In this document: positions 1 through 64,000 of the stretch, in pieces
How the letters are laid out: the number at the start of each line of letters is the position of its first letter
Numbering within the stretch: the first letter of the stretch is position 1
Assembly: GCA_041740355.1 (NCBI GenBank)
Contig: JBGSMD010000063.1
Coordinates: forward strand, 53,002-117,001
DNA length: 64,000 nucleotides
Direction of reading: 5' to 3'
DNA from: Bdellovibrionota bacterium
Lineage (GTDB): Bacteria > Bdellovibrionota_C > UBA2361 > CALJRW01
Made by a program: the position numbers and the translations under genes
Notes under the pieces: generated by a model
What the model was told of the DNA's origin: nothing
Databases searched by the model: none
The model's input: only the letters and a program-made list of their open reading frames with translations

Positions 1-669
1 TTAAAAGATATTCATAAAATCTATCAAATGGGCGAGATTGAGGTTCCGGTCTTAAGAGGATTATCATTAAATATCGATCAAGGTGAAATGGTTGCCTTGA
101 TGGGCAGTTCGGGCTCTGGAAAAAGCACCTTAATGAATATTTTAGGATGCTTGGATCGGCCAACTTCGGGTAAGTATTGTTTAGATGGTGCAGATATTAC
201 TGATTACTCCAATGATCAACGGGCTAATTTAAGAAATAAAAAAATTGGCTTTGTGTTTCAGAATTTTAATTTGCTTCCCAGAACAAGTGCTCTGGAAAAT
301 GTAATTATGCCATTAGCCTACTCCGATGAAGTCATCTCGAAAGAAGAAGAAATTGAGAAAGCAAAAAAAATCCTAATTCGAGTGGGATTAGGCGATCGCT
401 TAGATCACTACACTTCGCAACTCTCTGGTGGCCAACAACAGCGCGTTGCTATTGCCCGAGCATTGATTAATAACCCTCCGGTGCTATTTGCCGATGAACC
501 AACTGGAAACCTCGACTCTAAGACAACAGCTGAAGTTCTCGAAATGTTTAAGGAGCTTCATGAAAAAGACCGAATAACAATCATTATTGTAACTCACGAA
601 GTAGAAGTCGCCTCACATACTGAAAAAATTATTCGTCTTAAAGATGGTCAAATTGAGGAGCAAGATTAA
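1..669 (+). CDS. ABC transporter ATP-binding protein, MacB/LolD family (5' end outside the window)
   Basis: The frame is open from nt 1 ([15 protein letters not shown]...). Walker [13 protein letters not shown] signature LSGGQQQR and Walker B LFADEPT are present. Its stop overlaps the permease start (ATGA at 669). Confidence 0.9.
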
Positions 670-2033
670 TGAAGACTGCTCGTTTGCTTTTAACATCGAT
701 GACGGGATTGCGCCGAAACCTACTTCGAGCAACGCTCACCACATTGGGAATTATGATTGGTGTAGCCGCAGTAATTGCCATGGTTGAGATTGGTCAAGGG
801 TCAGCCAAGGTTGTGGCAAAAACAATTTCCTCCATGGGTTCTAACACCTTATTAATTATTCCTGGCACTGCGGCGAGTGGTGGTGTTAGCTTTGGAGCTG
901 GAAGTGTCATGACCCTTACACCTCAGGACGCCGAAGCATTAATTCGCGAAGCAACAACACTTCGCGCTGTCGCACCGATCGTGAGGACCAGAGGACAAGT
1001 TGTTTATGGAAATAAGAACTGGGTTCCCTCTTCTGTCACGGGAACCACTCCAACCTATCTCCAAGTTCAAAACTGGGAAGGATTAACTGCTGGTGAAATG
1101 TTTACAGAACAAGATGTTCGAAATGCTAGTAAGGTCTGTGTGATTGGCGCAACTATTGTAAAAGAATTATTTGATGGGGAATCTCCCATTGGCAAAGACC
1201 TTCGGGTACAAAATGTAGCGCTAAAGGTTGTGGGAGTCTTAAGTAGTAAAGGTGCCAACATGATGGGTATGGACCAAGATGATATTATTCTTGCTCCTTG
1301 GACAACAATAAAATCAAGAATCTCAGGAACATCAACAGCCAATACAAGTCAGGCAACAGTATCTACTAATACAGTTAATTCGATTAGCAATCTTTACCCC
1401 TCCACTGGTCTTGCCCTTTATCCGGCTGTTTCTGAAAATCAAACTGCGAATACTCCCTTAACGACAAAGTTAATTAATATTGACCAAATTATGACTTCCG
1501 CAAAATCCGCAGAAGATATTCCTGTCGCAATAGATCAGATTAATGAAATTATTCGCAATCGTCATAATCTGCGGACCGGTGAGGAAAATGATTTTAGTGT
1601 TCGTGATATGAGTCAAATGATTAAAGCTATGACTTCCACTACTGCTCTGATGACAAAACTTCTTCTTTGCGTTGCTATGATTTCATTACTTGTGGGTGGA
1701 GTTGGAATCATGAATATTATGTTGGTTTCAGTAACAGAAAGAACTAGGGAGATTGGCCTAAGGATGGCAGTTGGAGCAAGAGCTAAAGATATTCTTCTGC
1801 AATTTTTAGCAGAGGCAATTGTTCTCTGTTTACTTGGTGGTGCAATTGGAATTGCCTTTGGAAGAATTATTTCTATTTTAATTACGACTTTTCTGCAATG
1901 GCCAACACAAATGTCCGTGCCAGCAATCCTTGCTGCTGTAATAGTATCAGCTAGCGTTGGGATTATTTTTGGATTTTACCCAGCATGGAAAGCTTCTAAA
2001 TTAGATCCAATTGAGGCTTTAAGATATGAATAG
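669..2033 (+). CDS. MacB-like ABC transporter permease (FtsX domain plus periplasmic domain)
   Basis: It has an N-terminal TM helix, a large periplasmic domain and a C-terminal FtsX-type 3-TM bundle, and ends ...KASKLDPIEALRYE, as is typical of MacB/LolC/E. It is coupled to the ATPase gene. Confidence 0.85.
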   Translation: MKTARLLLTSMTGLRRNLLRATLTTLGIMIGVAAVIAMVEIGQGSAKVVAKTISSMGSNTLLIIPGTAASGGVSFGAGSVMTLTPQDAEALIREATTLRAVAPIVRTRGQVVYGNKNWVPSSVTGTTPTYLQVQNWEGLTAGEMFTEQDVRNASKVCVIGATIVKELFDGESPIGKDLRVQNVALKVVGVLSSKGANMMGMDQDDIILAPWTTIKSRISGTSTANTSQATVSTNTVNSISNLYPSTGLALYPAVSENQTANTPLTTKLINIDQIMTSAKSAEDIPVAIDQINEIIRNRHNLRTGEENDFSVRDMSQMIKAMTSTTALMTKLLLCVAMISLLVGGVGIMNIMLVSVTERTREIGLRMAVGARAKDILLQFLAEAIVLCLLGGAIGIAFGRIISILITTFLQWPTQMSVPAILAAVIVSASVGIIFGFYPAWKASKLDPIEALRYE

Positions 2034-3420
2034 ATTGTTATTACTTACTCTGATTTTCATTACCAGTTGTACCGTTGGTCCAAATTTTAAGTTACCAGAA
2101 ATTTCTGAGTCTGACACTTGGGCAACAATATCTAACAATCAACTTTCACAAACAAACACGACACTAACTTTTCAACATAATTGGTGGGAAAGTTATCACG
2201 ATCCAATTTTAAGCTCTTTAATTAATCGAGCCAAAGATTCTAATTTAGATCTAAAACAAGCAGTATCTAAAATTAGACAAGCTAGGGCGTCTCGAACAAC
2301 GATAGCTTCCAGTCTTTTCCCAAGTATTAATTCATCAGCAACATTTCAAGAAAGTGATTCTGACTTTAATGCGACTTCTAATAATTCAGGTTTATTCCAA
2401 GCAGGACTAGATGCCTCCTGGGAGTTAGATATTTTTGGAGGGATCCGTCGTAATATTGAATCCGCTGATGCTGAAATTATTGTTCAAGTTGAGAATCGCA
2501 ATGACTTGATTGTAACGCTGACTTCCGAAGTAGCACTTAACTATTTAAGCTTAAGAGGCTTTCAACAAGAGCTAGTAATTACAAATCTAAATTTAGCTGC
2601 TCAAAAAAAATCAGTTGATGTTACTGAAAAACTTTTTAATGCTGGATTTACTGGGAAATTAGATTATCTAAATGCTACGGCCCAACTAGCTACAACGGAG
2701 TCACAAGTCCCAAGCCTCGAAGCAAATATTCAAAAAACTATCTACACCCTTAGTGTTTTATTAGGATTAGAACCTGAAGTTTTAAATGCCGAACTTTTAC
2801 CACTTGGCACGATTCCTTCGGTTCCCGCAGAAATCGCAGTGGGACTTCCTTCTGAATTATTGAGACGTCGGCCTGACATTCGACAAGCTGAAGCAAGGCT
2901 TCATTCCGCAACTGCAAAAATTGGAGTAGCTGTTGCCGATCTATTTCCAAAGTTTACTTTAAATGGCTCAATAAATGTTCAGGCAAATTCCGCCTCTAAT
3001 CTAACGGCTGGAGATAATAGCTTTTGGTCTTTTGGGCCAGGAGTAAGTCTCCCTATTTTTAATGCTGGAAAATTAAGAGCAAATGTAAAAATTCAAGAAG
3101 AAATACAAGAACAAGCTTTAATTGAATATGAAAAAACTATTTTAAAAGCTCTTAAAGAAACTAATAGTGCATTAGTTGATTATCAACGAGAACAAGAGAG
3201 TCGTCTTACCTTGGAACAAGCAGTCAACGCTAATTTACAAGCAGTGGAGATAGCACAAGAACTCTATCGAACTGGACAAACCGATTTTCTAAACGTGCTT
3301 GTTACACAGAGATCACTATACTCTACGCAATCAGCTTTGATTCAAAGCACCAGGACCATTGCAACAAATTTAGTAGCTATTTATAAAGCCCTCGGTGGTG
3401 GCTGGGAAACGGGGAAATAA
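2026..3420 (+). CDS. Efflux outer membrane factor lipoprotein (NodT/TolC family)
   Basis: A lipobox-like LIFITSC follows the signal peptide. Two TolC-like repeat halves are present, and the C terminus (YKALGGGW) is typical of NodT-family OMFs. It overlaps the permease by 8 nt. Confidence 0.85.
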   Translation: MNRLLLLTLIFITSCTVGPNFKLPEISESDTWATISNNQLSQTNTTLTFQHNWWESYHDPILSSLINRAKDSNLDLKQAVSKIRQARASRTTIASSLFPSINSSATFQESDSDFNATSNNSGLFQAGLDASWELDIFGGIRRNIESADAEIIVQVENRNDLIVTLTSEVALNYLSLRGFQQELVITNLNLAAQKKSVDVTEKLFNAGFTGKLDYLNATAQLATTESQVPSLEANIQKTIYTLSVLLGLEPEVLNAELLPLGTIPSVPAEIAVGLPSELLRRRPDIRQAEARLHSATAKIGVAVADLFPKFTLNGSINVQANSASNLTAGDNSFWSFGPGVSLPIFNAGKLRANVKIQEEIQEQALIEYEKTILKALKETNSALVDYQREQESRLTLEQAVNANLQAVEIAQELYRTGQTDFLNVLVTQRSLYSTQSALIQSTRTIATNLVAIYKALGGGWETGK

Positions 3421-3490
3421 TTTTCTTTCCTTTTTGAATCTGAGGAAATAAACTACATTTTTTGCCTAGCTAACAAAGATTAAATTAAAA

Positions 3491-4462
3491 TTAATCTCTG
3501 GAAACAGAAATTACATTTCGTGGTAAATACTTAGATGTCCAAGAACGTGTGATCGGACTTCCGGCTGGACCTTCCGTCACTTCTAAAGTTATTTCAATAG
3601 CTCTTATTTCCTGCCATTGTTGACTAGACGTAAATGACGAGAAGATTGTTCCATCTTGCATCTCAACTCGAACCTGAAAATCGGTGATATTATTAGCAAT
3701 ATTCATAAAGAAACTAGGGTCATTGGAATCCACTAACTGTAAGATGTTAGTTGTAGTATCGAGCTGAATTCTCCATTCTTCCAATAGGTAAACAGAAGCA
3801 TTAGCAGCTGAAAAATTATGTTGCCAGTTTCCACTACTGGCAGTCTTGAAAATACGGTATTGGTTGACCCCGGCAGATACTGACAAATTTTCTACGCTTT
3901 CAAAAGTTAAATATTCGCCAACAAGACTAGATGCGTCGAAAATATAGGCTTTTGCTTCTCCACTATCTTCGCCGGCTAAGTATGCCCCCCAAACATTAAA
4001 GTTATTGGCATTGACACTATGACCACAAGCCCCTGGCAATGGGGTCAGATTAGTGCTGACGTAAGAAAAGAATAAATTTCGGTCGGCACTAGTAGCTGTT
4101 AAATTTTGACATAATAATAAAACTTCTTCTAATAAATTTCTTCTTAAAGTTAAAACGTCTGGTGCTCCGCTAGCACCATTTTGTAATAGGAGTGCTGGGA
4201 AAACTGCTGGTAAATTTGCACCTAACAAACGTACCTCCGACGAAATCACGTCGAAAACTCCGCGTAATTCCTGATTGGCCCGAACATTCACTACGTCTTT
4301 GGCGTAAAGCTTTTTGAATGAAATAATTGAAGACAAAACTATCGAGCTGACCACTACTAAGATCGAGGTTGAAACTAAAATCTCGACTAAAGTCATCCCT
4401 TTAATTGAGTTTCGTGAGCACGCTTTCCACTTCATAAACTTCTTTACTATCATAAGTGACAA
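3491..4462 (-). CDS. Pseudopilin / minor pilin-like protein with prepilin-type N-terminal domain
   Basis: The N terminus ...SIKG|MTLVEILVSTSILVV matches the prepilin cleavage/methylation motif (G, then a hydrophobic helix with E at +5). It is the last gene of a three-gene minus-strand operon. The start is ambiguous (Met at 4462, 4453 or 4435). Confidence 0.6.
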   Translation of the reverse strand: MSLMIVKKFMKWKACSRNSIKGMTLVEILVSTSILVVVSSIVLSSIISFKKLYAKDVVNVRANQELRGVFDVISSEVRLLGANLPAVFPALLLQNGASGAPDVLTLRRNLLEEVLLLCQNLTATSADRNLFFSYVSTNLTPLPGACGHSVNANNFNVWGAYLAGEDSGEAKAYIFDASSLVGEYLTFESVENLSVSAGVNQYRIFKTASSGNWQHNFSAANASVYLLEEWRIQLDTTTNILQLVDSNDPSFFMNIANNITDFQVRVEMQDGTIFSSFTSSQQWQEIRAIEITLEVTEGPAGSPITRSWTSKYLPRNVISVSRD

Positions 4463-4826
4463 CTACTTTTAAATGTCTTGTTTCGCTAGTTGCTGTTGGA
4501 GGGCAATATGTCATATTACTACAATAAGTTACCACAACTTGATAAGTCCTAGCACCAAAAGTGATATTGATCGGTGCGTTAGAGGTAACAGTTGAAGGCA
4601 TAGTTGTTGTATTCTCCAATCTCATTTGGTCAAAAACTTGTTGTGCCGCAATCTGAGCTTCTGATTTAATTTCACCCAGTCTTAACATACTATTTGCTTG
4701 CATTACAGAAGTACTAAAAGTTGCCGAAACAATTCCAATAATTATTAAAGCAACCAATACTTCAATTAAGCTAAATCCTGAAGCACTGTTAAAATTTCTC
4801 CCTAAAAACTTTTGTTTTAAATTCAT
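4401..4826 (-). CDS. Pseudopilin / minor pilin-like protein
   Basis: The N terminus ...NSASG|FSLIEVLVALIIIGIV is a canonical prepilin-type N-terminal cleavage/methylation domain. Confidence 0.65.
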   Translation of the reverse strand: MNLKQKFLGRNFNSASGFSLIEVLVALIIIGIVSATFSTSVMQANSMLRLGEIKSEAQIAAQQVFDQMRLENTTTMPSTVTSNAPINITFGARTYQVVVTYCSNMTYCPPTATSETRHLKVVVTYDSKEVYEVESVLTKLN

Positions 4827-4859
4827 AACAATTAATTAATTACGTTTAGGGCTGCTTCG

Positions 4860-5315
4860 TTATGAGGCAGAAATTCCTCCACCTAGAAAGATTTCAATCT
4901 TCTTAGTAAGTCCAGTCGTATCAGTAATATAAAATTCTTCATTATTTGGAAAACCACGAGAGTCAATACAAACTGACCAAGTGGTCGTGGTAAAAGTTGC
5001 CCCCACTGGTAAATCAAAGGTTAAACGTTGATCGTCGACCCAAGCATCTGCGGAATCACATGATTTGCGATAACTAGCAACAACCTGCGAATTACCGTTG
5101 GGAATAAGTTGATAAGCTACTAAATTAGCAATTGATTTAGCCTTAGCTAATTTATAAACACTAAGGACTTGATCCGTTGCAGATTGAGTTGGGGATACTA
5201 AATCTTTTAAATTCAAAACAGCGATCAACGATAAAATTCCAACTAGAGACATTACTACAAGAAGCTCGGCTACAGAAAATGCTTTAACTTGTAAAAATCT
5301 ATCTAACATACTCAT
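4860..5315 (-). CDS. Pseudopilin-like protein (atypical leader, Ala at -1)
   Basis: The N terminus ...LQVKA|FSVAELLVVMSLVGIL has a pilin-like hydrophobic helix with E at +5. It is the first gene of the pseudopilin operon. Confidence 0.5.
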   Translation of the reverse strand: MSMLDRFLQVKAFSVAELLVVMSLVGILSLIAVLNLKDLVSPTQSATDQVLSVYKLAKAKSIANLVAYQLIPNGNSQVVASYRKSCDSADAWVDDQRLTFDLPVGATFTTTTWSVCIDSRGFPNNEEFYITDTTGLTKKIEIFLGGGISAS

Positions 5316-5530
5316 TTATATCGGCCTAAAGCAGGATAACTTTAATTTTTAGCCCTTAAGTGCGAAAACCACCTCGAACGTACTTTTTAAAAAATTACTT
5401 GGAATTACAATCAATTAAGATACTCTATAGTATGTTTTATTTGCTAAAAATAGCTTATTTTTCGCATACTCATACTAATTTAATCAACTTCATGATTTTT
5501 ATCCAGAGAACGGGTGTCATTTGAGCGAAA

Positions 5531-6601
5531 CTAACCTTTTCCAGCAAGCGTACCACAGGCAGCACTAATATCAGCACCTCCCGAGTATCTTCTAACCACA
5601 GGCTGTTTTAAGTAAATATTCAGAGAATCTCGAAATACATTCATTTCTTCCTCAGTTGGTCTCTGGTAACGATTTGTAGCATCCGTTACTTCAATTAAAT
5701 CCAATCTAACTTGGGTGTCACCAATTAACTCCCCCAAAGCTTTTGCATCCTCCTCGTAAATGTTTTCACCACTAATGCAGACATATGCGAGCATAATTCT
5801 TTCCTTACGCTTCAGGGAATAACGTCTAGCCGCCGCAATAATTTCTTTAATTGGTGTTCTTGCCGCAACTGGTACTAAGCGCTGGCGCTTTTCATCCGTT
5901 GATGCACCGATACTAATTGACAGTCGAAATGGTCGCTCTTCGTCTATAAAGCGATTAATCTTATCTAACACTCCAACAGTACTTATTGTGATCGCCTTGG
6001 AACTAATTGCATTTAGTACTGGATAGCAAAGTAGTTCAGCCGAACGGAGAACATTTTCATAATTTAAAAATGGCTCACCCATTCCCATAAATACAGCTCC
6101 CGTGACAGTGCGTCCAGAAGCTTCGGCAATCTTTCGTGCTTGTTGCAGTTGATCTACTATTTCCCAACTTTTTAAGTTTCGTTGTTTTGGCATTCTTGCC
6201 GTTGCACAGAATGTACAAGCCATAACACAACCAACTTGCGAGGAAAGACAAACAGTAACGGAATTTTCTTTATGTAATGGAATAATTACTGTTTCCACGT
6301 TTAGGTCATCAGTAGTCTTAAAAAGTAGTTTTTGAAAACCATCAAGCTCAGAGGTAACTATCTTCACTAATTGCAATGATGGTAATTTTTCTAACTCAGA
6401 GGCTCGCTGATTACTTATGATTCCAACCTTCGCCCATTCTTGGGGATCTAAATGATACCTACCAAGCACCGCGCCCAATAAACGTGCCCCATTTTTTTGA
6501 TTAATACCAAATTTTTCTAAATTTTCTAAAAAAATCTTAGGTGCGTAGTCACGAGGATCTAATAAGTTAGGATTATTATTAATTTTTAAAGCAGAAGACA
6601 T
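5531..6601 (-). CDS. rlmN: Radical SAM 23S rRNA/tRNA adenine-C2 methyltransferase RlmN
   Basis: The CxxxCxxC cluster (CVMACTFCATA), GMGEPFLNYENV, ISTVG and the C-terminal ...DISAACGTLAG (catalytic Cys) are all present. Confidence 0.85.
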   Translation of the reverse strand: MSSALKINNNPNLLDPRDYAPKIFLENLEKFGINQKNGARLLGAVLGRYHLDPQEWAKVGIISNQRASELEKLPSLQLVKIVTSELDGFQKLLFKTTDDLNVETVIIPLHKENSVTVCLSSQVGCVMACTFCATARMPKQRNLKSWEIVDQLQQARKIAEASGRTVTGAVFMGMGEPFLNYENVLRSAELLCYPVLNAISSKAITISTVGVLDKINRFIDEERPFRLSISIGASTDEKRQRLVPVAARTPIKEIIAAARRYSLKRKERIMLAYVCISGENIYEEDAKALGELIGDTQVRLDLIEVTDATNRYQRPTEEEMNVFRDSLNIYLKQPVVRRYSGGADISAACGTLAGKG

Positions 6602-6787
6602 AATTAATACTGAACAACTTCGATGAATTGATTAGCGCGACTTTGAATTTGTACTAGTCACTATTGATTGCAAATATTAAATTATAGGAACTTAGAGTTA
6701 CTGGCAAGCAAAGGGTGAACTTGAGTAAAATAAAAAACTTGGTATCCTCTGACAAGAGAGTTAATTTTGTTGTAAGTTGTTTGATTA

Positions 6788-8467
6788 ATGCCAAGTCCAG
6801 TTCCAAATAGTGGTTCCCCTGAAGATCGAGGCACAAACTCGGCTGAACCTACTAAGATCGAAACAAAAGAGATACAGCTTTATCCAACAGTCGTTAAGTT
6901 ACAGATTCCGACAAATATTTTTGAAGCTAGTGCTTGGGGCAATATCGCTATTAATCACTTCAATTATGATACGACTGCCTGTGAGCTAATTCACAGAGCC
7001 GAAAGTCAATTGCCGGCACTGACAGAACTTGGTGAGCATTTTTATGAAGTAATTAACCGATCAACTTACCAATTAAACAATATTAACGACAAAGAATGGT
7101 TGCGTTTTTTAGCTGCTGGACCAAACACGTTATTAACAAATACCTCCAATCAAGATACTGTTAATCCTGTAGATGTTGCTTACGCAAATATATTATTCTC
7201 TGCTAGTTGTCTTTGCAAAGCAGACGCTGTCCAAGACCATAGCTCTAATATTTACCAACGTTGGCGAGAAGCTGGTTTTGTTACCTGTGCTCATGCCATT
7301 ATTCAACTACACGAGTCTGTGAGATTTGATTCGATAGTGGGCCCAATGCCTGTAGTACAACTGAAAGAGAAGTTATTGGCTTTAGAAAGTGAGCACCCTG
7401 GTAGATCGCTGCGCTTAGAGCGCGCGGTAGATGAACTGATTCAAAGTTTTGACACGAGTACTGACCACCTTGCTAATATTATCAAGGAGCATGGTACTAT
7501 TGGGGATAAAATCTTCTCACTATCATCAGAGACAGTTACAAAAAACTTTGAAATTACTCGTCAGAACCACCAAATTTTTGGAACACTACAAGATCAAATT
7601 AGGGCTCAAACTACTCGGGACTCTTGGATTAATGCCGATGATCATCTGCCAAAGCTTGTGAATGCTGAAGGTGGACATTTATCATGTTTCCCTGATGCCA
7701 TCTTTCGAAGTGAGCACTTAAGAAAAGCCGCAATTGGGATGATTTGTGAAATCAATAAACAAGCAGATCAGATTATTTTGATGGGGACACGTTGGGTAGA
7801 TCCGCTAGTTAAATCTGATTTGCAAAAACGCTCCGCTCAGGATCTTGTTAATTTGATCCATTACTGGTTGGAAGATACAGATCCTAACATTACCTTAAAA
7901 TCACTCATGAACTTAACAGCAGAATCTGAATTGCTTAACGGTGTCTATACTTTTTTTAAACATTTAAAAAATAGTCATGCTAATTCTCGCGCCTCTCTCC
8001 AATTAAATATCAATCCAGATCTTACTAATCATTTTGACAAGGAAAAAGTTGTAATTATTGGTGATAATGAATGGACTAGTTTTTTTCATAATAATAAATA
8101 TGTTTCGATTTATTTAACAAACACCAGTGCCGAAAATAAACTTGATTTCTCTCGTCCTATTAGCGAGAACTCTGGTGTTAGTTATGTTAAAGCTGCAGTT
8201 TATAATGTGGCAAATGAACCCGATCGGGGCTGTGGTGCCTGGAAAAGTTGCTATGTTTCTGGACCTGGACTTCATCAAGTAATTTCATCTGTTAAGTGGG
8301 AAAATTTTACCGAACAATTCCATCATTTTACACGCACAGGATCAATTCAAAAGGACCAGCCACATTCTGATCGCCTTCACAATCATTACGTTTTTATCCA
8401 TCATCATGAACCTGAACGGAAAAGAGTAGCCCGAATGCAACCTAAAAATCGCTTTGTAAACACCTAA
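6788..8467 (+). CDS. Hypothetical protein (559 aa), no recognised domain
   Basis: This is a long uninterrupted ORF with no recognisable motif and a His-rich C-terminal segment (HNHYVFIHHHEPE). Confidence 0.5.
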   Translation: MPSPVPNSGSPEDRGTNSAEPTKIETKEIQLYPTVVKLQIPTNIFEASAWGNIAINHFNYDTTACELIHRAESQLPALTELGEHFYEVINRSTYQLNNINDKEWLRFLAAGPNTLLTNTSNQDTVNPVDVAYANILFSASCLCKADAVQDHSSNIYQRWREAGFVTCAHAIIQLHESVRFDSIVGPMPVVQLKEKLLALESEHPGRSLRLERAVDELIQSFDTSTDHLANIIKEHGTIGDKIFSLSSETVTKNFEITRQNHQIFGTLQDQIRAQTTRDSWINADDHLPKLVNAEGGHLSCFPDAIFRSEHLRKAAIGMICEINKQADQIILMGTRWVDPLVKSDLQKRSAQDLVNLIHYWLEDTDPNITLKSLMNLTAESELLNGVYTFFKHLKNSHANSRASLQLNINPDLTNHFDKEKVVIIGDNEWTSFFHNNKYVSIYLTNTSAENKLDFSRPISENSGVSYVKAAVYNVANEPDRGCGAWKSCYVSGPGLHQVISSVKWENFTEQFHHFTRTGSIQKDQPHSDRLHNHYVFIHHHEPERKRVARMQPKNRFVNT

Positions 8468-8628
8468 CTGTTAATTAACAATATTTTAACCTAGTCCCTT
8501 AAGGGTAGCTTTAAGCCCTTTCACCATTGTACTAAACGAAATTAAAAACTAACTCTCAATGTCGTCTAGTATTTGGATGTCGATCGGGCTATTTTGAAAA
8601 ACAACTCTAGATCGGATAAAGTCCTCTC

Positions 8629-9162
8629 GTGCCCAATCATAAGCTCCATCGTAATTTTAATATTATCCTGCTCTGTCCGATCGTGGTTGCTTGTCTTTAT
8701 TATTACCTACAGATTGATCTTCGGATGCTTGGAATACTAACACTTGCCTTTATCTATGCTACTTTTTTTGCGCACCCGGACTTGGACTTAGCGAACCAAA
8801 TTAAGCTTTTTTCTTTCACTGGAATATTTACCCTACCATTTAGGATTTTTTATGCTCCCTTCATTAAGCACCGTAGCAAAATCAGTCATAGTCTCCTCTG
8901 GGGAACTCCCAGCAGAATACTTGCTCTAGTACTTTTTGCTCTTCTAATAACTTTTCTCTATCTCTGCTATCAGAAACTTGGCTCTACTGGTCTTCATAAA
9001 AACGACTTGGCAACAATCTGGCAAAAGGTATTAATCATTGCCAAAGTCGCTGGTGTAAGTTCTTGGCAGCTGGCTATTCAACATCAAACTGAAATTTTCT
9101 TTGCTATAGCTGGGTTTTATTTAGCAGATCTAGGGCACTTGCTACTCGATAAATTACGATAG
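8629..9162 (+). CDS. Small polytopic membrane protein, possibly a DUF2227-like metal-binding membrane protein
   Basis: It has a GTG start and 4-5 hydrophobic segments. The HPDLDL ... HRSKISHSLLWGT pattern resembles membrane-bound metal-binding/hydrolase families. This is recollection only. Confidence 0.4.
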   Translation: MPNHKLHRNFNIILLCPIVVACLYYYLQIDLRMLGILTLAFIYATFFAHPDLDLANQIKLFSFTGIFTLPFRIFYAPFIKHRSKISHSLLWGTPSRILALVLFALLITFLYLCYQKLGSTGLHKNDLATIWQKVLIIAKVAGVSSWQLAIQHQTEIFFAIAGFYLADLGHLLLDKLR

Positions 9163-9211
9163 TCAAAAAAAGATCTAGGAGATTCCAAAAAATAATGATA
9201 CTTATATCAGA

Positions 9212-10147
9212 ATGCCGATTGCCTTTAGCCCGCAAACTGCTGGTTTTACTTATCCTGATGAATTCTTGGGGGCAAATCTACCGCGTCCAGCTTACCACTT
9301 AGAAGCGTCTGCTTTCCAGCCGCAACCAAGTCAAAATCAACAATCCTGTTGTCCAAGTTATATTTTTCAAAACATCCTTACTTTCGAATCCCTTCCTGCT
9401 ATTGATTTAGAACAAGAACACAAGATTAGATTAATCGTGCCAACCGAAAAGATTACTTTCACAGGTCATCAATCTTATGGCCAAATTGAAATTATCGGAC
9501 AAGTTCATACTATTTATAATGAGGACACTCCAACCCTCAAGAAAATTGGAATCTGTCAGGAACAAGTCCTGCTTCATCTTCAAGCTAGAGCAACACAAAC
9601 AATTTTCGTTGAGGGACTTTGGAAAGATTTTCCCGCCCAGACCTACTCTCAAAGTCAATTTTCAGAATTTTGTTTCTACTTACTACCGAATGAGCATGCC
9701 AAAAATCATCAGCCACAAAACTTCAGCGGATTTATCAAAAACCTATTTCAGAACTTTCAGCCAGGTGCAGAATTTACTGAAGAACAAAAACTTTACTTGG
9801 GATTAATTGGAGCTCCTTATATTTACGCAATTTGTAATCCACAAGTTAGTTTAATGAAAACTATCTCATCTGAAGATGATTTGAGAATTCCTAAGCTGAT
9901 TGAACAGCATAAAAACAACTCAGAGACGGTTCATTTTTTACGTTTTGAATTACGAGAATACCTCGCGCTTCAAGAGGCAAAGAATTATCTAGAACGAAAC
10001 CCAGGGACTAGAGTTTCCATTGTCTACGGAAGCAGTCATGAGTTTCTCCCTCAGGCAGATAAGGTATTTCGTCAAAACACTCCAATAATTACCACCGTTA
10101 AATGGAGCTCGCTAGAAAACAAGCTAGGGTGGGACAATGCCGCCTAG
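9212..10147 (+). CDS. Hypothetical protein (311 aa)
   Basis: Long ORF with no recognised motif. Confidence 0.45.
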   Translation: MPIAFSPQTAGFTYPDEFLGANLPRPAYHLEASAFQPQPSQNQQSCCPSYIFQNILTFESLPAIDLEQEHKIRLIVPTEKITFTGHQSYGQIEIIGQVHTIYNEDTPTLKKIGICQEQVLLHLQARATQTIFVEGLWKDFPAQTYSQSQFSEFCFYLLPNEHAKNHQPQNFSGFIKNLFQNFQPGAEFTEEQKLYLGLIGAPYIYAICNPQVSLMKTISSEDDLRIPKLIEQHKNNSETVHFLRFELREYLALQEAKNYLERNPGTRVSIVYGSSHEFLPQADKVFRQNTPIITTVKWSSLENKLGWDNAA

Positions 10148-10227
10148 TTTTAAGTAATCCGTTAAAAGTGAATTTCAGCTGACAACCTTTCCGACACTCC
10201 AGTCGTCTAGTAAAATGAAGTCAATAC

Positions 10228-10689
10228 ATGAACTATAATCAACTGGTCGAAGAGCATTACGAAGCGGTATATAGATTTTGTTATTATTTTATGGGTTCTA
10301 AGCAAGATGCTGAAGACCTGACTCAAGAAGTCTTCATAAAAGCTAATAAAAAACTATCAACACTGCAATCAGAGTCCTCAGCTAAAAGCTGGTTACTTCA
10401 GATTGCCCGCAACAAGTGTATCGACCGGAAACGTTGGTGGAAAAGACTCTTTGCTTTAAAGGAGCAAGTTGGTGCAATCCAACTACAGAGCAGTCACTCT
10501 CCAGATATGAAAATCATGTTGGAGAAAGCACTGAACTTGCTTTCTGCTAGGCAAAAAGAAGTTTTCATTTGTAGACATTTTATGGACTACAGCACAGAAC
10601 AAACCGCGGAGCTTCTAGGAATTAATTCCGGGAGTGTAAAATCTCACCTGAGTCGCGCAATTGAAAAAATGAGTAAGGAATTGGAATAA
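10228..10689 (+). CDS. ECF-type RNA polymerase sigma factor (sigma-70 family, group 4)
   Basis: Region 2 (DAEDLTQEVFIKA ... WLLQIARNKCIDRKR) and region 4 HTH (STEQTAELLGINSGSVKSHLSRA) are present. Confidence 0.85.
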   Translation: MNYNQLVEEHYEAVYRFCYYFMGSKQDAEDLTQEVFIKANKKLSTLQSESSAKSWLLQIARNKCIDRKRWWKRLFALKEQVGAIQLQSSHSPDMKIMLEKALNLLSARQKEVFICRHFMDYSTEQTAELLGINSGSVKSHLSRAIEKMSKELE

Positions 10690-10694
10690 ATTAG

Positions 10695-11060
10695 ATGGAT
10701 AATGAATTAAAAGAGATTTGGAAAAATCATTTAAGTCCGAAAAAGCTAGAGCAACTAGAAATAGAATTAGCTGACGTAAAACACATTACTGTTCCAGTAA
10801 ATCTAAAAGTTAAACTTACTAACATTAAACGACCTAACTATTCTTTTCGCTATTCAGCTCTTGCACTTTCTGCGACTTGTATATTGATGTTGGTAATTTT
10901 TAATTTTAAACCTCAGGAAAATTATCAGGCAAGTTTAAGTTCCCCAAGAAACTCTTCGGAAAAAACAGAGCTTGATTCATTACTTAATTTCTATCTGGAA
11001 GATGACAATTTTAACTTTACACTTAGCGAGCTAAGTATTTTAGACGAAGAGGAACAATGA
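10695..11060 (+). CDS. Putative anti-sigma factor (single-pass membrane protein)
   Basis: It lies immediately downstream of the ECF sigma gene and has one TM helix (ALALSATCILMLVIF). The assignment is positional inference. Confidence 0.4.
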   Translation: MDNELKEIWKNHLSPKKLEQLEIELADVKHITVPVNLKVKLTNIKRPNYSFRYSALALSATCILMLVIFNFKPQENYQASLSSPRNSSEKTELDSLLNFYLEDDNFNFTLSELSILDEEEQ

Positions 11061-11506
11061 AAAAACTAATCCTAATTTTAATAGTGCTACTGACAATGGC
11101 TCCATTTGCCTTCGCTGAAGATTGGAACCGCAAGGGACCTCCAAAATTTGAGGGCAAATTTGATCCTGAGGATAAAGAAATTTATGCTCTGATGAAAGAT
11201 AAACATCAAGACATGATGAAAGAGATGGAGCAAATGATGGAAGAGCGAAAAAAACTAGGGGAGCTACTACGAAATCCAGAGACAAGTGATGAACAGATTC
11301 GTACACAATCTAAAGTTATTAACGATCAAATGCTAGCGATTAATAACAAAAGAACTGATGACATACTAAGCCTTAGAAAGAAACTTCCACCGGAAAAATT
11401 TAAAAAGCTCTTAGATCGCTTTGATGAAAAAAGAGATGAAATGCGTGATAAATTTAAAGGTAAATTTGATCGCTTTGGTAAAAATTCTCATTCCAAAAAC
11501 AATTAA
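11057..11506 (+). CDS. Secreted, highly charged helical protein, Spy/CpxP/ZraP-like periplasmic protein
   Basis: It has a signal peptide (…APFAFA|ED) and a lysine/glutamate-rich helical sequence. It overlaps the upstream gene by 4 nt, and ECF operons commonly include such a protein. Confidence 0.4.
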   Translation: MKKLILILIVLLTMAPFAFAEDWNRKGPPKFEGKFDPEDKEIYALMKDKHQDMMKEMEQMMEERKKLGELLRNPETSDEQIRTQSKVINDQMLAINNKRTDDILSLRKKLPPEKFKKLLDRFDEKRDEMRDKFKGKFDRFGKNSHSKNN

Positions 11507-11520
11507 TCATACCTTCCCTG

Positions 11521-11541
11521 AGGTAGGGCTTTGCCCTACCT
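11521..11541 (+). terminator. Stem-loop after the ECF operon (AGGTAGGGC-TTT-GCCCTACCT)
   Basis: A 9-bp perfect GC-rich stem lies 15 nt after the stop at 11506. The downstream T-tract is weak (TCTTCC). Confidence 0.45.
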
Positions 11542-11641
11542 TCTTCCACTAAATCCTTAATAATTTATAATTATTTTCTTGTAACTAACTAATCAGACAA
11601 AACACTTATCTTTACATCTCGACTAAAAGTATCTTAGAATT

Positions 11642-11698
11642 TAGTTATCGTAACTCCAAAAAGTAATTTCCGTTGGGAATTATTTTTTGTCATAACTT
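11642..11698. repeat. Family-2 hairpin repeat, compact copy
   Basis: The outer arms are AGTTAT...ATAACT. The inner hairpin AAAAAGTAATTTCC-gttg-GGAATTATTTTTT is shared with the copies at 31.0, 31.3, 50.8 and 54.0 kb. Confidence 0.6.
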
Positions 11699-11730
11699 TA
11701 AATCAAGCCTAAACTTCTTCAAAGAGATCA

Positions 11731-12507
11731 ATGTTAAGATTCCCAAAAATATTTTTTATACTTATTAGTATTTTATTAATTAGCATAATCTCTATCGGTT
11801 GTGGTGGTATTGGTAAATTATTAAAAGCGGATCCTGCTCCACCTTCAGGATTTATTGAAAATCCAGAACATTTAAAAGAATGGCGTGACCATGCACCTTT
11901 TCATGGTATTTGGTTTCAAGACAAAGAAAAATTTGATAAGACCAGAAGCAAATTTAAAACTATTTACTTTGCACCTGTTACAACTGATTTTCTGCAAGAG
12001 CAAGGTTGGTGGAGCTCATTAAACACCGTAGACTTTGAGGCCTATCAAAAAGAATTGCAGATGCTGGCTGATTATACAAAAAAATCCATGGACAAAGCAT
12101 TTGAGAATGATCCTAACAAGGTTCAAACTGTAGTTCAAACTCCAGGAGAAGATACCATTGTCTATAAAATTGCGATTGTCGAAGTAGTTGCAACCAAAGC
12201 TCACATTAATGCCATTGGATCTGTTTTAGGCGCCGTTGTTCCTGGCGGTGGATTAGTTAAGTCTTCTGCTAAAGGTAGTATTGCCATTGAAGTAAAAGTT
12301 TATGATGGTGAGAGTAATGAACTAATGATTACCTGGGCGGATCGCGAGCAAGATCCAAGTACTATTTTTAGCTTAGCTGACTTTAGTTGTTTTGATCATT
12401 CCAAAAAGAGTATTGATAACTGGGCGGAGCAGCTTGTGAAGCTTCACAACACCACAACAAAAGATCGCGTGGAAGACTCTTCTCCCTTCACTATTTTGCC
12501 TTATTAA
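11731..12507 (+). CDS. Putative lipoprotein
   Basis: A signal peptide with lipobox-like ISIGC|GG is present. There is no other recognised motif. Confidence 0.5.
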   Translation: MLRFPKIFFILISILLISIISIGCGGIGKLLKADPAPPSGFIENPEHLKEWRDHAPFHGIWFQDKEKFDKTRSKFKTIYFAPVTTDFLQEQGWWSSLNTVDFEAYQKELQMLADYTKKSMDKAFENDPNKVQTVVQTPGEDTIVYKIAIVEVVATKAHINAIGSVLGAVVPGGGLVKSSAKGSIAIEVKVYDGESNELMITWADREQDPSTIFSLADFSCFDHSKKSIDNWAEQLVKLHNTTTKDRVEDSSPFTILPY

Positions 12508-12683
12508 CTTTTGAATCGAATCAGAGTAATAGCAACTCCTTGTACTTAAGTTGGGACCGATAAACCTCACGAAATTTATATCTTTAACCACGGTTCTATT
12601 TTTTTTGATATTAACTACAGGCCACTAAATAGTTTGAGTTTTAAAAATTAGCTTTTAAATAGCTCCCTAAATAAATTAATTGA

Positions 12684-12726
12684 ATAGAGGTTAGTCACTT
12701 TTGTTAATGACTAACCTCTATTTTTT
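12684..12726 (+). terminator. Rho-independent terminator-like hairpin (14-bp stem plus T6)
   Basis: ATAGAGGTTAGTCA-N10-TGACTAACCTCTAT is followed by TTTTTT and sits between convergent genes. A second hairpin, TTAGTGGT-N6-ACCACTAA, lies at 12731-12752. Confidence 0.6.
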
Positions 12727-12758
12727 ATAATTAGTGGTCTCTAAACCACTAAAATTAA

Positions 12759-13472
12759 TTAACGGAAAAGCTTAGTTAGTTTTTCAGCATAATTACTAGA
12801 ATCAGGAGAAACTCGACCTTCTAATAATGCTACTCGATCAACTTTCATTCCATAATAGGAATCAAGATCAGCTTGTTCTTTTCCAATTTTGCTTCCACCA
12901 ATTGCTGCACCAGCAAATAATCCTTCAGTTCTTGTGAATGCAATTACCTTAGCAGTCTCTGTATCAACACTACTATCATAATTACCTGCTACTGCACTAA
13001 GATCCGTTCCAAGTACAAAGTCACCATTCTTTAAAGACTGAACAGCATCCTTGTTCATTAGAAATAAAACAACATCAGTTGATTTAGCGCCTACTTGTAA
13101 ACCAATATTTCCTTGATTCAAGGATAGAACTGCTGGTTGACTCCACTTAGCATCAGCATTCTTACAACTTACTAGTCCAACACCATGGGCACCACCAACT
13201 ACTACTGCAGCTGTTACTACATTTGGCAAAACGGCAACACATAGTGCGTCATTTTGTATTTTCATAGGAACTTCTTTTGACTCTCCTTTGATAATTGCAG
13301 CATATACTTCTGCAGACTGATCAATCATTTTATGAAAGTGTACCAAATCTTTAATCTCTTCTTTTTTGATTTCTGCAACTTCTTCCTTGCTTACTTTTTC
13401 ATGCTGTTCAGCAAAAGTAACTATTGGAAAAATTAGGGTGATTGATAAAATCAATCCAGTTATTTTATTCAT
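12759..13472 (-). CDS. SYLF (DUF500/Ysc84-like) lipid-binding domain protein, secreted
   Basis: The pattern GGAHGVGLVSC ... GLQVGAKSTDVVLFLMN ... GTDLSAVAG ... GLFAGAAIGGSKI is characteristic of SYLF domains. The start was moved to MNKITGLILSITLIF (signal peptide) at 13472; the ORF track's extension to 13550 is unlikely. Confidence 0.65.
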   Translation of the reverse strand: MNKITGLILSITLIFPIVTFAEQHEKVSKEEVAEIKKEEIKDLVHFHKMIDQSAEVYAAIIKGESKEVPMKIQNDALCVAVLPNVVTAAVVVGGAHGVGLVSCKNADAKWSQPAVLSLNQGNIGLQVGAKSTDVVLFLMNKDAVQSLKNGDFVLGTDLSAVAGNYDSSVDTETAKVIAFTRTEGLFAGAAIGGSKIGKEQADLDSYYGMKVDRVALLEGRVSPDSSNYAEKLTKLFR

Positions 13473-13738
13473 GATATAGGCCTTATTTATTATTAAATTT
13501 CTTGAATCACCAATTAATTCCCAGTTGCTCTTGAACGCTCTAGCCCGCATTGTTCATCAGTGCACGTAGCGAGGCAAGGAAGTTTGGTTTCAGTTTGGAC
13601 TAAAAAATGCGCAGTGAGACCGAGGTCTCGCGAGCATATTTTCGTTCAAAATGGAATCAAAATTCATTGCCGCAGTAGTGCCATATCGATGACACACTAT
13701 AATCTTAAACAACTTCTAAATCTCTTGTAAGTCATCGA

Positions 13739-13769
13739 GATTAGAAAGAAATTTTATTTCTTTCTAATC
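13739..13769. repeat. Perfect 14-bp hairpin (GATTAGAAAGAAAT-TTT-ATTTCTTTCTAATC), extendable by TCATC/GATGA
   Basis: Read directly from the sequence. It lies in the 560-bp divergent intergenic region between the SYLF gene and tag. Confidence 0.6.
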
Positions 13770-14031
13770 ACTGATGAATTATGCGAGCTAGTTAAGAATG
13801 CACAACAGTCACTAAGGACATGATAATTAAAAATAATTTCCTGAGTTAACTTTTAAAAATTAGCTGAAGTTCTATTATTTCTTGACCTACTATAATTTCT
13901 ATCTTTAGTTTGCTTTATGACCTTCATCATAGGATAGGCTATTAATACTGGCTTAATCGGTCTTGCCTTTAATGAATATTGGGGGTTAATATCCTTTTTG
14001 GTTGTTTTAAACGTTATTGATCAGTAATTAA

Positions 14032-14610
14032 ATGAATAAACTAACTCGTTGTACTTGGGTCGGGACCGATAAGCCTCATTATGAAAAATACCATGACGAA
14101 GAATGGGGAGTTTCTGTGTATGACGATCGGAAATTATTTGAATTTTTGATACTAGAGAGTGCCCAAGCAGGACTTAACTGGGAAACAATTCTTAAGCGAA
14201 GGACTGGCTATAAAAAGGCTTTCTGTAATTTTGACCCTAAAAAAGTTTCTAAACTTAGCGACCATCAATTAGAGAAACTTCTCTTAAACCCTGAAATTAT
14301 ACGTAATCGACTGAAGGTTTTTTCAACACGAAAAAACGCCTTAGTTTTCCTAGAAATCCAAAAAGAATTTGGCTCATTTAGCAATTATCTCTGGGCGTTC
14401 GTAAATAATCGAAAAGTTATTAATAAATGGAAGAATCTAGCCGATGCTCCAACTGAGTCTAAGGAAAGCCAGGCTATATCAAAGGATCTAAAGAAGCGCG
14501 GCATGACTTTTGTTGGTTCAACAATTATTTATGCTTATATGCAAGCAGTAGGTTTAGTAAACGATCATGTTACTGAATGCCATTGCTACAAGCGTTGTTG
14601 TAAACAGTAA
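14032..14610 (+). CDS. tag: DNA-3-methyladenine glycosylase I
   Basis: RCTWVGTD...YHDEEWGV...LILESAQAGLNWETILKRR and the C-terminal H..C.C zinc-snap residues are typical of Tag. Confidence 0.9.
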   Translation: MNKLTRCTWVGTDKPHYEKYHDEEWGVSVYDDRKLFEFLILESAQAGLNWETILKRRTGYKKAFCNFDPKKVSKLSDHQLEKLLLNPEIIRNRLKVFSTRKNALVFLEIQKEFGSFSNYLWAFVNNRKVINKWKNLADAPTESKESQAISKDLKKRGMTFVGSTIIYAYMQAVGLVNDHVTECHCYKRCCKQ

Positions 14611-14613
14611 GCT

Positions 14614-15249
14614 ATGGAAAAAGTCATTTTACTTCATGGAATCTTACTGCATGATTACAACATGTCTTCTTTAGCAAAATATCTAAAAAATAACGGCTAT
14701 GAAGTTCTAAATATTTGCTACCCTTCACGTCGGTGTCCCATAAAAGATCTAACTCAGATTGTTAAAAGTAAAATTCTCGCTGATTTTCAGTCCGATCAAA
14801 AAATTAACTTAGTTGGATTTTCCATGGGAGGTCTAATTTGGCGTTCGATCTTAGCTGAAATGCAACCTAAAAATCTTGGTCGGTTAGTGATGATAGCTAC
14901 TCCTAACCAAGGTAGTGAAGTCGCTGATGCTCTACACTTAAATCCATTTATTAGATTCCTTTTTGGTCCAGCAATTAGCGATTTGCGAACGACCGCCGCC
15001 GATCAAATTCCTAGCATTAATAATCCACAATTAGAGTTTGGAATAATTGCTGGAAACATTCCTACCTCGCCACTTTTTAGCCGATATTTCACGGAAGAAA
15101 ACGATGGCAAAGTTTCAGTTGAGAGTTCGCATCACTTAGGAGAAAAAGACCATATTGTTTTGCCATTCGATCACACATTTGCACCATTTAACAAAAAAGT
15201 TCAGCAACAAACTCTACATTTCCTAAAAAACGGCAATTTTCAACATTAA
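14614..15249 (+). CDS. Alpha/beta-hydrolase fold esterase/lipase-like protein
   Basis: The nucleophile elbow GFSMGG is present, with the size and pattern of a small alpha/beta hydrolase. Confidence 0.65.
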   Translation: MEKVILLHGILLHDYNMSSLAKYLKNNGYEVLNICYPSRRCPIKDLTQIVKSKILADFQSDQKINLVGFSMGGLIWRSILAEMQPKNLGRLVMIATPNQGSEVADALHLNPFIRFLFGPAISDLRTTAADQIPSINNPQLEFGIIAGNIPTSPLFSRYFTEENDGKVSVESSHHLGEKDHIVLPFDHTFAPFNKKVQQQTLHFLKNGNFQH

Positions 15250-15307
15250 TTCTGACCATAGACTTGATATATTTGTAGATTAATTTAAAAATGCGACTTC
15301 AAATTAT

Positions 15308-15397
15308 GGAGAGGTGGCCGAGTGGTTGAAGGCGCAAGCCTGGAAAGTTTGTATACTAGAAATGGTATCGGGGGTTCGAATCCCCCTCTCTCCTCCA
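15308..15397 (+). tRNA. tRNA-Ser (anticodon GGA), CCA encoded
   Basis: Hand-folded: acceptor GGAGAGG/TCTCTCC (one G-U), 3-bp D stem, anticodon loop CTGGAAA, long variable arm (ATAC...GTAT), T arm GGGGG-TTCGAAT-CCCCC. Confidence 0.9.
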
Positions 15398-15640
15398 TTA
15401 ACTATTCACTACGTGAATAGTTAATGGAGCGCGCCGAAGCTCCGTAGGAGCGAAGGTGGGCTGATTGAATACAAAAATTTCATAGCCACGGCGTAGTCCG
15501 TCTTTGCGGAGCAAAGACGTAACGAAGACGGGCTGTTTGCGATCAAGTTATTTTACTCCAGCAGTGATTGAAACGAGCAAGTGATTTTTGTAGCCATAAC
15601 GCAGTTCTTCTTTGTGAAGCAAAGACGAAACCAAAACAAT
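15393..15640. repeat. Hairpin array beginning inside the 3' end of tRNA-Ser
   Basis: The first hairpin is a 17-bp stem, CTCCATTAACTATTCAC-tac-GTGAATAGTTAATGGAG. Next come GCTCC-gta-GGAGC flanked by GAA/GAA, then CGTCTTTGC-gga-GCAAAGACG with a competing AAGACGG arm. A degenerate second copy of that unit lies at ~15588-15630. Confidence 0.6.
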
Positions 15641-15672
15641 TGATACTTACACAAAATTATTTACAGGCTCCT

Positions 15673-17355
15673 TTATAGGACTGGTACATCCCCAGCACTA
15701 GCAGGAGTTTCATTATCACCAATATTGTTTGTATTACCATAACCGATACTACCAAACTCACCGCTACCCCAACACCTAACACTACCGGTATCCAGTAATA
15801 CACATGTATGAATACCTCCGGCGGCTAGTTGAACCACGGTGCCACCGACATTTACATTTCCGACACTTGCTGGAGTTTCATTGTCACCAATATTATTAGT
15901 ATTGCCATAGCCAAGCTGACCATTTAAGCCTCGGCCCCAACACCTAACATTTCCCGTATCTAGTAATGCACAGGTTTTCTTAAAACCAGTAGCTATCTGA
16001 ACTACGGTGCCTCCGACATTTACATTTCCGACATTGGCTGGAGTTTCATTGTCACCAATATTATTAGTATTTCCATAACCAAGCTCCCCATCCGAACCTT
16101 CGCCCCAGCATCTTACATTTCCCGTATCTAGTAATGCACAGGTGTGATTCCCTGAAGCGGCCAATTGAACTACATTGCCACCAATATTCACAGCCTCATA
16201 GATAAGAGGTCCAATAATGTCATAAGTGCCCCCATGGCCAAGTTGGCCATAATAACCATCCCCCCAACACTTAACATTTCCTGAATTAACCAAGGCACAT
16301 GTATGATTACTTCCTGCTACTATTTGAGTTACAGTTTCATTTTCAAAATTGTAATCTTGAATAATAACAGACTCAAAGTTAGCAGGAGCTTCATCGTCTC
16401 CAACATTAGTAGTATTTCCGTTGCCCAGTTGGCCATTTCGTCCATAACCCCAACATTTAACTTGTCCAGTATTTAAAAGTGCACAGGTATGATTTGAGCC
16501 AGCAGAGATTTGAGTAACAGTCCCGCCAACATTAACATCTCCAGCATTGGCAGGTGTTTCAAAGTATCCAACAGAAGCAGTACTACCATATCCAAGTACA
16601 CCATAGTTACCACTCCCCCAACACCTAACTTTACCTGTGTCAAGTAGGGCACAGGTATGACCCCCTCCAGTAGCGATATCAACGACATTCCCGCCAACAA
16701 TTACATCCCCAACGCTTGCTGGTGTTTCATCATCTCCAATATTATAATGTACAGGAACAGTTGCATATCCAAGTTTACCAATAAACCCCTCACCCCAACA
16801 TCTAACTGCTCCAGTATCTAGTAGAACACAAGTATGACTAAATCCTGCCGATATTTTTTGAACATCTAAAGGTATATTACATAAGTTAGAACAAGCATCG
16901 TCATTAATATTATTTCCATCATCACACTGTTCTCCAGACTGCTTGACTCCATCTCCACAAATAGGCGTTGTGCATATATTAGTACAGGAGTCCTCATTGA
17001 TCGTATTCCCATCATCACACTGTTCAGCAATATCAACATCAACTACACCATTCCCACAGGTATGATTACAAGCAACCAGTCCTGAGACATGAAGCTTCTG
17101 CATTTTTTTTGATTGATTATTATATTTATTAATTCCGGTTGAGGCGAACAACTTCTTAAAATTAGAACTTAGCTTCTTATAGGTAATAAATTTCTTTTTT
17201 TGAATCTTCCCTGGCTTCCAAGAACCATTAACGTTTTTACAAACATAATTTATACCATCCTTTTCAACGTTTACCGTCTGGGCAAAAGCCGCCCCGGAGA
17301 ATAAAAATAGGCAGACTAGCAAAGATGAGAAGATAAATTGAAATGAGTTTTTCAT
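15673..17355 (-). CDS. Secreted RCC1-repeat (beta-propeller) protein with N-terminal Myxococcus-type cysteine-rich repeats
   Basis: A signal peptide is followed by CGNG..D..EQCDDGN...C..C repeats (x2-3). Then come about nine repeats of HTCALLDTG.V+CWG.G..GQLGYGNT..IGDNETPA (RCC1 signature). A start at 17355 (MKNSF...) is preferred over 17364. Confidence 0.8.
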   Translation of the reverse strand: MKNSFQFIFSSLLVCLFLFSGAAFAQTVNVEKDGINYVCKNVNGSWKPGKIQKKKFITYKKLSSNFKKLFASTGINKYNNQSKKMQKLHVSGLVACNHTCGNGVVDVDIAEQCDDGNTINEDSCTNICTTPICGDGVKQSGEQCDDGNNINDDACSNLCNIPLDVQKISAGFSHTCVLLDTGAVRCWGEGFIGKLGYATVPVHYNIGDDETPASVGDVIVGGNVVDIATGGGHTCALLDTGKVRCWGSGNYGVLGYGSTASVGYFETPANAGDVNVGGTVTQISAGSNHTCALLNTGQVKCWGYGRNGQLGNGNTTNVGDDEAPANFESVIIQDYNFENETVTQIVAGSNHTCALVNSGNVKCWGDGYYGQLGHGGTYDIIGPLIYEAVNIGGNVVQLAASGNHTCALLDTGNVRCWGEGSDGELGYGNTNNIGDNETPANVGNVNVGGTVVQIATGFKKTCALLDTGNVRCWGRGLNGQLGYGNTNNIGDNETPASVGNVNVGGTVVQLAAGGIHTCVLLDTGSVRCWGSGEFGSIGYGNTNNIGDNETPASAGDVPVL

Positions 17356-17408
17356 ATGGATCATTAAAAAAAGGATTAACTAACTTGTTAGGACTCGGAT
17401 CTTCTTGT

Positions 17409-17497
17409 TTAATCATTAAATAATACGGCGGCAGATAACTATCGACTCTTAAAGACTTAAACTTTAGAAATAATAATTAATGATTAGTTTGGATGAG
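17409..17497 (-). promoter_or_regulatory. Conserved upstream leader/promoter block of RCC1 paralog 1
   Basis: This ~89-nt block aligns by eye with 19442-19530, upstream of the paralog (TTAATC.TTAAATAATACGGC.G..AGATAACTATCG...TTAATGATTAG.TTGGATGA). Confidence 0.45.
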
Positions 17498-17730
17498 ACA
17501 ACTAAGATTTGAGATTCAAGGTAAATCTCGAAACTCTAAGTGACTTTATTCACGGTTAAAAGCTGTGTCCTGACTAAATCAGACTATTTAGTTCCTAAAA
17601 ATTGCAGTTCGAAAATGGTGCCTTATAAAATAAATTTTCAAGCTACAAAATTAATATGGGACTCAAGTATCATAAGAAGTCTAATAGATTCTAAAAACTA
17701 TTAGACTTCCAACTAATAATTTCTAGTTAC

Positions 17731-19401
17731 TTACAATACTGGCACATCGCCTGCACTAGCCGGCGTTTCGTCATCACCTATATCGTTGATATTACCATAT
17801 CCAAGATTACCCTCATCCCCATATCCCCAACATCTTACAGCACCAGTATCTAGAAGTGCACAAGTATGACTAACAATATAAGAAATTCTAGCATTTGAAG
17901 TAGTTATTTGAGTAACAGTGCCACCAACATTAATATCACCAACGCTAGCTGGAACCTCATTGTCTCCAATCGTTGTAAAATTTCCATAACCAAGTTGACC
18001 AGAACCTCCAAAACCCCAACACTTCACGGCACCAGTATCAAGTAGTGCGCAAGTGTGAGTTTTACCCGCAGATATTTGGGTTACCGTACCGCCAACATCA
18101 ACGTTATCAATACTTGCAGGTGTTTCATTGTCACCAACACTATATATATTACCGTAACCAAGTTGGCCCTCTTCGGCATATCCCCAACATTTTACTGCTC
18201 CAGTAGCTAAAAGCGCACAAGTATGATTATTGCCAGCAGATATTTGAGTTACTGTACCACCAACATTTATATCACCAACATTAGCTGGAGCCTCATTATC
18301 TCCAATAGTTTCAACATTTCCATAACCAAGTTGACCAGAACCTCCAAACCCCCAACACCTAACGGCACCATTATCAAGTAGTGCGCAAGTGTGACCACTG
18401 CCCACAGATATTTGAGTTACAGTACCGCCAACATCAACGTTACCAATACTAGCAGGTGTTTCATTGTCACCAATACTATTTGTATTACCGTAACCAAGTC
18501 GGCCATTTCCTCCATCGCCCCAACATTTTACAGCTCCAGTATCTAAAAGGGCGCAAGTATGCTTTCTACCAGCCGATATTTGAGTTACCGTACCGCCAAC
18601 ATCAACGTTACCAATACTAGCAGGTGTTTCATTGTCACCAATACTATTTGTATTACCGTAACCAAGTCGGCCATTTCCTCCATCGCCCCAACATCTTACT
18701 GCTCCAGTATCTAAGAGTGCGCATGTATGTTCTTCTCCCGCTGATACTTGAGTTATAGTACCACCTACATTCACATCTCCAACACTAGTTGGAGTTTCGT
18801 TATCTCCAATATTGATTACATTAGCATATCCAAGTTGACCAGAACCTCCATAGCCCCAACATTTAACATTACCAGTCTCCACAAGGGCACAGGTATGCGC
18901 ACCACCAGCGACTATTTCCAAGACTTTGTATAGACAAGTATTCGGACAAGTATCATCATCGTTACTATTCCCATCATCGCATTGTTCATCAGACTGGACA
19001 ATTCCATCACCACATTCTGGAAAATTACAAGAATTAGTACATAAGTCTGTGCTAACTAAATTCCCATCATCACACTGCTCACCCATGGATACGTCTAATA
19101 TTGTGTTTCCACAGGTATGACTACACGCAACTAACCCAGCTATATGCAGGTTCTTCATTTTTAGTGATTGCTTATTATATTTTTTTAAGGCAGTAGCTAC
19201 ATATAATTTCTTTAGATCTGATTGTAGTTTCTTGAAAGTTATAAATTTCTTTTTCTGGATTTTACCAGGTTTCCATGAGCCTTTAATTTGACTGCAAACA
19301 AACGTTTGTCCATCTTTAGTAACGGTAACTGTCTGTGCAAAAACTGAAGATGATAAACAAAAGAATACACAAGCGGATAATAATGAAAGCCTAATTTTCA
19401 T
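17731..19401 (-). CDS. Secreted RCC1-repeat protein with cysteine-rich repeats (paralog of 15673-17355)
   Basis: It has the same architecture and the same repeat consensus. The N-terminal 100 aa are co-linear with the paralog (…GSWKPGKIQKKKFIT.KKL…). Confidence 0.8.
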   Translation of the reverse strand: MKIRLSLLSACVFFCLSSSVFAQTVTVTKDGQTFVCSQIKGSWKPGKIQKKKFITFKKLQSDLKKLYVATALKKYNKQSLKMKNLHIAGLVACSHTCGNTILDVSMGEQCDDGNLVSTDLCTNSCNFPECGDGIVQSDEQCDDGNSNDDDTCPNTCLYKVLEIVAGGAHTCALVETGNVKCWGYGGSGQLGYANVINIGDNETPTSVGDVNVGGTITQVSAGEEHTCALLDTGAVRCWGDGGNGRLGYGNTNSIGDNETPASIGNVDVGGTVTQISAGRKHTCALLDTGAVKCWGDGGNGRLGYGNTNSIGDNETPASIGNVDVGGTVTQISVGSGHTCALLDNGAVRCWGFGGSGQLGYGNVETIGDNEAPANVGDINVGGTVTQISAGNNHTCALLATGAVKCWGYAEEGQLGYGNIYSVGDNETPASIDNVDVGGTVTQISAGKTHTCALLDTGAVKCWGFGGSGQLGYGNFTTIGDNEVPASVGDINVGGTVTQITTSNARISYIVSHTCALLDTGAVRCWGYGDEGNLGYGNINDIGDDETPASAGDVPVL

Positions 19402-19441
19402 AAATTTTTCTCAAATTTGAAGTGCTAAAAAATCGCACTTA

Positions 19442-19530
19442 TTAATCGTTAAATAATACGGCAGGTAGATAACTATCGGATCACCAAGTCTTAGACTTTA
19501 GAAAAGATAATTAATGATTAGATTGGATGA
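19442..19530 (-). promoter_or_regulatory. Conserved upstream leader/promoter block of RCC1 paralog 2
   Basis: Alignable with 17409-17497. Confidence 0.45.
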
Positions 19531-19722
19531 AGGAAAGAAGATTAAAGCTTCTTAGATACCAAGAAGAGTAACAAGCACTCCTTAAACTGTCCTGAAAGTT
19601 AAGAATATGAAGTAAACAACCGAGTCTACTTCAGGCTTTAACTCCACACCTAACAATCTAATATTACTAATTAAAATGATTTATGATTGAATAAGTGTAT
19701 AATAAACTATACACTTAACTCA

Positions 19723-20103
19723 ATGAAAAGATCTCTTCCTTCTCATCTTAACACAACTAACCTCGCAATTATCCGATGTCTCTACCTAAGCGACTTCCCA
19801 GTTCCACTTCGTGAAATCGCTTATCGAACTAATCTTCAGATTAGAACTGTACAACTGATCTTAGAAAAATTTTTGAAAGAAAAAATTGTTCGAAAAAAAC
19901 GGAAAGGGCAACGGACTTCCTATACTATTAATAAAGAAGATCCCTACATTATTTTGCTTAACGAATTTATCGAGAAGCAAAATATGATGGAACTAAATCT
20001 GGCATCTCAAGAATATTCTGAAAGAGCTACTAATGCTCTACCCAATATTGTCAAAATGTATGAATTAGTAACTAGAGGTAAGAGAGATTATGAATCTAGA
20101 TGA
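19723..20103 (+). CDS. Small winged-helix DNA-binding protein (putative antitoxin/regulator)
   Basis: LREIAYRTNLQIRTVQLILEKFLKEKIVRKKRKGQRTSYTIN has an HTH-plus-wing pattern. The ATG at 19723 is preferred over the TTG at 19687. It overlaps the next gene by 14 nt. Confidence 0.5.
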   Translation: MKRSLPSHLNTTNLAIIRCLYLSDFPVPLREIAYRTNLQIRTVQLILEKFLKEKIVRKKRKGQRTSYTINKEDPYIILLNEFIEKQNMMELNLASQEYSERATNALPNIVKMYELVTRGKRDYESR

Positions 20104-20725
20104 TATTTTTGAATATGCTGTTAAAGAACTACATGAGCGTAAATGTAAATTTGCCGTTGCTGGCGGAATAACTTCGTCTGTCTATCGCAGCGAAGTTAGA
20201 TTAACGATGGATGCAGACATACTGATCTATTCTGGAAGCGACTCTCAAAAAATTGCTGAAGAAATTTTAAACAAAATAAATTATTCTGTTTCTTCTGCAA
20301 CGATTGCTAATCTTTCCCCCGCTCCGCGAATGAATAAGAAATCTCTACCAACCCTGATTATTGTTGGCCGACCTAAAGATAAGGGAGATATTGGACTAGA
20401 TTTCATTCTCCCTGATATGCCGTGGTTCCCAAAGGCAATAAGTCGCGCGCAAGATAATTTAATTGATTTTGGGTTTGGAAAAATCCCCTGTTTAACAATT
20501 GAAGATTTTATTATTTCTAAGTTATTTGCTTATCAACTAGCTCCCAAGAGAATCAAAGATCTAGACGATCTAACTTCTGTCTTTCAAAAAAAATCAAAGC
20601 TAGATCTTTCCTATCTTTGCGCTGAGTTAGAAAGATTAAAGATTGGAATACCAAAAGAACTCTATCAAATCGCACCGAAGGCACTACGAGTTCTTAGTAA
20701 AAGAATGAAGATCTCCTCTAAATGA
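20090..20725 (+). CDS. Nucleotidyltransferase-fold protein (pol-beta superfamily; AbiEii/toxin-like)
   Basis: FAVAGGITSSVY...RLTMDADILIY matches the hG[GS]-x(9-13)-Dh[DE]h NTase signature. It is translationally coupled to the wHTH gene. Confidence 0.55.
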   Translation: MNLDDIFEYAVKELHERKCKFAVAGGITSSVYRSEVRLTMDADILIYSGSDSQKIAEEILNKINYSVSSATIANLSPAPRMNKKSLPTLIIVGRPKDKGDIGLDFILPDMPWFPKAISRAQDNLIDFGFGKIPCLTIEDFIISKLFAYQLAPKRIKDLDDLTSVFQKKSKLDLSYLCAELERLKIGIPKELYQIAPKALRVLSKRMKISSK

Positions 20726-20726
20726 A

Positions 20727-20954
20727 CTATCTATCCTTATAGAGTTCCCTCTCCAAGCTCTCCGCCACCTTTAAAATATCAGGCGAATAAGTTTTCGCTT
20801 TAACCGCAGCTTTAATGGCAGCAATCTTAGCTTTTCTTTCAGGAGTTAATTCAGGAGTAAAGCTAACTTCAATTTCTTCAACAAGTTTAGGAATTAAAGA
20901 TCTAGCATTAGACGAAGTGATACTTTGTGGAGATTTTTTTGCGGTGTTTTTCAT
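20727..20954 (-). CDS. flgM: Anti-sigma-28 factor FlgM-like protein (75 aa)
   Basis: The C-terminal ...ERKAKIAAIKAAVKAKTYSPDILKVAESLERELY matches the FlgM C-terminal helix pattern (K.A.LK.AI..G.Y.VD...A..L). The start was trimmed to MKNTAKK at 20954; the 133-aa ORF-track version has an implausible N terminus. Confidence 0.5.
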   Translation of the reverse strand: MKNTAKKSPQSITSSNARSLIPKLVEEIEVSFTPELTPERKAKIAAIKAAVKAKTYSPDILKVAESLERELYKDR

Positions 20955-21232
20955 TTTCTTTTTATAAGGCACAAGTTGACTAAGTTTCTTCAAATAGTTA
21001 GCTATAAATTTACTGACGCAAATAAAAATATTGCCTTCAATAAATGTTATGCTTAGATTTTGCTGACCTGTAACCCTATCTGAACACAAGAATAACACTT
21101 GGGGCCCAAAGCCCCAAGCTATAACCATTTGAAAAAGTGAAAAAAACCTGTAATTTACTATCGGTGCAATAATTAGCTAGCTTGAGTACTTTTTTAGATA
21201 TTTTATATTTCTTTTAACCACCTAATATTACA

Positions 21233-21697
21233 ATGAAAATAAAATTAATCTGTGGTTTTAAGTTAAAACAGGAAGAACTGTTTCAATTAGAACAATCATA
21301 TCTAAAACGTCTTAAAAACGAGTATCGGCTAGAGATTGTCGAGGTCCCTTACACAAAGAATCAGTCTGCTGATGAGATTAAGAGCCGACATCCAGCGGAA
21401 CTACTCGCCAAATCCTCACCATCAGCCTTTAAAGTGCTTTTAGCGGAAGATGGCAAATCAATGACTACCAATCAACTAGCAAGTATAGTTGATGAGAAGA
21501 AGCTAACTGGCCTAAATGAGTTACATTTTTTTATTGGTGGGCCATACGGAATTGCCAAAGATGCTTATCCTTTGTTTAATTTAAAATTAAACATTTCGTT
21601 AATGACATTCACCGCAGAATTTTGTAGGTTGATCATCATTGAACAAATTTATCGCTTGCAATGTATCAGTTTAGGCGTTCCGTATCATAAAGAGTAA
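21233..21697 (+). CDS. rlmH: 23S rRNA (pseudouridine1915-N3)-methyltransferase RlmH (SPOUT)
   Basis: FFIGGPYGI ... LSLMTFT.EF.RLIIIEQIYRL..I..G.PYHKE at the C terminus is the RlmH signature. Confidence 0.85.
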   Translation: MKIKLICGFKLKQEELFQLEQSYLKRLKNEYRLEIVEVPYTKNQSADEIKSRHPAELLAKSSPSAFKVLLAEDGKSMTTNQLASIVDEKKLTGLNELHFFIGGPYGIAKDAYPLFNLKLNISLMTFTAEFCRLIIIEQIYRLQCISLGVPYHKE

Positions 21698-21701
21698 ACA
21701 T

Positions 21702-22163
21702 ATGTCAGCAAAAACAAAGCCTACAAACTTAGTACTAAAGTCGATTACCGGGGATAAAGATCCTGTTCGACTTATTGAAGATTTTATTCAAGACCTGGGC
21801 TTTGATGCCGAAGAATGTTTAAACATTCGTAGCGCTGAGACTTGTCGTTGGGTTGTTCCTCTTAATGATGAAGTTCAATTAGAGCTACTCCTAGAAAACA
21901 TTAAACAAGTCTTTGGAACTATTCTTTACATGGGTGTTAACCTAACAACTGTTCCTTTAAAAGATACTCAAAATTTTTTAATTCATGCTCTGGAAACTGC
22001 TGACTCCTTAATTGGAGTTAAGGTCAGCGTTGTTGGTCATTTCTTGGTATTAAGTAGCACTGCTAATCTACATGATAAAAACATCTCCGATATTAATTAT
22101 CAAATGACAGAATTGTTACAACAAAGCGCTTGGTATCAAGGTGCCCTAACAAATAACGATTAG
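21702..22163 (+). CDS. Hypothetical protein (153 aa; possibly a YbjN/secretion-chaperone-like fold)
   Basis: An ORF with good coding appearance. The family assignment is a guess. Confidence 0.45.
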   Translation: MSAKTKPTNLVLKSITGDKDPVRLIEDFIQDLGFDAEECLNIRSAETCRWVVPLNDEVQLELLLENIKQVFGTILYMGVNLTTVPLKDTQNFLIHALETADSLIGVKVSVVGHFLVLSSTANLHDKNISDINYQMTELLQQSAWYQGALTNND

Positions 22164-22924
22164 TAACACCGCAAAAAAAACTTATTTAATTCTTTAATAT
22201 AAAAATCAGTATTCAGATGATGAATATTATGTCCCGCATCAGACGCAATTATTAGCTTTGAATCAGGAATTATTTTCTTTACCTCTCTCGCAATCCCTAC
22301 GAACTTGGAATCTTTTTCACCATTAACCAGGGCTACTGGGCAAGTAATCTTACTTAAATCTTCCCAGTAACTTGGCATCTTTCCAGGAGAAAGATCTTCT
22401 AGAATTTTGGCTATTTGAATTGGATCATGTTCAAGTTTTTCAGAAACTATATTTTTTTGCATTTCTTCACTTAGGGCAAAAATTGGATTTTGATACCAAC
22501 TCTTAAGGAATTCTTCAAATCCAGAATCTCGAATCTGATCAGCGAGGTGTCGATCTAAGATTAATCTTTCTTCTCTTTCTTTAGAATCAGCTATCCCAGG
22601 ATTCAAGCTTTCTAAAAACAAACCGGAATAAGTCTTAGGAGATTTTAAATACAAACCTAATGCAAGTCTTGCTCCTAGTGAATAACCTACTAGAATTTTT
22701 TGCTTAGAGGGAATTGTTAGAAGTTGATCGTTCAAGGAATTTAAAAAGTCTTGATATTCTATCGCTTCACTAGTTGGAACCTCAGAGAATAGGTCAACTG
22801 AGTAAACAGCATAAGGTACATTAAGATTTTTGATGATATCAGCAAAATCTTCGGTCTTACTTAAGAAACCGGGAATAAAGATTATTCCCGTTGAGTGCTG
22901 ATTGGCGAGATGCTTAATTAGCAT
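22160..22924 (-). CDS. menH: Alpha/beta hydrolase, probable SHCHC synthase MenH
   Basis: The nucleophile elbow GYSLGARLAL is present, with a C-terminal GHNIH. It lies immediately downstream of, and overlaps, menD. Confidence 0.6.
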   Translation of the reverse strand: MLIKHLANQHSTGIIFIPGFLSKTEDFADIIKNLNVPYAVYSVDLFSEVPTSEAIEYQDFLNSLNDQLLTIPSKQKILVGYSLGARLALGLYLKSPKTYSGLFLESLNPGIADSKEREERLILDRHLADQIRDSGFEEFLKSWYQNPIFALSEEMQKNIVSEKLEHDPIQIAKILEDLSPGKMPSYWEDLSKITCPVALVNGEKDSKFVGIAREVKKIIPDSKLIIASDAGHNIHHLNTDFYIKELNKFFLRCY

Positions 22925-24636
22925 TGCTGGAAAAATTCACTAGCTTGTAATCCATTGGTCACAATTTCTGTAAACGTGCTGGAGTTTGTTTGCTTAATTT
23001 TAGATAATCTTGCTTCTAGCTCACTTAAACTCTGAACTCGTGCGAAATCTAATTTAAAAGATTCGGCTATCTTTAGATAATCAAAATTATGAGTGTTAGT
23101 TAGCAAGGAATTAACGACAGGTTCCTTCAGTAAATTAAATACTGCTCCCCCTGAATTATTAACTAAGACTAAATGAAACTTATCCTTAGGTAAGAGAGAA
23201 AGAGCTGTTAAATCATGATTTAAAGCTTGGTCCCCAATAAACAAATAGGTTACTTGATCACTAGCATCTCTGGCTCCCAGAGCGGAGGAAAGAACACCAT
23301 CAATTCCCACACACCCGCGATTAGATCGAACCGTAATGTTTTTATCTTTAAATTCAGCAAAAAATTCTAATTCACGAAAGATTAGACTAGAAGAATGGTA
23401 AACCAAGGAATTAGCAGGAATACTTTTAATGAGATGATAAATTGCAGAAGCTTCTTGATACTCACTTGCAAAATCTAACTTAGATTTCTCTGATTGCTCT
23501 GCTTCTTTTTTGTGCCAATTATCTGAATATTTAGCATCCTCTTTTACTAATAACTTGTATTCTAAAGCCTTAGTATAATCAGCAAGGCTTACAAAAAAGT
23601 GATAATCAAAGTTAATCAATTCATTTTCAACAGCATCTTGTCTTTGATTTGATTCTGAAAATAAATACTTGGGACATTCTTGCTTTGATAAAAACTTCCT
23701 CAAGTTTTCAGAGACTATTCTATCTCCAAAATATAGAATTAAATCCGGATTAAAATCATCAGAAATATCTTTTAAATATAAGTTATAAAGTGATAAAGCT
23801 TGTGATCTGCCGCGTAAGTTAGAATCAATATCAGCAAGGATTGGCGCTTTGATTTTTTGAGCTAATTGATTCAATGTTTGCGCATTTGCCGGCGTTTGCG
23901 GTCCAGCAATAATTAATGTTTTTTTAGATAGGCTTAAATCATTGGCTAGCAGATCGAGCGAACCTAAATCAGGAACTGGCTGATAATTAATAAATGTTCG
24001 AAATGGCCTTTTTCTTGCTGCCCAAGTAGTCAGAATATTTCTTTGTTCAGACGATACTTGATTAAAATCAAAGGAGTCTAAAGTATAAGGTTTACGGTAA
24101 ACAAGATTTAAATGAACAGGCCCAGCTGGTAAAGTCTTGGCTGTCTGAACTAGTTGATCCAAATTAGCTAACAGCGCATCAGCAGAAAACTCATCTGACA
24201 AAGCTGGTAGATTTAAATTTAACTTAGAAAATTCCTGGTAAAAATTTACTTGATTTACAGTTTGATTAGCACGAGAGTTTTGTAATTCCCAAGGCCGGTC
24301 ACAAGTAATAATAATTAAAGGAGCCTGATCATAAAAAGCTTCCATCACTCCCGGTAATAAATTCCCTAGTGCTGTTCCTGAAGTAACTAATAAAACAACA
24401 GGATGCTTAGTTGTCTTGGCAAAAGCCTTTGCCCAAAAAGCTAATTGTCTTTCATCATTAAAAAGTTTGATATTGGTTTTGGGGTGTTGGTGGATGGCAT
24501 TAAGTAGGGGTAACATCCGCGCGCCTGGAGCAACCGCATATTGTGTAACATCTAAGCGGTACAGTTCTTCCACAATTAGCCTACTCGCTAAGTCTTGAAA
24601 CCCTTTTAAATCAGTAAATAATTTTTGTTCTAACAT
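22918..24636 (-). CDS. menD: SEPHCHC synthase (ThDP-dependent) MenD
   Basis: It has a three-domain ThDP enzyme layout: an N-terminal ...YAVAPGARMLPL... region, a C-terminal ThDP motif GDQALNHDLTAL...NNSGG, and a length of 572 aa. Confidence 0.8.
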   Translation of the reverse strand: MLEQKLFTDLKGFQDLASRLIVEELYRLDVTQYAVAPGARMLPLLNAIHQHPKTNIKLFNDERQLAFWAKAFAKTTKHPVVLLVTSGTALGNLLPGVMEAFYDQAPLIIITCDRPWELQNSRANQTVNQVNFYQEFSKLNLNLPALSDEFSADALLANLDQLVQTAKTLPAGPVHLNLVYRKPYTLDSFDFNQVSSEQRNILTTWAARKRPFRTFINYQPVPDLGSLDLLANDLSLSKKTLIIAGPQTPANAQTLNQLAQKIKAPILADIDSNLRGRSQALSLYNLYLKDISDDFNPDLILYFGDRIVSENLRKFLSKQECPKYLFSESNQRQDAVENELINFDYHFFVSLADYTKALEYKLLVKEDAKYSDNWHKKEAEQSEKSKLDFASEYQEASAIYHLIKSIPANSLVYHSSSLIFRELEFFAEFKDKNITVRSNRGCVGIDGVLSSALGARDASDQVTYLFIGDQALNHDLTALSLLPKDKFHLVLVNNSGGAVFNLLKEPVVNSLLTNTHNFDYLKIAESFKLDFARVQSLSELEARLSKIKQTNSSTFTEIVTNGLQASEFFQQC

Positions 24637-26714
24637 TACTCTTTTAATTTGTCTGCAATTTGCACAATTCCATTTAAGCCTGAACGTTTAAAGACTTTCT
24701 CTTTAAGATCATTCTTAGGCTTTTTATTCCTCATGTTAAAGGAAGTAATATAATCCTCATCTATTGGGTCAATCTCAAAATCATATTTTGTTTCACCGAT
24801 TTCATTCCCCGATATTACTTCTACTGGAATATCTTCCACAAATCTACTCGGTGCCCGATAATAGCCGCCGTAACCGAAACTGGACATGGCTGAGGCCATA
24901 CTGCGCTGCTGGGCGTAGGTTAAAAAGAGTTGTTCCCTGGCTCGGGTGATTCCCACGTAACAAAGCCTTCTTTCTTCATCAATAGAATTTTCATCAATGG
25001 AACGACTGTGAGGGACTAGCCCTTCTTCTAGTCCAGTAAAAAATACTACAGGAAATTCTAGTCCCTTAGCCATGTGCAAAGTCATGAGTGATACAAAATT
25101 TGCTTCATTATCCTCCACGTTACCATTACTTTGATCAACTGCTGTCATTAAAGCGACGTGATCCAAAAATTCAGCCAATGAATCTTCTTTAGCAGAAAAT
25201 CCTTCCGCCACGGCAACTAATTCGGCAATATTTTCTTTGCGATCCTGATCTTTATCATCATCAGTTAAATTTAATTCGAGGTACTTAGTTTTCTCAAGGA
25301 TATCACGAACATTTTCTGCGACTGTTATTTGATCTTTGCGATCTTGCCAACTCTTAAGCATAATCACAAAATCAAGTAACTTGCGATTAGTGATATCAGC
25401 TTTCAATAAATACTCCCAAGCCGAAAGTCCTTGGATCTCTGCTTGATCAATAATGTTCTGTAAAGTTTGTGCTCCAATCCCACGTCGTGGAACATTGATA
25501 ATTCGGATTAATGCTTGCGTGTCTGAAGGATTATGGATTAAACGTAAGTAAGCTAAGATGTCTTTTACTTCTTTGCGTTCATAGAACTTAAAGCCACCAA
25601 AGATCTTAAATGGAATCTTCGCTCGAAGAAATGCTTCCTCTAATGCTCGTGACTGCGCGTTGGTACGGTAAAACACAGCATAGTCTTTAAAGCTACGTCC
25701 CTCAGTCATCAAATCTTCAATTTGCCTAACTACAAAATTAGCTTCTTCACTTTCATTATAAAAACTTTTAAATTCGATTAGTGCACCGTCGTTAGAGTCG
25801 GTCCAAAGCTTCTTCGCCTTGCGGTGCATGTTTTTAGAGATAATACCATGTGCCGCATCAAGAATATTCTTAGTAGAGCGATAGTTTTGCTCTAATTTTA
25901 TAGTCACAGTATTTGGATAATCTTTTTCAAAAGATAAAATATTAGTTATATCTGCACCACGAAAAGCATAAATTGACTGGTCGTCATCTCCTACTACCAA
26001 TAAATTATTTTTAGGTTGAGCTAGGTGTTGAATGATATCGTATTGAATTTTATTAGTATCTTGAAACTCATCCACTAAGATAAACTGTAATTGATTCTGA
26101 TAGAGTCGGCGGACATCGGGATGATTATTTAAAAGTTTCAAGCAGTTAAAAATTAAATCCGAAAAATCCATGGCATTATTTTGCATTAATGCTTTCTGGT
26201 AGGCATCGTAAACATCTGCTACATTATTTTTCTTATCTGCGTAATCAGGCTGGAACTCTTCAGGACCAATAAATTTATTCTTTAAGCTATCAATGACATT
26301 TAAGTAATAACTCGGTGTGACTTTATTATTATTTAAGCCCAACTTTTTTAGAATTTGCTTCATCAGGCTTTGGCCATCATTGGTGTCATAGATCACAAAT
26401 CCAGTTTTATAGCCCAATAATGGAGCGTGCCGACGAAGAATTCGCAGAGACATGGAATGAAAAGTTGAAATCCAAAGTTGCTTCGACTGGGGACCCAATA
26501 AATTCTCCAACCTCTCGCGCATTTCATTGGTAGCCTTATTAGTGAAAGTTACGGCCAAGATTCGATCTGGGCTAACACCATGTCGATTTACTAAATTCGC
26601 AACTCGATTAGTTAGGACTCTAGTTTTGCCAGTTCCAGCACCTGCTAGAATTAGGATTGGCCCGAGGTGATGATCTACTGCTTTTTGTTGTTCGGGATTA
26701 AGAGAGGTGGACAA
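24636..26714 (-). CDS. ATP-dependent DNA helicase, UvrD/PcrA/Rep family (SF1)
   Basis: LNPEQQKAV, Walker A AGAGTGKT, DEFQDT, GDDDQSIYAFRGA, QNYRS and VGITRA motifs are present, with a TTG start. Confidence 0.9.
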   Translation of the reverse strand: MSTSLNPEQQKAVDHHLGPILILAGAGTGKTRVLTNRVANLVNRHGVSPDRILAVTFTNKATNEMRERLENLLGPQSKQLWISTFHSMSLRILRRHAPLLGYKTGFVIYDTNDGQSLMKQILKKLGLNNNKVTPSYYLNVIDSLKNKFIGPEEFQPDYADKKNNVADVYDAYQKALMQNNAMDFSDLIFNCLKLLNNHPDVRRLYQNQLQFILVDEFQDTNKIQYDIIQHLAQPKNNLLVVGDDDQSIYAFRGADITNILSFEKDYPNTVTIKLEQNYRSTKNILDAAHGIISKNMHRKAKKLWTDSNDGALIEFKSFYNESEEANFVVRQIEDLMTEGRSFKDYAVFYRTNAQSRALEEAFLRAKIPFKIFGGFKFYERKEVKDILAYLRLIHNPSDTQALIRIINVPRRGIGAQTLQNIIDQAEIQGLSAWEYLLKADITNRKLLDFVIMLKSWQDRKDQITVAENVRDILEKTKYLELNLTDDDKDQDRKENIAELVAVAEGFSAKEDSLAEFLDHVALMTAVDQSNGNVEDNEANFVSLMTLHMAKGLEFPVVFFTGLEEGLVPHSRSIDENSIDEERRLCYVGITRAREQLFLTYAQQRSMASAMSSFGYGGYYRAPSRFVEDIPVEVISGNEIGETKYDFEIDPIDEDYITSFNMRNKKPKNDLKEKVFKRSGLNGIVQIADKLKE

Positions 26715-26847
26715 AATCTTGCTCGTTATTTAAAAATTTCTTTTTAGCCTAATAAGATAACTTAATTTACCCCATCTAGTAAATGTTATCGCAATTTAAG
26801 CCAAAAAGTTCAGTTAAGAGTAAGAGTTTGAAGCTTTTTTAAAAGTA

Positions 26848-27024
26848 CTAAAAGGTTCTCTTTGCAACCTTCTGAAAAGCCAAGGATCTCTTTACACATA
26901 ATGGATCACTGTAATCGGAAAAGTGCTGGCTTTTTAAGTCCTGCACAAAAAGGATTACTAAGTAAACTAAAGTGCCAAGCAGCGCTAAAGTGTCTAGGCT
27001 AAAGATTGTAGTTAAGTATGTCAT
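26848..27024 (-). CDS. Possible small single-TM protein (58 aa)
   Basis: MTYLTTIFSLDTLALLGTLVYLVILFV... has one hydrophobic helix. The longer 79-aa ORF-track version runs into a repeat hairpin. This is a weak call. Confidence 0.2.
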   Translation of the reverse strand: MTYLTTIFSLDTLALLGTLVYLVILFVQDLKSQHFSDYSDPLCVKRSLAFQKVAKRTF

Positions 27025-27050
27025 GTTAAAACCTCGTCTAAAATTATAAA

Positions 27051-27077
27051 CCCTCCGCAGATGAAATTTGCGGAGGG
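27051..27077. repeat. Family-1 hairpin module only (CCCTCCGCA-N9-TGCGGAGGG)
   Basis: The same 9-bp stem and a near-identical loop (GATGAAATT) begin the long copies at 30.7 and 37.9 kb. A second hairpin, ACCTGAG-N7-CTCAGGT, follows. Confidence 0.6.
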
Positions 27078-27308
27078 TGAGTGTCACCTGAGTCTTGTTC
27101 TCAGGTTCTAGGATATTTCTATATCAAAGCTTTATGTCTTTCAAGTATATTTCTATGTTTTAGTTAAATTCTATAAAAATGTTCTAATGCACGATCTCCC
27201 TGAGAACTTAGCAATAGAAATTAGTGAGTATTTTAAGGTAGTTATGAATTCTTGTAATTTAAGCACAATATCATAAGATACAAGCTCTTAACTTAATACT
27301 CAGTTCGC

Positions 27309-28568
27309 ATGAAGAATAACTTATCAATTTGGTTCATTCGCCTCAGGTGGTTTGCCTTCATAGCGCAGATTATTATCCTTGCTTCAACGGTTTTATTTTT
27401 TAAGGTTGAAGTTAACTGGCAAAAGATTGCCCTAATCTTATCCGCACTTCCCCTTTCCAATATCATCACAACCCAATTTCTAGTTAAAAAATTTTCGGCC
27501 CAAGCAATTACTATTTGTTTAATTTTTTTAGATACTATTATTTTATCGGCAATTCTTTATTTGTCTGGCGGACCTGCTAATCCTTTTACGATTGTATTTC
27601 TACTGCACCTAGTTCTAACTGCAGTCTTACTCGATGAGCGTTGGACTTGGGTTATGGCACTCACAACCTGTGCCGCTTATGTCTTTTTATTTTTCTTCTC
27701 TCCAGAGACTGGAAGCGATCATCAACATCATCATGGATCTTCAAACTCTTTTTCCTTACATTTATATGGAATGCTATTTGCTTTTATTACCGTAGCAGTT
27801 CTTGTTGCTTATTTTCTAAATAAGATTATTACCGAACTTCGGTTAAAAGAATTGCGACTTCAAAAACTGGAACAGTTAGCTGTAAATAGCCAACGTTTAG
27901 CATCATTAGTAACTATAACAGCAGGAACCGCTCACGAACTAGGAACTCCATTAAGTACTATTGCCGTAGTCTGTAAGGAGTTAGAACTAGAGCTCAAAAA
28001 TCTAAATCCCTCGCCAGAAATTTTAGAAGATCTGCATTTAATTCAGCAAGAAGTGGGTCGTTGCAAAGATTACCTGTCAAATTTATCAGAGAAAACTGGC
28101 GATCTTACGGGAGAAACTCATCAAAGTATTTCGGCAAGAGATTTAATAAGTCAGATTATTGCTCCACTTTATAACAAAAACCATCGATTTGAAATTGAAG
28201 GTTCAGCAGATCATATTTTAAATTTAATCCCTGTGAAATCCCTAACAATTGCTATTAGAGCTCTAGTTAAAAATTCTCTAGATGCTTCAAGTGGGAGTAT
28301 TAAGAATGTTACCATTCGCCATCAAATAATTAATAATTATAATCAAATCGAAATCATAGACTTTGGCTTGGGGATGGATCCGGAAACATTAGAAATGATT
28401 GGGGAACCATTTTTCTCTCAAAAAGATAGCAAAGATGGTTTGGGTTTAGGAGTTTATTTATCAAAACTTGTTGCCAACCAAATTGGTGGAGAGCTAACTT
28501 TCACTTCTACAATATCCCAAGGCACTTGTGCTAAATTTCGATTTCCAGTAATTCCCTGTAAAGCATGA
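27309..28568 (+). CDS. Sensor histidine kinase, RegB/PrrB-like (polytopic N-terminal domain)
   Basis: About six TM helices are followed by the H-box TAGTAHELGTPLS and N/G boxes (…DFGLGM…, GLGLGVYLS). It overlaps the response regulator gene by 4 nt. Confidence 0.8.
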   Translation: MKNNLSIWFIRLRWFAFIAQIIILASTVLFFKVEVNWQKIALILSALPLSNIITTQFLVKKFSAQAITICLIFLDTIILSAILYLSGGPANPFTIVFLLHLVLTAVLLDERWTWVMALTTCAAYVFLFFFSPETGSDHQHHHGSSNSFSLHLYGMLFAFITVAVLVAYFLNKIITELRLKELRLQKLEQLAVNSQRLASLVTITAGTAHELGTPLSTIAVVCKELELELKNLNPSPEILEDLHLIQQEVGRCKDYLSNLSEKTGDLTGETHQSISARDLISQIIAPLYNKNHRFEIEGSADHILNLIPVKSLTIAIRALVKNSLDASSGSIKNVTIRHQIINNYNQIEIIDFGLGMDPETLEMIGEPFFSQKDSKDGLGLGVYLSKLVANQIGGELTFTSTISQGTCAKFRFPVIPCKA

Positions 28569-29104
28569 CCGCCAAGAACCTACGAAATACAATCTTAACT
28601 ATTGATGATGATGGAATTTTTCGTGATCGATTAACCAAAGCTTTTGCTAAAAGAGGGTTAATCGCTGAGCAGGCAGAAAATAGTACGGAAGCATTAAAGA
28701 AAATTAAAGAATTAAATCCAGACTTAATTGTTCTCGATCTGAAGCTTGGTAATGAATCAGGGTTAGATTTAATTACTGAAATCCTAGTTCTCTGCCCCAA
28801 AACTAAAATTGTGATGCTTACTGGATATGGCACAATCGGCACGACGGTTGAGGCAATGAAAAAAGGTGTGGTAAATTATTTAACAAAACCAGTTGATGCT
28901 GATACAATCTTAGCTGCTTTTCTAGGAGAGATAAAAGTTAATTCTACAACAGGAATTCCCCCACTCCACCAAATAGAATGGGACTATATTCAAAAAATCA
29001 TTGAGCAGTGCGAAGGTAATATTACGAAAGCATCTAAGTTATTGGGATTACACAGGCGCTCATTGCAAAGAAAAATGAAAAAAAGTCCTGGCTCCCTAAA
29101 ATAA
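28565..29104 (+). CDS. Response regulator, RegA/ActR/PrrA-like (receiver plus Fis-type HTH)
   Basis: The receiver domain has IDDD...LDLKL...TGYG...KP. The C-terminal HTH NITKASKLLGLHRRSLQRKMKK is typical of this family. Confidence 0.85.
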   Translation: MTAKNLRNTILTIDDDGIFRDRLTKAFAKRGLIAEQAENSTEALKKIKELNPDLIVLDLKLGNESGLDLITEILVLCPKTKIVMLTGYGTIGTTVEAMKKGVVNYLTKPVDADTILAAFLGEIKVNSTTGIPPLHQIEWDYIQKIIEQCEGNITKASKLLGLHRRSLQRKMKKSPGSLK

Positions 29105-29260
29105 CTTATTGTTAGTAGTTGAATTAAGCTGCGACAATCTGTCGCGTTGACTTTAAAGTTCCCCTTAGGCATATCTACGACTCAGAATACATACAACCAA
29201 TGTCCTCTAGAGGGATTATCCATTGGTTTAACTAATACAAACTTTTTAAGTATTTAAATA

Positions 29261-29701
29261 ATGAAAAATAAATTATTCCCTGTTATGTCGGCAGCACTTC
29301 TTAGCTTACTTTTTCTTTCCGCCTGCGGAGGAAGTAGCTCCAATGATAAAAGTGTCATAATCGAAGGGGATCTAAATCAAGGGGCAAGCTCTGACCATAA
29401 GTTATTCAAACATTCCGAAGGTGAGCACATTGGAGAAGTTGAAATCTGTGCCTTAGGTGAATGTTCGACCACTAATACTGAAGGAGAATGGGGTTTTGCG
29501 ACTTCGGAGGATCTAAACGGCAATGAAGTTTCTTTTAAATTTACGGGTCATGGCATTGATACGACAACAATCGTAAAAATTCCAGATGCTGAAGAAAATG
29601 TATTAATCAAATTTGTGCATAGTGCCAATGTTGTGACTATTGCTGAAATGTTAGTTGATGGACAGGAAGATCATTCTAATCATGACCACGCTCACGAATA
29701 G
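29261..29701 (+). CDS. Lipoprotein with His-rich C terminus (possible metal binding)
   Basis: Lipobox LSAC|GG is present, and the protein ends with EDHSNHDHAHE. Confidence 0.5.
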   Translation: MKNKLFPVMSAALLSLLFLSACGGSSSNDKSVIIEGDLNQGASSDHKLFKHSEGEHIGEVEICALGECSTTNTEGEWGFATSEDLNGNEVSFKFTGHGIDTTTIVKIPDAEENVLIKFVHSANVVTIAEMLVDGQEDHSNHDHAHE

Positions 29702-29708
29702 TTCTACA

Positions 29709-30686
29709 ATGAAAAAATTTGTTCTGGGTATCTTTTTTACTTCCTTGTTATTCGCAACTAGCGCTTGGGCTTGCGACCCTTGCGCAATATTTAATGCCGC
29801 TAGGCTTGATGGACATGAGCCCAACAGTTGGCGAGTTTCACTAGGAGAGCAGTATACTAATTTTAAAAAAGGGAAAAGTTACCCAGAAAATTCCTTTCGC
29901 AATAAGGAGTTGGTTAAAGGATTTAGTAATACCCAGTTTGCTCTGTCCTATGATTTTAGTGAAGTTTTAGGACTACAACTAAGTATTCCCTTAATCTCTC
30001 GCTATGTTGAAGAAATCAAAGACTATCAAACTTCCAACAATTGGGATGCCGGCCTTGGTGATATTAGTCTAATAGCTTCTTACTCCCCAGTTCATATTAA
30101 AAAGTTAGACTGGACAGTGCTAACTGGTGTTTCTGCTGGAATAAAATTACCGACTGGAGACACAGGTGTATTAGAAGAAATTAGTGCTGACCCAGATGCG
30201 CAAGTAAAAGCTCAGTTTTTAAAGCACCACCCAGTTGGCTCTACCTCTGGTGGACGCGCCTTAACTTATGGATCAGGATCTTATGATTATATCATGGGAG
30301 CAAACAATTTACTTCGATATCAAAACTTTTTATTACTAAGCAATATTCAATATACGATCCGCACTGAAGGTGATTTTAATTACGAATTTGATAATGATTT
30401 AATTTGGGCCGTACTTCCAGCCTACTATCTTTTATTAGAACATGACTACACTGTGGCTAGTGGTCTAGGCCTTTCTGGCGAACATAAAGGTAAAGATCGA
30501 TTAGCTGGTAGCGAACTTGATGGTTCAGATATTTCTAATATCTACTTAGGACCTGAGTTAATCTTAAGCTTTAAAGGTAAATATTCTGCACAAATTGGAT
30601 TTGATTTTCGGGTCTCCAATAAAGATCGCGAAGCCGATATTGTGCCGGAGAATAGAGTACGAGCCAGTTTGGCTTATCGTTTTTAA
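29709..30686 (+). CDS. Outer-membrane beta-barrel protein with N-terminal CxxC (WACDPCAIF)
   Basis: It has a signal peptide (MKKFVLGIFFTSLLFATSAWA), alternating beta-strand patterns and a C-terminal ...SLAYRF (aromatic terminus). The start was trimmed from 29655 to 29709. Confidence 0.55.
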   Translation: MKKFVLGIFFTSLLFATSAWACDPCAIFNAARLDGHEPNSWRVSLGEQYTNFKKGKSYPENSFRNKELVKGFSNTQFALSYDFSEVLGLQLSIPLISRYVEEIKDYQTSNNWDAGLGDISLIASYSPVHIKKLDWTVLTGVSAGIKLPTGDTGVLEEISADPDAQVKAQFLKHHPVGSTSGGRALTYGSGSYDYIMGANNLLRYQNFLLLSNIQYTIRTEGDFNYEFDNDLIWAVLPAYYLLLEHDYTVASGLGLSGEHKGKDRLAGSELDGSDISNIYLGPELILSFKGKYSAQIGFDFRVSNKDREADIVPENRVRASLAYRF

Positions 30687-30687
30687 A

Positions 30688-30918
30688 CTCTCCACAGATG
30701 AAATTTGCGGAGGGCGAGCGTAGTCTTAGCTTGTTTATCGGACGTAGCATTTGCGAAGTCTGAAACCAAGTTACGCCGTAGAAGACAAAACTGATACTCA
30801 CCGCTCTTTGTGCATTCGGTTTAGTATTATTTTCTCCGGCAAAACCCTTTTTGCAACAGGATTTTACTCGCTCACTTTGCTTTTCATTTTTTCTCAAAAA
30901 TGAAAAGCGGTGAGTATA
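30688..30918. repeat. Family-1 structured repeat, copy A (~230 nt)
   Basis: It aligns by eye over most of its length with 37863-38116. The modules are hairpin CTCCACA.../TGCGGAG, the block GACGTAGCATTTGCGAAGTCTGAA.CCAAGTT, the long-range pair ACTCACCGCT...AGCGGTGAGT, and an A/T hairpin TTTTCATTTTT-tctc-AAAAATGAAAA. Confidence 0.7.
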
Positions 30919-31040
30919 TAGTATCGTTTTCAATCTAGTCGCTTGGTATATTAAATGCGTAGCACTTGTAGCGACCCTAGGGGGGTGCTTAGGTTAAAAT
31001 GCTTATTGCATAAGCATTTTAACTTGGGAAAACAAATATA

Positions 31041-31100
31041 CTATAGTCATCCCAATAAATAATTTCCGCTAGGAAATTATAAAACAGATCATGACTATAG
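31041..31100. repeat. Family-2-related nested hairpin
   Basis: Outer arms CTATAGTCAT...ATGACTATAG enclose ATAATTTCC-gcta-GGAAATTAT. Confidence 0.55.
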
Positions 31101-31263
31101 AAGCGACCAGCGGGAGCCAAAAGATAAATAGTAAACCCAACTTTAAAAAACAGAGTTAAACCATCGGTTTATCTATAAACTTAGATCCTTAAATTACTTC
31201 AGGGTAAAAAAAATAAGGGTCAGCAAAAGTCTTAGTTAATCTATTTATCGGAAATCTATTTTT

Positions 31264-31333
31264 GGGTTTACTATATAATCCGAGATACGCAAAAAGTAAT
31301 TCCCAATGGAAATTACTTTTTGGGCTCACTATA
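31264..31333. repeat. Family-2 repeat, partial copy
   Basis: AAAAAGTAATTCC-caat-GGAAATTACTTTTT is flanked by GGGTTTACTATA / GGGCTCACTATA. Confidence 0.6.
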
Positions 31334-32221
31334 CTAAAAAATAACTGCTGGATCACGTCGATAAACACGCTCTTGTTCTAATAAATAATTTTCATCTCCA
31401 GCTAGGTTAACAATCTGACGCATGACATCGCGATATTCTGATTTCTGATCACTGCTTAATAAAAAAAGATTTTGTCTTAGCTTAGACTGAGACTCTCTGT
31501 TGTAAGTGATTTGCTGTCTTATTTGCTCTAACTTTTCAATTCTTTCAGCTTTATCCATCGTCATCAAATCGACAATACCATCAATCAGGATTCCTGCCGC
31601 TTTAGCCGTAGATTCTTGTAATTCTCTTCTTTGAAGAAAACTACCAATCTCTTTTGAGTACTCTTCTCTTAGTTGTTTTGTGTTTGAACCAAATGCTTCG
31701 AGTGGAATGACTAAAGTATATCTTTCTGATAAATCAGAAAATGCCGTTAATAATTTATTTATTTCAAGTAAATTATTATAAATTAATTTTTTTAGTTCAC
31801 CAGCAATACTGGCATCCATTAACATTATCTCAGAAATTTCAATTAATTTTTCTGGATTAGAAGTCGCTCTTTGAATACTCTTAGCAATCTCTTCAAAGTC
31901 ATTTCTACTTAATAGATCCTTTAAACGCTGAGCCTCAGCGGGACTATCTGCAATAACTTCTAAAATTAATTTTAAGTTTTCGGGGTCCATTTTTCGTAAA
32001 CTCTCTCCGCGATTATTGGTAAGATAAGTGACAGCTTCACGTAAATTATCAAAATTTCTGTTAAGATTCTGTAAAGTTTCCTCAGTCGTCTTACGATCAA
32101 CCACAGTAAAATGATCCTTGGCATTTGTTAATTCGCGCACTAAGTTATTAAGCCCATCCTGCTGGATAATATCGCGTGGATTTAGAGTAGGGTTTCTTTC
32201 TTGTTGGATCGGATTTGGCAT
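31334..32221 (-). CDS. Hypothetical protein (295 aa), predicted helical/coiled-coil
   Basis: Long ORF rich in heptad-like charged/Leu sequence, with no recognised motif. Confidence 0.45.
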   Translation of the reverse strand: MPNPIQQERNPTLNPRDIIQQDGLNNLVRELTNAKDHFTVVDRKTTEETLQNLNRNFDNLREAVTYLTNNRGESLRKMDPENLKLILEVIADSPAEAQRLKDLLSRNDFEEIAKSIQRATSNPEKLIEISEIMLMDASIAGELKKLIYNNLLEINKLLTAFSDLSERYTLVIPLEAFGSNTKQLREEYSKEIGSFLQRRELQESTAKAAGILIDGIVDLMTMDKAERIEKLEQIRQQITYNRESQSKLRQNLFLLSSDQKSEYRDVMRQIVNLAGDENYLLEQERVYRRDPAVIF

Positions 32222-32357
32222 AGAGTTAGTGGGGCAAGAGTATACTTAGAATTACTATCACCATTTGTTAACAAATTGCTTCAGCTTAGGAATTAAACAA
32301 GAGCCAGCAAATATCTAGGATATACAGATACTTATAGCGTTTAGAAACTCTACAAGC

Positions 32358-33110
32358 TTACTTTTTGAGTTCTTTAGTTGGTAGGAGCTTTTGACTAAGG
32401 CCATCTAATTCCTTATTAAGGCCAGTCGGAGTTAATAAATCTTTATTCAGTAGGATAAATAATTTCTCAGAAAGCTCTACCAAACTTTGTTTCTGTAATA
32501 TGTCTAGGCCCAGATGAGCGGTCTCTTGTCCCACATCTTTGTGGTTCAATCGAAGTAGAATTTGAAACTGCCCAACTCTAGTTAGCAGTCTTTTTGATGC
32601 TTGATACTGCTCAGCAATTGTTTTTCCAGAGCAAGCAGTTAAGCCAATTAAATTATCATCAACTTTTCCTAAACGTCCAAGCTCACGTTCGTCACCTACT
32701 CCACCGCCCCATTCTTCTACGGCAAAAGTAACCGCTAAACTTTTTTCCGGTAGCGGCGCATTGCGATCTTTGTTTTTGGCAATTGTCGCCCCAAACATAT
32801 AACCATCGCGCGTACTATGGCCAACAGCTCTCCATGATACAAGAAATGGAGAAACACAGAACCAACCCTTTCCTTGCTTTTCAATCGAAAGAAAAAACTC
32901 CCAAAGCGAATTGAATTCATCTTTTAACATTTGAAAATGCTCTGACCAAAGAGCATAGTTTAAACTTAGATCCTCTTGCATGTTTTTTAAACGTTGCTCT
33001 TCGGAGACATTCATCATGTCTAAAAGATTAGCAAACTCTTGTGTTGGAGATCGACGGCGAGTGAGATTTTTTATACTATTAATTAGATCTTTGGTTTTTG
33101 ATTCACTCAT
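32358..33110 (-). CDS. Hypothetical protein (250 aa)
   Basis: Long ORF with no recognised motif. Confidence 0.45.
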   Translation of the reverse strand: MSESKTKDLINSIKNLTRRRSPTQEFANLLDMMNVSEEQRLKNMQEDLSLNYALWSEHFQMLKDEFNSLWEFFLSIEKQGKGWFCVSPFLVSWRAVGHSTRDGYMFGATIAKNKDRNAPLPEKSLAVTFAVEEWGGGVGDERELGRLGKVDDNLIGLTACSGKTIAEQYQASKRLLTRVGQFQILLRLNHKDVGQETAHLGLDILQKQSLVELSEKLFILLNKDLLTPTGLNKELDGLSQKLLPTKELKK

Positions 33111-33290
33111 AAATTATATCTTGCTGCTGGTCTATGTCTAGGAATGAAAGTCCTTATAATCTTATAACAAGAGTGCCATTATTTTACTAGTTAAGCTATC
33201 TTATGGTGCCAAGGATTGGCTCAAATTCATATTGCTTAATATCTACAAATTGCTAATCTAATATTGCCTCCACTCTACTGGGCTCTGATT

Positions 33291-33620
33291 ATGATGAGAA
33301 TTACTACTGGTTTACTAGACTTCGCCGATACTTGCTTTGGAGCAAAAGCTCATCGTGAGTTTGATCAAAAAATTTCCGAATTAAAAAAAGCATTTCCAGA
33401 GCCTTTCTCGATTGAAAGACGTAGGGAAGATGGAGAAACATTCATTCGAATTCAATTTGCTGAGCCTCACGATTCCAAAATAGATCTTGTTGAACTTGAA
33501 AAACAAATTAGAAAAGCAACGGGTAGCCTACCGGTTAGATTCGTATTTACTAGCTATCGTTCTATTTCTAAATTATTTGCAGAACTCGCAGCGCTAGCTC
33601 AAGATCCTAAACCTAATTAA
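33291..33620 (+). CDS. Hypothetical small protein (109 aa)
   Basis: The ATG at 33291 is preferred over the TTG at 33264. No motif was recognised. Confidence 0.35.
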   Translation: MMRITTGLLDFADTCFGAKAHREFDQKISELKKAFPEPFSIERRREDGETFIRIQFAEPHDSKIDLVELEKQIRKATGSLPVRFVFTSYRSISKLFAELAALAQDPKPN

Positions 33621-33623
33621 GAC

Positions 33624-35549
33624 TTAAAGATCTACCTCTAACCGATGTGCATTCTCCTGAATTAATTGAAATCGATCTCCTGTTTCCTTACCCAGTAAAC
33701 TTTCTAAGGAAGCATTAACTTCAAATTCATCAACAATATCAATCTGCAACAAGCTTCTTGTCTTTGGATCCAAAGTCGTAGACCAAAGTGTACTTGGATT
33801 CATCTCCCCTAGACCTTTAAAGCGAGTAACTGTAATTTTACGACTAGCAAACTTCTTTACCAACTTCTCTTTATCTTGGTCATTATAAGTCCAATGAGTT
33901 TCTTCTTTATTACCCACGCCTAACTTTACTCGGTAAAGAGGTGGTAATCCTAAATAAACATGGCCATTCTCAACAAGCTTCTTCATGTATTTATAAAAGA
34001 AAGCCATCAGTAATGTAGCAATGTGCATTCCATCCGAATCAGCATCGGTTAAAATAATAACTTTGGAATATCTTAATTTTTTCAAATCAAGACTCTCACC
34101 CATTCCACAACCTAGCACCGCGACAAGATCCATTAGCTCAATATTAGCTGTCACTTTATTACTAGCCGAAGCTACCGTATTCATCACTTTGCCGCGTAAT
34201 GGAAAAATAGCTTGAGTTTTACGATCTCGTCCTTGCTTAGCAGAACCACCCGCCGAATCTCCTTCCACGATAAATAATTCAGACTTATTTGCCTGAGTAC
34301 TAGAGCAATCGGCTAATTTTCCCGGTAAATTTAATCGTCTAGCTGCACCAATTTTTCTGGAGACACTTTGTGATGCCTGACGCGCAGCTTGTCGGGCACG
34401 CGCAGACAATGTAATTCTTTCAATAATTTGATTAGCTACAGCCGGCTGTGAGTTAAGAATGTTTTCTAAACTCCGAGCAACATTTTCCACCGGGGCTGTG
34501 ACTTCCACATTATTTAACTTATCTTTAGTCTGTCCTTGAAACTGTAATTGAGCAACAGAACCAGGAACATTAATGGAAACAATAGCAATTAATCCTTCGC
34601 GAAAATCATCTCCGGTTAATTTAATTCCTTTTAGTTTTACATCATGAACATTAATGTAATTACGAATAGCCTTTGACAAACCATTCTTAAAGCCATCTTC
34701 ATGACTTCCACCCTGAGGCGTAGGAATTCCATTCACAAAAGAAAGAATCTTACTCTGAGTTGATTCCGTCCAAGCAAAAGCTAACTCCACTTTGATACTT
34801 TGATTACTATCAAAATAAAAACTTTCCTTACTAATGGAAGTCATCTTATAACGCTCTAAAAGCATATCTAAATATGCTTTTACGCCATCTTGAAAACAAT
34901 AGGTTTTAACTGTAGCTGCGAGATTATCTTTATAAATAATTTTAAGCCCTTTATTTAAAAAGGCTTTAACTTCCACTAGATGCTCAATTTCAGAACTAGC
35001 AAATTTAGTTAATTTAAAAATTTCAGAATCAGCTTGAAAGTAAATTTTTGTTCCCGTTCTTTTAGTGGCAGTTCCTTTTTGCAACTTCGTCAAAGGCTTA
35101 CCTCGACTATACTCTTGAGTCCAAACAAAACCATCGCGAGCAACTTCAGCAATCAATTTAGAGGAAAGAGCATTAACCACCGAGGAGCCAACTCCATGTA
35201 ATCCACCAGCAGAGGCATAGCTATCGTCGGAAAATTTACCCCCGGCATGAAGTGTTGTTAAAATAATTTCCAGTGCTGGCTTTTTCATTTTTGGGTGGAT
35301 ATCAACGGGGATACCACGTCCATTATCAGCAATGCTGATACCTTGAGCATCTCGATCTAGCTCCACGATGATTTCAGTTGCATGTCCATTCATCGCTTCA
35401 TCAATTGAGTTGTCAAGAATTTCTTTTACTAAGTGATGTAAACCAACAGAGTCAGTTCCACCAACATACATACCAGGTCGGTGCCTCACTGGATCTAAGC
35501 CTTCTAAAACATCAATACTGGAAGCGCTATAATTTTTACTTTTTGTCAT
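33624..35549 (-). CDS. parE: DNA topoisomerase IV subunit B (type IIA topoisomerase ATPase subunit)
   Basis: It has a GHKL ATPase N terminus (LEGLDPVRHRPGMYVGGT, HHLV.EILDNSIDE), a Toprim EGDSAGG and PLRGK. Its 641-aa length (no GyrB insert) and adjacency to a ParC-sized partner favour ParE over GyrB. Confidence 0.8.
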   Translation of the reverse strand: MTKSKNYSASSIDVLEGLDPVRHRPGMYVGGTDSVGLHHLVKEILDNSIDEAMNGHATEIIVELDRDAQGISIADNGRGIPVDIHPKMKKPALEIILTTLHAGGKFSDDSYASAGGLHGVGSSVVNALSSKLIAEVARDGFVWTQEYSRGKPLTKLQKGTATKRTGTKIYFQADSEIFKLTKFASSEIEHLVEVKAFLNKGLKIIYKDNLAATVKTYCFQDGVKAYLDMLLERYKMTSISKESFYFDSNQSIKVELAFAWTESTQSKILSFVNGIPTPQGGSHEDGFKNGLSKAIRNYINVHDVKLKGIKLTGDDFREGLIAIVSINVPGSVAQLQFQGQTKDKLNNVEVTAPVENVARSLENILNSQPAVANQIIERITLSARARQAARQASQSVSRKIGAARRLNLPGKLADCSSTQANKSELFIVEGDSAGGSAKQGRDRKTQAIFPLRGKVMNTVASASNKVTANIELMDLVAVLGCGMGESLDLKKLRYSKVIILTDADSDGMHIATLLMAFFYKYMKKLVENGHVYLGLPPLYRVKLGVGNKEETHWTYNDQDKEKLVKKFASRKITVTRFKGLGEMNPSTLWSTTLDPKTRSLLQIDIVDEFEVNASLESLLGKETGDRFQLIQENAHRLEVDL

Positions 35550-35581
35550 ATCTATTTTTAATACTCTTACTAATTTGAAGC

Positions 35582-37840
35582 TTAATCTTCAATTCCTACA
35601 ACTTCTGATTTCACAGGTAATTTATTTCCCTTCAACCCACGACCAGTTTTCTTAATTTCTTTCAAACTGATCTTTTTATTTTTTAGATCTTTCATTACCA
35701 AGGTGATCTCGCGATCCTTACTCCAAGATACTGCTAAAGCTAATGAGTCTCCTTTCTTAAAACCCATTAAGCTGATTCCTACAGCCGGAGCATTTCGTTC
35801 TTGGACTTCATTCTTATTAATAGTTATGGCGTATCCTTCTCTGGAAATTAAGCTGATCAACTTATCTGGCTCAATGATTGTTCTGAGTTGATCTTCCCCT
35901 TTTAATTTCATGATTCGTTTACCATTACGTTTCACATCGGCTAAACCTTCAATTTTTGTTTGGAATCCTAAGCCATTAGAACTAATTAGAATAAATTCTT
36001 GTCCTTCGGCCAGATAGAACTGGTAATCATTAATATGTCCTAAATCTAAATCAGATAATAATCCGTAGCTGGAAACAATCTTTTCCCCATCTTTAAACTT
36101 CAGGTGTTTCTGAATTGGATCTCCATACCCGCTAGAAGAAGGGAAATCTGTCACAGCCATGCTGTAAACATTTCCTAAGCTAGTAAAGAATACAACTCGG
36201 TCAAGTGTATTTAGTGGATGAGCGACCAATAAAGAATCACCTTCTCGTAAGCGACTAACTACAGGGTCATTTCCTTGACGAATTCGTTTAATCCAACCAT
36301 CCGTACTAACTAAGGCAAAGACTTCTTCTTTGACAACAAAGTCATCAGCTTGAATTTCAAACTGGACGTGATCTTTCAGGATTTGAGATTTACGGTTATC
36401 ACCAAATTCTTTAGCAACATGTTCTAAGTCAGCTTTAACTGTTTCGGCAATTTTCTTAGCACTATCAAGGATTTTTTGAATCTCTGCTAATCTTTTTAAT
36501 TTCTCTTTTTGCTCAGCACGAATCTCTTCGATGTTAGTCCTAGAAAGTTGATAAATCCTTAAGTCAACAATTGAGAAAGATTGAATTTCTGTTAACTTAA
36601 AATGCGCCCGTAATTTTTCTGCAGCATCTGACCTTCCATCACTGCGGCGAACAATCTGAATAGCTTTATCTAGGTCAGCAAAAATCAAGACAAAACCTTC
36701 CAGGATGTGTAGCCGTGCTAGTAAATTTTTCTTTTCAAATTCCAATCGACGACGAACAATGCCTTTTCTAAAATCAAGGAAATGTTGCAACATTAACTTG
36801 AGCGACATTGGCATTGGCACAGTCACTTTATTTTTATCAGGTGCCAGTGCTGTTAAGTTCACATTAAAGTTCTGCTCTAGTGGAGTATTCTTAAACAGAT
36901 AGGCCATAACGTTTTGGACGTCTGAGTCAGCTTGCAACTCAAGTACTACACGGACATCGGTAGTTGACTCATCACGAATATCCACTAACTGTGGGACTTT
37001 GCGATTTATAATTAAATCAGCAATTTTTTCAACCAACTGAGATTTGTTAACCATGTAAGGAACACTTGTAATCACAATCTGTTTCTTGCCTCGGTTTTCT
37101 TTTTCCTCTTTCCAATCGGCACGCATCTTAATTGGACCACGTCCTGTTTCGTAAATCTCTTCTAGCTCTTTTTTAGTGTTGAGAATCTGACAGCCTGTTG
37201 GAAAGTCGGGACCTTTTAATGCTGCGACTAACTTAGAATTAGGCACTTCCGAATCTTCTAATTGTAATAATAAGGCCTTAACAACATCTCTTAAATTATG
37301 TGGTGGAATACTTGTTGCCATACCAACAGCAATTCCAGTAGCGCCATTTACCAATAAGTTTGGTAATCGACTTGGCATGACCACTGGCTCTTTCTTAGAG
37401 GCATCGAAGGTATCACGAAAATCAACTGTTTCTTGATCGATCTCTCCCAATACTTCTAAGGCAATTGGAAGCAATTTAGCTTCAGTGTAACGATATGCTG
37501 CTGCTGAATCTCCATCCATCGATCCAAAATTACCTTGCCCATCAACTAGGCAGTAACGCATGCTAAAATCTTGCGCCATGCGAACCATCGCTTCGTAACA
37601 GGCAACGTCTCCGTGTGGATGATAGTTACCAAGAACTTGCCCAACAATTGTTGCTGACTTTTTATAACTAGAAGTTGGTTTCAGATTTAAGTCGTGCAAC
37701 ATGGCATAAAGAATTCTTCTTTGAACAGGTTTAAGCCCATCACGAACATCGGGAAGTGCTCGCCCGGAGACAACACTAAGTGCGTAGGTCAGGTAACGAT
37801 CCTGTGCTTCCTGTCGAAAAGGTGTGCTAATAATAGTCAT
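35582..37840 (-). CDS. parC: DNA topoisomerase IV subunit A
   Basis: [21 protein letters not shown], the catalytic AAYRYTE and HPHGD are present, and I saw no GyrA-box (QRRGGKG). The start was trimmed to MTIISTPF... at 37840, because the ORF-track N-terminal 58 aa lie inside a repeat element. Confidence 0.8.
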
Positions 37841-37862
37841 ATACTGCTTGGAATTGAATAAA

Positions 37863-38116
37863 CCCTCCGCAGATAACTTGCGGAGGGCGAGCGTAATCTT
37901 GGCTTTTTTACCAGACGTAGCATTTGCGAAGTCTGAAGCCAAGTTGCTCCGTAGAAGATAAAACCAATACTCACCGCTGATTTGCGTAGGGTTTGGTAGT
38001 ATTTTCTTCAGCAAAATCTGTCTCCCTCTTTCGCCAAAGCTTCAGAGGACAATTCGCCAGGATTTTGCTCGTTCACCTTACTTTCATTTTTTATAAAAAA
38101 TGAAAAGCGGTGAGCA
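37863..38116. repeat. Family-1 structured repeat, copy B (~254 nt)
   Basis: It has the same module order as copy A, a perfect first hairpin CCCTCCGCA-N9-TGCGGAGGG, and an internal insertion relative to copy A. Confidence 0.7.
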
Positions 38117-38296
38117 TCTTATAATAATATCAGATAGTTATAGCGAGGGTGAGCTCAAGCTTTAATTTTATGATGATCTTAATTTAAACAAGAAGACCTG
38201 TTCCGTAAAGGGGGTCTTACAAATAGTCTTAATTTCTCAAAAAACACTGCTACTTCATAATTTGAAAATACTAGCCATGTAGGTTAGTTTAGCCCT

Positions 38297-38788
38297 ATGA
38301 CATTTTCCAGAACGGATGAAAAATACCAGACTTTAGAGACTCACCTAAGCCAGGATCAGTATTTAATGGTACATCTAAACCCTACTTACCCTGGTGTTTT
38401 AATACCAGAGAATTTTCTTGCTTCACCAACTCTTACACTAAAGTTAAGTTATAATTTTCAAGGAGTTACCGTTATCACCCCAGAATTAATTACGGCAGAA
38501 CTTATGTTTAATGGTAAACATTTTTCCTGCCGAATTCCACTGGCAGCGATTTGGGGTTGCACAACTATTGCTGAGAAAAACTTCATTTGGCCAGAAAGTC
38601 TTTCAGCAAATTCCTATGAGAGTTTAGCCACAGAAATGGAAAGTATTAAAAAACCTAAGTTAGCTGTTAATAAACAAGAAGATATTTCTACACCCTCTTC
38701 TAATCTTAAGAAAATTGAATCTGATCCCAAGCAGGAGGAACCAGTAGCAGAAAATAAAAAACGTCCAAACCTCACTCGAATTAAATAA
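38297..38788 (+). CDS. sspB: ClpXP adaptor SspB-like (stringent starvation protein B)
   Basis: The N-terminal domain pattern (…MVHLNPTYPGVLIPE…TLKLS…F.G….C.IPL.AIWG) is followed by an acidic/low-complexity linker and a basic C-terminal tail, KKRPNLTRIK, resembling the ClpX-binding tail of SspB. Confidence 0.55.
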   Translation: MTFSRTDEKYQTLETHLSQDQYLMVHLNPTYPGVLIPENFLASPTLTLKLSYNFQGVTVITPELITAELMFNGKHFSCRIPLAAIWGCTTIAEKNFIWPESLSANSYESLATEMESIKKPKLAVNKQEDISTPSSNLKKIESDPKQEEPVAENKKRPNLTRIK

Positions 38789-38813
38789 CCAATAGAAGAT
38801 AGCTGTTGAAGAA

Positions 38814-41150
38814 ATGATTAATTTAAAAGTTTTGATTGGCTCAACTAAGATTAATTATAATCTTATATCTTTAATTCTAGCTCTTACTTGTGTCCATCTG
38901 AGCATTTCACAAATAATTTCTAGTGAACCAATAAGTGGCTGGGACACTCCAGGGCATCTCTACTTAACATATAAGATGCAAGAATTCTTAGGATTAGGAA
39001 CCTGGTTTGGCTATGATTCAAGCTGGTTCTCAGGCACAGCTCTCTTTGTGCTGTATCCACCACTAACATATATATTAATTAACATATTACATCTTATAAC
39101 TTTCTCTTCTGATCTAACTTATAGTTTTAACCTATTTATTTACCTTCAAGCTCAATTATTAGTAATAATTTTTTACTGGATAACAAAATATATTTTAGGT
39201 GTCGAATATCGGAAATATGTGATGTTGGTGCTCACCTTAATGTTACATACAAACATTATCTATTCGACCCACTTTATAGGATTAGCAGGATTATTTTACG
39301 CAGGCTTTCTATCAAATTGTACAGGGCTAATTCTATTCTTGCTGCTATTTGCACAAATCAGAAAACTGGAATTAAACATTATTAGCTCCTCTTATACTTC
39401 AATATTAATATTGAGCTTGATTTTACTTAACCATATAATCTCAGCAATATTTACTTTAATATTTATATCAATTTACTTAGCCCTTCAGGGAAATTCAAGG
39501 GTAGCGAAAAAATGGTTTGCTGTTATCGCAGTCGCTTCGCTGGTTGCTTCCCCTTATTACTGGATATTTATTGCCAATCTAGAATTTTCATCCTCAGAAG
39601 CTATCGGGCTTCACGGATCTTTTCCCGATCCCTTATTAGTCCTCTTTCCAAATCTTAATATTGAACATTTTGTGAATATGTTTAATGCCGAATTTAGCGA
39701 TACCTTCAGTTTTTTTAACTATAAAATCGAGTTGCCATTAATCATCAGTCAATTTCCATATTATGCGCTGATTGCTTTTTATTTTGGAATTAAAGGAAGT
39801 CTTCTAATTGTTAAAAGTCAAAAAAAACTACTGGGGTTTCTTTTTACAATTACTATCCTCTTCATATTCTTACCTCGCGCTTACTTAACAAACCTAACTA
39901 GCCTGACAATCCACTACTATCGCTTTACTGGCCTGCTGAGTTTCATGTTTATTTTTATAATTGCCTCTGGGATTAAACATTCTGACTACACACATAGCAA
40001 TTTGAAAAAAATACTCGGAGGTATATTTCTTGCTCTGATTTTACTACTAACAACGTCGTATCAGATGCTTTTCATTAGTGATTCTAGACATCAAGAATTT
40101 AAGCTACACCTGAGCGATTATCAAGGATATCAAAACCTAGATAAGGTTGCTAAATACCTTAAAGAGAACAATCTAACTGCAGGTGTTGCAATTGAGCAAA
40201 GCTATAATTTCCTCCTACAAGTCGGTTCCCTTCATGCCGTTTCATATCTTTTCCCGCATAAGTATAAAATCCCAATCAAGACTGGACTACTAGCTGAGTC
40301 AGCTTATTACTCGTCATTAATTAATCCCACTTTAGGTCTTCAAACAAATCACATGGTTTGGGGAAGTAAAGAATTATACCTTTTTAACTATTTTAATAAC
40401 CCAAAAAAAAATCCGAATTTATTTATTGAGAAGCTAAGGCTTTTAGGAGTAAAAGTATTAATCACAACAGATCGGGACAGCTTCAAAAAAATTAAAACCC
40501 TAACTCTTCAAAATCGTTTTCTAGTACTAAATAAAAAGATTGCTAATTATGCTATATTTGTTTTGCCAGAGTTGTCCCTAAAGAAAACCAACTCAATCAA
40601 GCCCCGATATCTATTTTTTGATTCAAAAGAATTAGCATTCAAAATGTTTTTTAGAGACTGGTTTGCTTATGATTCAACGATTAATTTTAACCTAGTATAC
40701 GATTACTTCAATTTGACTCAAAAAGATCCTAGCTTATTAAGTCAATTTTCAGGATTAGTCTTTTCCGCTGAGAATACAAATTCTTGTCTTAAGAATTACG
40801 AAAAGCTGAAGAGCTTGCAAGGTGATCTGAATGAAAAGTTAATCCCCTTAATTGATCAACAAAACCAGCAGCAAGAAAACCCAGCAATCCAAAAGCATAA
40901 GAGAGACTTTTATGATTTAGATATTATTTTCTTGGGTAAGAAGTGTTTTAAAGATCCGAACTGGAAAGTTAAGTGGATTAAAACAAATAATCCAGAAGAG
41001 AGAATGGCAAAACTAACAAAACTAGTTCAAAAAAATAAGCTAAAAATTCTCGTTAATAATAGACTGATTAATACGGAAGATACGTTTAGCCCACTAAATG
41101 GTAATAATTCATTTATCCAAACCCCGTTTTTTACTCTAAAGGTTAGGTAG
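38814..41150 (+). CDS. Large polytopic membrane protein (778 aa), GT-C/YfhO-like architecture
   Basis: The N-terminal ~430 aa hold about 13 or more hydrophobic helices, followed by a soluble ~340-aa C-terminal domain. The gene looks very AT-rich by eye. The family assignment is a guess from architecture only. Confidence 0.55.
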   Translation: MINLKVLIGSTKINYNLISLILALTCVHLSISQIISSEPISGWDTPGHLYLTYKMQEFLGLGTWFGYDSSWFSGTALFVLYPPLTYILINILHLITFSSDLTYSFNLFIYLQAQLLVIIFYWITKYILGVEYRKYVMLVLTLMLHTNIIYSTHFIGLAGLFYAGFLSNCTGLILFLLLFAQIRKLELNIISSSYTSILILSLILLNHIISAIFTLIFISIYLALQGNSRVAKKWFAVIAVASLVASPYYWIFIANLEFSSSEAIGLHGSFPDPLLVLFPNLNIEHFVNMFNAEFSDTFSFFNYKIELPLIISQFPYYALIAFYFGIKGSLLIVKSQKKLLGFLFTITILFIFLPRAYLTNLTSLTIHYYRFTGLLSFMFIFIIASGIKHSDYTHSNLKKILGGIFLALILLLTTSYQMLFISDSRHQEFKLHLSDYQGYQNLDKVAKYLKENNLTAGVAIEQSYNFLLQVGSLHAVSYLFPHKYKIPIKTGLLAESAYYSSLINPTLGLQTNHMVWGSKELYLFNYFNNPKKNPNLFIEKLRLLGVKVLITTDRDSFKKIKTLTLQNRFLVLNKKIANYAIFVLPELSLKKTNSIKPRYLFFDSKELAFKMFFRDWFAYDSTINFNLVYDYFNLTQKDPSLLSQFSGLVFSAENTNSCLKNYEKLKSLQGDLNEKLIPLIDQQNQQQENPAIQKHKRDFYDLDIIFLGKKCFKDPNWKVKWIKTNNPEERMAKLTKLVQKNKLKILVNNRLINTEDTFSPLNGNNSFIQTPFFTLKVR

Positions 41151-41153
41151 TAG

Positions 41154-41312
41154 CTAGTTATAATTCATTTTATCTGCTGTAAATTTTAATTTTTGTGAGC
41201 TAGCTCTTCCCATAGCAGTTACGGCAACGATGGTTACGATAGCGATTAACGCAACAAGTAGTCCATACTCAACTAATGATGCCCCTTTTTTATTTTTATT
41301 TATTTTTTTCAT
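41154..41312 (-). CDS. flp: Flp/Fap family type IVb pilin (52 aa; not in the ORF track)
   Basis: Hand translation gives MKKINKNKKG|ASLVEYGLLVALIAIVTIVAVTAMGRASSQKLKFTADKMNYN*. The G-x-x-x-x-EY motif plus a hydrophobic helix is the Flp signature. Confidence 0.7.
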   Translation of the reverse strand: MKKINKNKKGASLVEYGLLVALIAIVTIVAVTAMGRASSQKLKFTADKMNYN

Positions 41313-41363
41313 ATTCTTCTTTATTGGGTTTCCCCGTTAAATACGCCTGATTGATAAATCTAG

Positions 41364-41960
41364 TTAAATATCTAATTTTTTGCAATTAAGATGGAAATTA
41401 TTAGGTAAATCTACAGTTAGTGTAAACTGATATGCGCCTGCTACTGCTATATTTAATTTAATATTCTGACTGTTTTCGCCATTGAAAAGTGTAAAATCTT
41501 GATTCAAAGTAAGATTAGATCCCTCTTGTTCGAATCCAAATACAAAAGGGCTAGTCCAATCTTGATCTGCGATTTTAAATTCATACTCTCCGGGAATTAA
41601 GGGTAATACTACTCGATAGTTATTCCCGCCAACTGGCAAAAGCTGATTATAAGCTCCCGCTTTCCAATTCTCAATTCGATTAACACGAAGAAACACATTA
41701 CGATCAATACTTTTTATTGGATTATTAGCACTATTTTCTTGCGTAATTGGATTAAAATAAACTACAACGGCCAATAATAAGATTACAAGAAAAATTATCC
41801 CTCCAAAAATCTTGGCATAAGATTCCATCTTTTTCCTAAACCTATATTGTTCTGCGAATTTTTTTAAATTAGCAGTGCTTCTTGATCGAACCGAATCTTG
41901 AATAACATCGCCCAGACCTAATTGATCCTGTCTTTTAAACGTTCTTTTATTAAATATCAT
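41364..41960 (-). CDS. Single-pass membrane protein with C-terminal beta-sandwich-like (CBM-like) domain
   Basis: It has one TM helix (IFGGIIFLVILLLAVVVYF). The C-terminal GEYEFKIADQDWTSPFVFG resembles carbohydrate-binding-module patterns. This is a weak call. Confidence 0.4.
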   Translation of the reverse strand: MIFNKRTFKRQDQLGLGDVIQDSVRSRSTANLKKFAEQYRFRKKMESYAKIFGGIIFLVILLLAVVVYFNPITQENSANNPIKSIDRNVFLRVNRIENWKAGAYNQLLPVGGNNYRVVLPLIPGEYEFKIADQDWTSPFVFGFEQEGSNLTLNQDFTLFNGENSQNIKLNIAVAGAYQFTLTVDLPNNFHLNCKKLDI

Positions 41961-42165
41961 AACTAGCTAAGTTTATCAGATAACGAATTAGAATTACAGA
42001 TAAGATCTACTGTAAAGTATCAAATATTATCGGTTTATTCGTTACAAGCTAATCACAACAACCACAGGGCCCCTAATGAAAGGGATCAGAATGACCTGAT
42101 TATTCAATCCATTTGAATTATCTTTACAATTAGAAAATGGATTAATTCGATACAAACGTTATGAA

Positions 42166-42194
42166 TTGTTAGCACTCTGGTTTAGGTGTATATT
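42166..42194 (+). promoter_or_regulatory. Candidate sigma-70-type promoter for the RT operon (TTGTTA-N17-TATATT)
   Basis: The hexamers were read directly from the sequence with a 17-nt spacer, about 80 nt upstream of the RT ATG. In AT-rich DNA such matches are common by chance. Confidence 0.25.
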
Positions 42195-42272
42195 TATATT
42201 TGGTTGGTTTGTGCAACCTATCGATTAGAACATATTAAAAAAGACAAACGGACCCAATCAGCAATCTTAGTA

Positions 42273-43604
42273 ATGAACCTACTGCAAAAACTCTCCTCCC
42301 GTGAAAACTTTTTAGCAATCCTTGATATTTTAAAAAGTAAAAAAAAATCAAAATCTTGGATTCTACAATCTGCCCCGATTGAAAAATCAATATCGCTTGC
42401 TTGGTGTATTTATAACCAAGACTTACTTATCAAGTATTATTTAAAAAACTTAAGAAATCATTCCTATCGCCCACAAGTAAGAATTAAAATGACTATTTTT
42501 ATAGATAAACAAAGGATTATCTATAATATTAACTGGGTTGATAAAATTATGGACTATGCCCTGACTAAACTACTTTTTGATGTCAGTGCGGAATTTTTCT
42601 CCGATCAATTATTTTCCTATCGCCAAGGATTTTCTAATAAAAAAGCAGTAAAAAGCCTCTGTAAATATATCAAGAATAATCAAGGCTCAGAGATCTACAT
42701 TGCCAAACGAGATATTAAATCATACTTCGATAATATTAATAGCGGGATTTTAACCTCACAAATTAAGGAGAAATGTGGCGAGCAAGATTCCTTTTTTTGG
42801 AAACTTTTAAGTAGTTTCTTACAACCAGAATATTATGATCCGGAGCTAGATCTTCAGGAGCAACTACTTCTAGGAATACCAACTGGATCTTGCATCTCTA
42901 ACTTTGCTGCGAATTTTTATTTGCACGACCTTGATCATTTAGCTGTAAACAATTTAGACTTTTATGTTCGCTATGGAGACGATATAATTTTTGCTGATCG
43001 GGATAAGGATAAGCTAAATCAGCTTCTTAATACTTATCAAGAAAAAATTTTGGAACGCGATCTTAAATTCCACCCAGACAAAGATCTATTCCTGAAAATC
43101 GGACCAACTTTAGCAAGCTCCAAAGATTCGCCCTATCAAAGCAAAAAAGTATTTGATTACCTAGGTTACCAAATTAGCGACGAAGGACTTATCTTCCTAA
43201 AGTCTTATAAATTTAAAAAACTAAAAAAGGATATTAAGAGTAGACTATTCAACTCCTATCGCACATATTACCGTGCTGGACTAAGTAAGGATCTGCAAAT
43301 GTCTAATCTGATTAAAGACCTAAATGGTACGATGCGAGATTTAAATTACTATAATCATTTCGCCGATCTTGTCCTATTCACGACTGATAAACCACGACTT
43401 AAGGAATTTGATATTTGGATTGCTCAAACAATTATTGCCATGACTCATAACTGTTCTCGCGCTAATGCGTTTGGGAAAATTTCCTACAGACAAATACGCG
43501 AGGCAGGTCTATTCTCGATTCTAAATTACAAGAATATTTATCCTAGAAGAAATGAAGTTCTCCGATCTACAAAAAATCTCCAAAGCAGATCAGCAACGAC
43601 GTAA
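42273..43604 (+). CDS. Reverse transcriptase (RNA-directed DNA polymerase), orphan/unclassified
   Basis: RT motifs in order: YRPQ...I....R.IY (1), D+I..YAL..LL (2), RQGFS...AV, KRDIKSYFDNI (3), LGIPTGSCISNFAANFYLHDLD (4), YVRYGDDIIF (5; YGDD at 42972-42983), FHPDKDLF (6), FDYLGYQI (7). A ~150-aa C-terminal extension follows. The ATG at 42273 is preferred over the GTG at 42186. Confidence 0.85.
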   Translation: MNLLQKLSSRENFLAILDILKSKKKSKSWILQSAPIEKSISLAWCIYNQDLLIKYYLKNLRNHSYRPQVRIKMTIFIDKQRIIYNINWVDKIMDYALTKLLFDVSAEFFSDQLFSYRQGFSNKKAVKSLCKYIKNNQGSEIYIAKRDIKSYFDNINSGILTSQIKEKCGEQDSFFWKLLSSFLQPEYYDPELDLQEQLLLGIPTGSCISNFAANFYLHDLDHLAVNNLDFYVRYGDDIIFADRDKDKLNQLLNTYQEKILERDLKFHPDKDLFLKIGPTLASSKDSPYQSKKVFDYLGYQISDEGLIFLKSYKFKKLKKDIKSRLFNSYRTYYRAGLSKDLQMSNLIKDLNGTMRDLNYYNHFADLVLFTTDKPRLKEFDIWIAQTIIAMTHNCSRANAFGKISYRQIREAGLFSILNYKNIYPRRNEVLRSTKNLQSRSATT

Positions 43605-45786
43605 TCTTGTCCGTAAAGGACTAGAGCAGTATGATCTCAGATCCTACTTACGCTACTTAAGGTATCGAATTAAATGGCCAATACTTTTTAAGTTACTTTC
43701 TCGACTAATTGTTATTGTTGAAGTGATTCTAATTCAACAACTATTTACTTATAATATTTTTGCAGACTTAACTCTCTATATTTTCATTATTTTTATCAGT
43801 CGAAGCGCCCTAAAAGGTATTACTCAATACTATCGTGTGCAACTAATGCCCCTAGCGACGGCAAAAAACATTTCTGGCCTAAATATCGCCCTAAGTAAGG
43901 CTCTGATCATAAACATCTTTTCTGCCTTTTTATTAGCCTTGGTCATTAGCATTCTTTGTCTACTCTTAGATTTATCGGATCAGTTAAACACTTACTTTAT
44001 AATTTCCTGGTGCTTATTAATCCCGCTAGAGCAAATTACCACGCAGCTTTGGAATACCGTCTATCTTAATACCCGACTAAGGCGAAGTGCCTTGATTACT
44101 TTCATTTGCCGCATGCTTCCAATCATTTCACTATTAGCTTTTAGCAGCTTGATTGGCCCCCTAAGTTACATTCTGGGTACATTTATGGCGAGATTATTAG
44201 AAAGTTTTTACTTATCGCGTGTCGCAATTTTAGCATTAAAGTTCAAATTTACATTAAAGAAGAAATCGAGCAGTTTGTTACAAGTTATCGGACAGTATTT
44301 TAAAAATCAAAAGGCGCGCCAATACCTTTACTTTAATGCCATCCTACCCTGTTATTTTTTGGGTCTTGGATTAATCATCTTTGAACGGGGAGTCGGTACC
44401 TGGATTACAAATATTATTTATTTTTTTATTTTAAATTTTGCAGTTTTTTTTACTACACAAATTTCACGCTCAATTCAATTTGACATCTACTCCTGCTTTA
44501 AAAAAGGGCAGGTAAAAAAAGCAACGTTCTTAGGCAAAAGAATTGTAAAATATACTTTGAACTTTGCTGTAATTCTAGCAGCTAGCTTTATCTATTTACT
44601 CTTAAATTCCAAAAGGTTTTACCTTTTCATACCAATTAGCTTAGAATATTTTCTATTAATCTTACCCTTGGCAGTAATTGCTCAAACGTTTTTTTTTTCG
44701 ATCTATGCCCAAATCCAATCCCTAGCAATCGATCGTTATTTCACCAAGCTAATCTTCATTAGCTTCCTCCTAATAGGCTTACCAATTCAGTTCCTTCTAT
44801 TTCATTATTACCTCGCAAATCTACAAGCGATCTACTGGACTGAAATCCTTCTCTTTGTGTTTGTAGGTACACTATTATATTTAAATTTGAACTTTAATCT
44901 CAGTCCCTTTTTAATAAAGTATATCAAAAGAGAGCGGAAGGCTCTGCCCCTGTGCCAACCAACTGCACTCCAATTAGAGCTCCGAACTAAATATATCAAA
45001 ACTGGCTCAGCTTATCTTTACATATTATCTTATTATGAGCGGGATGCTTTCTGGGAACGCATTAAGTATTCACTTCCCCAAACAAAAGATTTCTTAATTA
45101 CCCGGTACTCTGCTGGGCTCTTCCTGCTTTCATCTCATCAACCACTGACGGATCTTGATTTTCGCAACCTAAGCTTTGTTGCCAAAAAGCAAATAGATTT
45201 AAGCCAAGAGCTACTGCAGACTTTACTGGATATTTATACTTTTTACTATTCTCTAGAATTTAGAAATAGCTCATTCCAAAAAATACGTAATAAGTTCTAT
45301 CTTAATAGATCCATCAAAGAAGAATTGTATCAGTTAGCGGAATTAAAGAGGCCAGTAGATCAAATAATATCAGAGTTGCTTGGAGCTCCTAGGATCGTCT
45401 TCAAAAATGGTAAAATTTCTTGTTTGGGCAAAGTCAGTAATAAACTTTATAATTTTGCTTTGAACCAATATTTTTATCCTGACAATAACTTGGCTCCCGC
45501 AATTCAAGGATCCCAATTAACAATCAGAATTAATAATACGGAAACAATTAGTTTCGACTTAAGGCACTTGAATAGTTACCTAATTGGACAAGTTAATAAA
45601 AAGATTTTTTTCCTCAATCAATATTATTATTTTAAGAATATTATTGATCCCCATTTGCCATATGCAGCTAGCATTCAAGATTATTTAATAGCACGGAGAC
45701 TGATTCATAAACATACCCGTCGCTGTAAAACGAGAAAGGCTGACCATTTAGCAGATCTCAATTTTTATAATCATAAATTAGTATGA
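43552..45786 (+). CDS. Polytopic (~12 TM) membrane protein with ~290-aa soluble C-terminal domain; RT-operon gene 2
   Basis: About 12 hydrophobic helices were counted by eye between aa ~40 and ~450 (MOP/MATE-flippase-like spacing). No motif was recognised in the C-terminal domain. It overlaps the RT gene by 53 nt and the PLD gene by 4 nt. Confidence 0.65.
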   Translation: MKFSDLQKISKADQQRRNLVRKGLEQYDLRSYLRYLRYRIKWPILFKLLSRLIVIVEVILIQQLFTYNIFADLTLYIFIIFISRSALKGITQYYRVQLMPLATAKNISGLNIALSKALIINIFSAFLLALVISILCLLLDLSDQLNTYFIISWCLLIPLEQITTQLWNTVYLNTRLRRSALITFICRMLPIISLLAFSSLIGPLSYILGTFMARLLESFYLSRVAILALKFKFTLKKKSSSLLQVIGQYFKNQKARQYLYFNAILPCYFLGLGLIIFERGVGTWITNIIYFFILNFAVFFTTQISRSIQFDIYSCFKKGQVKKATFLGKRIVKYTLNFAVILAASFIYLLLNSKRFYLFIPISLEYFLLILPLAVIAQTFFFSIYAQIQSLAIDRYFTKLIFISFLLIGLPIQFLLFHYYLANLQAIYWTEILLFVFVGTLLYLNLNFNLSPFLIKYIKRERKALPLCQPTALQLELRTKYIKTGSAYLYILSYYERDAFWERIKYSLPQTKDFLITRYSAGLFLLSSHQPLTDLDFRNLSFVAKKQIDLSQELLQTLLDIYTFYYSLEFRNSSFQKIRNKFYLNRSIKEELYQLAELKRPVDQIISELLGAPRIVFKNGKISCLGKVSNKLYNFALNQYFYPDNNLAPAIQGSQLTIRINNTETISFDLRHLNSYLIGQVNKKIFFLNQYYYFKNIIDPHLPYAASIQDYLIARRLIHKHTRRCKTRKADHLADLNFYNHKLV

Positions 45787-47513
45787 AATCCAAAAGTTTA
45801 ATCTACTTTATTTTCATTTTACTAAGCTTAATTATTGGACTATCGCTCCACGCTGAGAGAATCGAAATACCTCTTTACGTTCTACGAAAAGCAATTACTT
45901 GTTCTAGTGTTCAAGAGAAAACATTGGAAGTTGTTTTCCAAAACAAGTCTTATTTGATCGCATTTGACCATATTTACAGTACTCCCGTTATTAATGCAGG
46001 TTTAGTCTGTCAACGTTTGATCCGCTACTTAAAAGCAGCGCCTTCGCCCAATTTAATCATCCCTATCTCCAAAAAATATACCAAGTTCGGCCATGATATT
46101 TATGTCGATGAATCAGGATTTTTAGAAAAAGCTTGCCTAGAACAAGGGCTTTGTAAGCGAAACATCTTGGATACTTTTAAGCCCAAAAAAATACTCCGTG
46201 AATGTCATGGGAAAATTACACTAAACGGCTTATTGGCAAAATCTCGTCCCAAAATTCCTGGCTATCAAACAAAAATCATTAAAGATGTTACAATTAAAAT
46301 TCACCCATTTCATCCATTTATCAATATTCTAAATGAATACCTTCAAGATCCAATTTTAAAGGAAATTCATGCCTCTACTATGTCAATTGGTAATCAAGCC
46401 CTAGACGATATTTCTGCCAGCACGCAAAGCTACAATAAAAAGGCTGTAATTAATTATGATGCCGGAATTTCATTGTTCAATTCTCAACAAGGCCAAATTG
46501 CTAAGGCTATTACTAAGTCACCTAAAGTTCATTTTTTACCAATGACCAGTGGTAATAATTTTAGCCAATTTTATCACATCAAATTTATTGCTAGCCCACA
46601 AACTAACAAGTCAATGTTGGCCTCAATGAATTTAGCCTCAGTAGATCGAACAGCATATCTCGACCTAAATTTTTTCTTTGAGGATCCTACTATTCGCGAT
46701 GAGTTTTTATCCATCTCAAATAATAATAATCGAAGATTTTGTGATTATTCTGAAGATTATGACTGCTTAGCAAATTTTTATGATGAAAGATCAAAATCCC
46801 ATATTCCACTGGTAATAAATAGAAGTTGTCCGACAAGCAATACCGAAACTACTATCAAAAGATCTGGTTACTTTGTAAACTCCGAAGATGATGATCTCAA
46901 ACAATTTGTGATAAACTTTATTAATCAAGCAAAACAAGAAATCATTGTAACTTCCTACAAGTTAACAGAAAGAGCCATTGCCAAGGCCTTATTAAACAAG
47001 CAGCAAGAAGGGCTTAAAGTTCACGCCATGTTAGCCTTTAAATCTCCCGCATTGGGCGAATTGAAAAGCCATTTCTACTCGGGGGAAGTTGTTAAGGAAG
47101 AGTATCCTTTTCCTCACATGAAAATTATTATTATCGATCGCCGACTAATGCTATTTGGAACTGCGAACTTCACGATTAATGCTTTAAATAATACAACTGA
47201 ATTAATTGGAGTTACTGATAATCAGCAAGCAATTAAAACAGCGTTAGATCATGTCGCAGTTTTTACACAGTCCAAAGATCTGGCCTTAAGTAAAAACATT
47301 TCCAATACTCCTAAGCAGAAAAATTATGTAGCAGTGACGAGCTCTACGCAGATCAAACCAGTGAATTTACCTTTTACTAAACCGCTTGAGCAGAAATGGT
47401 TATCAAACTACCGAGAGGTAACAAAGGAAGGCGAAAAATTATTAGATAAGTGTGATTTAAGGCACCTTATTTTTATAACTAAGGCAACTTATTTGGAATG
47501 TCTTAAAAAATAA
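45783..47513 (+). CDS. PLD-superfamily (HKD) enzyme with N-terminal signal peptide/anchor; RT-operon gene 3
   Basis: The canonical HKD motif HMKIIIIDRRLMLFGTANFT (HxKxxxxD-x6-GTxN) lies at 47115-47168. A degenerate first motif, HIKFIASP...ASMN, lies at 46575-46641. The N terminus MKSKSLIYFIFILLSLIIGLSLHA is signal-like. Confidence 0.8.
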   Translation: MKSKSLIYFIFILLSLIIGLSLHAERIEIPLYVLRKAITCSSVQEKTLEVVFQNKSYLIAFDHIYSTPVINAGLVCQRLIRYLKAAPSPNLIIPISKKYTKFGHDIYVDESGFLEKACLEQGLCKRNILDTFKPKKILRECHGKITLNGLLAKSRPKIPGYQTKIIKDVTIKIHPFHPFINILNEYLQDPILKEIHASTMSIGNQALDDISASTQSYNKKAVINYDAGISLFNSQQGQIAKAITKSPKVHFLPMTSGNNFSQFYHIKFIASPQTNKSMLASMNLASVDRTAYLDLNFFFEDPTIRDEFLSISNNNNRRFCDYSEDYDCLANFYDERSKSHIPLVINRSCPTSNTETTIKRSGYFVNSEDDDLKQFVINFINQAKQEIIVTSYKLTERAIAKALLNKQQEGLKVHAMLAFKSPALGELKSHFYSGEVVKEEYPFPHMKIIIIDRRLMLFGTANFTINALNNTTELIGVTDNQQAIKTALDHVAVFTQSKDLALSKNISNTPKQKNYVAVTSSTQIKPVNLPFTKPLEQKWLSNYREVTKEGEKLLDKCDLRHLIFITKATYLECLKK

Positions 47514-47518
47514 AAGAA

Positions 47519-47650
47519 AAAAGAGTTGGGCGGAATTTAACGCTTACCTGCTCTATAATATCTGCCGTCAGAACCTGCACCTTTCTCCGAAGGCGTATTT
47601 ACAGATCCCCCTTGCGTTTGGAGAAGCCCGAAGGCGACAACCCAACTCTT
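47519..47650. ncRNA. Candidate structured element: GC-rich ~110-nt core closed by a 10-bp inverted repeat (AAGAGTTGGG...CCCAACTCTT)
   Basis: The inverted repeat was read directly. On the minus strand the core contains GCC-UUCG-GGC and a second UUCG, plus UUCUCC/GGAGAA pairing. The minus strand is followed by a U-rich tract. The strand, and whether it is transcribed at all, are unknown. Confidence 0.3.
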
Positions 47651-47730
47651 AATTTAATATTACCATAGCAATTTAACGATAAACAATGATTTATTTTTAA
47701 AGTTCTAAGAAAGGAATGTAATTAAAAGTT

Positions 47731-48309
47731 TTAGTTCGACTCAACCTTTTGCATTTTCTTCATGTGGATTTGATAAAGCTCTTCTTTGCCATAATCTTCT
47801 AACTCACGTGAGCGACTCATTAAGGTTTCTTTATCTTCAATATAAAGTCTTGGATCCGGATGGTGGACTTCGGGGTGAAGTCCCGTGTCCATTCGAATGG
47901 CATCTACTGGGCAGGCTTCCACACAAAAACCACAATAGATACAAAGCAAAGTATCAATCTCATATCGTCTCGGGAACTTTTCAATTTCAGGATCATCGTG
48001 CTCTGCCGCTTCAATGTAAATACACTTTGCCGGACAAGCAGTTGCACAAAGAAAACAGGAGGTACATTTAACACTACCTTCCGATGTAAGAGTTAAACGA
48101 TGACGACCCCGATATCGCTCTGGGTAATCACGGCGCTCATTGGGATATTGAATCGCAACATCAGCAGCAATATTTTTGGCGAGACCAACTGTATGTAAGA
48201 CATGTAAGGAAAAATTCTTAGCAAGCTTGGTGAAAGTGAAGGCAACACCCTTAGCTACCTCAATCAGGTAGATCTTTTCCCAAAAATTCATTTCTTCACG
48301 ACGTCTCAT
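47731..48309 (-). CDS. nuoI: NADH-quinone oxidoreductase subunit I (2x[4Fe-4S] ferredoxin)
   Basis: CTSCFLCATACP and CIYCGFCVEACP are present, with NuoI-type N- and C-terminal extensions (…YPERYRGRH.L…). Confidence 0.85.
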   Translation of the reverse strand: MRRREEMNFWEKIYLIEVAKGVAFTFTKLAKNFSLHVLHTVGLAKNIAADVAIQYPNERRDYPERYRGRHRLTLTSEGSVKCTSCFLCATACPAKCIYIEAAEHDDPEIEKFPRRYEIDTLLCIYCGFCVEACPVDAIRMDTGLHPEVHHPDPRLYIEDKETLMSRSRELEDYGKEELYQIHMKKMQKVESN

Positions 48310-48378
48310 AAGGCAAATTTATAGCCTATTTTTTAAGTGGGAACAACAAGCTCTGGAACATGCAATTAATAAGAATTC

Positions 48379-50532
48379 TTAAAATTCTTGATGATGGCTC
48401 TTGCCTCGGGGCTCGTTCCGATAGGTTCGATCTTTGGGACTTGGCTTACTCGGCTTATGATTTGCTTCTCCTCGTAATAATCCACCAAGCTTCTGTCTCA
48501 CCATTTGAGGCCCATTAGTTTGATACCATTTGGCACTTACTCTAACCCCAAAATGGATCAGTGGGATGAGCTTTGGTTTTTCAGGATCTTTATAAGAAAC
48601 AACATCAAAGGGCATACCACTTACTAAGCGAGTGCCCCGAGGCAAAATGGAACTTCGATCTAAAATCCTTTGTAAATTATCCTGACTTCCCGCGGCGAGA
48701 TAAACAGTGCCTTTGTCAGTTTTTTTAGAACTAAAAAGTGCGTCACAACCAGACCAGATTGATTCTAGGACTGCTTGATGAATTGTCTCGTCCATATGAC
48801 GAATTGGATATTTTTCTAAGTCTAATTTAAATCTGCGAAGTAAAACTTCCTTAAGTTCGGTACAACGTCTCATACTAACAGAGTCAATACCACATTTGGC
48901 TTGTGACTCGGGAGACATGCCAATTGCCGACTGAAATACCAAAGCTTGCGCGATAGCATCAGAATCCTTTTCGTCATCACAAAGTATCTTCCAATCTTTA
49001 CTACTACTATTTACAACACCACCATTTTCTTGAACGACAGCAACATCAATTGCCAAGCGAAGAATTTCGAAATCCTCATAGGCAACAGACTTTTGTTGTG
49101 CCGTGATTAACATCTTTCCAATTCGAACATCCACTGGCAGATTCGCAACAGCCTTTCCTTCTGTTGTAATATGCCCTTTTGGTCCACATAAATTTAAATT
49201 TTGCAGAACCCTGAAAGTTTCATCCATTCTTTTTTTGGTAATCCTACTTGGAAATGGCAAGCGCTCAATAGCTTCGCGATTTGGCAGAACTGGACTACTG
49301 ATTAATCGTAGAAATAAACTTTCCAACCTAGAATTTTGAATATCCGCTGGTGGTTCAGGGTCTAAATAACGATGCGGTGTTTCGCCATGATAAATAAATT
49401 TTCCCGGATGAGTCCTTCCGGCGCGTCCTTTTTCTTGAGTAAAATTAAATTTAGAAATCGCCATCAATCTTAAACACGGCACGCCATTCTCAACTACAAT
49501 CCGCTTAACTAATCCAGACATAATGACTAAGTCGATATCTGGAATTGTAATACTTGCTTCGGCAACGTTTGTAGCCAAAACAATTTTTGGTACATCATAT
49601 TTCGCCATTGTTCTTTGCTGCTCCGCAGAGGAAAGCTTAGAATGCAGAGGCATAACAGCAGCGGACATCCCTTCTTTCGCTAAGGCGGCATTTATTGCAG
49701 TTTCCATCTGACTAATCTCATGTTTTCCAGGAAGAAAAATGAGCGTATTTTCACCACGCCTCACAGCGTCGACAGCATCCGCTAAAATAGATTTACCTTT
49801 CTCTCTTTCGTCTACTCGAAAAGTTCGACCAGGAACCTTGATCACTGGAGTGGCAAGACCAAAGACTTTTCTCACTTTATCGGTATTCAGTGTTGCCGAC
49901 ATAATCACTAATTTAGGCTTAGGGCCTTTAGGATTCTGAAGCTCTTGAAGGAACATGGCTAGTAATGTTTCCATGTACATGTTTTTTTCGTGAGCTTCAT
50001 CAATCACATAAACGGTACCTTGATCCGAACCTCTATGCCCACCTAATTTTTGTGCTAAAAGTAAACCATCTGTTAAATATGTTACCTTACTAAGCGCATT
50101 GCAGCATTTGCCGAAACCATGCTGAAAGCCGACTTCCTCTCCAAGTTCTGTGCTGTTCTTAGCTGAGACGTAGGTTGCTAAGTTAACAGCCGCCATTCGA
50201 CGAGGTTGTGTCACCACGACTCGATAACCAAGATCGGCCAGAAACATTGGTACTTCGGTGCTTTTCCCAGAACCAGTTTCTGCTTGAATTACAGTCACGT
50301 TATTATTTAATACCGCACGCTGAATTCTGGCTTTGTAGGCCATGATTGGCAGCTCGCCATTTGTTGTAATAGGTTCAATTTTTGGTTTTACAATATCGCG
50401 AGCAGGAAATCGACCTTGGATTTCACGTGGATTTGGGAAAGTAATCCGGGGGATATGATACTGTGTATGTTTAGGCTGATTTCTTTTACTGTCCCTTAGG
50501 GCTCTTCCACCCTGAGTATTAACTCCTGCCAT
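48379..50532 (-). CDS. DEAH-box ATP-dependent helicase, HrpA/HrpB-like
   Basis: AETGSGKST (motif I), DEAHE (II), SAT (III), TNVAEASITIP (V) and QEKGRAGR (VI) are present, with a basic C-terminal tail. Confidence 0.85.
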   Translation of the reverse strand: MAGVNTQGGRALRDSKRNQPKHTQYHIPRITFPNPREIQGRFPARDIVKPKIEPITTNGELPIMAYKARIQRAVLNNNVTVIQAETGSGKSTEVPMFLADLGYRVVVTQPRRMAAVNLATYVSAKNSTELGEEVGFQHGFGKCCNALSKVTYLTDGLLLAQKLGGHRGSDQGTVYVIDEAHEKNMYMETLLAMFLQELQNPKGPKPKLVIMSATLNTDKVRKVFGLATPVIKVPGRTFRVDEREKGKSILADAVDAVRRGENTLIFLPGKHEISQMETAINAALAKEGMSAAVMPLHSKLSSAEQQRTMAKYDVPKIVLATNVAEASITIPDIDLVIMSGLVKRIVVENGVPCLRLMAISKFNFTQEKGRAGRTHPGKFIYHGETPHRYLDPEPPADIQNSRLESLFLRLISSPVLPNREAIERLPFPSRITKKRMDETFRVLQNLNLCGPKGHITTEGKAVANLPVDVRIGKMLITAQQKSVAYEDFEILRLAIDVAVVQENGGVVNSSSKDWKILCDDEKDSDAIAQALVFQSAIGMSPESQAKCGIDSVSMRRCTELKEVLLRRFKLDLEKYPIRHMDETIHQAVLESIWSGCDALFSSKKTDKGTVYLAAGSQDNLQRILDRSSILPRGTRLVSGMPFDVVSYKDPEKPKLIPLIHFGVRVSAKWYQTNGPQMVRQKLGGLLRGEANHKPSKPSPKDRTYRNEPRGKSHHQEF

Positions 50533-50762
50533 ACGACCACTTCCTCTTTACGACAAAACATTTCTAAAAACTCGGTAAGTTTTGAAATGTTTTTGGTTAA
50601 ATCTGGAAGAAAAAATCTGCAAGTCTAACCCTACTAAGATTCAATCTTATTAAAAGTTCTATATTGAATATGATCACTAAGCAAGATTTATTATTTTGTG
50701 TTTAGCTAAAAAAAATGTTGACAGAAAAATCAAAAGTTCAAGATTTTAAGTGAATGATTCTT

Positions 50763-50897
50763 TAGTTATGACAAAAAGTAATTTCCAAATATTTCAAAGG
50801 TAGTTTTTTGTCATAACTATATGATATTATTATCCCTCCGGGGGATAGTAAGCCCCAAAAAGTAATTCCAAACAGAAATTACTTTTTAGGCTTACTA
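50763..50897. repeat. Family-2 composite repeat, full copy (two long hairpins)
   Basis: Hairpin 1 is TAGTTATGACAAAAA...TTTTTGTCATAACTA (15 bp). Hairpin 2 is TAGTAAGCC(CC)AAAAAGTAATT...AATTACTTTTT(A)GGCTTACTA (~20 bp). It is co-linear with 54003-54144. Confidence 0.7.
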
Positions 50898-50915
50898 AAT
50901 TTGTCCTTGATTAAA

Positions 50916-51806
50916 CTACAAACACTCTTGTAATTTTTTTAGTAACTTCATTGCGGCAACTGGAGTTGGTCCACAGATCAAATGATAACCAACCACATAA
51001 TCTTTGCAAGCAACAGCAATGTCTCGACATAATTTAAAAGAAAACTCTCCAAGATCAGCTTCTGGATCTGCTTCCGCCATCGCAATTAGCTCCGGTGAAA
51101 TTTTAATTCCGGGAACATTTTGAAAAGCCAAAGCATTGCGCCCCTTGCGAAAAGGTAAGAGTCCAAGAAAAAGTGGCACTCCAACTTCGCTAGCTGCTTT
51201 GAAAAAACCAACAGCTTGATCAACATCAAAGACTGGTTGACTGAGTGCATACTGCGCTCCAGCTAATTTTTTCTTTTCTAACTTTCTAAGTTCTGGTCCT
51301 GGGTTGCGAACATTTGGATTCACAACACAACCAGGGATGATAGCCGGCGCACCTTCTAGATCATTCCCGGCTAAATCCTTGCCAGCATTAAGAGTCTTAA
51401 TGGTATCTAGTAATCCCACAGAGTTAACTTCGAACACACCCTTACAATCTTTGTTATCACCAACACTGATCGCATCACCAGTTAGGGCGATAATATGATT
51501 AACCCCCAAACTACCAGCGGCAAGCAACTCTCCTTGCATGGCAATTAAATTACGATCTCGACAGGAGAGGTTAACCATCGTCTCAACTCCATAACGCTCT
51601 TTAAGTTTAGAAGCGAAGACAATTGGGTTCATCCGCATGCGAGCTAGAGCCGAATCGGTAACATTTAAATAATCAATTTGGCCAAGATACTTATCAAGCC
51701 TAGCAAACACCTCATCTGAGGAAATTCCCCGAGGGGGATTCACTTCTAGGCAGAATAGCTTTTTATTTTCTTGAAAATTTAAGGATTTAGGGGAGAAATT
51801 GCTCAT
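50916..51806 (-). CDS. metF: Methylenetetrahydrofolate reductase (MetF family)
   Basis: The NPPRG...N.TD ... SCRDRN.IA.QGELL.A...G..HI.ALTGD pattern and ~296-aa length match MTHFR-family proteins. Confidence 0.7.
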   Translation of the reverse strand: MSNFSPKSLNFQENKKLFCLEVNPPRGISSDEVFARLDKYLGQIDYLNVTDSALARMRMNPIVFASKLKERYGVETMVNLSCRDRNLIAMQGELLAAGSLGVNHIIALTGDAISVGDNKDCKGVFEVNSVGLLDTIKTLNAGKDLAGNDLEGAPAIIPGCVVNPNVRNPGPELRKLEKKKLAGAQYALSQPVFDVDQAVGFFKAASEVGVPLFLGLLPFRKGRNALAFQNVPGIKISPELIAMAEADPEADLGEFSFKLCRDIAVACKDYVVGYHLICGPTPVAAMKLLKKLQECL

Positions 51807-51983
51807 TTCTGAGTAAATAATACAGAGAGGGCGAAAAGTCTATTAGCCACTGATAGTTAGCTATCTGAGTAAATTCTGTTATTTGAAAAAGACCTTAATG
51901 GAGATTATACTCAAAAAGCATTGTAATCTTCGAAAAATGAAAGTATACAATATGACGTGTCATTTTAAACATTGTGTATTTTC

Positions 51984-52592
51984 ATGAGCTTACAAGTTGA
52001 AGTTTTTTATTCCTTTCAGAGTCCTTACTCTTACCTAGCCTTAGAGTCGATCTATAATCTAGAAAAAAAGTATGATATCGACCTTTTGTGGCAACCATTT
52101 TCTGCTAAAGCTAGCGGTCAACAAGCTCCCTCAGGGATGACTGTCTTGCCTGAAAAGTTCTCCTATCTTATTGAAGATACTAAGAGATTTGCTACTAAGA
52201 TGAATTTACCGCTGGAATTTCCAGAAAATTGGCCTAATGAAGAATTCGATCCAGGTCGAGTTTGTCGTGGAGCACTCGTTGCAAACGATCTTGGTGTCCT
52301 AATGGAATATAACTATAAAGTTTTTCAGTGTTGGTGGGGAGAAGGTCGCGATCCAAATACAGACGAATTTACTTCTGAACTATGTGAAGACTTAGACATT
52401 GAACTAGGTGATTACATCAGTAAGTCTTCTGCTAGTGAAATCCGTCAAAGACTGAAAGCTATTTACCACCGTGGACGTAAAATGGGTGTATTTGACACTC
52501 CAACTATTGTTATCAACCAAGAAAGATTCTACGGAATCGACAAAGTTCCATATGTTGATGAATATCTTAAATCTCTTAACTTAGGGATTTAA
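51984..52592 (+). CDS. DsbA-like thioredoxin-fold protein (2-hydroxychromene-2-carboxylate isomerase family)
   Basis: The N terminus ...VEVFYSFQSPYSYLA and the C-terminal ...GVFDTPT.VI..E.F.G.D+ are typical of HCCA isomerase/DsbA-like proteins. The ATG at 51984 is preferred. Confidence 0.6.
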   Translation: MSLQVEVFYSFQSPYSYLALESIYNLEKKYDIDLLWQPFSAKASGQQAPSGMTVLPEKFSYLIEDTKRFATKMNLPLEFPENWPNEEFDPGRVCRGALVANDLGVLMEYNYKVFQCWWGEGRDPNTDEFTSELCEDLDIELGDYISKSSASEIRQRLKAIYHRGRKMGVFDTPTIVINQERFYGIDKVPYVDEYLKSLNLGI

Positions 52593-52598
52593 TCGCAC

Positions 52599-53318
52599 GT
52601 GCCCTCCCGAATCTTTGTTAACTCACTTAATAGTTGGCAAAGCGGTGAGGGCATTTTATTATCTAAAGATCAGACACATTACCTTACTAGGGTTCTTCGC
52701 CTTAAGGAATCAGATCAAATTGAAGTGGTTAATAAATCCACTGCCCAAGTATTTTTAGCTGAGCTTCTTCCGGCGGAAAGCACAGCGATCCTTACCTCTG
52801 AAATTTCAAACTCCAAATTTAACACTAAATTAAATCTAATTTTTGCTTACTGCAAAAGTGATAAGAATGAATTAATAATAGAGAAAGGCACGGAACTAGG
52901 AGTTGATAATTTTATTATCTATCAAGCAAAACACTCCATCGCCAAGCTAAGTCCCAATAAGTCAGAACGTTTAGAAAAAATTGCCGAAGCTGCTTCTTGC
53001 CAGAGCAAAAGAAACACCCTACCCAAGATACACTTAGCGGAGAGTCAAACGAAATTACACACAAGCTTACAGGCTTTAACGATTGGAAGATCGCTCTCAC
53101 TAATCGCCTCGTTGGAAGTAAAGCAATTACCCATACCAAACAATATAAGCGACTACTTAACAATTAATTTTGCAGTTGGACCAGAAGGTGATTTCACCAC
53201 AGAGGAGTACAAACTTTTTAAAGATTTTGGATTTCTGCCGATTAGCTTAGGTAGAAATATTCTAAGATCAGAGACAGCCGCAATTGCTGGGATCTCCTAC
53301 ATAAATATTCTCAGATAA
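52599..53318 (+). CDS. rsmE: 16S rRNA (uracil1498-N3)-methyltransferase RsmE
   Basis: An N-terminal PUA-like region (…HYLTRVLRLK..D.IEV.N) and the C-terminal VGPEGDFT..E......G...ISLG.NILRSETAAI are present, with a GTG start. Confidence 0.8.
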   Translation: MPSRIFVNSLNSWQSGEGILLSKDQTHYLTRVLRLKESDQIEVVNKSTAQVFLAELLPAESTAILTSEISNSKFNTKLNLIFAYCKSDKNELIIEKGTELGVDNFIIYQAKHSIAKLSPNKSERLEKIAEAASCQSKRNTLPKIHLAESQTKLHTSLQALTIGRSLSLIASLEVKQLPIPNNISDYLTINFAVGPEGDFTTEEYKLFKDFGFLPISLGRNILRSETAAIAGISYINILR

Positions 53319-53320
53319 GA

Positions 53321-53803
53321 TTAAGTTATATTTTGGTAATCTAAAACCTTAAAAAGCTCCTTCATTTTTTGATATCGATAATCAAAAATGTTCTTAAGCT
53401 GATTCTTTACCAACAACTCTCTCGCTATTTGACCAAAGATGCCACAAGGCATTCCATAATGAACTAAATCTTCTACCACCAAGCCTTGATCTGTTTTTCT
53501 AAATGAATGTTGATGGTGCCAAAACTTATAAGGTCCAAAGCGCTGCTCATCTATAAAATACTCCCGATCTTTAACCTGGGTAATTTCCGTCACCCATTGC
53601 ATTGGGATTCCAAGTAAAGGATAGACTCGATACTCTATTATCTTGCCAGGATATATTCTTCCATCTTCTGCGCCAGATATAAATTTAAAGTTTAAAAACT
53701 CAGGTGTAATAATCTTCAGATTCATCGGATTACTAAAGAAGTCCCAAATAGTTTCCAGATCTTCATTTAGGATAAATCTTTCTTTGATCTGATAAATTTT
53801 CAT
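53321..53803 (-). CDS. SRPBCC-fold (START/Bet v1-like) ligand-binding protein
   Basis: At ~160 aa, with the pattern ...W.FFSNP.NL..ITP....F........G.II.Y.V.......W.TEIT...... F.DEQ..GPYK.W.H.H.F, it is typical of the COG4276-type SRPBCC family. Confidence 0.6.
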   Translation of the reverse strand: MKIYQIKERFILNEDLETIWDFFSNPMNLKIITPEFLNFKFISGAEDGRIYPGKIIEYRVYPLLGIPMQWVTEITQVKDREYFIDEQRFGPYKFWHHQHSFRKTDQGLVVEDLVHYGMPCGIFGQIARELLVKNQLKNIFDYRYQKMKELFKVLDYQNIT

Positions 53804-54002
53804 AAAATATTGCTTTGATTATAATACTAGCCACTTTACTGATGAATCTTTTCAAATAAAGATTACTTACTAAATTAAGTATCTATGACGTAAGAACTAG
53901 ATTAAATTGCACAACTTTTCTTAGATTAGGATATTCAAATTCAATCGCTGTCCAAGTAAATTTGCAAACTGCCAAAAAGTGTATCGCTGCGGATGAGTTT
54001 TA

Positions 54003-54144
54003 TAGTTATGACAAAAACTAATTTCCGAATATTTAAAAATTAGTTTTGTGATTTTTGTCATAACCGTATGATTTTATAACGCTTGCGGGGGATAGTAAGC
54101 CCCAGAAAGTAATTCCTATTGGAAATTCCTTTCTGGACTTACTA
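54003..54144. repeat. Family-2 composite repeat, full copy
   Basis: It has the same two-hairpin layout as 50763-50897, with small indels and compensating changes. Confidence 0.7.
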
Positions 54145-54407
54145 TAGTATATTTATTTTGCTCAGATTCTAAGTTTATTTTATAAGGTCTAGAGACTTAT
54201 GCGAACCCCTTGGGTCACATCAAGCACTTTATGCTTGAGATACGAGGCAACCAGATCTTATTAAGGAAAGTTTCAATGTCGCCTAGTATATTCTTGGATT
54301 TAGACTAAAGCTGGACTATTTGAGCTTAAAAATTAATGTTTGTTAAATATAATGTCGAACAATTATTAGCTTTCAAATTTAACTTAAACGACTTAATAAA
54401 TACAAAA

Positions 54408-54961
54408 ATGAAACTCCAAAACTCTAAAGCTCTAAAGCTCAACATAGATTTACCTTAGTTGAGCTTTTAGTAGTTACTGCAATTATTGGTATCCTAGCCT
54501 CAGTCAGTGTGGCCAACTATGATGAATATAAAGCTAAGGTAAATGATACTCGGGCTGAGTTAACTGGTAGAAATTTAATTACGGCGGGAGAAGTCCACTT
54601 GAATGATTTAAGAGATCTACAATCGACGAATTCCCTGACATCGTCAGTTGCCTATAGCCCAATGGAGGGTAATGAATATTTAACATCAGGAGGACATTCT
54701 CTAGACATCAGATCCCTAATCTCACCAGCCCTACTTCAAGGAAACGATCTATTCTTTAATATGATGGTCGAAATGCGCAGCGCATCTCATGCCGCTAGCA
54801 GTGCAGGATTAAGAGAAAGTATTCTAATTAATATTCTAGCTTGTGGAGGAAATAATCTTTTCCATATGAATCATACGAACTTATATAATCACAATACAAT
54901 TCACCTAGATAGCTCCCCAGGAAGTACAGTTCCGGCATTAAGATCTATGTTCTGCGGTTAG
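54408..54961 (+). pseudogene. Type IVa pilin (PilA-like) gene disrupted by a frameshift from an 8-bp tandem duplication
   Basis: The ATG at 54408 gives MKLQNSKALKLNIDLP*. In the other frame the sequence reads ...SKAQHR|FTLVELLVVTAIIGILASVSVANYDEYKAK..., continuing to a C-terminal Cys pair (ACGG...MFCG). Removing one copy of CTCTAAAG (54422-54429 / 54430-54437) restores a single ORF. Confidence 0.65.
54422..54437 (+). repeat. Perfect 8-bp tandem duplication CTCTAAAG x2 inside the pilin leader
   Basis: Read directly from the sequence. Confidence 0.9.
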
Positions 54962-55070
54962 TTTCTAAATAGCTTGTATTGTTAAGTTATTTTAAAGATC
55001 GATAATTTTACCTCTCTAACGACTTGTAAATAGGTATTAAATTTGCTAATTATCCCAGTCTACAAAGTTT

Positions 55071-55143
55071 GCCCAGATAGCTCAGTTGGTAGAGCAAAGG
55101 ACTGAAAATCCTTGTGTCGACGGTTCGATCCCGCCTCTGGGCA
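55071..55143 (+). tRNA. tRNA-Phe (anticodon GAA), no encoded CCA
   Basis: It is co-linear with canonical bacterial tRNA-Phe: acceptor GCCCAGA/TCTGGGC, D arm GCTC-AGTTGGTA-GAGC, anticodon loop CTGAAAA, and T arm GACGG-TTCGATC-CCGCC (one A-C mismatch). Confidence 0.9.
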
Positions 55144-55580
55144 CTTTTTCACAATTTTATTGTGAAAAAGTGCATAGCTATTTTCGTAGAAAATAGCTGG
55201 GCCATACATCTAAAGGATGTTGCATAATAATTTTGAGTCATAGATACAGTCTTTTTCTTAACCTAATTCTCAAAATTATTGGGCTACTTTCGCCTAGCGA
55301 AATAAAGTGCATAGTAATTTTCTGAAAGAAAATTACTGGGCAATTACCAGAATGGTGTTGCATAGCTATTTTCGAAGAAAATTACTGGGCAATTACCAGA
55401 ATGGTGTTGCATAGCTATTTTCGAAGAAAATAGCTGGGCATTATCCGAAGGATAATGTTTAGTAGTTCTTCCTAAAACTACTAAACCCGAGCACCGCGAG
55501 GGTTAATAATTCTGATCTCAGAATTATTAAGCAATCATCCGCAGGATGATGCTAAGTAGTTTAAGGAAAAGCTACTTGGC
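55141..55580. repeat. Array of ~15 back-to-back hairpins starting in the last 3 nt of tRNA-Phe
   Basis: Examples: GCACTTTTTCACAAT-ttt-ATTGTGAAAAAGTGC (15 bp), AGCTATTTTC-gta-GAAAATAGCT, AATAATTTTGAG...CTCAAAATTATT, AGTAATTTTC-tgaaa-GAAAATTACT, ATTATCC-gaa-GGATAAT, GTTTAGTAGTT...AACTACTAAAC, TTAATAATTCTGA-tc-TCAGAATTATTAA. Several are followed by (C)TGGGC(A), the same sequence as the tRNA-Phe 3' acceptor end. Confidence 0.7.
55331..55428. repeat. Perfect 49-bp tandem duplication (x2) within the hairpin array
   Basis: AATTACTGGGCAATTACCAGAATGGTGTTGCATAGCTATTTTCGAAGAA occurs at 55331-55379 and again at 55380-55428. Confidence 0.85.
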
Positions 55581-55723
55581 ACCGAGTTCTTTAAAATTCA
55601 AAAGAAAACACTGAACCCTAAGCAAACATAATCTAACCCCACTTGCTCAAAACCTACTAATAATAACGACTAGGTACTACCTCACCCCTTTTTCCTCCCC
55701 CACTCTTGCGCTATGCTACCCCC

Positions 55724-56734
55724 ATGTCCTCTAAAGAAATAATTGAAAAAATTAAAGTGCTGGCAACTCAACCAACACCCCCTCGACAAATCGCAATAAT
55801 TGCTAGCGATCGCATACTCCGAGAACGCACATTAAATAGCTTTGCGGAAGAACTAAAACTCCAAGCAGAGGGTAAATGGAAATATGATATTAAGCGAATT
55901 AAATTATCTCAAGCCAAAGACCAGGATTTAAAAACTTTTATCTTTGAATCTAATGCCCAATCTTTTTTTTCTAAGAAACAAATTTTCTTAATTGAAGAAC
56001 TAGAAAAAGTTAGCGGTCCACAAACAGATATTTTGCTAAGCTTATTTAAGCAAAGACAAACTGAAAATTATTACTTTTTTCTGGGCACCGGGTTACTCAG
56101 TACTAGTCGTTTAATGAAGCAATTTAAAGAGCAGAACTCTGTAATCACACTGCCCAATTTGAAACTGCCGGAATTTAAAAATTGGATCAAAGGAGAGTTT
56201 AATTCTAAAAATCTTTTGCCTGAGCCTAGAGTGATTGATCATCTAGCTCAAAGCTGTGAGCTTTTAACTGACATCGCCCTAGCTAAGATTGAGCAACTAG
56301 AATTATTTGCAGATACTCAGAAAATCACACTTAGTATGGCAGAAGATCTTTTTCCAAGTGAGCTAGCTTTAAAGAAGTTTGCTTGGTTAGATGCCATCTC
56401 CTCTGGCAACAAGCTATTAGCTCAAAAGCTTGTTAGTCAAGCACTGTCTGAAGGTAAAGAAGCACTAGGGCTGACTGCACTTATTCAAGGTAATTACTTA
56501 AATTATTATTTAATTATCTCCCTTCGAAATCAGGGTTACTCTCAACAACAAATTAAAGCTTCCTTGAAAATAGAACCCTGGCTTTTCGATTTACAATATT
56601 CCACAGCTTCCCAAAAAGACTTAAAAAGATTAATTAAAGACTTAAAAGTACTCGTACTCGCTGATAGTAAATTAAAAAATAAGTCTCTAGGTAGCGAAGC
56701 TGTTTTGCACGAACTAATTAATTCTTTATCTTAA
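55724..56734 (+). CDS. holA: DNA polymerase III subunit delta (HolA)-like
   Basis: It is ~336 aa. The N-terminal pattern is …SFFSKKQIFLIEELEK…. The C-terminal domain pattern LDAISSGNKLLAQKLVSQALSEGKEALGLTALIQ resembles HolA domain III. The ATG at 55724 is preferred over the TTG at 55706. Confidence 0.5.
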   Translation: MSSKEIIEKIKVLATQPTPPRQIAIIASDRILRERTLNSFAEELKLQAEGKWKYDIKRIKLSQAKDQDLKTFIFESNAQSFFSKKQIFLIEELEKVSGPQTDILLSLFKQRQTENYYFFLGTGLLSTSRLMKQFKEQNSVITLPNLKLPEFKNWIKGEFNSKNLLPEPRVIDHLAQSCELLTDIALAKIEQLELFADTQKITLSMAEDLFPSELALKKFAWLDAISSGNKLLAQKLVSQALSEGKEALGLTALIQGNYLNYYLIISLRNQGYSQQQIKASLKIEPWLFDLQYSTASQKDLKRLIKDLKVLVLADSKLKNKSLGSEAVLHELINSLS

Positions 56735-56744
56735 ACATCGACTA

Positions 56745-57665
56745 ATGATCAATTTTGGAAAACTCCTGCTGTTTGCATTTATCCTAATTACTCAACAAGC
56801 TTGTGCTCAATATTCCAAACAAGAGATACAACAAGCTAAGGTAACAACTCTAAGTTACGAACAAAAACTCAAAACTCTTCCTACCCTCCCTAAAGGTTAT
56901 AACTTTAAAGGGTGGAATTATGTTGCCGCTCGGTTAATTCAAGATGGCGTACCAGAAAGAGAAGTTATTAAATTCTATACTCACCCGAAGCTTCCTAGAT
57001 TTGAACCAGTAACTTTTAGTTTGAAACCGAAGGAAGGTGCGGGGATGTATCAGGGGTTTCTTAGTAAAAAGAACTTTGCCTTAGGAAGACAATTTATTAA
57101 CGAGAACAAAAGAATCTTTGACCGAGTAACTAGCAAGTATCAAGTTCCCGCCGAAGTAATCGCTGCAATACTCCTCGTAGAATCGTATTATGGCAAAAAC
57201 ACTGGAAAGGAAGTGATTGCTTACCGCCTGTCACGTTTAGCTAACATTAGTGATCCAATAAATTTAAAGCAAAATTTAGTCCGATTAAAGAAGGATGACC
57301 GCCGGGTTACTTGGGAACAAGTAGTTAACCGTGCTCAGTACTTAGAAAATACCTTTTTACCAGAAATTATTGCGGCTTTTGATATTTGTAAGGTCAATAA
57401 TATCGACCCTTTTGATTTTCTAGGATCCTCAGCAGGAGCCTTTGGTTGGGCACAGTTCTTACCTAGTTCCTATCTAAAATATGCAGTTGATTTTGATGGT
57501 GACGGCAAGCGTTCCCTTTACAACAAAGCTGATGCAATTGCCTCGGTCGCTAATTATTTTCAGGCTCATGGCTGGGGTAAATTACCTGATCATGATGTTA
57601 TCTGGAAATATAATAAGAGCGAACCTTATATTAAAACAGTATTAGGGCTAGCTAAAGGATTTTAG
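56745..57665 (+). CDS. Lytic murein transglycosylase (MltB/SLT_2 family)
   Basis: AILLVESYYG (catalytic Glu), GAFGWAQFLPSSY and DFDGDGKRSL....DAIASVANYF..HGW are present, with a signal peptide. Confidence 0.8.
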   Translation: MINFGKLLLFAFILITQQACAQYSKQEIQQAKVTTLSYEQKLKTLPTLPKGYNFKGWNYVAARLIQDGVPEREVIKFYTHPKLPRFEPVTFSLKPKEGAGMYQGFLSKKNFALGRQFINENKRIFDRVTSKYQVPAEVIAAILLVESYYGKNTGKEVIAYRLSRLANISDPINLKQNLVRLKKDDRRVTWEQVVNRAQYLENTFLPEIIAAFDICKVNNIDPFDFLGSSAGAFGWAQFLPSSYLKYAVDFDGDGKRSLYNKADAIASVANYFQAHGWGKLPDHDVIWKYNKSEPYIKTVLGLAKGF

Positions 57666-57852
57666 ATAAACTTTCAGCCTTTTGCGGGTCTCGAAAGAAA
57701 AAATTGTTAAAATACTCGCGGTAAGACTTGTACACCTGCGTTTTTACCCTTTTTTTCTTTCGACTGCCACTCAAACTCTAAACGGATATTTTATTGATTT
57801 CTTGTGCAAAAAGATACTGTAAACATGTTATTTTTCTTGCTATACTTTTTTT

Positions 57853-58230
57853 ATGTCTACTAAAATTGTCAAAAATGTTCTCGTTGTCGAAGATGATGCT
57901 GATGCACGCCATCTATTAACTATGATGTTACAAACTCTTGGTTATAATCCTATTGGGTTTGACTCTGGTCAATCTTGCTTAGCGAAAGCTGCTGAACTTA
58001 ATGTGTCAATTATTCTTCTGGATGTGATGATGCCGGGAATGAATGGCTATCAACTTTTAGAGCAACTTAAAAAATTAAGACATTTAGCTAAGGTTCCAGT
58101 AGTAATGGTCACAGCTAAAGACCAAGATGATGATATCATGGCCGGCTATCAACATGGCGCGGACTATTACATTACAAAGCCCTATACCATGAACCAGATT
58201 CAATACGCCTTGGAATTATATGCTGGTTAA
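57853..58230 (+). CDS. Stand-alone response regulator receiver (CheY-like)
   Basis: VLVVEDDAD...ILLDVMMPGMNG...PVVMVTAK...YITKP. It overlaps tmk by 11 nt. Confidence 0.85.
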   Translation: MSTKIVKNVLVVEDDADARHLLTMMLQTLGYNPIGFDSGQSCLAKAAELNVSIILLDVMMPGMNGYQLLEQLKKLRHLAKVPVVMVTAKDQDDDIMAGYQHGADYYITKPYTMNQIQYALELYAG

Positions 58231-58894
58231 ACCTTCCCAAATTAAATCTTTAAAGAAACCAAATGGTTTTATTGTTATAGAAGGTGTTAATGGTGCAGGA
58301 AAGAGTTCACTTCTAAAAAAAATTTCGAAGTATCTGAAATCCAAAAAAAAACAATTCCTGCTTACGAGAGAACCAGGAAGCGGAGCATTAGGAAAGGACC
58401 TGCGAGAATTAGTTTTAAACAATACCGAGAAACTTCCTCCCTTAGCTGAATTATTTTTATTTGCCGCTGATCGTAATTATCATGTTAACAAAATTATCCT
58501 ACCGGCTTTAAAGAAGAAAAAATTAGTTATTTCTGATCGCTACTATTATTCCACGACAGCCTTCCAGGGTTATGGTCGAAAAATTGATCTAAAGAGTATT
58601 AATGTAATCAATCAACTAGCGATTGAAGATCTTCAACCAGATCTAGTTTTATTACTGGATCTTGATCCACTAATCGGACTTCAAAGAAATCGCAAAAGTG
58701 ACAAAGAGCGAGATAGTTTTGAAGAAGAAGAGCTCAGCTTTCATCAGAAAATTCGTCAGGGATTCTTAAAGCAAGCAAAGTCCTTGCCAGAAAAGTTTGT
58801 ACTGATCGATGCTTCGCAAAGTGCCGATCAAGTCTGGAAAAATACCAAAAAGATTTTGGACTTATACTTACATCAACTAAAGACAATTAAATGA
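58220..58894 (+). CDS. tmk: Thymidylate kinase
   Basis: The P-loop EGVNGAGKS, TREPG and the DRY-like SDRYYYSTTAFQGYG are present. Confidence 0.9.
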   Translation: MLVKPSQIKSLKKPNGFIVIEGVNGAGKSSLLKKISKYLKSKKKQFLLTREPGSGALGKDLRELVLNNTEKLPPLAELFLFAADRNYHVNKIILPALKKKKLVISDRYYYSTTAFQGYGRKIDLKSINVINQLAIEDLQPDLVLLLDLDPLIGLQRNRKSDKERDSFEEEELSFHQKIRQGFLKQAKSLPEKFVLIDASQSADQVWKNTKKILDLYLHQLKTIK

Positions 58895-59841
58895 TTATTG
58901 GTCATCAGGCGATCCGAAAAATTTTAAATAAATTATATACGGAAGCAAAATTACCTCATGCTATAATGCTTGCTGGTAGTGCTGGAATCGGCAAAAAATT
59001 AGTTGCGGAGGAAATTGCACAGTCTTTAGTTTGTATTAATAATGTTTATGGTGGCTGTGGATCTTGTACTAACTGCTTACCATTCCTAGCTAGGAACTAC
59101 CCTGATATTCACCGACTAGATTGTCAGGATAAAGAACAAGTTAGCGCTGAAGCAATTAGACAGATTATTAACTTACTCTCACTAAAAGCTTTTGGCGGAC
59201 AAGCGCGTATCCTGATTTTTGAAAATGCCGAGTCACTTTCTGTTACCAGCTGTAATATTTTATTAAAGTCACTTGAGGAACCAAGACCGAATACTTATTA
59301 CATTCTAATATCAGCGAACCCTTCTTTTATTCCAATTACAATTCGCTCCAGATGTCAGACTTACTACTTGCCTGATCTAACAGACTTAGAATTAGAACAA
59401 ATCATTGCCGGTAGCGATTTAAATAATCAACTCCCCGATAATCTTACTTGGGAATCAATTTTACAGTATTCCTCTGGTAGCTTAGTAAGTATTCATAAAA
59501 TCATTGAAAAACCTGAGCTCTGGGCCAAAACTAAGTCTTTCTTAAGTGATTTTTTCACTGGCAAAGTCTACTCTTTAGTCGAAACAATCATGCCTTTTAA
59601 AAAAGATAGAGAAGGCTTGATTGATTTTCTTTTTTTTGCAGAAATTATTACTAGACGACAGATGTTGCTTCAAAAGAGTCCTGAAAAACAGCAGATGTTT
59701 GCTCTGTTGCTTAATAATCTCCTCCTTTCTAAATACTACATTACACAAAGAAATATTCATGCCATTAGCCTCTTAAGTGCAATATTCGCCGATACCAACT
59801 TCAATTTGGAGCAGGAAGATATTGAAAATTATCTGACCTGA
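58891..59841 (+). CDS. holB: DNA polymerase III subunit delta' (HolB)
   Basis: HAIMLAGSAGIGK, the zinc-module-like CGSCTNC, NILLKSLEEP and IRSRCQ (sensor) are present. It is coupled to tmk by a 4-nt overlap. Confidence 0.8.
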   Translation: MIIGHQAIRKILNKLYTEAKLPHAIMLAGSAGIGKKLVAEEIAQSLVCINNVYGGCGSCTNCLPFLARNYPDIHRLDCQDKEQVSAEAIRQIINLLSLKAFGGQARILIFENAESLSVTSCNILLKSLEEPRPNTYYILISANPSFIPITIRSRCQTYYLPDLTDLELEQIIAGSDLNNQLPDNLTWESILQYSSGSLVSIHKIIEKPELWAKTKSFLSDFFTGKVYSLVETIMPFKKDREGLIDFLFFAEIITRRQMLLQKSPEKQQMFALLLNNLLLSKYYITQRNIHAISLLSAIFADTNFNLEQEDIENYLT

Positions 59842-59904
59842 AAAGCTTAACTGCTTAGTCCGATACTAATGACAAGAAATAGTTTCTAAGATAAACTCCC
59901 CTCC

Positions 59905-60282
59905 ATGGAAATAGAAAACACTCCCGAAATAACAGCCGAACCAGTTAAAGCTAATTTAATTTCAATTGATGACTTTGCAAAAATCGAATTGCGAGTTGCT
60001 GAAATTTTATCAGCCGAACCACTCCCAAAATCTAATAAGCTGATGAAGCTTCAAGTTACTCTGGGCGAAGCGCTGGGCCAAAGACAAGTACTAGCGGGAA
60101 TTGCTAAGCACTACACTCCGGAAGATTTAGTAGGTCGTAAAATAATTATCATAGCGAATCTACAGCCAGCAAAGTTAATGGGCGAAGAGTCTCAAGGTAT
60201 GCTTTTAGCGGCGGATGGCATTGATGATATTATTTTACTTGCACCATCAAAGGATGCTCCAGTTGGTGCCAGAGTTAGATAG
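59905..60282 (+). CDS. Stand-alone tRNA-binding domain protein (CsaA / MetRS C-terminal domain-like)
   Basis: F.KIELRVAEILSAEP.PKSNKL.KLQV.LGE...RQV.AGIAK.Y.PE.LVG+KI...ANL.PAKLMG.ESQGMLLAA is the EMAP/Trbp111-type OB fold. Confidence 0.8.
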   Translation: MEIENTPEITAEPVKANLISIDDFAKIELRVAEILSAEPLPKSNKLMKLQVTLGEALGQRQVLAGIAKHYTPEDLVGRKIIIIANLQPAKLMGEESQGMLLAADGIDDIILLAPSKDAPVGARVR

Positions 60283-60284
60283 TC

Positions 60285-61064
60285 ATGATTATTGATTCCC
60301 ACATTCATCTGATAAGCCAAGAATATCGGGAACAACTTCCTGAGTATTTGTCGGAAGCCGAAGATCTTGGCGTTAAAGCATTTATTAATATTGGTGCCGG
60401 GACAGGTTTAGACTCGGCGGAAGAATCAGTGAAACTTGCTGAGAAATATTCTAATGTTTTTGCAGTCGTGGGAATTCATCCACTAGAAGTTAGTAATAAA
60501 ATTGAGCTGGAAACAATTAAAGATCAAGTCCAACATCCAAAAGTTGTTGCTATTGGCGAAACAGGACTCGATTACTATTATCAGAAAGATAATGCCAAAG
60601 ACCAAATTAAAGTTTTTCGTCAGCAAATTGAATTGGCGCATGAATATAAAAAACCACTAGTGATTCATTCTCGAGATGCCGCCGATGTTTGTTTACAGAT
60701 TTTAATTGAAATGGAAGCTAAGCTAGTTGGTGGGGTCTTTCACTGCTTTAGTGAAGATGCCGCCTTTGCTGAAAAACTGGCCGATATTAATTTTATGGTA
60801 TCCTTCCCAGGAGTAATTACCTTTAAAAATGCTGATAAAACAAGAACTGCCGTAAAAGAAATTCCAATTAAGCAAATAATGCTAGAAACAGATGGTCCGT
60901 ATTTAGCCCCTGAACCTTATCGCGGGAAACTTTGCAAGCCTTCATATATTGCTGAGACTGCTAAAAGATTCGCCGAATTAAGAAATTTATCTACTCCGGA
61001 GTCTAATAAAATAATTTATAATAATACTATTAACTTTTTTCGCCTGCCATTAAAAACAATTTAA
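60285..61064 (+). CDS. tatD: TatD-family metal-dependent hydrolase/DNase (YcfH-like)
   Basis: IDSHIHL, AIGETGLDYYY, PLVIHSRDA, GVFHCFS and LETDGPYL are present. Confidence 0.9.
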   Translation: MIIDSHIHLISQEYREQLPEYLSEAEDLGVKAFINIGAGTGLDSAEESVKLAEKYSNVFAVVGIHPLEVSNKIELETIKDQVQHPKVVAIGETGLDYYYQKDNAKDQIKVFRQQIELAHEYKKPLVIHSRDAADVCLQILIEMEAKLVGGVFHCFSEDAAFAEKLADINFMVSFPGVITFKNADKTRTAVKEIPIKQIMLETDGPYLAPEPYRGKLCKPSYIAETAKRFAELRNLSTPESNKIIYNNTINFFRLPLKTI

Positions 61065-61068
61065 TTCC

Positions 61069-61863
61069 ATGAAAGTCAGCTTACACAACTTTGGAAATTT
61101 TAAACTAGATGGTGGCACCATGTTTGGTCCGGTCCCCAAACCTGTCTGGTCAAAACTTTGTCCAGCGGATCAACAAAATCGTATATTAATGGCCTCCAAT
61201 ACTTTATTAATTGAAACAAACGATCGTCGAATAATTCTTGATCTAGGAATGGGCAGTAACTTCACTGATAAGATTAAAGAGCGCTACGCAGTTACCGATC
61301 GATTGGAAATTTCAAATCCTGAAACAATTACAGATATAATCTTTACTCATTTACACTTTGATCACACTGGTGGATTGTTTGTAATGGATAATAACCAAAC
61401 AAAAGCTATTTACCCCAATGCTCGCTACCATCTTCAAAAGCAACAATGGGAAGAAGCACAAAAACCAAGTCTAAAAGAAAGTAATGCTTACAATGCTGAG
61501 GATCTTAATTTCCTTAGTAAGCAAAAGTTGAACCTCATCCAGGGAGAAAGGGAAATCATTCCGGGGATCACAAGTGTGATCTCTAATGGTCATACGCGAG
61601 GATTACAATGGTTAAAAATTAGAACAAATCGTTTAACAATCGCTTTTGTCAGTGATCTAATTCCGACCTCACATCACTTAAACTTAGCCTATCACATGTC
61701 CTATGAAATTAATGCTGAAGTACTTTTACAAGAAAAGCAAAGGTTTCTAACGGAAGCAATTAGAGAAAAATATTTAGTAGTCTTTCAACACGATCCAAGT
61801 TTTGTGGTTGGTCAAATCATCCAAAATGCTGGTGAATATCAATTAATGAAAGGCACCTTATAA
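61069..61863 (+). CDS. Metallo-beta-lactamase-fold hydrolase
   Basis: THLHFDHTGG (HxHxDH) is present, with later His/Asp ligands (GHTRG, SD). Confidence 0.75.
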   Translation: MKVSLHNFGNFKLDGGTMFGPVPKPVWSKLCPADQQNRILMASNTLLIETNDRRIILDLGMGSNFTDKIKERYAVTDRLEISNPETITDIIFTHLHFDHTGGLFVMDNNQTKAIYPNARYHLQKQQWEEAQKPSLKESNAYNAEDLNFLSKQKLNLIQGEREIIPGITSVISNGHTRGLQWLKIRTNRLTIAFVSDLIPTSHHLNLAYHMSYEINAEVLLQEKQRFLTEAIREKYLVVFQHDPSFVVGQIIQNAGEYQLMKGTL

Positions 61864-61873
61864 AAATTAAAAA

Positions 61874-62191
61874 ATGAAAGAAATAACACCTAAAGATTTA
61901 AAGACAATGCAGGCTGCGGATGAAGATTTTATCTTAATTGATGTCCGCGAAGAATCAGAAAAAGCTGTTGCGGATATTGGTGGCATACTAATACCACTTA
62001 GTACCTTACCAATGAATCTACCCGAAGCTGATAAGAATCAGAAGATTATTGTCTACTGTAAGAGTGGTGGAAGAAGTGGAAAAGCTACGGAATATTTAGA
62101 GCAAGTAGCAGGATTTACTAATGTCCACAACCTAAAAGGTGGGATCCTTGCCTGGTCCGATCAGGTTGATCCAAGTGTTAAAAAGTACTAA
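61874..62191 (+). CDS. Rhodanese-like single-domain sulfurtransferase
   Basis: ILIDVRE..E, the active-site loop YCKSGGRSG, and NL.GGILAW are present. Confidence 0.85.
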   Translation: MKEITPKDLKTMQAADEDFILIDVREESEKAVADIGGILIPLSTLPMNLPEADKNQKIIVYCKSGGRSGKATEYLEQVAGFTNVHNLKGGILAWSDQVDPSVKKY

Positions 62192-62273
62192 TGTGGTATT
62201 CTCCTCTTTTGTGACGCACTGCATTACTGTAGTAAATTGTCTTTGAGACAGGCGTCTCAAAAGGGAAGAATCT

Positions 62274-62346
62274 ACGCTAGTAGCTCAATTGGTAGAGCAT
62301 CGGATTCCAAATCCGAGGGTTGGGGGTTCAAGTCCCTCCTGGCGTG
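62274..62346 (+). tRNA. tRNA-Trp (anticodon CCA), no encoded CCA end
   Basis: Hand-folded: acceptor ACGCTAG/CTGGCGT (one G-U), D arm GCTC-AATTGGTA-GAGC, anticodon stem TCGGA/TCCGA with loop TTCCAAA, and T arm GGGGG-TTCAAGT-CCCTC. Confidence 0.9.
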
Positions 62347-62418
62347 TTCTCCCCTTTTGGGTCACACGGCATCGAACCATTTAAATACCTCGATGTATTG
62401 TGACCCAAAAGGGGAGAA
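62347..62418. repeat. 20-bp perfect hairpin immediately after tRNA-Trp, with nested 6-bp hairpin
   Basis: TTCTCCCCTTTTGGGTCACA-N32-TGTGACCCAAAAGGGGAGAA. The loop contains CATCGA...TCGATG. Confidence 0.8.
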
Positions 62419-62497
62419 TGGGGTTAAAATACAACTACATATTTACTATAGAAAAAATAAATATAATAAAAGCGAATTAATCGCGTCTAAGACAATT

Positions 62498-63052
62498 ATG
62501 AAATCCCAAGAAGGAATTAGTTTTTTTCACTCACAACTTGATGCCACCATCGGCTGGGCACGTAAGTATTCTCTATTCACGTATCCTTTCGTAACAGCTT
62601 GTTGTGGCATGGAATACATGGCTGTTAGCTGTGCGCATTACGATACAGATCGATTCGGAGCAGCGTTACCAAGATTTACACCTCGCCAATCAGATTTATT
62701 AATGGTTGTAGGAACTGTAAACCATAAACTTGCTCCAGTATTACTTCGAGTTTATGAACAAATGGCGGAACCTAAATATGTTGTTGCATTTGGTGCCTGT
62801 GCCTCTTCTGGTGGGTTTTACGACAACTACACTACGGTAGCCGGCATTGATAAAATTATTCCTGTAGATATGTACATCCCTGGTTGTCCACCAAGACCGG
62901 AAACAGTTTTAGATGCTTTAATTAAACTTCAAGAAAATATTAATAATTCTCGCCAACCACTTGTTCCAAGTCATGGTGGCACTCAACCTAGACCTGAGCT
63001 TCCAGAATTACTGGGTGAACCTATTGATTCTAAACTAACTAGAGTCCTTTAA
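62498..63052 (+). CDS. nuoB: NADH-quinone oxidoreductase subunit B
   Basis: ACCGMEYMA, GACASSGG and PGCPPRPE (N2 cluster ligands) are present. The start was trimmed to MKSQEG at 62498, because the 271-aa ORF-track version reads through tRNA-Trp and its hairpin. Confidence 0.9.
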   Translation: MKSQEGISFFHSQLDATIGWARKYSLFTYPFVTACCGMEYMAVSCAHYDTDRFGAALPRFTPRQSDLLMVVGTVNHKLAPVLLRVYEQMAEPKYVVAFGACASSGGFYDNYTTVAGIDKIIPVDMYIPGCPPRPETVLDALIKLQENINNSRQPLVPSHGGTQPRPELPELLGEPIDSKLTRVL

Positions 63053-63065
63053 TTACTCTTAATTT

Positions 63066-64000
63066 CTAAATAATTCCTAAGGTTTCATTTAGAAATTTCG
63101 CCACTGGCATAATTGTTACCCCGGACTCGTTGCGCATTTCAGTACCAAGATACAATAAGTAAGCCTTCGCTTGAGGGTAATCTTGTTTAAATAATTTTAA
63201 GCCCTCAAGATCACCACTGCGATATGTAGTTGCCCGCTTCACCTCAATCGCATGAAATCCTCTCTCTCCGTAAAGGACAAAATCAACCTCTTGCTTCTCA
63301 CGAGTTTGCCAAAAAAATATCTGGTACCCTAAGTCTTGATTATCATTAATTGCCTTTAGTTGCTGAAATACAAGTGTCTCTAGGGCAATCCCTTCTATTT
63401 CAGAATTGTGATCTAGTGGCCCAAGTGGTCGAATTGCACGATAAACACCTGAGTCAAAGAAATAAAATTTTGGGTGGCTAATAAGTTTTCGTTGTGCTTT
63501 CCTAGTAAAGACAGGCAAACGACAAGCAATTAATAAATCCTCTAAGAGAGTAAAATAGTTAGTCACAACTTTTCGCTCGACAGCACACTCGGCAGCAACA
63601 TTTGTAATATTTAAAACTGATCCTTGGGAGAAAGAAGCCGCTTCTAAAAACCTAGCAAAGCCTGACAAATTACGAACTAATCCTTCCTGTAATACCTCTT
63701 CTTTTAAATAAGTTGCAACATAACTTTTCAAATAATCTTTAGGACTTGGTTCAGAGAATATTGCCGGTAAAAATCCAAACTCTAGTGAAAAATTTAAGTT
63801 GAAATCTGCTTTAAGTTCTAGGATAGTTAATGGATGAAAATTTTTACTATATGCTCGGCCAGCTAAAAGATTAACCCCTTTAGATCGTAATTTTCGAGCA
63901 CTAGAACCAGTTAAAAGAAAATTGTATTTTTTTTCTTCGATTAATCGATGAACGGTATTTAATAGGTTGGGAACTTTTTGAATTTCATCAATTAAAATAA
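63066..64000 (-). CDS. AAA+ ATPase with DUF4143-type C-terminal domain (5' end outside the window)
   Basis: The frame stays open to nt 64000 by hand translation: ILIDEIQKVPNLLNTVHRLIEEKKYNFLLTGSSARKL... (Walker B DE). The C-terminal half has the ...FFWQTREKQEVDFVL... pattern typical of DUF4143 ATPases. Confidence 0.7.
   Translation of the reverse strand, partial: ILIDEIQKVPNLLNTVHRLIEEKKYNFLLTGSSARKLRSKGVNLLAGRAYSKNFHPLTILELKADFNLNFSLEFGFLPAIFSEPSPKDYLKSYVATYLKEEVLQEGLVRNLSGFARFLEAASFSQGSVLNITNVAAECAVERKVVTNYFTLLEDLLIACRLPVFTRKAQRKLISHPKFYFFDSGVYRAIRPLGPLDHNSEIEGIALETLVFQQLKAINDNQDLGYQIFFWQTREKQEVDFVLYGERGFHAIEVKRATTYRSGDLEGLKLFKQDYPQAKAYLLYLGTEMRNESGVTIMPVAKFLNETLGII

Follow-up and report, generated by a model that had tools for sequence, protein, structure and literature searches.

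A probably exported, two-lobed PLD-family protein is linked to a polytopic membrane protein, a reverse transcriptase and a structured RNA in a Bdellovibrionota genome

The PLD-family protein (PLD) encoded in the window, i.e. the whole stretch of 64,000 nucleotides analysed, is on the sequence comparisons made here one component of a four-part module, the others being a structured non-coding RNA (ncRNA), a reverse transcriptase (RT) of ~440 aa and a membrane protein of ~750 aa (Table 1). No description of this four-part system was found in the libraries and literature searched. The explanation that we prefer, tentatively and at a little less than an even chance, is that the module is a system under RT/ncRNA control that extends across the inner membrane, includes a periplasmic PLD hydrolase, and probably serves in conflict or anti-phage defence. 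As part of that explanation, PLD would be a Sec-exported, disulfide-stabilised, monomeric two-lobed phosphodiesterase with an active site made up of H-K-N from lobe 1 and H-K-D-N from lobe 2.

Table 1. Features of the RT/ncRNA/membrane protein/PLD module in the window
Feature	Position	Strand	Details
Reverse transcriptase, about 443 aa	42273..43604	+	Pfam RVT_1, 1.4e-19
Polytopic inner-membrane protein, 744 aa	43552..45786	+	About 10 TM helices (residues ~43-442); ~300-aa C-terminal domain predicted cytoplasmic
PLD ORF	45783..47513	+	Encodes 576 aa
PLD signal peptide, residues 1-24	45783..45854	+	n-region MKSKS, h-region LIYFIFILLSLIIGL, c-region SLHA, then ER
PLD N-terminal Cys-rich, beta-rich domain, residues 25-165	45855..46277	+	C40, C76, C118, C124, C141
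PLD lobe 1, residues ~166-345	46278..46817	+	Variant motif H265-x-K267-x15-N283, nt 46575..46631
PLD lobe 2, residues ~355-505	46845..47297	+	Canonical HKD H445-x-K447-x4-D452-x6-G459-T460-x-N462, nt 47115..47168
PLD C-terminal extension, residues 506-576, and stop codon	47298..47513	+	Invariant C557, C573
Structured ncRNA, about 136 nt	47520..47655	-	Convergent with PLD gene; covariation, fold energy, CM

The linkage of the PLD gene to an RT, remarked on in the initial annotation, is real: an RT of 431-447 aa, a 10-TM protein of ~750 aa and PLD were found together in 9/9 informative loci. The module loci lie in unrelated neighbourhoods and include both collinear and divergent layouts. In the window, genes for topoisomerase IV, NuoI, a helicase and MTHFR lie near the module, with no recognisable defence island around it, and no relative was found on plasmids or viral contigs. 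When the window was compared to one related locus (L001), identity was 71 % for the RT, 58 % for the membrane protein and 62 % for PLD, versus 95 % for the flanking ParC, 94 % for NuoI and 82 % for the helicase. The module evolves much faster than its housekeeping flanks, a behaviour typical of conflict or surface genes.

The longest ORF for the RT starts at a GTG (42186), and homologues of 431-447 aa favour the ATG at 42273. The YxDD motif (Y231, G235, D236 and D237) and D147 are invariant in seven module RTs. The top PADLOC matches of the window RT were to the generic RT model and to RT_UG26 (both about 1e-32, 111.6 bits each); RT_UG26 is the best specific PADLOC model for the module RTs (68-112 bits), and the generic model scored higher in five other module RTs. 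The reported partner of UG26 is a Vsr-like endonuclease (PMC9226505), and no gene for one was found near the module. Assignment to the retrons was rejected, as the retron RT model gave 34 bits against a cut-off of 235 and the closing-stem ncRNA is antisense and downstream in the window, whereas the msr-msd ncRNA of a retron, with its terminal inverted repeats, lies upstream. A group II intron RT/maturase was likewise rejected (TIGR04416, 107 bits against a cut-off of 300; no intron RNA was detected in the window using Rfam).

The membrane protein had no match in Pfam, PADLOC, NCBIfam or PDB sequences. It is conserved in all module loci, and residues Y35, R39, E57, R175 and D311 are invariant in the eight sequences compared. 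Hydropathy and the positive-inside pattern, with K+R counts of 12/4/10/7/2/43 in the in-loops and 0/3/1/2/0 in the out-loops, predict an N-in, C-in topology. In one case, P0025, it is fused to PLD: 10 TM helices are followed by a soluble domain of 269 aa, an 11th TM helix that is the retained PLD leader segment, and then PLD. With this topology, the soluble domain and PLD would lie on opposite sides of the membrane and, judging from the gene fusion, the membrane protein is physically coupled to PLD.

The ncRNA includes a closing stem, a UUCG hairpin, a long hairpin and a 3' single-stranded stretch, and its U-tract overlaps the PLD stop codon. It is found directly after PLD in the window, L001 and L003, though the right-hand neighbouring gene differs in all three. 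The minus strand folds at -36.5 kcal/mol versus -26.4 kcal/mol for the plus strand, and the G-U pairs are valid on the minus strand only. Compensatory changes were seen in 19 of the 30 pairs, with 98 % of cells paired compared to 34-54 % when the partners were slid. The ncRNA CM also matched L010 just upstream of the RT (25 bits), similar closed-stem elements were found upstream of the RT in L014, L015 and L017, and in these four loci the RT-adjacent ncRNA is both upstream and sense. No Rfam family was found for it, the only Rfam matches in the window being three tRNAs. A covarying ncRNA of ~140-180 nt thus belongs to the module; neither it nor the coupling of the membrane protein to PLD featured in the initial annotation.

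The start ATG of PLD overlaps the stop codon of the upstream gene (ATGA), and the second Met in the ORF is only reached at residue 200. An N-terminus reading MKSKSLIYFIFILLSLIIGLSLHA with ER following had been interpreted as predicting export or membrane anchoring; it is present, and both catalytic motifs lie where they had been placed. The leader is the sole TM-like segment in PLD (residues 6-24, 19-aa hydropathy 2.43) and, judged by inspection, it has the positive n-region (MKSKS), the h-region of 7-15 residues (LIYFIFILLSLIIGL) and the c-region with small residues at -1 and -3 (SLHA, followed by E) that define a Sec (SPase I) leader. An n-h-c leader is common to the full-length relatives, with E, D or Q mostly at +1; the leader ends in Ala24 in 21/21 full-length members, all 21 have the hydrophobic core, and in P0013 and P0018 it is lipobox-like. 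All 10 Cys of PLD are invariant (25-31 relatives compared), and no invariant Cys was found in the RT (seven sequences) or the membrane protein (eight sequences). The window organism is a diderm, as it encodes a TolC-like OEP and a MacB. The family-wide leader with its lipobox-like variants, the 10 invariant Cys and the P0025 fusion strongly support the view that PLD is exported from the cytoplasm or anchored in the membrane, in agreement with the original prediction.

The second HKD motif is canonical, as had been claimed (H445-M-K447-IIII-D452-RRLMLF-G459-T460-A-N462, nt 47115..47168), and H445, K447, D452, G459, T460 and N462 are nearly invariant among the relatives. The first motif, from nt 46575, reads H265-I-K267-FIAS-P272-QTNKSML-A280-S281-M282-N283 and has, as also described, Pro in place of Asp and A-S-M-N in place of G-S-x-N; in this register the spacer is 7 residues, not 6. 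Because H-x-K occurs three times in PLD (residues 142, 265 and 445), it is not significant alone. However, H265, K267 and N283 do not vary across 31/31 cluster representatives, no two of which exceed 50 % identity and which share 22-62 % identity with the query, and motif 1 is therefore more than chance. The P272 position is variable, with P in eight, S in seven and D in four of the 31. Hence, to call the HKD pair half-degenerate was misleading, as only the Asp and Gly positions vary and the catalytic His, Lys and Asn of lobe 1 do not. On this conservation, lobe 1 is an H-K-N variant site and is not decayed.

Pfam gave only one match on PLD, to PLDc_2 (PF13091) at residues 377-486 (2.4e-16, 60.2 bits against a cut-off of 27). 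Lobe 1 was missed by Pfam and is visible through structure only, and no sequence similarity between lobes 1 and 2 was detectable using hhalign. In the AF2 model (pLDDT 87, pTM 0.86), the strand-turn-strand pattern that follows HxK is alike in the two lobes, and the structural alignment extends over 268-305 residues with two-lobed PLDs versus 130-138 with the single-domain Nuc, NucT and Zucchini. The model matches the bilobed, (pseudo)dimeric alpha/beta PLD fold, in which two HxK motifs come together, and the two-motif architecture proposed initially is thus borne out by the fold.

Of the solved structures, NucT (6ehi, 2.3e-17) was the best PDB sequence match to PLD, and Nuc (1byr) matched at 6e-14. 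The NucT and DrmC models match 21/21 PLD members scanned and cardiolipin synthase models match only 2-4, while the fold is as near to the phospholipid-acting PLDs as it is to the nucleases and the domain pI values are mixed. Three specific assignments were rejected. The NucT/Nuc equivalogs (NCBIfam NF010490-NF010493), which are single-HKD proteins of ~160-180 aa, gave 30.7-42.5 bits against cut-offs of 211-351 (42 against 297 for NucT), and PLD has 576 aa and two lobes; DISARM DrmC (NF038319) gave 40.4 bits against a cut-off of 133, and the neighbours are an RT and the membrane protein in 9/9 loci; and for a cardiolipin/phosphatidylserine synthase, TIGR04265 gave 20.3 bits against a cut-off of 290 and a lipid-metabolism context was never seen. 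Nuc of pKM101 is reported to be periplasmic (Pohlman 1993). NucT too has a signal peptide, of 23 aa, and is periplasmic or outer-membrane associated (PMC5714352), and the earlier premise that Nuc-like PLD nucleases are cytoplasmic is therefore wrong.

The mechanism we propose builds on the export signals, fold, catalytic residues, gene linkage, fusion and ncRNA described here. The cytoplasmic RT-ncRNA, or its cDNA product, would do the sensing or regulating, much as in retrons and DRTs, and the membrane protein would contact this part via its cytoplasmic domain and hold or gate PLD on the periplasmic face. Once activated, PLD would cleave a phosphodiester substrate in the envelope. Nucleic acid, e.g. 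DNA in transit through the periplasm, is favoured as the substrate because the sequence kin of PLD are the exported nucleases Nuc and NucT. The cross-membrane signalling, the substrate and the role in defence are inferred, the last by analogy, as the membrane protein matches no PADLOC model and the PADLOC matches for the RT (generic RT and UG26) and PLD (DrmC) are weak. To our knowledge, no described RT system places an enzyme effector, or any effector, outside the cytoplasm, those characterised in bacteria (retrons, DRTs and Abi RTs) sensing and acting in the cytoplasm or at most perforating the inner membrane, and cross-membrane signalling of the kind proposed would be without precedent.

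A credible, if rather unlikely, alternative is that the periplasmic PLD is a phospholipase that is released or activated by the RT/ncRNA/membrane-protein part, hydrolyses envelope phospholipids, in the outer leaflet of the inner membrane or the inner leaflet of the outer membrane, and kills the infected cell (abortive infection), in the manner of PLD toxins of the T6SS Tle5/PldA type, which act from the periplasm. The periplasm gives direct access to membranes and little to cellular nucleic acid, the P0025 fusion places PLD at the membrane, and RT systems whose effectors damage membranes are known, e.g. UG17/DRT10, which has SLATT, and UG5, which has a TM protein (PMC9226505). However, by sequence all 21 members fall in the Nuc/NucT/DrmC nuclease branch and the cardiolipin synthase models touch only 2-4 of them; structural similarity inside the PLD superfamily does not separate substrates, and an immunity protein is not evident in the module. 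We consider it improbable that the module is instead a non-defence envelope or DNA-traffic module tied to Flp/Tad pili, in which PLD processes DNA on its way in or out at the envelope, a role suggested for NucT in competence, or, in one version, processes RT-made cDNA that has crossed the membrane via the 10-TM protein. NucT has been implicated in transformation and purine salvage (PMC5714352), and genes for Flp pilin or TadE/TadG lie 0.1-5 kb from the module in three independent contexts (window/L001, L003 and L010). GT-C glycosyltransferase genes also recur nearby, and the module is chromosomal, among housekeeping genes and syntenic in two related genomes. Though suggestive, the Flp/Tad and GT-C adjacency is missing at other loci (L015 and L017 are without Tad genes) and could be phylogenetic inertia, as the sampled loci may be related lineages. 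Further, the membrane protein did not match ComEC or any known family of transporters, and conflict better fits a module that evolves much faster than its housekeeping neighbours.

Still less probable, and speculative, is that RT-made cDNA or ncRNA-templated RNA-DNA is exported via the 10-TM protein and then cut or transferred to an envelope acceptor by PLD, or that DNA arriving via the envelope or Tad pili is sensed by the periplasmic PLD with its N-terminal domain, which then signal to the RT inside; if either were true, no earlier RT system would have had a working end outside the cytoplasm. Least likely is that lobe 1 is a decayed, non-catalytic pseudo-HKD, making PLD a half-site enzyme or a binding protein, or that the N-terminus is not a functional export signal. 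While the Asp and Gly of the consensus are missing from lobe 1, Pfam did not recognise it and hhalign found it dissimilar to lobe 2, three residues are invariant across distant representatives and the Asp position drifts freely. Export is favoured by the conserved leader and its lipobox variants, by the invariant Cys and by the topology of the fusion.

If the preferred reading, of an RT/ncRNA-controlled periplasmic hydrolase, is correct, an RT and ncRNA are hard-wired here to a hydrolase outside the cytoplasm, and a role in defence would imply a new effector logic, in which either a sensor in the cytoplasm drives an executioner in the periplasm or a periplasmic nuclease guards the entry of DNA. 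It raises the testable question of whether an RT-ncRNA complex can control an enzyme across a membrane. The module supplies a new RT/ncRNA pair, and its PLD, compact and two-lobed with H-K-N/H-K-D as the active site, should be useful for enzymology.

Among known PLD-family proteins, NucT (H. pylori, 6EHI) and Nuc (pKM101, 1BYR) resemble PLD in family and in being exported, but they are single-HKD nucleases of 155-180 aa that form the active site by homodimerisation and have no RT link, whereas PLD, at 576 aa, is predicted to be monomeric; its two lobes are unlike, its first motif is H-K-N, and it has an additional Cys-rich N-terminal domain and a C-terminal extension. DrmC, the best PADLOC match (5.7e-13), shares the Nuc-like PLD domain and belongs to a defence system of several genes, but it is a cytoplasmic single-domain protein. 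DISARM is defined by genes for a helicase, DUF1998 and a methyltransferase, and neither the ORFs nor the called genes next to the module include these defining genes. The two-lobed PLDs (vaccinia F13, bacterial PLD 7E0M, the PLD3/PLD4 5' exonucleases, PssA and P. aeruginosa PldA, a Tle5 toxin of the T6SS with its site of action in the periplasm) share only 10-15 % identity with PLD; most have two canonical HKD motifs, and none of them has an RT, ncRNA or this membrane protein as a genomic partner. In Tdp1, both lobes carry H-K-N, but the enzyme is found in the nucleus or cytoplasm, and structurally it matches much less well than the other PLDs.

The effector pair of a 10-TM protein and an exported PLD is absent from PADLOC and from the UG/Abi survey (PMC9226505). 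The module differs from UG26 in that its RT scores no better with UG26 than with the generic RT model and the Vsr-like partner is absent. Nevertheless, the logic of an RT, an ncRNA and an effector is common to the module, the retrons and the UG/Abi DRTs, which include UG17/DRT10 (RT, SLATT and ncRNA), UG5/DRT1 (RT-nitrilase and TM protein) and UG26. Membrane effectors are documented in UG systems (PMC9226505), and the module resembles retrons and DRTs in its stand-alone RT with an intact YxDD, the ncRNA with a long closing stem beside the RT and its membrane-associated effector genes.

The PLD gene encodes a 576 aa protein, and its start codon shares bases with the stop codon of the upstream gene (ATGA, with ATG overlapping TGA). 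As the next Met is residue 200, no plausible downstream start would remove the N-terminus, and this option was dismissed. The N-terminus, MKSKSLIYFIFILLSLIIGLSLHA/ER, provides the sole TM-like segment of the protein, and Pfam found one PLDc_2 domain only (residues 377–486). The motif in lobe 2 (residues ~355–505), H445-x-K447-x4-D452-x6-G459-T460-x-N462, is canonical, as the initial annotation had stated. The motif in lobe 1 (residues ~166–345) reads H-I-K-FIAS-P-QTNKSML-A-S-M-N from H265; its earlier description (H265, K and N retained, Pro for Asp, and A-S-M-N) is correct apart from the spacer, as the A-S-M-N register requires seven residues rather than six.

The PLD family was built by an exhaustive HMMER profile search over 1.84 billion representatives, which yielded 29 clusters at E<1e-30, mostly end-to-end matches with a few fragments, and a farther set of ~500–600 aa proteins in which the match spans both lobes. 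A word-indexed protein search, also when run with a profile of 21 sequences, recovered no more than three family members, the two relatives sharing 62 and 48 % identity. In scans of metagenomes, neither the PLD protein motif nor the core pattern of the ncRNA gave a match. A scan of viral contigs found no relative, and tblastn against plasmids produced one weak PLD match but no relative.

All 31 representatives have H265, K267 and N283, and 26 have S281 and 26 have M282, but the position of Pro272 (consensus Asp) drifts freely (P in eight, S in seven, D in four, and others). The lobe 2 residues H445, K447, D452, G459, T460 and N462 are nearly invariant. Though the HKD pair had been called half-degenerate, the catalytic His, Lys and Asn of lobe 1 do not vary, and this conservation indicates that lobe 1 is not degenerate as regards catalysis. 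An AlphaFold model from a 21-sequence alignment (pLDDT 87, pTM 0.86), which supersedes an unusable AF2 model from three sequences (pLDDT 48), has the same strand-turn-strand-(S/T)xN pattern after both HxK motifs. Similarity between lobe 1 and lobe 2 was undetected by hhalign and, hence, the lobe duplication is supported by structure only. Values listed with the model in an unlabelled column were 21.1 for Vaccinia F13, 19.7 for the bacterial PLD 7e0m, 18.0 for PLD4, 16.7 for PssA and 15.9 for the P. aeruginosa PLD.

When compared to PDB sequences, lobe 2 matched NucT (2.3e-17), Nuc (6e-14) and Zucchini (~1e-6), and in PADLOC the PLD matched DrmC (5.7e-13). The NCBIfam models for NucT and DrmC match all 21 scanned members and the cardiolipin synthase model two to four of them. 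These matches group lobe 2, at the sequence level, with the nuclease branch. However, because all scores lie far under the curated cut-offs, the PLD is not a member of the NucT, DrmC or cardiolipin synthase families; identity as DrmC was rejected on this ground, as was a cardiolipin/PS synthase, given also how few members match cardiolipin synthase. Domain pI values, meant to tell nuclease from lipase, did not separate the two.

The leader of every full-length member consists of a short, charged n-region, then a hydrophobic core, then a c-region whose last residue is Ala, followed by Glu, Asp or Gln. In the 21-sequence alignment Ala24 is conserved, and lipobox-like leaders (ISG/C and SAA/C) occur in two members, P0013 and P0018. 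All ten PLD cysteines are invariant (25–31 sequences, 22–62 % identity to the query), whereas the control proteins, the module RT (seven sequences) and membrane protein (eight sequences), have no invariant Cys, a contrast that is the pattern of disulfide-bonded extracytoplasmic proteins. In a natural fusion (P0025), ten TM helices are followed by a 269 aa soluble domain, an 11th TM helix at the signal-peptide position and then the PLD. The 744 aa membrane protein of the window has ten TM helices, N-in and C-in, and satisfies the positive-inside rule; taken with the fusion, this topology puts the PLD on the periplasmic side. The window encodes a TolC-like outer-membrane factor (OEP) and MacB, so its organism is diderm; in combination with these, two paralogous ~560 aa proteins that carry RCC1 repeats and a Cys-rich DUF4215 repeat also indicate a diderm. 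An extracytoplasmic location for the PLD catalytic domains is well supported by this evidence, the leader being either cleaved or an uncleaved anchor. Thus, the export or anchoring predicted in the initial annotation was supported by the conserved leader, cysteines, lipobox variants and fusion, and the case is stronger at the family level than the sequence alone could show. pKM101 Nuc is likewise periplasmic. Though it was claimed that Nuc-like PLD nucleases are cytoplasmic, this is wrong: among the nearest relatives, Nuc-like nucleases are as a rule exported, and NucT has a signal peptide of 23 residues and is located in the periplasm or associated with the outer membrane (PMC5714352).

The previously noted linkage to an RT holds in all loci whose flanks are long enough, the PLD adjoining an RT of ~431–447 aa and a membrane protein of ~715–771 aa. 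Both lie beside the PLD in the window, L001/L002 (rearranged, though syntenic with the window), L003–L005 (unrelated neighbourhood), L008 and L015, and in L010 the RT is present and the membrane protein and PLD are fused. A distant group has RT and membrane protein in divergent orientation (P0043 locus and L014) or collinear (L017). The RT retains its catalytic residues (seven sequences). Its scores on the generic RT model and RT_UG26 are about equal, and it stays under the group II and retron cut-offs; the RT is therefore unclassified, and membership of the retrons or group II introns was rejected. A survey of UG/Abi RTs gives a PLD partner for no group (PMC9226505). The longest RT ORF begins at a GTG, and the 431–447 aa homologues indicate that the real start is an ATG (MNLLQKLSS...). 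Searches of Pfam, PADLOC, NCBIfam and PDB sequences found no match to the membrane protein, even when a profile was used and the threshold relaxed to E<=10. No conserved fourth protein was found, the 163 aa and 198 aa ORFs of the window being without a homologue beside the L003 module.

A GC-rich element directly 3′ of the PLD stop codon is kept in the window, L001 and L003, although its right-hand neighbour is a different gene each time (NuoI, GT87 and HNH, respectively). In the window, the minus strand folds at −36.5 versus −26.4 kcal/mol and several G-U pairs are valid on the minus strand only. The L003 ncRNA has a longer hairpin where the window carries a GCC-UUCG-GGC hairpin. When the three sequences were combined in a covariance model, it matched L010 (25 bits, E ~1e-4 to 1e-6) just upstream of the RT and on its strand. 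Compensatory changes occur in 19 of 30 pairs, and 98 % of cells are paired versus 34–54 % with slid partners, in a four-sequence alignment that, being fitted to the model, favours structure. As this conserved, covarying ncRNA lies beside the module, the module consists of ncRNA, RT, membrane protein and PLD, and in the clade of the window the ncRNA is relocated to the 3′ end, in antisense. Putative ncRNAs of 140–180 nt with closing stems of 11–15 bp, found by visual inspection (MFE z-scores −3 to −5, mononucleotide shuffles), lie upstream of the RT in L014, L015 and L017; a second covariance model (R2) did not recover them. No Rfam family matches the ncRNA, and a consensus promoter/terminator scan found no site for it, extended −10-like boxes being seen by eye only. 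In L012, two tandem copies of a ~135 bp GC-rich repeat directly downstream of the P0027 PLD gene, matched by neither covariance model, may be a different or duplicated ncRNA.

Positions of the module and of features near it in the window and in loci of relatives
Feature	Locus	Position	Strand
PLD	window	45783..47513	+
Lobe 1 motif, start	window	46575	+
Lobe 2 motif	window	47115..47168	+
RT, from ATG	window	42273..43604	+
RT ORF, GTG to ATG	window	42186..42272	+
Membrane protein	window	43552..45786	+
ncRNA, antisense, downstream of PLD	window	47520..47655	-
ncRNA, antisense, downstream of PLD	L001	11093..11233	-
ncRNA, antisense, downstream of PLD	L003	11770..11955	-
ncRNA, upstream of RT	L010	6394..6541	+
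Putative ncRNA, closed stem	L014	~6200..6345	-
Putative ncRNA, closed stem	L015	~1654..1818	+
Putative ncRNA, closed stem	L017	~2526..2692	+
GC-rich repeats	L012	~2740..3020	
Flp pilin or TadG/TadE-like genes	window	41154..41312	-
Flp pilin or TadG/TadE-like genes	L001	16009..16167	-
Flp pilin or TadG/TadE-like genes	L003	6207..6422	+
Flp pilin or TadG/TadE-like genes	L010	12064..15096	-
GT-C-type membrane protein	window	38814..41150	+
GT-C-type membrane proteins	L001	11382..13184, 13732..16008	
GT-C-type membrane protein	L015	14478..15950	
GT-C-type membrane protein	P0043 locus		
Topoisomerase IV-NuoI interval	window	38297..47655	
Topoisomerase IV-NuoI interval	L001	5331..16835	
P0024 PLD	L015	5324..8374	
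OEP and MacB	window	669..3420	
RCC1/DUF4215 paralogues	window	15673..17364, 17731..19401	-

Identity between the window and L001 is 95, 94 and 82 % for the flanking ParC, NuoI and helicase, and 71, 58 and 62 % for the RT, membrane protein and PLD. The topoisomerase IV-NuoI interval is rearranged between these two close genomes, a block of GT-C, Flp and the 198 aa ORF lying upstream of the RT in the window but, in L001, downstream of the PLD, and all genes in the interval are 57–73 % identical versus 82–95 % for the flanking housekeeping genes. L006 and L008 share sample SRR28170465; L006 matches the window from PLD to helicase (identical PLD protein, equal ncRNA model score), and L008 has a second module with a PLD only 35 % identical (P0004), preceded by a 737 aa membrane protein. 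As this run also holds the PLD gene of the window, divergent copies co-exist in one community. P0024 in L015 is 1016 aa long with a ~350 aa C-terminal extension after the PLD, and is followed a few kb downstream by genes for PspA and for MmeI-like type IIG restriction-modification.

The module includes an intact RT, a structured ncRNA and a membrane protein that is polytopic and has a large domain predicted to be cytoplasmic; the fusion couples the exported bilobed PLD physically to the membrane protein. By analogy with retrons and DRTs, the RT-ncRNA part would act as a cytoplasmic sensor or regulator that the membrane protein connects to the PLD, which would cut a phosphodiester substrate in the envelope. 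A phospholipase that could kill the cell from the periplasm, like T6SS PLD toxins, fits the fold and location equally well; we favour a nucleic-acid substrate because of the kinship with Nuc and NucT.

A defence role may be proposed for the module only by analogy and from its fast evolution, and no defence island surrounds the locus in the window. We also keep open a link to Tad pili, as a possible phage receptor or DNA-uptake route. In three independent contexts (window/L001, L003 and L010), Flp pilin or TadE/TadG genes lie 0.1–5 kb from the module, the window and L003 Flp sharing 61 % identity over 31 N-terminal residues, though this adjacency could be due to chance or shared ancestry. Large GT-C-type glycosyltransferase-like membrane proteins also recur nearby (GT87, PMT_2 or TMEM260_N matches in relatives); the 778 aa ORF of the window is without a Pfam match and is 73 % identical to a 758 aa L001 protein.

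The searched libraries and literature contain no description of the module. It is of the same kind as other systems combining an RT, an ncRNA and an effector, and is distinguished from them by an effector that, as predicted here, lies outside the cytoplasm.

Follow-up and report, generated by a model that had tools for sequence, protein, structure and literature searches.

A conserved structured non-coding element accompanies a reverse transcriptase, membrane protein and PLD nuclease cassette in a Bdellovibrionota bacterium

Gene content of the locus and features of the element

The window, i.e., the whole stretch of 64,000 nucleotides that was analysed, carries on its plus strand three consecutive genes encoding a reverse transcriptase (RT), a polytopic membrane protein (TM), and a PLD protein, and directly after the last of these a non-coding element closed by an inverted repeat (Table 1). 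The start of the RT gene was placed at 42273 and not at the GTG at 42186, because the homologues are 431-443 aa in length. For the family of the membrane protein, no match was obtained in Pfam, PADLOC, NCBIfam, or the PDB, and its homologues are present in all cassettes described below. The PLD protein combines an N-terminal Sec-type signal peptide with a C-terminal PLD/Nuc-type nuclease domain. Signal-peptide-like N-termini are found in the PLD proteins of the window and of the related loci L068, L070, L077, and L078, and the nuclease is probably exported. Both partners, a large polytopic membrane protein and a nuclease of the PLD type bearing a signal peptide, are unusual for an RT. Further downstream, genes for a NuoI-like 2x[4Fe-4S] protein, an HrpA/B-like helicase, and an MTHFR-like gene are situated on the minus strand.

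Table 1. Features of the cassette, of its terminal element, and of the two homologous element copies
Feature	Position	Strand	Remarks
Reverse transcriptase, 443 aa	42273..43604	plus	Pfam RVT_1, YGDD motif
Polytopic membrane protein, 744 aa	43552..45786	plus	Hydrophobic segments, residues 40-450
PLD protein, 576 aa	45783..47513	plus	PLDc_2; NucT/DrmC-like; Sec-type signal peptide
U-rich run after the closing helix (A-rich on plus)	47505..47520	minus	Partly overlaps the PLD stop region
Conserved structured non-coding element, arm to arm of the closing helix	47521..47650		Homologous copies by nhmmer/CM
P1, first arm (AAGAGTTGGG)	47521..47530		10/10 paired in all three sequences
P2, alternative long-range helix, UUAACG (47537-47542) with CGUCAG (47566-47571)	47537..47571	plus	Surrounds the variable region
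Variable segment (~25 nt)	47543..47565		29-50% identity between copies
P5/P6 hairpin, GGGGAUCUGU...GCAGGUUCU and GCCU/AGGU	47570..47609	minus	RNAalifold, minus alignment
P3, alternative hairpin, UCUCCGAA.GCG / CGU.UUGGAGA	47584..47624	plus	Paired 11/11, 11/11, 8/11
P4, small GC hairpin	47626..47635		GCC-CGAA-GGC on plus, GCC-UUCG-GGC on minus
P1, second arm (CCCAACTCTT)	47641..47650		Pairs with the first arm
Conserved tail in window and L068, possible minus-strand promoter	47651..47686	minus	-10-like and weak -35-like hexamers
Element copy in L068	~11096-11229		Homologous to the window element; PLD stop codon inside the element
Element copy in L070	~11772-11949		Homologous to the window element

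The original prediction, made from the letters of the window, had described a GC-rich element directly behind the PLD gene, enclosed by a 10-bp inverted repeat and followed on the minus strand by a U-rich run, and these descriptions were borne out. The two arms lie where they had been located and are perfect complements of each other in the window sequence, the stop codon of the PLD ORF occupying positions 47511-47513. All of the motifs read from the minus strand were found, namely the two UUCG motifs, the GCC-UUCG-GGC hairpin (47626-47635 on plus), and the UUCUCC/GGAGAA helix, and the minus strand shows UUUUUUCUUUU after the closing helix. As supposed, the GC content of the element (0.50) is elevated, compared to 0.19 in the spacer from 47651 to 47730; that of the PLD gene is 0.345 and that of the window 0.367. 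The core of the element reads TCAGAAMCTGCRCCTWTCTCCGAAGG.

By itself, the 10-bp inverted repeat is weak evidence, since such repeats are common in the window: 62 perfect 10-mer inverted repeats with a gap of 20-150 nt were counted, versus 15 +/- 5.5 in composition-preserving shuffles. The single-sequence fold z-scores of the window element are modest as well (plus -3.3, minus -1.4). It is the comparison with other genomes, and not the inverted repeat alone, that sets the element apart from chance. A match to a known housekeeping RNA, which had been named as an outcome that would speak against an RT-related element, did not occur: Rfam yielded no relevant family for the element, either at the gathering threshold or at E<=10, in the window, L070, and L073, the matches being tRNAs at the gathering threshold and chance matches of snoRNA type at E<=10. 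A second copy was found neither in the 64-kb window nor in 0.5 Mb of related loci, and a MITE or REP-type dispersed repeat was rejected on this copy number of one. A small ORF on the minus strand (GUG at 47580) was rejected too, as it is not kept in L068.

Association with the cassette and mobility of the unit

In an index of 5.8 billion proteins, no more than two relatives of the PLD protein besides itself were retrieved. Both reside in cassettes of the same RT-TM-PLD type, in different neighbourhoods, and in both a copy of the element is located directly after the PLD gene. One cassette (L068/L069) belongs to a sister MAG and has a 158-aa gene on one side and a GT87 gene on the other; the other (L070-L072) originates from JGI contigs and lies between a Flp-type gene and an HNH gene. 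Matches to the element by nhmmer and covariance model (CM) were confined to cassette-bearing loci, where the CM E-values against the training sequences hold by construction. No further element copies were retrieved by DNA pattern from viral or metagenome contigs, no further cassettes by PLD alignment from metagenome or viral contigs, and no membrane protein by tblastn from plasmids or phages.

The neighbouring nuoI-like gene was assessed by a scan for the NuoI-like protein with one genome per species, which gave 65 loci (524 kb), nearly all of them from Bdellovibrionota MAGs. The element was detected in none of these loci by blastn, nhmmer, or CM across the 524 kb, and neither the RT nor the membrane protein nor the PLD protein is encoded within 4 kb of any of them. 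The closest relative has its NuoI-like gene (94% protein identity) directly next to a 198-aa gene, and the spacer between the two lacks the element; in the window, this 198-aa gene is found on the far side of the cassette from the nuoI-like gene. Co-occurrence with the RT operon, which had been proposed as a check, thus holds for both other close copies, and the converse, a constant association with nuoI, is not seen. Accordingly, the suggestion of an unusual bidirectional terminator shared with nuoI has to be abandoned, considering 0 of 65 nuoI-like loci and the element-free spacer between nuoI and the 198-aa gene in the sister. More generally, the inverted repeat might be due to chance, or the element might be a terminator or housekeeping sRNA of the nuoI-like gene. 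This would agree with the abundance of 10-bp inverted repeats in the window and with the distance of 80 nt at which the element follows the nuoI-like stop codon on the minus strand. The absence from all 65 loci, including the sister with 94% identity, and the retention with the RT cassette elsewhere nevertheless render this explanation practically negligible. Judged from these comparisons, the element evidently belongs to the cassette and not to the neighbouring nuoI-like gene.

Window and sister genome are colinear in the order gyrB-parC-p158-p758-Flp-p198-nuoI-helicase. In the window genome, cassette and element are flanked by p198 and nuoI; in the sister genome, their flanks are p158 and GT87/p758. 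Since the colinear genomes differ only in the position of the cassette, cassette and element relocate as one unit. The detectable homology between the cassettes of window and L068 extends from the ATG of the RT gene to approximately 19 nt past the element (47669), and the cassette comparison revealed no conserved non-coding sequence upstream of the RT gene. Due to the saturation of neutral sites, these limits mark only where constraint ends, and the exact insertion junctions are undefinable because the flanks of filled and empty sites are saturated and unalignable.

The relocation raises the question of a role at the DNA level, i.e., a recombination or attachment site or the terminus of a mobile cassette, including a recognition site of the RT for retro-mobility. 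Such a role would be consistent with the different cassette sites in the two colinear genomes, with the span of homology from the RT start codon to just behind the element, and with an inverted repeat that is strand-symmetric and whose compensatory changes are all Watson-Crick. However, a second copy, a matching repeat at the 5' boundary, and a recombinase or transposase gene in the cassette are all lacking, the homology boundaries mark merely the end of constraint, export of the PLD nuclease is probable given its signal peptide, and as single-stranded DNA the core shows no notable structure. We therefore regard a DNA-level role as very unlikely. In particular, the imperfect palindrome of an integron attC site, found behind the cassette ORF, opens with R'' (RYYYAAC) on its 5' side and closes with R' (GTTRRRY) on its 3' side; here, GTTGGGC precedes ACCCAAC on both strands and L070 has neither box, and an attC site was rejected.

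A more far-reaching variant is a retro-mobile unit of RT, membrane protein, and PLD protein, comparable to a bacterial retroelement that is neither an intron nor of the LTR type but non-LTR-like. In such a unit, the RT would recognise the 3' element on the operon transcript and start reverse transcription there, and the cassette would be copied into new sites. The two cassette sites in colinear sister genomes and the homology that begins at the RT start codon and ends ~19 nt behind the element could be explained in this way; against it stand the saturated neutral sites, the lack of any extra or truncated copies among the loci seen, and a nuclease that appears to be exported, and we consider a retro-mobile unit highly improbable.

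Conservation, pairing, and strand

Between the cassettes, the 4-fold degenerate sites of the RT, TM, and PLD genes are 0.24-0.42 identical and thus saturated, and for the second codon positions the identity is 0.63-0.87. The element core (46-69 nt) shows identities of 0.89-0.93 between window and L068 and of 0.74-0.80 to L070, above those of the second codon positions, and one 26-nt stretch of the element contains only three differing positions. These values indicate that the element is under strong purifying selection. Folding with homologues, which had been proposed as a check, pointed in the same direction: the alignment of the three copies shows conserved pairing, with 94-99% of the cells paired overall versus 30-54% when the partners are slid, and P1 is paired throughout. 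As three independent sequences are available (window, L068, and L070), of which two are fairly close, the statistical power of covariation is low, and permissiveness is a known property of the shuffle controls.

P1 comprises 10-11 bp that are 100% paired in all three copies. In L070 it is formed by AAAGCTGGGC and GCCCAGCTTT, so that three pairs are changed on both sides with pairing kept; all of these changes are Watson-Crick, and the inverted repeat is strand-symmetric. From this pattern, the closing helix is evidently maintained by compensatory change. At the position of P4, a longer hairpin of 7-10 bp occurs in L070. A conserved core, a compensated P1, and a replaced P4 together point to a functional structured nucleic acid rather than to a simple terminator. 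Just after the first arm of P1, an unpaired G is invariant in the three copies.

A terminator, an insulator, or a 3'-UTR stabiliser carried by the cassette, without a specific role for the RT, nevertheless deserves attention. P1 and the U-run would then stop convergent transcription from downstream and/or shield the operon mRNA at its 3' end. The gene beyond the element is indeed convergent in each of the three contexts (nuoI-like, GT87, and HNH), P1 has a U-run behind it on the minus strand and an A-run before it, and no other terminator-like site was seen between the PLD and nuoI-like genes. For termination, however, a stem and a U-run suffice, yet 46-69 nt of core are 74-93% identical amid saturated synonymous sites. 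Furthermore, the "loop" would measure 110-170 nt and be multi-branched, which is atypical of intrinsic terminators, and the terminator scan makes no call for P1 and the U-run, which on the minus strand close this branched insert. Equivalent U-runs were identified as UCUUUUAAAC in L068 and CUUUAUUUUUCUC in L070, the run of L068 being only 4 nt long. Taken together, a mere terminator, insulator, or stabiliser is unlikely.

Beyond P1 and P4, two sets of helices were obtained that differ between the strands. On the minus strand, and only there, all three cores have the P5/P6 hairpin (13 bp with many G-U pairs, loop UCGGAGAA) as their MFE fold. On this strand, P5 is paired at 9/9, 9/9, and 8/9 positions and P6 at 4/4 in the three copies, compared to 5-7/9 for P5 on the plus strand; G-U pairs in P5 number four, three, and one across the copies, and the P6 pair 108:123 occurs as G-U, G-C, and A-U. 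On the plus strand, the P3 hairpin has no double changes and is weakened in L070, whose plus core does not fold P3. P2, with better pairing on plus than on minus, shows C-G, U-G, and A-U at pair 27:60, and G-C, unpaired, and A-U at pair 28:59. P3 and P5/P6 are mutually exclusive if the RNA is one strand only.

The complete plus model (P1-P4) has 94.4% of cells paired and five pairs changed on both sides, including the C-G/U-G/A-U pair of P2; the minus model (P1, P4, and P5/P6) has 98.9% of cells paired and four such pairs. RNAalifold energies (-37.6 kcal/mol for minus vs. -27.3 kcal/mol for plus) and the SCI (0.82 vs. 0.63) are better for the minus strand, whereas the z-scores of the three copies are better for plus (-3.0/-3.9/-4.5 vs. 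-1.9/-2.0/-4.2). Indicators of strand, i.e., z-scores, SCI, wobble-pair counts, and covariation counts, are in conflict with each other, the wobble-mediated covariation of P2 being specific to plus. Features particular to the minus strand are the U-run after P1 in all three copies and the cUUCGg loop of P4. In the conserved tail, a -10-like hexamer reads TATGGT (47667-47662) or TAATAT (47662-47657) on minus, and a weak -35-like hexamer reads TTGTTT (47686-47681); the aligned minus strands of the three copies contain TATGGT, TATGAT, and TATAAT 10-12 nt before P1. In the scan from 47300 to 47900, no promoter or terminator passed the criteria on either strand, those for sigma-70 included, and for this reason the strand assignment is given only as a lean. 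The element lies at least within the 3' UTR of the operon, because it abuts or overlaps the PLD stop codon. As a whole, these features incline us slightly to the minus strand, from which the RNA would be transcribed independently and antisense to the 3' end of the operon. As single-stranded DNA, the core is not notably structured (z -0.2 to -1.5 vs. shuffles), and a structured cDNA does not account for the minus-strand signal. Candidate unpaired stretches are CUUCUCCAAACGCAAGG on minus and the P3 loop on plus.

An RNA from the minus strand might also be a cis-encoded antisense sRNA, similar to an antitoxin, that base-pairs to the operon mRNA at its 3' end and thereby controls expression of a potentially toxic membrane protein and nuclease. 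The -10-like box, the U-run, and the consistent P5/P6 fold on minus would suit such an sRNA, as would the overlap of the element with the 3' end of the PLD gene in L068, a convergent-overlap layout being typical of type I toxin-antitoxin pairs. Complementarity in cis is automatic, however, and does not demand conservation of sequence; a protein or a partner in trans is suggested instead by how strongly the unpaired core nucleotides are conserved, and no toxin-like small ORF is involved. We consider an antisense regulator of this type distinctly unlikely. Terminator, antisense, and DNA-site explanations each account for part of the observations, and none of them explains the conserved unpaired core nucleotides.

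Relation to known RT systems and candidate role of the element

Three roles had been offered for the element at the outset, of which the ncRNA of the RT system placed at the 3' end is favoured by the occurrence with the cassette in three contexts and by the strong purifying selection; an sRNA in general is compatible with the data and at the same time unspecific. In our reading, the element is probably a structured ncRNA gene of ~130-190 nt and the fourth obligatory component of a rare and so far undescribed cassette of RT, membrane protein, and secreted PLD protein, as far as can be judged from sequence comparison. We infer that it is transcribed, and by analogy it would be bound and used by the RT.

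All family scores of the RT are sub-threshold. In PADLOC, the highest score was reached by RT_UG26 with 111.6 bits, which equals that of the generic RT model; UG17 and Drt9 followed with 87 and 82 bits, respectively, and the retron RT models gave E-values of 1e-9 to 1e-11, much weaker than those of the UG and group-II-like models. Since the RT falls below the threshold of every ncRNA-using RT family, use of the element RNA by the RT is argued by analogy.

The closest solved and curated relatives of the RT are group II intron RTs, the best PDB match being the GsI-IIC RT (1e-9), and a structured element 3' of the RT gene would also be reminiscent of such introns. In contrast, the score against the group II RT model TIGR04416 is 107 bits at a cutoff of 300, the two ends of a supposed intron would be separated by three distinct ORFs, and group II intron RNA domains were not matched in Rfam, even with the limit relaxed from the gathering threshold to E<=10. 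A group II intron was rejected on the sub-threshold maturase score and the missing intron RNA domains.

With retrons, whose msr-msd layout had been invoked for the element, it shares the terminal inverted repeats (an a1/a2-like P1) around a structured core, the nearby RT gene, and the invariant unpaired G just after the first arm. This part of the analogy stands, whereas the remainder does not: the RT is placed outside the retron clade (34.2 bits against NCBIfam retron_St85_RT, cutoff 235), the element is located 3.9 kb downstream of the RT gene and past two further genes, compared to an upstream msr-msd on the same strand, it contains no long hairpin of msd type, and it has no msr match in Rfam. 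Despite the closing inverted repeats, a retron was rejected on RT clade and position, and a retron-like structured cDNA is disfavoured as well, because the core folds as single-stranded DNA no better than shuffles.

Closer parallels exist to the DRT systems. The RTs of Class 2 DRTs polymerise ncRNA-templated products (PMC13174585), the RT copying a short template within the ncRNA (PMC12632851, PMC13174585). DRT3 possesses an essential structured ncRNA at the 3' end of the operon (PMC9226505), and in DRT10 a membrane effector joins an RT and an ncRNA that has a basal stem and is expressed independently (PMC12632851; 10.64898/2026.04.29.721553). The ncRNAs of DRT10 are subtype-specific, and covariance models work within a subtype only (10.64898/2026.04.29.721553).

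Like the 3' ncRNA of DRT3, the element of the present cassette follows the last gene. Unlike in DRT3, the RT is a single one and belongs to neither UG3 nor UG8 (Drt3a 64 bits, NCBIfam cutoff 200), a membrane protein and a secreted PLD nuclease take the place of a second RT, a CACACA-like motif is lacking, and the strand of the RNA may be antisense. DRT10, DRT9, and DRT2 resemble the cassette in combining an RT of ~430 aa with a structured ncRNA that has a basal stem, in case of DRT10 along with a membrane effector, and the best PADLOC matches of the RT are Class 2 groups (UG26, UG17, and Drt9). These matches are weak (~80-112 bits) and no better than the generic RT model, however, and in those systems the ncRNA is positioned upstream and the effectors differ (SLATT there). 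A stop-free repeat unit as in DRT2 was rejected, as every frame of both strands is interrupted by stops in two of the three copies. Regarding membership in the Class 2 UG/Abi DRTs, the cassette thus displays the adjacent, conserved, and apparently structured ncRNA, but its RT does not attain the score of any named UG group. The best reading, drawn by analogy, is that the element works like the ncRNA of a DRT or retron without being a member of either, and that it represents a new RNA family.

On the model of the ncRNA-dependent RT systems (retrons, DRT2, DRT3, DRT9, and DRT10), the following mechanism can be envisaged. The RT would bind the element RNA specifically, with the closing helix and the hairpins serving as scaffold. 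A conserved unpaired stretch might provide the template and/or the priming site for cDNA synthesis, and the cDNA or the state of the RNP could then control the partners located at the envelope. Each of the ncRNA-dependent systems, i.e., retrons and DRT2/3/9/10, has revealed a new route of making DNA and has become a tool for genome engineering. In the present case, a putative new RNA family would mark an RT family that is unnamed in the tested libraries, including PADLOC, NCBIfam, and Pfam, and the element offers a concrete handle for asking what this RT synthesises.

The RT family itself extends well beyond the three close cassettes. An exhaustive HMMER search with the RT profile returned 388 cluster representatives at E<=1e-30, most of them full-length with ~430 aa, and ten sampled relatives likewise gave weak matches to the UG models of PADLOC. 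Three distant cassettes, L073, L077, and L078, exhibit the same order of RT, membrane protein, and PLD genes with homologous partners. Comparison of the element with the regions upstream of the RT in these three cassettes gave nothing significant by CM (filters on or off), nhmmer, or local alignment with shuffled controls, and a likeness by eye between a helix of L073 and P5 was dropped after these results. Behind the PLD gene, the spacer is short in L077 (100 nt) and L078 (51 nt). The spacers upstream of the RT gene, on the other side of the cassette, are long and strongly structured (z = -6.4 in L073, -5.4 in L077, and -5.4 in L078). Due to the lack of detectable sequence or CM similarity, equivalence of these structured regions to the element can only be presumed. 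With this reservation, the distant cassettes fit a family-wide need for a structured RNA of variable position, and the ncRNA module may reside at either end of the cassette and possibly on either strand. Automated discovery usually looks upstream and on the same strand only, and the position of the module therefore matters. In L073, the upstream region from 7695 to 7900 contains a 13-bp closing helix, a U7 run, and, just upstream, a promoter-like TTGAAA-18-TATTGT.

Organization and divergence of the RT cassette

The gene order of the cassette, i.e., a reverse transcriptase (RT) of ~430 aa, a polytopic membrane protein of 718-772 aa and a PLD/Nuc-type nuclease with a Sec signal peptide and 9-12 cysteines, is kept in the window, in the sister-genome locus L068, in the close locus L070 and in the more distant loci L073, L077, and L078. 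Envelope-located partners are unusual for an RT. The RT family comprises 388 representatives at E<=1e-30, and no above-threshold match was obtained for it among PADLOC, NCBIfam, and Pfam families. The RT of locus L074, more distant at 30% identity, forms a divergent pair with a hydrophobic protein of 725 aa, which shows only marginal similarity (E 0.07) to the 744-aa membrane protein; a PLD gene is absent. L074 may represent a reduced or rearranged form of the system.

The window and L068 genomes are colinear, and their cassettes occupy different sites approximately 3 kb apart. Because the cassette and the small genes p158, p758, Flp, and p198 between parC and nuoI are only 52-71% identical, compared to 94-96% for the flanking housekeeping proteins, together they form an island that is either fast-evolving or exchanged. 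A GT87 gene is present in L068 and missing from the window.

Position of the proposed structured RNA

In L068, the PLD ORF extends into the conserved structured element of ~130 nt that lies directly 3' of the PLD gene in the window, where this gene ends with TAA at 47511-47513. In the region 47499-47541, which spans this stop, the same frame continues past it with KKKELGGI and a further stop. The L068 protein ends in the matching KELGEI*, and the TAA therefore seems to have been gained in the window copy, whose ORF in its ancestral form probably overlapped with the closing helix of the element.

In the distant cassettes L073, L077, and L078, the spacer 5' of the RT gene is long and strongly structured. 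In L073, a promoter-like site immediately precedes a closing helix of 13 bp, and U7 comes directly after this helix; the L077 spacer contains an imperfect hairpin of ~165 nt. Similarity of these three spacers to the window element was not detectable; they may represent the ncRNA module, the proposed structured partner of the RT, in another position.

Coordinates of cassettes, structured spacers, compared regions and repeats
Feature	Locus	Position	Remark
RT, membrane protein, PLD nuclease	window	42273-47513	
RT, membrane protein, PLD nuclease	L068	5852-11113	
RT, membrane protein, PLD nuclease	L070	6501-11764	
RT, membrane protein, PLD nuclease	L073	8001-13353	
RT, membrane protein, PLD nuclease	L077	8001-13328	
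RT, membrane protein, PLD nuclease	L078	8001-13172	
Distant RT locus	L074	1446-4993	
RT-upstream spacer	L073	7695-7900	z -6.4
RT-upstream spacer	L077	7640-7925	z -5.4
RT-upstream spacer	L078	7856-8000	z -5.4
Sister-genome comparison	window	38297-48309	
Sister-genome comparison	L068	5331-17698	
Dispersed palindromic repeats	window	11646-11702, 31290-31333, 50758-50899, 53998-54144	
Tandem/related repeats	window	55171-55442	
49-nt duplication	window	55326-55423	
36+36-nt palindrome	window	62347-62418	
168-nt repeats	window	15655-18927	

Other repeats in the window

Palindromic repeats of the form CAAAAAGTAATTCC...GGAAATTACTTTTTG, flanked by TTATGACAAAAA units, make up one family that is dispersed over at least four intergenic sites. 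Two further repeats are situated near tRNA genes: a near-perfect palindrome of 36+36 nt without spacer (83% complementary) directly 3' of the tRNA at 62274-62346, and a tandem duplication of 49 nt, perfect and accompanied by related 35-nt repeats, shortly after the tRNA at 55071-55143. Diverged repeats of 168 nt (56 codons) are arranged in long arrays in two blocks, which presumably encode repeat-domain proteins on the minus strand.

Follow-up and report, generated by a model that had tools for sequence, protein, structure and literature searches.

An 8-nt tandem duplication in a frameshifted type IV pilin gene: probable recent decay rather than a phase switch

Is a pilin gene whose leader and body are separated by an 8-nt tandem duplication a switch that can be thrown back, or a gene that has been lost? 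The question was raised by a sequence-only reading of a 64-kb stretch of DNA (the window), which described a type IV pilin gene at 54408-54961 as turned off by the duplication and suggested reversible phase variation. The genome is AT-rich and probably belongs to the Bdellovibrionota. We examined the reading frames, the repeat, the residue at the processing site, and the available relatives of the protein, and weighed the histories that could have produced the locus.

Reading frames and surroundings of the locus

On the forward strand, the leader frame (54408..54458) starts at the ATG at 54408 and encodes MKLQNSKALKLNIDLP in 16 sense codons before the stop TAG at 54456-58; after the ATG, the codons read AAA CTC CAA AAC TCT AAA GCT CTA AAG CTC AAC ATA GAT TTA CCT TAG. 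The mature pilin frame (54449..54961, forward strand) is the -1 (+2) frame relative to this ATG. It is open throughout its 170 codons, from Phe+1 at 54449-51 past Glu+5 at 54461-63 to the TAG at 54959-61, while 5' of Phe+1 it contains a TAA at 54425-27 and no ATG, GTG, or TTG. Direct reading therefore agrees with the earlier description of a 16-codon leader followed by a stop, with the body in another frame and lacking a start of its own. The leader as spelled out there was correct in its coordinates, its repeat unit, and its consequences, except for two surplus bases; the actual reading is AACTCTAAAGCTCTAAAGCTC. Where a Gly codon (GGA) is expected at position -1 of the body frame, we observed AGA (Arg; 54446..54448, forward strand), which could alternatively be the remnant of a GGA minus one G. 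The two C-terminal Cys that had been described are present at mature positions 132 (54842-44) and 169 (54953-55), and this segment (54842..54955, forward strand) may form a disulphide loop. The product that gene callers assign to the locus, P0001, is a 150-aa ORF with a GTG start (54509..54961, forward strand), which is truncated and without the transmembrane helix.

The best sigma-70-like match in 53800-55300 is TTAAAA-16-TATAAT (54326..54353, forward strand), a putative promoter by consensus that agrees at 10/12 positions and lies ~ 55 nt 5' of the ATG. A bare pattern match to a sigma-54 -24/-12 element (TGG-N9-AGCA with GG/GC spacing, TGGGTCACATCAAGCA) was also seen at 54211-54226, ~ 190 nt 5' of the pilin ATG. 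The pilin leader has no Shine-Dalgarno motif, which is normal here: of 30 well-supported genes, only 3 have a Shine-Dalgarno core no more than 20 nt from the start. Given this count and the A/T-rich start contexts, the genome appears to be largely Shine-Dalgarno-independent in initiation. The locus is flanked by an SRPBCC gene on one side and on the other by tRNA-Phe(GAA) (55071..55144, forward strand), 110 nt 3' of the pilin stop; in an Rfam scan of 53800-55750, this tRNA alone reached threshold. Just 3' of the tRNA, 55167-55445 holds 5-6 copies of a ~ 35-nt palindromic unit, TGCATAGCTATTTTCGNAGAAAATAGCTGGGCA, including an exact 49-nt tandem pair at 55326-55423, and further hairpin-prone sequence extends to ~ 55590. 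No Rfam family matches the array, which may represent a REP-like element or what is left of an integration site.

The sequence-only reading had allowed that raw reads might reveal the duplication as an assembly or sequencing error. However, window positions 54098-55107 are reproduced base for base, with both CTCTAAAG units and the single G, by a Logan contig from run SRR28170465 (L002, 1010 bp). This contig comes from a separate assembly, whose reads are possibly shared with those of the window. An assembler artifact is unlikely given this identity, the non-homopolymeric site, and the intact state of the remaining large genes of the window. That the true gene is intact and has, for example, dropped a G from GGA or gained a spurious extra 8-mer is thus a reading to which we give very little probability, although the pilin body is fully open and the genome is apparently a metagenome-derived assembly without a second isolate.

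Pilin identity and the residue at position -1

Two repairs join the leader to the body. Removal of one unit gives, as had been stated, MKLQNSKAQHR/FTLVELLVV (the slash separates leader from body), with an 11-aa leader and Arg at -1. The other repair, overlooked in the sequence-only reading, is a single event: one G inserted at 54447/48 (ATA GA TTT to ATA GGA TTT) yields MKLQNSKALKLNIG/FTL, in which both units are read in frame and the residue at -1 is the canonical Gly. Both repaired proteins exceed the cut-offs of PF07963 (N_methyl; 24.8-27.4 bits, cut-off 21.2) and TIGR02532 (21.6-25.5 bits, cut-off 16.3), in keeping with the type IV pilin identity first proposed. The best NCBIfam match is NF041775 (Myxococcus-type PilA), over the N-terminal third, at 36.4 bits for the one-unit protein and 40.2 bits for the G-insertion protein; the score is far under the 400-bit cut-off, so the pilin is not that equivalog.

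Class III signal peptides have Phe (or Met/Leu) at +1, Glu at +5, and ~ 21 hydrophobic residues forming alpha1-N, preceded by a hydrophilic leader that ends in Gly (rarely Ala) at -1 and is cut by prepilin peptidase. The pilin body has this canonical N-terminus, with Phe+1, Glu+5, and the hydrophobic alpha1-N helix FTLVELLVVTAIIGILASVSVA. As sequenced, the gene has no in-frame leader and AGA at -1, and a leader of this kind appears only after the hypothetical G insertion. Judged from its sequence, the assignment as a type IV (class III signal peptide) pilin holds through the N-terminal helix only. A single-sequence AF2 model (pLDDT 40.7) likewise predicts a long N-terminal helix over residues 1-30 (pLDDT 64-82), with values below 50 over residues 34-170. 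With type IVa major pilins (PilA-type), the gene shares Phe+1, Glu+5, the hydrophobic helix, and a short basic leader, and the mature protein is alike in its ~ 170 aa and two C-terminal Cys; it differs from them in lacking an in-frame start and in having Arg for Gly at -1 in the body frame.

Relatives of the protein were sought in several collections. In a word-index search of 5.8 billion proteins, the sole near-identical protein was the truncated P0001, in a singleton cluster. A HMMER scan of 1.84 billion representative proteins returned 255 matches, of which the best 149 besides P0001 align from residue 1 through the helix region only; among the matches listed, the globular part had no detectable relative. 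JGI metagenomes contained no relative by peptide patterns or by a leader DNA 22-mer, and a GTDB genome scan with the neighboring rsmE returned only an unrelated Lichenibacterium locus. The comparison of orthologs that had been proposed as a check therefore yielded, in the protein, HMMER, JGI, and GTDB searches, no ortholog preserving the ancestral leader, and an intact allele was absent from the 5.8-billion-protein collection and the JGI metagenomes.

Because the mature part alone served as the query, the leaders of the retrieved relatives are an unbiased sample. Of the best 149 of 255 matches, 141 have Gly at position -1 and the other 8 have Ala, with no Arg; the restored leader, as remarked earlier, would end in Arg. 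A review of type IV pili describes the bacterial leader as mostly hydrophilic or neutral and as invariably ending in Gly, a residue that mutagenesis in several systems found to be absolutely critical for processing (Berry & Pelicic, PMC4471445). We also considered whether AGA might be reassigned to Gly in this genome. The residues opposite AGA in ParE homologs are Arg (70%), His, and Lys, and Gly is commonly encoded by GGA, so the reassignment was rejected.

The two repaired leaders were compared with the same sample, in which leader length ranges over 3-39 aa with a median of 9, and both 11 and 14 aa occur (among the matches listed). A position-specific profile of residues -2 to -7, built from the matches listed, gives the one-unit leader (..NSKAQH) +0.56 bits, with the modal Gln at -3 (41/144) and a His at -2 that is found in 4/145. 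The two-unit leader (..ALKLNI) scores -4.2 bits, with Ile at -2 in 0/145 and any of I/L/V/F/M at -2 in only 2.8% of the leaders listed. Hydrophobic content is 10% in the one-unit leader, which is typical, and 31% in the two-unit leader, a level that only 12% of the leaders listed reach.

The repeat and the histories that could explain it

The exact tandem pair CTCTAAAG CTCTAAAG occupies 54422..54437 on the forward strand (units 54422-54429 and 54430-54437); together with the CTC that comes next at 54438-40, it makes 19 nt of exact period 8, or 2.4 exact units. It is listed as the sole exact tandem repeat with a period of at least 7 in the 64-kb window, where a first-order Markov model expects 0.035 exact period-8 repeats. 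The pair sits in a longer period-8 tract of four imperfect units, AAACTCCA AAACTCTA AAGCTCTA AAGCTCAA (54411..54442, forward strand; 21/24 period-8 matches), reported by TRF as 3.8 copies with 90% matches at 54411-54440. No other short periodicity in the 64 kb is as strong as this tract, and 0 of 200 Markov simulations equaled it at any period of 5-12. The 8-bp tandem duplication described from sequence is consequently real and beyond chance by both measures. As 8 is not a multiple of 3, the number of copies sets the frame: the body is in frame with one unit and out of frame with two. With one unit removed, the tract keeps 13/16 period-8 matches, a level found at two places in the window against 0.39 expected, which is a weak hint of earlier slippage.

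From the observed frameshift, non-random repeat, Arg codon, and family statistics, we infer the following mutational history and, with it, a loss of function. With moderate confidence, we favor a recently inactivated major-type pilin gene, now a pseudogene with two lesions, the 8-bp duplication and a GGA to AGA change at -1. The ancestral gene would most likely have had a single CTCTAAAG unit and a GGA codon at -1, encoding MKLQNSKAQHG/FTLVELLVV.... Two CTC trinucleotides 8 nt apart provide microhomology at the junction, and slipped-strand mispairing between them could have duplicated CTCTAAAG and so shifted the leader frame by +2. Ribosomes starting at the ATG at 54408 then meet the TAG at 54456 after 16 codons, leaving the pilin body untranslated. 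The second lesion (Gly-1Arg), for which AGA is one transition away from GGA, would remove the residue that the prepilin peptidase needs, and either lesion may be the earlier one. At 37% GC, chance alone would very rarely keep 170 codons of the body open, which points to a recent inactivation. The frame is disrupted relative to all homologs and has no alternative start, which is what marks a pseudogene. The sequence-only reading had taken the Arg codon as a possible sign either of decay or of an unusual processing site; decay is the part that we favor.

Several observations count against the two-lesion history. It needs two mutations within 30 nt where the deletion of a single G needs one, and the residual 13/16 similarity hints that the two-unit state might be older. 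A native two-unit leader, MKLQNSKALKLNIG/FTLVELLVV, might instead have lost one G of GGA at 54447/48 (ATA GGA TTT to ATA GA TTT), a possibility that we consider unlikely but well ahead of the remaining ones. The repeat would then be an old and harmless feature of the leader, and the gene would still be a pseudogene and not a switch. A single event would restore the canonical Gly, and the repaired protein scores better with TIGR02532 (25.5 vs 21.6 bits), PF07963 (27.4 vs 24.8), and NF041775 (40.2 vs 36.4), although this gap of 2.6-3.9 bits is due to Gly alone. A 14-aa leader is common in the family (13/145, among the matches listed), and a weak period-8 signal remains even without the last unit. 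On the other hand, the resulting leader is unusually hydrophobic and has the unmatched Ile at -2, and a functional leader would already have had to carry 19 nt of perfect period 8, something that chance would very rarely produce. Nor does leader similarity support it: P0005 (SKALKL) and P0064 (ALNLNSG) had seemed to match the two-unit leader, but neither candidate leader scored better than its shuffled controls, 609/1000 and 679/1000 of which reach the top score. In our weighing, the leader of the one-unit repair fits better and the exact repeat becomes a recent event, at the cost of a further change, GGA to AGA.

Phase variation can be set beside known switches. In Streptococcus pneumoniae, cap3A varies in phase through a reversible short tandem duplication, while the poly-G tract of Neisseria pilC is a simple-sequence contingency locus in a pilus gene, and contingency tracts of this type have many units and high slippage rates. 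The window repeat resembles the pilC tract in lying in the 5' coding region with a copy number that sets the reading frame, but it has two exact 8-nt units. The phcA gene of Ralstonia solanacearum is a further reversible tandem duplication switch, as cited in 10.1101/2023.04.27.538605. As in phcA and cap3A, the duplication lies inside the ORF and shifts its frame, and exact loss of one copy would restore it; unlike in those genes, the restored product lacks the essential Gly-1, and no revertant allele was seen in the databases searched.

For these reasons, we consider it very unlikely that this is a true phase-variable locus at which an 8-nt unit is lost and gained by slippage, with one unit as the ON state, two as the OFF state, and a prepilin with Arg at -1 that is processed unusually. 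Its attractions are a unit length that is not a multiple of 3, a tract that stands out in the window and may have slipped before, an intact promoter-like site and body ORF, and the precedents just given. Yet AGA is read as Arg here and Arg is absent at -1 in the relatives, so reversion would not yield a cleavable prepilin; loss of a unit restores the frame without giving a processable product, which means that the locus does not work as a phase switch. The tract has only two exact units (four imperfect ones) where a hypermutable tract has many, the addition of a third would introduce TAA into the leader frame, both assemblies carry a single allele, and no intact allele was found in the 5.8-billion-protein collection or JGI metagenomes. 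The reversible ON/OFF mechanism put forward in the sequence-only reading is accordingly unsupported. A contingency switch whose ON form matures non-canonically, or acts as an uncleaved, membrane-anchored pilin-like protein, has a slimmer chance still; if a switch were real, the residual period-8 structure of the leader would record repeated cycles of slippage.

Programmed -1 ribosomal frameshifting, which would fuse the leader to the body, is the least probable of all and we give it next to no weight. The body is indeed in the -1 frame, and A AAG at 54434-37 offers a place where a Lys-tRNA could slip. However, the sequence contains no X XXY YYZ heptamer, and no structure was recognized downstream. 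Slipping anywhere before AGA leaves Arg in the -1 position, and slipping at GAT TTA would produce Asp(-1)/Leu(+1). With no slippery heptamer and no slip product with Gly at -1, the mechanism was rejected.

Other pilin genes and the meaning of the locus

The ParE protein of the window has 62-64% identity to proteins named as from Oligoflexia or Bdellovibrionota MAGs and 96% amino acid identity to ParE of MAG GCA_031385045.1, the nearest related MAG, which at the DNA level has only about 75-80% identity to the window. This MAG encodes an intact 180-aa prepilin (L005:16388-16930, …NCYKKG/FTLVELLVTT…), located between a PilS-like kinase and a PilR-like regulator (L005:15781-18252). It shares 38% identity over 104 aa with the window pilin, in an alignment that goes past the helix, and so the pilin family is real and is intact in a relative. 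The two proteins are similar in length and each has two C-terminal Cys; the MAG prepilin differs in being intact, with Gly at -1 (KKG/FTLVELL), and in having a leader unrelated to that of the window gene.

The window has its own PilS-like histidine kinase (27309-28568) and a Response_reg+HTH_8 regulator (PilR-like; 28565-29104), both orthologous to those of the MAG, and the two genes overlap by 4 nt. Unlike in GCA_031385045.1, no pilin lies between them at the kinase-regulator junction (27309-29104). With kinase and regulator overlapping and no pilin between, the major pilin is missing from the regulatory locus, and the sole homolog seen is the broken copy beside tRNA-Phe. Three consecutive prepilin-type genes (GMTLVEIL, GFSLIEVL) are found at 3491-5315 on the reverse strand, with TIGR02532 scores of 17-27 bits. 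By sequence similarity, they are a predicted minor-pilin or pseudopilin cluster, the best named match being PilV/GspH/ComG-type minor pilins, and they adjoin a radical SAM gene at 5531-6601. Apart from these minor-pilin-like genes, no other major pilin was found in the 64-kb window. As to whether another intact pilA exists, which had been suggested as a check, the window is without one, and the intact homologous pilin in the related MAG is at a different locus.

Two further loci of the window were recorded. An operon at 42186-47513 (forward strand) encodes a reverse transcriptase whose best PADLOC match is RT_UG26/DRT (1e-32), a 744-aa protein without a family match, and a PLD-family nuclease that is DrmC-like (6e-13); its gene order is kept in GCA_031385045.1, and it is a candidate defense-associated RT system. 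At 15673-19401 (reverse strand), two paralogous ~ 560-aa proteins combine DUF4215 with RCC1-repeat beta-propeller domains.

We conclude that the pilin locus is most probably a case of ordinary gene decay. It is best annotated as a frameshifted prepilin pseudogene instead of a 150-aa hypothetical protein. More generally, the fact that deleting a repeat unit restores a frame is no proof of phase variation unless the restored product is viable. If the organism is predatory or moves by twitching, knowing whether its major pilin is intact would, together with the rest of the genome, help to predict its lifestyle.

Follow-up and report, generated by a model that had tools for sequence, protein, structure and literature searches.

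Why should a bacterial tRNA gene be followed, without so much as a spacer, by several hundred nucleotides composed of hairpins alone? The tRNA-Phe gene of the 64-kb stretch analysed here (hereafter the window), from an uncultured Bdellovibrionota-like lineage, raises this question. A sequence-only reading of the locus had described contiguous hairpins at the tRNA 3' end and had offered four explanations for them, namely tRNA 3'-end mimics, remnants of serial integration, a transcription-termination or processing buffer, and selfish repeats that target tRNA 3' ends. The hairpins themselves are confirmed: 16 of them tile all 440 bases between 55141 and 55580 without gaps, neighbours overlapping by 0-3 bases, with stems of 5-15 bp and energies of -3.3 to -18.3 kcal/mol. 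The array begins on the last bases of tRNA-Phe (55141 corresponds to the start of G71-C72-A73), a position that fits the 3' end of a transcription unit. Folded as RNA, the stretch 55144-55600 reaches -168.7 kcal/mol, as compared to -97.6 +/- 5.1 in dinucleotide shuffles (z = -13.95; z = -11.6 when tRNA-Phe is added to the folded stretch), and the array is by far the densest hairpin site of the 64 kb, with 17 seed matches in its 500-bp bin against at most 8 in the other bins.

The array is made up of about 8 diverged copies of a module that consists of a small and a large hairpin (Table 1). All units share one orientation (GCATAG...CTGGGC), and their starts read GCATAG or CA. The recurring large unit that had been picked out by eye, GCATAG(C/T)(T/A)ATTTTC-loop-GAAAAT(A/T)(G/A)CTGGGC, is indeed present in 4 copies, with one further copy carrying a 31-nt loop insert. 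Many units are perfect palindromes that read the same on both strands, and the array holds at least 6 distinct palindrome sequences with no common half-site. Folding favours the + strand over the - strand (10 G.U pairs versus 3; summed hairpin energies of -148.7 versus -134.5 kcal/mol), an advantage that depends on few independent G.U pairs. Among the A and D hairpins, 5 of 14 stem pairs have changed on both sides, and 90.6% of the cells in their alignment are paired, as compared to 28-54% in slid controls; compensatory changes among paralogous palindromes may also arise by template-switch correction of quasi-palindromes, which requires no selection. A coding-potential scan found no ORF longer than 41 aa wholly inside the array. 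The 2.7-kb Logan contig of the locus breaks within the array, at 55402. As for the flanks, the consensus promoter scan gave no match in the block upstream of the tRNA (55024..55056), and a TATGCT box lies 6 nt before the holA ATG, in the C-rich tract.

Table 1. Features of the tRNA-Phe locus, from the upstream block to holA (positions are those of the window)
Feature	Position	Strand	Support or remark
Putative tRNA-Phe promoter block, TTGTAA ... AAATTTGCTA..TATCC; hexamers tentative	55024..55056	+	Conserved between window and MAG, surrounding non-coding DNA not
tRNA-Phe (GAA), ends TCTGGGC + discriminator A	55071..55143	+	ARAGORN and Rfam, 67.5 bits
H1, perfect 15-bp hairpin, first 3 nt = tRNA end GCA	55141..55173	+	-18.3 kcal/mol
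A1, large hairpin GCATAGCTATTTTC-GTA-GAAAATAGCTGGGC	55172..55203	+	Orthologue of MAG unit A, 100% identical; 49.9 bits
B', small hairpin with bulged T, B/C family	55203..55223	+	
A2L, A-type with 31-nt loop insert, end TTGGGCT	55221..55285	+	Covariance model E = 5e-5, outside training set
H1', decayed copy of MAG-type first hairpin (CGCCTAGCG apex), 5'-arm deletion	55285..55310	+	MAG match
A3, A-type hairpin, two compensated stem pairs, end CTGGGCA	55309..55342	+	Covariance model, stem comparison
B, small hairpin CAATTACC-AGAA-TGGTGTTG, bulged T, one G.U pair	55341..55360	+	
A4, chimera of A1/A5-type 5' arm and A3-type 3' arm, two internal mismatches	55360..55391	+	-5.1 kcal/mol
B, second copy, identical to first	55390..55409	+	
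A5, identical to A1 except loop, end CTGGGCA	55409..55440	+	Covariance model, 50.9 bits
Exact period-49 identity, 2.16 copies	55326..55431	+	End points in 3' arms of neighbouring A units, at direct repeats AAGAAAAT...CTGGGCA
C1 + D1, older diverged small + large module	55439..55486	+	72% identical to C2 + D2; D1 39.1 bits
E (weak, GC-richer hairpin) and F (perfect 12-bp AT hairpin)	55486..55530	+	
C2 + D2, older diverged module; D2 A-like (GCTAAG...CTTGGCA), two G.U pairs	55531..55581	+	
Unstructured C-rich, G-poor tract (C 34%, G 8%), candidate Rho-loading region + holA promoter	55581..55723	+	
holA-like gene (DNA polymerase III delta subunit, C-terminal domain)	55724..56734	+	Conserved downstream neighbour of tRNA-Phe

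The history of the array can be read in part from its repeats. The perfect 49-bp duplication previously placed at 55331-55428 lies within a longer stretch of period 49 (55326-55431), where 55326-55374 is identical to 55375-55423; TRF reports 2.7 copies over 55308-55440. The 49-bp unit is bounded by AAGAAAAT(T/A)(A/G)CTGGGCA at 55326, 55375 and 55424, that is, its end points fall within pre-existing direct repeats. Hairpin A4 arose from this duplication and, being both chimeric and mismatched, shows the newest duplication to be a raw mutational event.

The only close relative that we found, a MAG whose holA is 69% identical, has a single module at the equivalent position, in the order tRNA-Phe, H1' and A, and its tRNA-Phe differs from ours by 1 nt. 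Comparison with related genomes, which the sequence-only reading had called for, therefore points to expansion, from 1 module in the MAG to about 8 in the window; head-to-tail copies whose number differs in this way between relatives are the pattern of slipped-strand loci. A reader of the window alone could not have seen that an ancestral module of two hairpins was multiplied in tandem, specifically in this lineage, to give the array. A 37-nt block comprising the base of H1 and all of A is 100% identical between window and MAG, as compared to about 74% identity in coding DNA and to flanks that cannot be aligned; at 74% identity per site, the probability of 37 matches in 37 positions is about 1e-5. 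In H1 the base is conserved and the apex replaced, and the stretch 55288-55342 matches H1' and A of the MAG at 84%. Both genomes carry a C-rich, G-poor tract 3' of the hairpins, of which the last ~50 nt are conserved (82% identity over 55681-55729).

In relatives further removed, the tRNA-Phe locus carries either hairpins of unrelated sequence or no hairpins. In one of them (L032) the spacer between tRNA-Phe and holA is filled with contiguous but unrelated hairpins (z = -11.6). In another (L034) the spacer is almost absent, so that a hairpin barrier at this position is not essential. In all relatives the gene order is intact, running from DsbA and RsmE through holA, SLT_2, tmk and holB.

Hairpins next to tRNA 3' ends are not confined to tRNA-Phe. 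All three tRNAs of the window (tRNA-Phe, tRNA-Ser and tRNA-Trp) are followed by a hairpin with a stem of 15-20 bp that starts no more than 4 nt from the tRNA 3' end. Since just 13 hairpins with perfect stems of at least 12 bp occur in the window, the probability that all three tRNAs are abutted by chance is about 1e-8. With the two tRNAs of the MAG locus, where tRNA-Trp also has an abutting hairpin, the count becomes five of five tRNAs in two close genomes. The trailer hairpins of tRNA-Ser and tRNA-Trp in the window are unrelated to the array units, and that of tRNA-Trp is unrelated in sequence to its counterpart in the MAG.

The reading that we prefer, with about as much doubt as conviction, takes the array for a structured 3' trailer of tRNA-Phe that was expanded in tandem at this locus alone, with H1 and A acting as a pair that marks and insulates the transcript end at the RNA level. 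Among the four explanations offered before, the termination or processing buffer is thus the best supported, by the hairpins that abut tRNAs, the retention of H1 and A in the MAG and the hairpin-filled spacer of L032. The array is a real oddity, most probably a tRNA trailer or terminator grown to excess rather than a new kind of system. A point against this reading is that the array contains no canonical intrinsic terminator (a G+C-rich stem followed by a T run), and neither H1 nor the A units have a T run on their 3' side; the one match to the terminator consensus on the + strand of the array (55433-55463) is composite and has a weak tail. Canonical terminators are not enriched anywhere in the 64-kb window.

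On this reading the MAG keeps the ancestral state, in which tRNA-Phe is followed by a long H1 that starts from the last bases of the tRNA and then by hairpin A. Because the 3' end of A (CTGGGCA) repeats the tRNA 3' end, each block of small hairpin and A is bounded by direct repeats. These repeats would first have served as substrates for replication slippage or unequal crossing-over, a part taken later by the 3' arms of neighbouring A units; the outcome would be the ~8 block copies, with the exact 49-bp duplication as the latest growth step. We infer that the array is transcribed, and that its role is at the RNA level: in the + strand RNA, H1 and A would provide a stop or pause signal that lacks a U-tract, block exonucleases and set the end of the tRNA precursor, from which RNase Z would free the CCA-less tRNA. 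The pair may also shield the downstream holA promoter from tRNA read-through, and the C-rich, Rho-type tract would finish termination if Rho is involved. The extra modules are probably redundant and close to neutral.

A separate matter is the recurrence of the tRNA end within the array. The tRNA-Phe(GAA) gene does not encode CCA and has an A.C mismatch in its T stem. Its last 7 nt, CTGGGCA, close three units (at 55336, 55385 and 55434), a recurrence that had been noticed before for several units, and variants close others (CTGGGCC in A1, TTGGGCT in A2L, CTTGGCA in D2). Since the units ending in CTGGGCA all descend by duplication from a single ancestor, their match to the tRNA end reflects one inherited event and not several independent ones. 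Only these 7 nt recur, the preceding sequence being AAAATAG in each repeat versus CCCGCCT in the tRNA. Every copy of A retains CTGGGC, although this leaves it with an A.G mismatch and a U.G pair (pairs 3 and 4). A plain trailer role leaves these two kept pairs unexplained.

At the acceptor-like end of unit A, the 3' strand and discriminator are identical to tRNA-Phe over 7 nt and the 5' strand agrees in 4 of 6 positions. Aligned end to end with the tRNA (GC-ATAGCT..GTAGA...CTGGGCA), A scores 12, as compared to 1.5-1.9 +/- 2.3 for shuffles and random hairpins (p <= 0.0005), and its z of 4.3 exceeds those of all 48 natural hairpin strands of the window (maximum 3.5), under a scoring scheme that was chosen after the pattern had been seen. 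The same alignment of A gives no signal for tRNA-Ser and a marginal one for tRNA-Trp (p about 0.05). When the whole trailers of the three tRNAs in the window are each aligned locally to their tRNA, no score is significant. Neither tRNA-Ser nor tRNA-Trp has its own end repeated in its trailer, and the tRNA model of Rfam finds no match in the array even at E <= 10. With a 14-bp stem and a loop of 3-5 nt, unit A also departs from a 12-bp helix with a 7-nt T loop. On these statistics, which are suggestive, hairpin A looks like a collapsed tRNA-Phe, and it probably began as an internally collapsed partial duplicate of that tRNA.

The array units have no other copy in the remaining 63.5 kb of the window or in the fetched loci, and among one genome each of 185,579 species the unit A pattern occurs at a single locus. 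Scattering of the units away from tRNAs, which had been named as the outcome that would mark them as generic filler, is thus not what these searches found. Viral contigs yielded neither unit A nor this tRNA-Phe, and an exact search of JGI metagenomes did not retrieve the tRNA-Phe of this lineage. The last 20 nt of the tRNA as a query matched 26 loci in other lineages, most of which encode CC(A) and some of which have ordinary terminators; none of the 26 has a hairpin array or a nearby TGGGC repeat. At curated thresholds Rfam reported nothing in the array region except the tRNA, and at E <= 10 only hairpin noise (miRNA models, and CsrB at E = 10), with no tRNA-like and no T-box match.

Several other candidates were set aside. 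A CsrA sponge of the CsrB/RsmZ type is not indicated by the 4 GGA motifs of the array, as compared to 5.3 +/- 2.0 in shuffles, with the CsrB match at E = 10. A T-box leader is opposed by the Rfam result at E <= 10 and by the downstream gene, holA, and integron attC or Xer-type sites by units that lack GTTRRRY / RYYYAAC cores. Cyanobacterial small dispersed repeats, suggested by AT-rich DNA and one GCGATCGC, were rejected with HIP1 occurring only twice in 64 kb; the named NuoB neighbours, from Bdellovibrionota, Bdellovibrionales or Oligoflexia, also count against a cyanobacterial origin. The genome carries at least two dispersed hairpin-bearing repeat families, one of which, the 'AAAAAGTAATTCC' family, matches only the derived unit A3, over 7-8 nt of stem (covariance E = 0.023 to 0.43), a likeness that we treat as chance. 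GC skew conflicts with the gene-strand bias, and for this reason we built no argument on replication-fork collisions.

How far, then, do other explanations account for the locus? The array could be a pure mutational by-product, for instance of fork stalling and template switching, with H1 and A as neutral as the rest. We consider this improbable but the foremost of the alternatives: the newest duplication produced a defective hairpin (A4), H1' is decaying, two relatives differ between 1 and ~8 modules, L034 has almost no spacer, and the hairpins after tRNA-Trp are unrelated between window and MAG. It is opposed by the 37-nt block, perfectly conserved beside non-coding DNA that cannot be aligned, by the hairpin placed exactly at the 3' end of all five tRNAs in two close genomes, and by the L032 spacer, again filled with hairpins. 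It is unlikely that the A hairpins function by mimicking the acceptor end of tRNA-Phe, as a bacterial 't-element' on which RNase Z and/or RNase P / CCA-adding enzyme would act at ...CUGGGCA, so that the trailer is cut into small hairpin RNAs from one tRNA promoter, or a tRNA-end enzyme is titrated or buffered; that the array evolves by duplication of such processing units is no likelier. The shared 7 nt, the hairpin that directly follows every A as it does the tRNA, the CTGGGC kept in spite of imperfect pairing, the complete conservation of A in the MAG, and the end-to-end score and its rank above the natural hairpin strands all speak for mimicry, as does the absence of an encoded CCA, for which an endonucleolytic 3' pathway is expected. 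However, the stem of 14 bp and loop of 3 nt are not those of an acceptor/T-arm minihelix (12 bp and a 7-nt T loop), the 5' strand reads GCATAG and not GCCCAG, and neither Rfam nor plain local alignment of trailer and tRNA detects a relationship. The scoring was post hoc and natural hairpins reach z = 3.5, the repeated junctions copy one ancestral junction and hence lend no independent support, and tRNA-Ser and tRNA-Trp have no such repeat of their ends in their trailers. For the earlier suggestion of 3'-end mimics, the end-to-end resemblance of A to tRNA-Phe counts in favour, and the geometry of A and the tRNA model count against.

The remaining explanations invoke mobile DNA or a role of the DNA itself. 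Hairpins of a selfish, REP/REPIN- or MITE-like kind might insert at tRNA 3' ends or at CTGGGCA and duplicate their target, and the modules are indeed bounded by CTGGGCA-like repeats in a genome that has dispersed hairpin-bearing families, with one of which A3 shares the stem AGTAATT/AATTACT (a weak covariance match at 31294, E = 0.023). We nevertheless judge this very unlikely. No array unit occurs elsewhere in the window, and the unit A pattern has a single locus among the species genomes and none in viral contigs. The 6 CTGGGCA sites that the window has apart from those in the array and at either end of the tRNA itself bear no insertion, the blocks between the repeats differ in sequence, the exact duplication bears the mark of slippage between units that lie next to each other, and the other tRNA trailers hold unrelated hairpins. 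Equally doubtful is a DNA-level element upstream of holA, such as palindromic protein-binding sites or cruciforms serving as operator, partition or nucleoid sites; perfect palindromes are common among the units, but their sequences lack a common half-site, G.U pairs give the non-perfect units a better fold as + strand RNA, and the MAG keeps only two of the palindromes. Least probable, and largely refuted, are scars of genetic elements that repeatedly entered and left a tRNA-Phe attachment site, with a copy of the tRNA 3' end remaining each time. The 3' ends of tRNA genes are classic integration sites, and a piece of this one does recur; att repeats, however, are typically roughly 15-60 nt long, whereas here 7 nt recur after an unrelated AAAATAG. 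The flanks have no integrase or foreign gene (their ORFs are housekeeping or without family match), no foreign DNA lies between the repeats, viral contigs lack both the unit and this tRNA, and synteny is undisturbed.

If the array is indeed an expanded trailer, it offers a natural example of a tRNA trailer that ballooned by slippage after a hairpin had come to repeat the tRNA end, in an uncultured Bdellovibrionota-like lineage that ends tRNA genes with long hairpins lacking a U-tract. Such hairpins at tRNA ends are relevant to terminator prediction and genome annotation. Should hairpin A be cut or CCA-tagged like a tRNA, tRNA-like punctuation signals would extend to free-living bacteria; if neither holds, the array is a local curiosity with no wider consequence.

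Among known systems, the terminators of E. coli tRNA genes are comparable in having a stable hairpin that starts only a few nucleotides beyond the tRNA and in insulating the downstream gene. In E. coli tRNA transcripts, terminator hairpins lie a few nt after CCA, and nucleases have to take them off for the tRNA to mature (PMC2811032); abutting terminator hairpins are described for the monocistronic leuX, proK/L/M and the metT and leuU operons (PMC2811032; PMC5291269, PMC2241853). Unlike these terminators, the array has no G+C-rich stem with a U run, its tRNA-Phe has no encoded CCA, and in place of one hairpin there are sixteen touching ones produced by duplication.

Unit A also recalls plant mitochondrial t-elements and MALAT1 mascRNA in being short, adjacent to a tRNA and acceptor-like at its end. 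Known t-elements have tRNA-like or acceptor/T-arm folds and are cleaved by RNase P and RNase Z, whereas unit A is a plain 14-bp hairpin with no match to the tRNA model. To our knowledge, the tRNA fragments described so far in prokaryotes stem from integrating elements or CRISPR activity, and unit A comes from neither. Partial tRNA genes as such are known in prokaryotes (PMC9897764).

With the REP/BIME clusters and REPINs of proteobacteria the array shares imperfect palindromes of 20-35 nt clustered in an intergenic region. REPs occur in tens to hundreds of dispersed copies, with a GTAG head, alternating orientation in BIMEs and a link to RAYT transposases; the array units, in contrast, have one locus, one orientation and no GTAG head, and no RAYT (IS200/IS605-like) transposase was found among the ORFs scanned in the 64-kb window. 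REP and BIME palindromes are thought to affect transcript ends and stability (PMC3116915). Finally, minisatellite or VNTR loci resemble the array in their head-to-tail copies, their variable copy number (1 versus about 8 here) and a newest copy that is exact and flanked by direct repeats. The array differs from them in that its unit is a pair of hairpins whose pairing has been kept through divergence, and in being anchored on the last bases of a tRNA.

Sixteen hairpins tile all 440 bases of the array behind tRNA-Phe, with junctions overlapping by 0-3 bases and the first hairpin starting within the tRNA itself. Folded as RNA, positions 55144-55600 reach -168.7 kcal/mol, as compared to -97.6 +/- 5.1 for dinucleotide-preserving shuffles (z = -13.95), and no other part of the 64-kb window even approaches this hairpin density. 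The order of hairpins (H1, A1, B', A2L, H1', A3, B, A4, B, A5, C1, D1, E, F, C2, D2) reveals about eight copies of a module in which a small hairpin (H1, B or C type) is followed by a large one (A or D type). A-type hairpins read GCATAG..ATTTTC-loop-GAAAAT..CTGGGC, and the heptamer CTGGGCA, which forms the last seven bases of tRNA-Phe, is the exact end of three units and, with one change, of a further three. The tiling, the tandem duplication and these unit ends had been described in a sequence-only reading, and everything in that description was found to be present.

Coordinates of the tRNA-Phe-holA region and of other features (L037, locus of the close relative; L029, locus of a more distant relative)
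Feature	Position	Strand	Remark
tRNA-Phe(GAA)	window 55071-55143	+	CCA not encoded
T arm of tRNA-Phe	window 55116-55135
Hairpin array	window 55141-55580	+	5' limit at the final three bases of tRNA-Phe
Decayed H1' copy	window 55285-55310		precedes A3
Exact 49-bp tandem duplication	window 55326-55374 = 55375-55423		period-49 identity across 55326-55431
Start of Logan contig L001	window 55402		in unit A5
C-rich, G-poor tract	window 55581-55723		C 34%, G 8%
C-rich, G-poor tract	L037 368-535		C 31%, G 10%
Box ahead of holA ATG	window 55706-55726		TATGCT, 6 nt
Box ahead of holA ATG	L037 about 515-538		TATGCT, 6 nt
Box ahead of holA ATG	L029 about 2968-2988		TATAAT, 7 nt
tRNA-Ser hairpin	window 15393-15429
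tRNA-Phe hairpin	window 55141-55173
tRNA-Trp hairpin	window 62348-62418
tRNA-Trp hairpin	L037 7208-7245		17 bp, begins in encoded CCA
Variable slot, rsmE to tRNA-Phe	window 53321-54961
Dispersed composite repeat, ~140 nt	window 50754-50897, 53993-54144, 31290-31338, 11640-11689		79-88% identical
Second dispersed intergenic family	window 30684-30914, 37859-38114, 27044-27081; also 15430-15640 (related motifs)		84-89% identical
Two adjacent paralogous genes	window 15673-19401	-	563 and 556 aa

Among the A and D copies, 5 of the 14 stem pairs are altered on both sides with pairing retained, and 90.6% of the cells in their alignment are paired, versus 28-54% when the partner column is slid. At stem positions 3 and 4 every A copy has retained an A.G mismatch and a U.G pair, so that the terminal CTGGGC is preserved.

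Searching one genome from each of 185,579 species with a degenerate pattern of unit A retrieved a single match, in the close relative GCA_031385045.1 (contig JANNBC010000031; the MAG). The locus is syntenic, comprising tRNA-Phe, a 15-bp hairpin (H1') likewise beginning at GCA, unit A, one further small hairpin, about 170 nt of unstructured DNA, and holA. Our comparison within the clade rests on these two genomes, whose holA proteins are 69% identical, whose coding DNA is about 74% identical and whose tRNA-Phe genes differ by one base. A 37-nt block, consisting of the base of H1 (CTTTT...AAAAGTGC) and the whole of A, is 100% identical between them (the chance of 37/37 matches at 74% per-site identity is ~1e-5); outside it, the H1 apex is replaced and the flanking sequence is unalignable. 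A decayed version of the MAG-type H1' is present in the window as well. We conclude from this comparison that tRNA-H1-A was the arrangement in the common ancestor and that the block was multiplied in the window's lineage. In both genomes the T stem of tRNA-Phe is GACGG/CCGCC, with an A.C mismatch; about 20 other tRNA-Phe genes sharing the acceptor end have GGTGG.

More distant relatives, located via the SLT_2 protein, keep the gene order DsbA, RsmE, variable gene, holA, SLT_2, response regulator, tmk, holB, TatD. In one of these loci (L032) a tRNA-Phe with encoded CCA is followed by a 140-nt spacer made of two contiguous, unrelated hairpins (z = -11.6), and in another (L034) the spacer is nearly absent. 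The tRNA is missing at the corresponding place in two more (L029, L030), and in L036 tRNA-Phe has no hairpin and does not adjoin holA. The closest among named NuoB relatives are Bdellovibrionota, Bdellovibrionales and Oligoflexia MAGs. The slot between rsmE and tRNA-Phe varies: in the window it is occupied by two ORFs that match no family and by 700 nt of non-coding DNA, and in relatives by other genes (RDD-domain, GH3, or a 492-aa unknown).

Traces of the most recent growth of the array are visible in A4, which the exact 49-bp duplication produced directly. A4 is chimeric (5' arm of A1/A5 type, 3' arm of A3 type) and has two internal mismatches, folding to -5.1 versus about -12.9 kcal/mol, and the end points of the duplication lie inside the 3' arms of adjacent A units; the newest step was therefore an unpolished slippage or unequal crossover between direct repeats. 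We hold with high confidence that the array arose by local duplication of an ancestral H1+A module. A second, independent assembly of this sequence from short reads (L001, from SRR28170465) is broken inside the array, as expected of a repeat, and does not bear on the copy number of the 49-bp unit.

Pattern search and sensitive BLAST found no array unit elsewhere in the window. A covariance model of the A/D hairpins (R1), run on 268 kb comprising the window plus relatives, matched its training members, A2L, F and the MAG unit, besides weak matches to generic AT hairpins. Viral contigs held neither a unit nor a copy of this lineage's tRNA-Phe, and 26 metagenomic loci from other lineages sharing the last 20 nt of tRNA-Phe had ordinary trailers without an array. 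The census was able to find dispersed repeats, since two other such families were detected in the window; the array units belong to neither. The first, the composite repeat, contains two hairpins (GTTATGACAAAAA...TTTTTGTCATAAC and GCCCCAAAAAGTAATTCC...GGAAATTACTTTTTGGGC) and has one copy 1 kb upstream of tRNA-Phe. The second contains CCCTCCGCA...TGCGGAGGG hairpins; related GAAG(A/G)(C/T)GGGCTG motifs lie behind tRNA-Ser, and similar ones behind the tRNA-Phe of another lineage (L018). The window's adjacent paralogous genes carry many internal repeats, 70-80% identical, and one of the two genes matches the cysteine-rich acidic 'myxo_disulf_rpt' repeat.

Aligned end to end with long deletions in the tRNA permitted, under a scoring scheme picked after the pattern was seen, A falls on tRNA-Phe as GC-(CCAG deleted)-ATAGCT...TT.GTAGA...(about 37 nt deleted)-CTGGGCA. 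This alignment scores 12; shuffled A and random hairpins built alike gave 1.5-1.9 +/- 2.3 (p <= 0.0005, post hoc). The z of 4.3 is higher than for any of the window's 48 natural hairpin strands (maximum 3.5). This likeness is restricted to A-type units and, weakly, D2; tRNA-Ser gave no signal and tRNA-Trp, which has its D arm in common with tRNA-Phe, a marginal one. Plain local alignment to the tRNA was not significant, and the tRNA-Ser and tRNA-Trp trailers do not repeat their own tRNA 3' ends. These results are suggestive, at low confidence, of A having started out as a partial duplicate of tRNA-Phe that collapsed internally, an origin that would explain why the two have their 3' heptamer in common.

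The window contains 13 perfect hairpins whose stems reach 12 bp or more, and 3 of them begin no more than 4 nt from a tRNA 3' end (chance ~1e-8). All five tRNAs (Ser, Phe and Trp in the window; Phe and Trp in the MAG) have an abutting perfect or near-perfect hairpin of 15-20 bp, with those behind tRNA-Trp unrelated in sequence between the two genomes. The abutting hairpins of both genomes lack a U/T run, and canonical hairpin-plus-T terminators show no enrichment in any part of the window (14 vs 13.0 and 18 vs 13.6 in shuffled sequence, for positions 1-40000); transcription may be terminated by other means in this lineage. In both genomes the hairpins give way to an unstructured tract rich in C and poor in G, a composition expected of Rho-loading (rut) sites. 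holA has no Shine-Dalgarno sequence and a -10-like box lies near its ATG, together suggesting a leaderless mRNA with its own promoter.

We propose that the conserved H1 and A would form a structured 3' trailer of the tRNA-Phe transcript, probably acting in + strand RNA, since that strand gives the non-perfect hairpins the better fold (G.U pairs, 10 vs 3; energy, -148.7 vs -134.5 kcal/mol). The trailer would mark or protect the precursor end and shield the holA promoter from read-through off the strong tRNA promoter, with Rho perhaps completing termination within the C-rich tract. With the final heptamer of tRNA-Phe repeated in A, the hairpin + A block is bounded by direct repeats, between which it would have grown by slippage in the window's lineage, the extra modules being presumably redundant. 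Our confidence is moderate for an RNA-level trailer/insulator role of H1 and A, and low for the involvement of Rho before holA.

An interesting alternative, and a minority reading, is that A is a functional mimic of the acceptor end; this would account for the perfect conservation of A and for CTGGGC being kept despite two non-Watson-Crick pairs, but the helix geometry of A is wrong and a tRNA model gives no signal in the array. A purely neutral origin of the whole array, H1 and A included, would be consistent with a newest duplication that is sloppy and a copy number that varies, yet the 37-nt conserved block and the strictness with which hairpins are placed at tRNA ends speak against it. Specific tests went against mobile repeats (looked for in the window, its relatives and one genome per species), integration scars and DNA-level binding sites alike.

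In E. coli, tRNA transcripts are well documented to carry terminator hairpins a few bases past the CCA, whose removal needs PNPase, RNase P or RNase E (PMC2811032). The nearest known systems are tRNA-abutting terminators, slippage-made tandem repeats and REP/BIME clusters; t-elements offer a functional analogy for the acceptor-end mimic alone. The locus is new in combining a tRNA-abutting terminator with a slippage-made tandem repeat.
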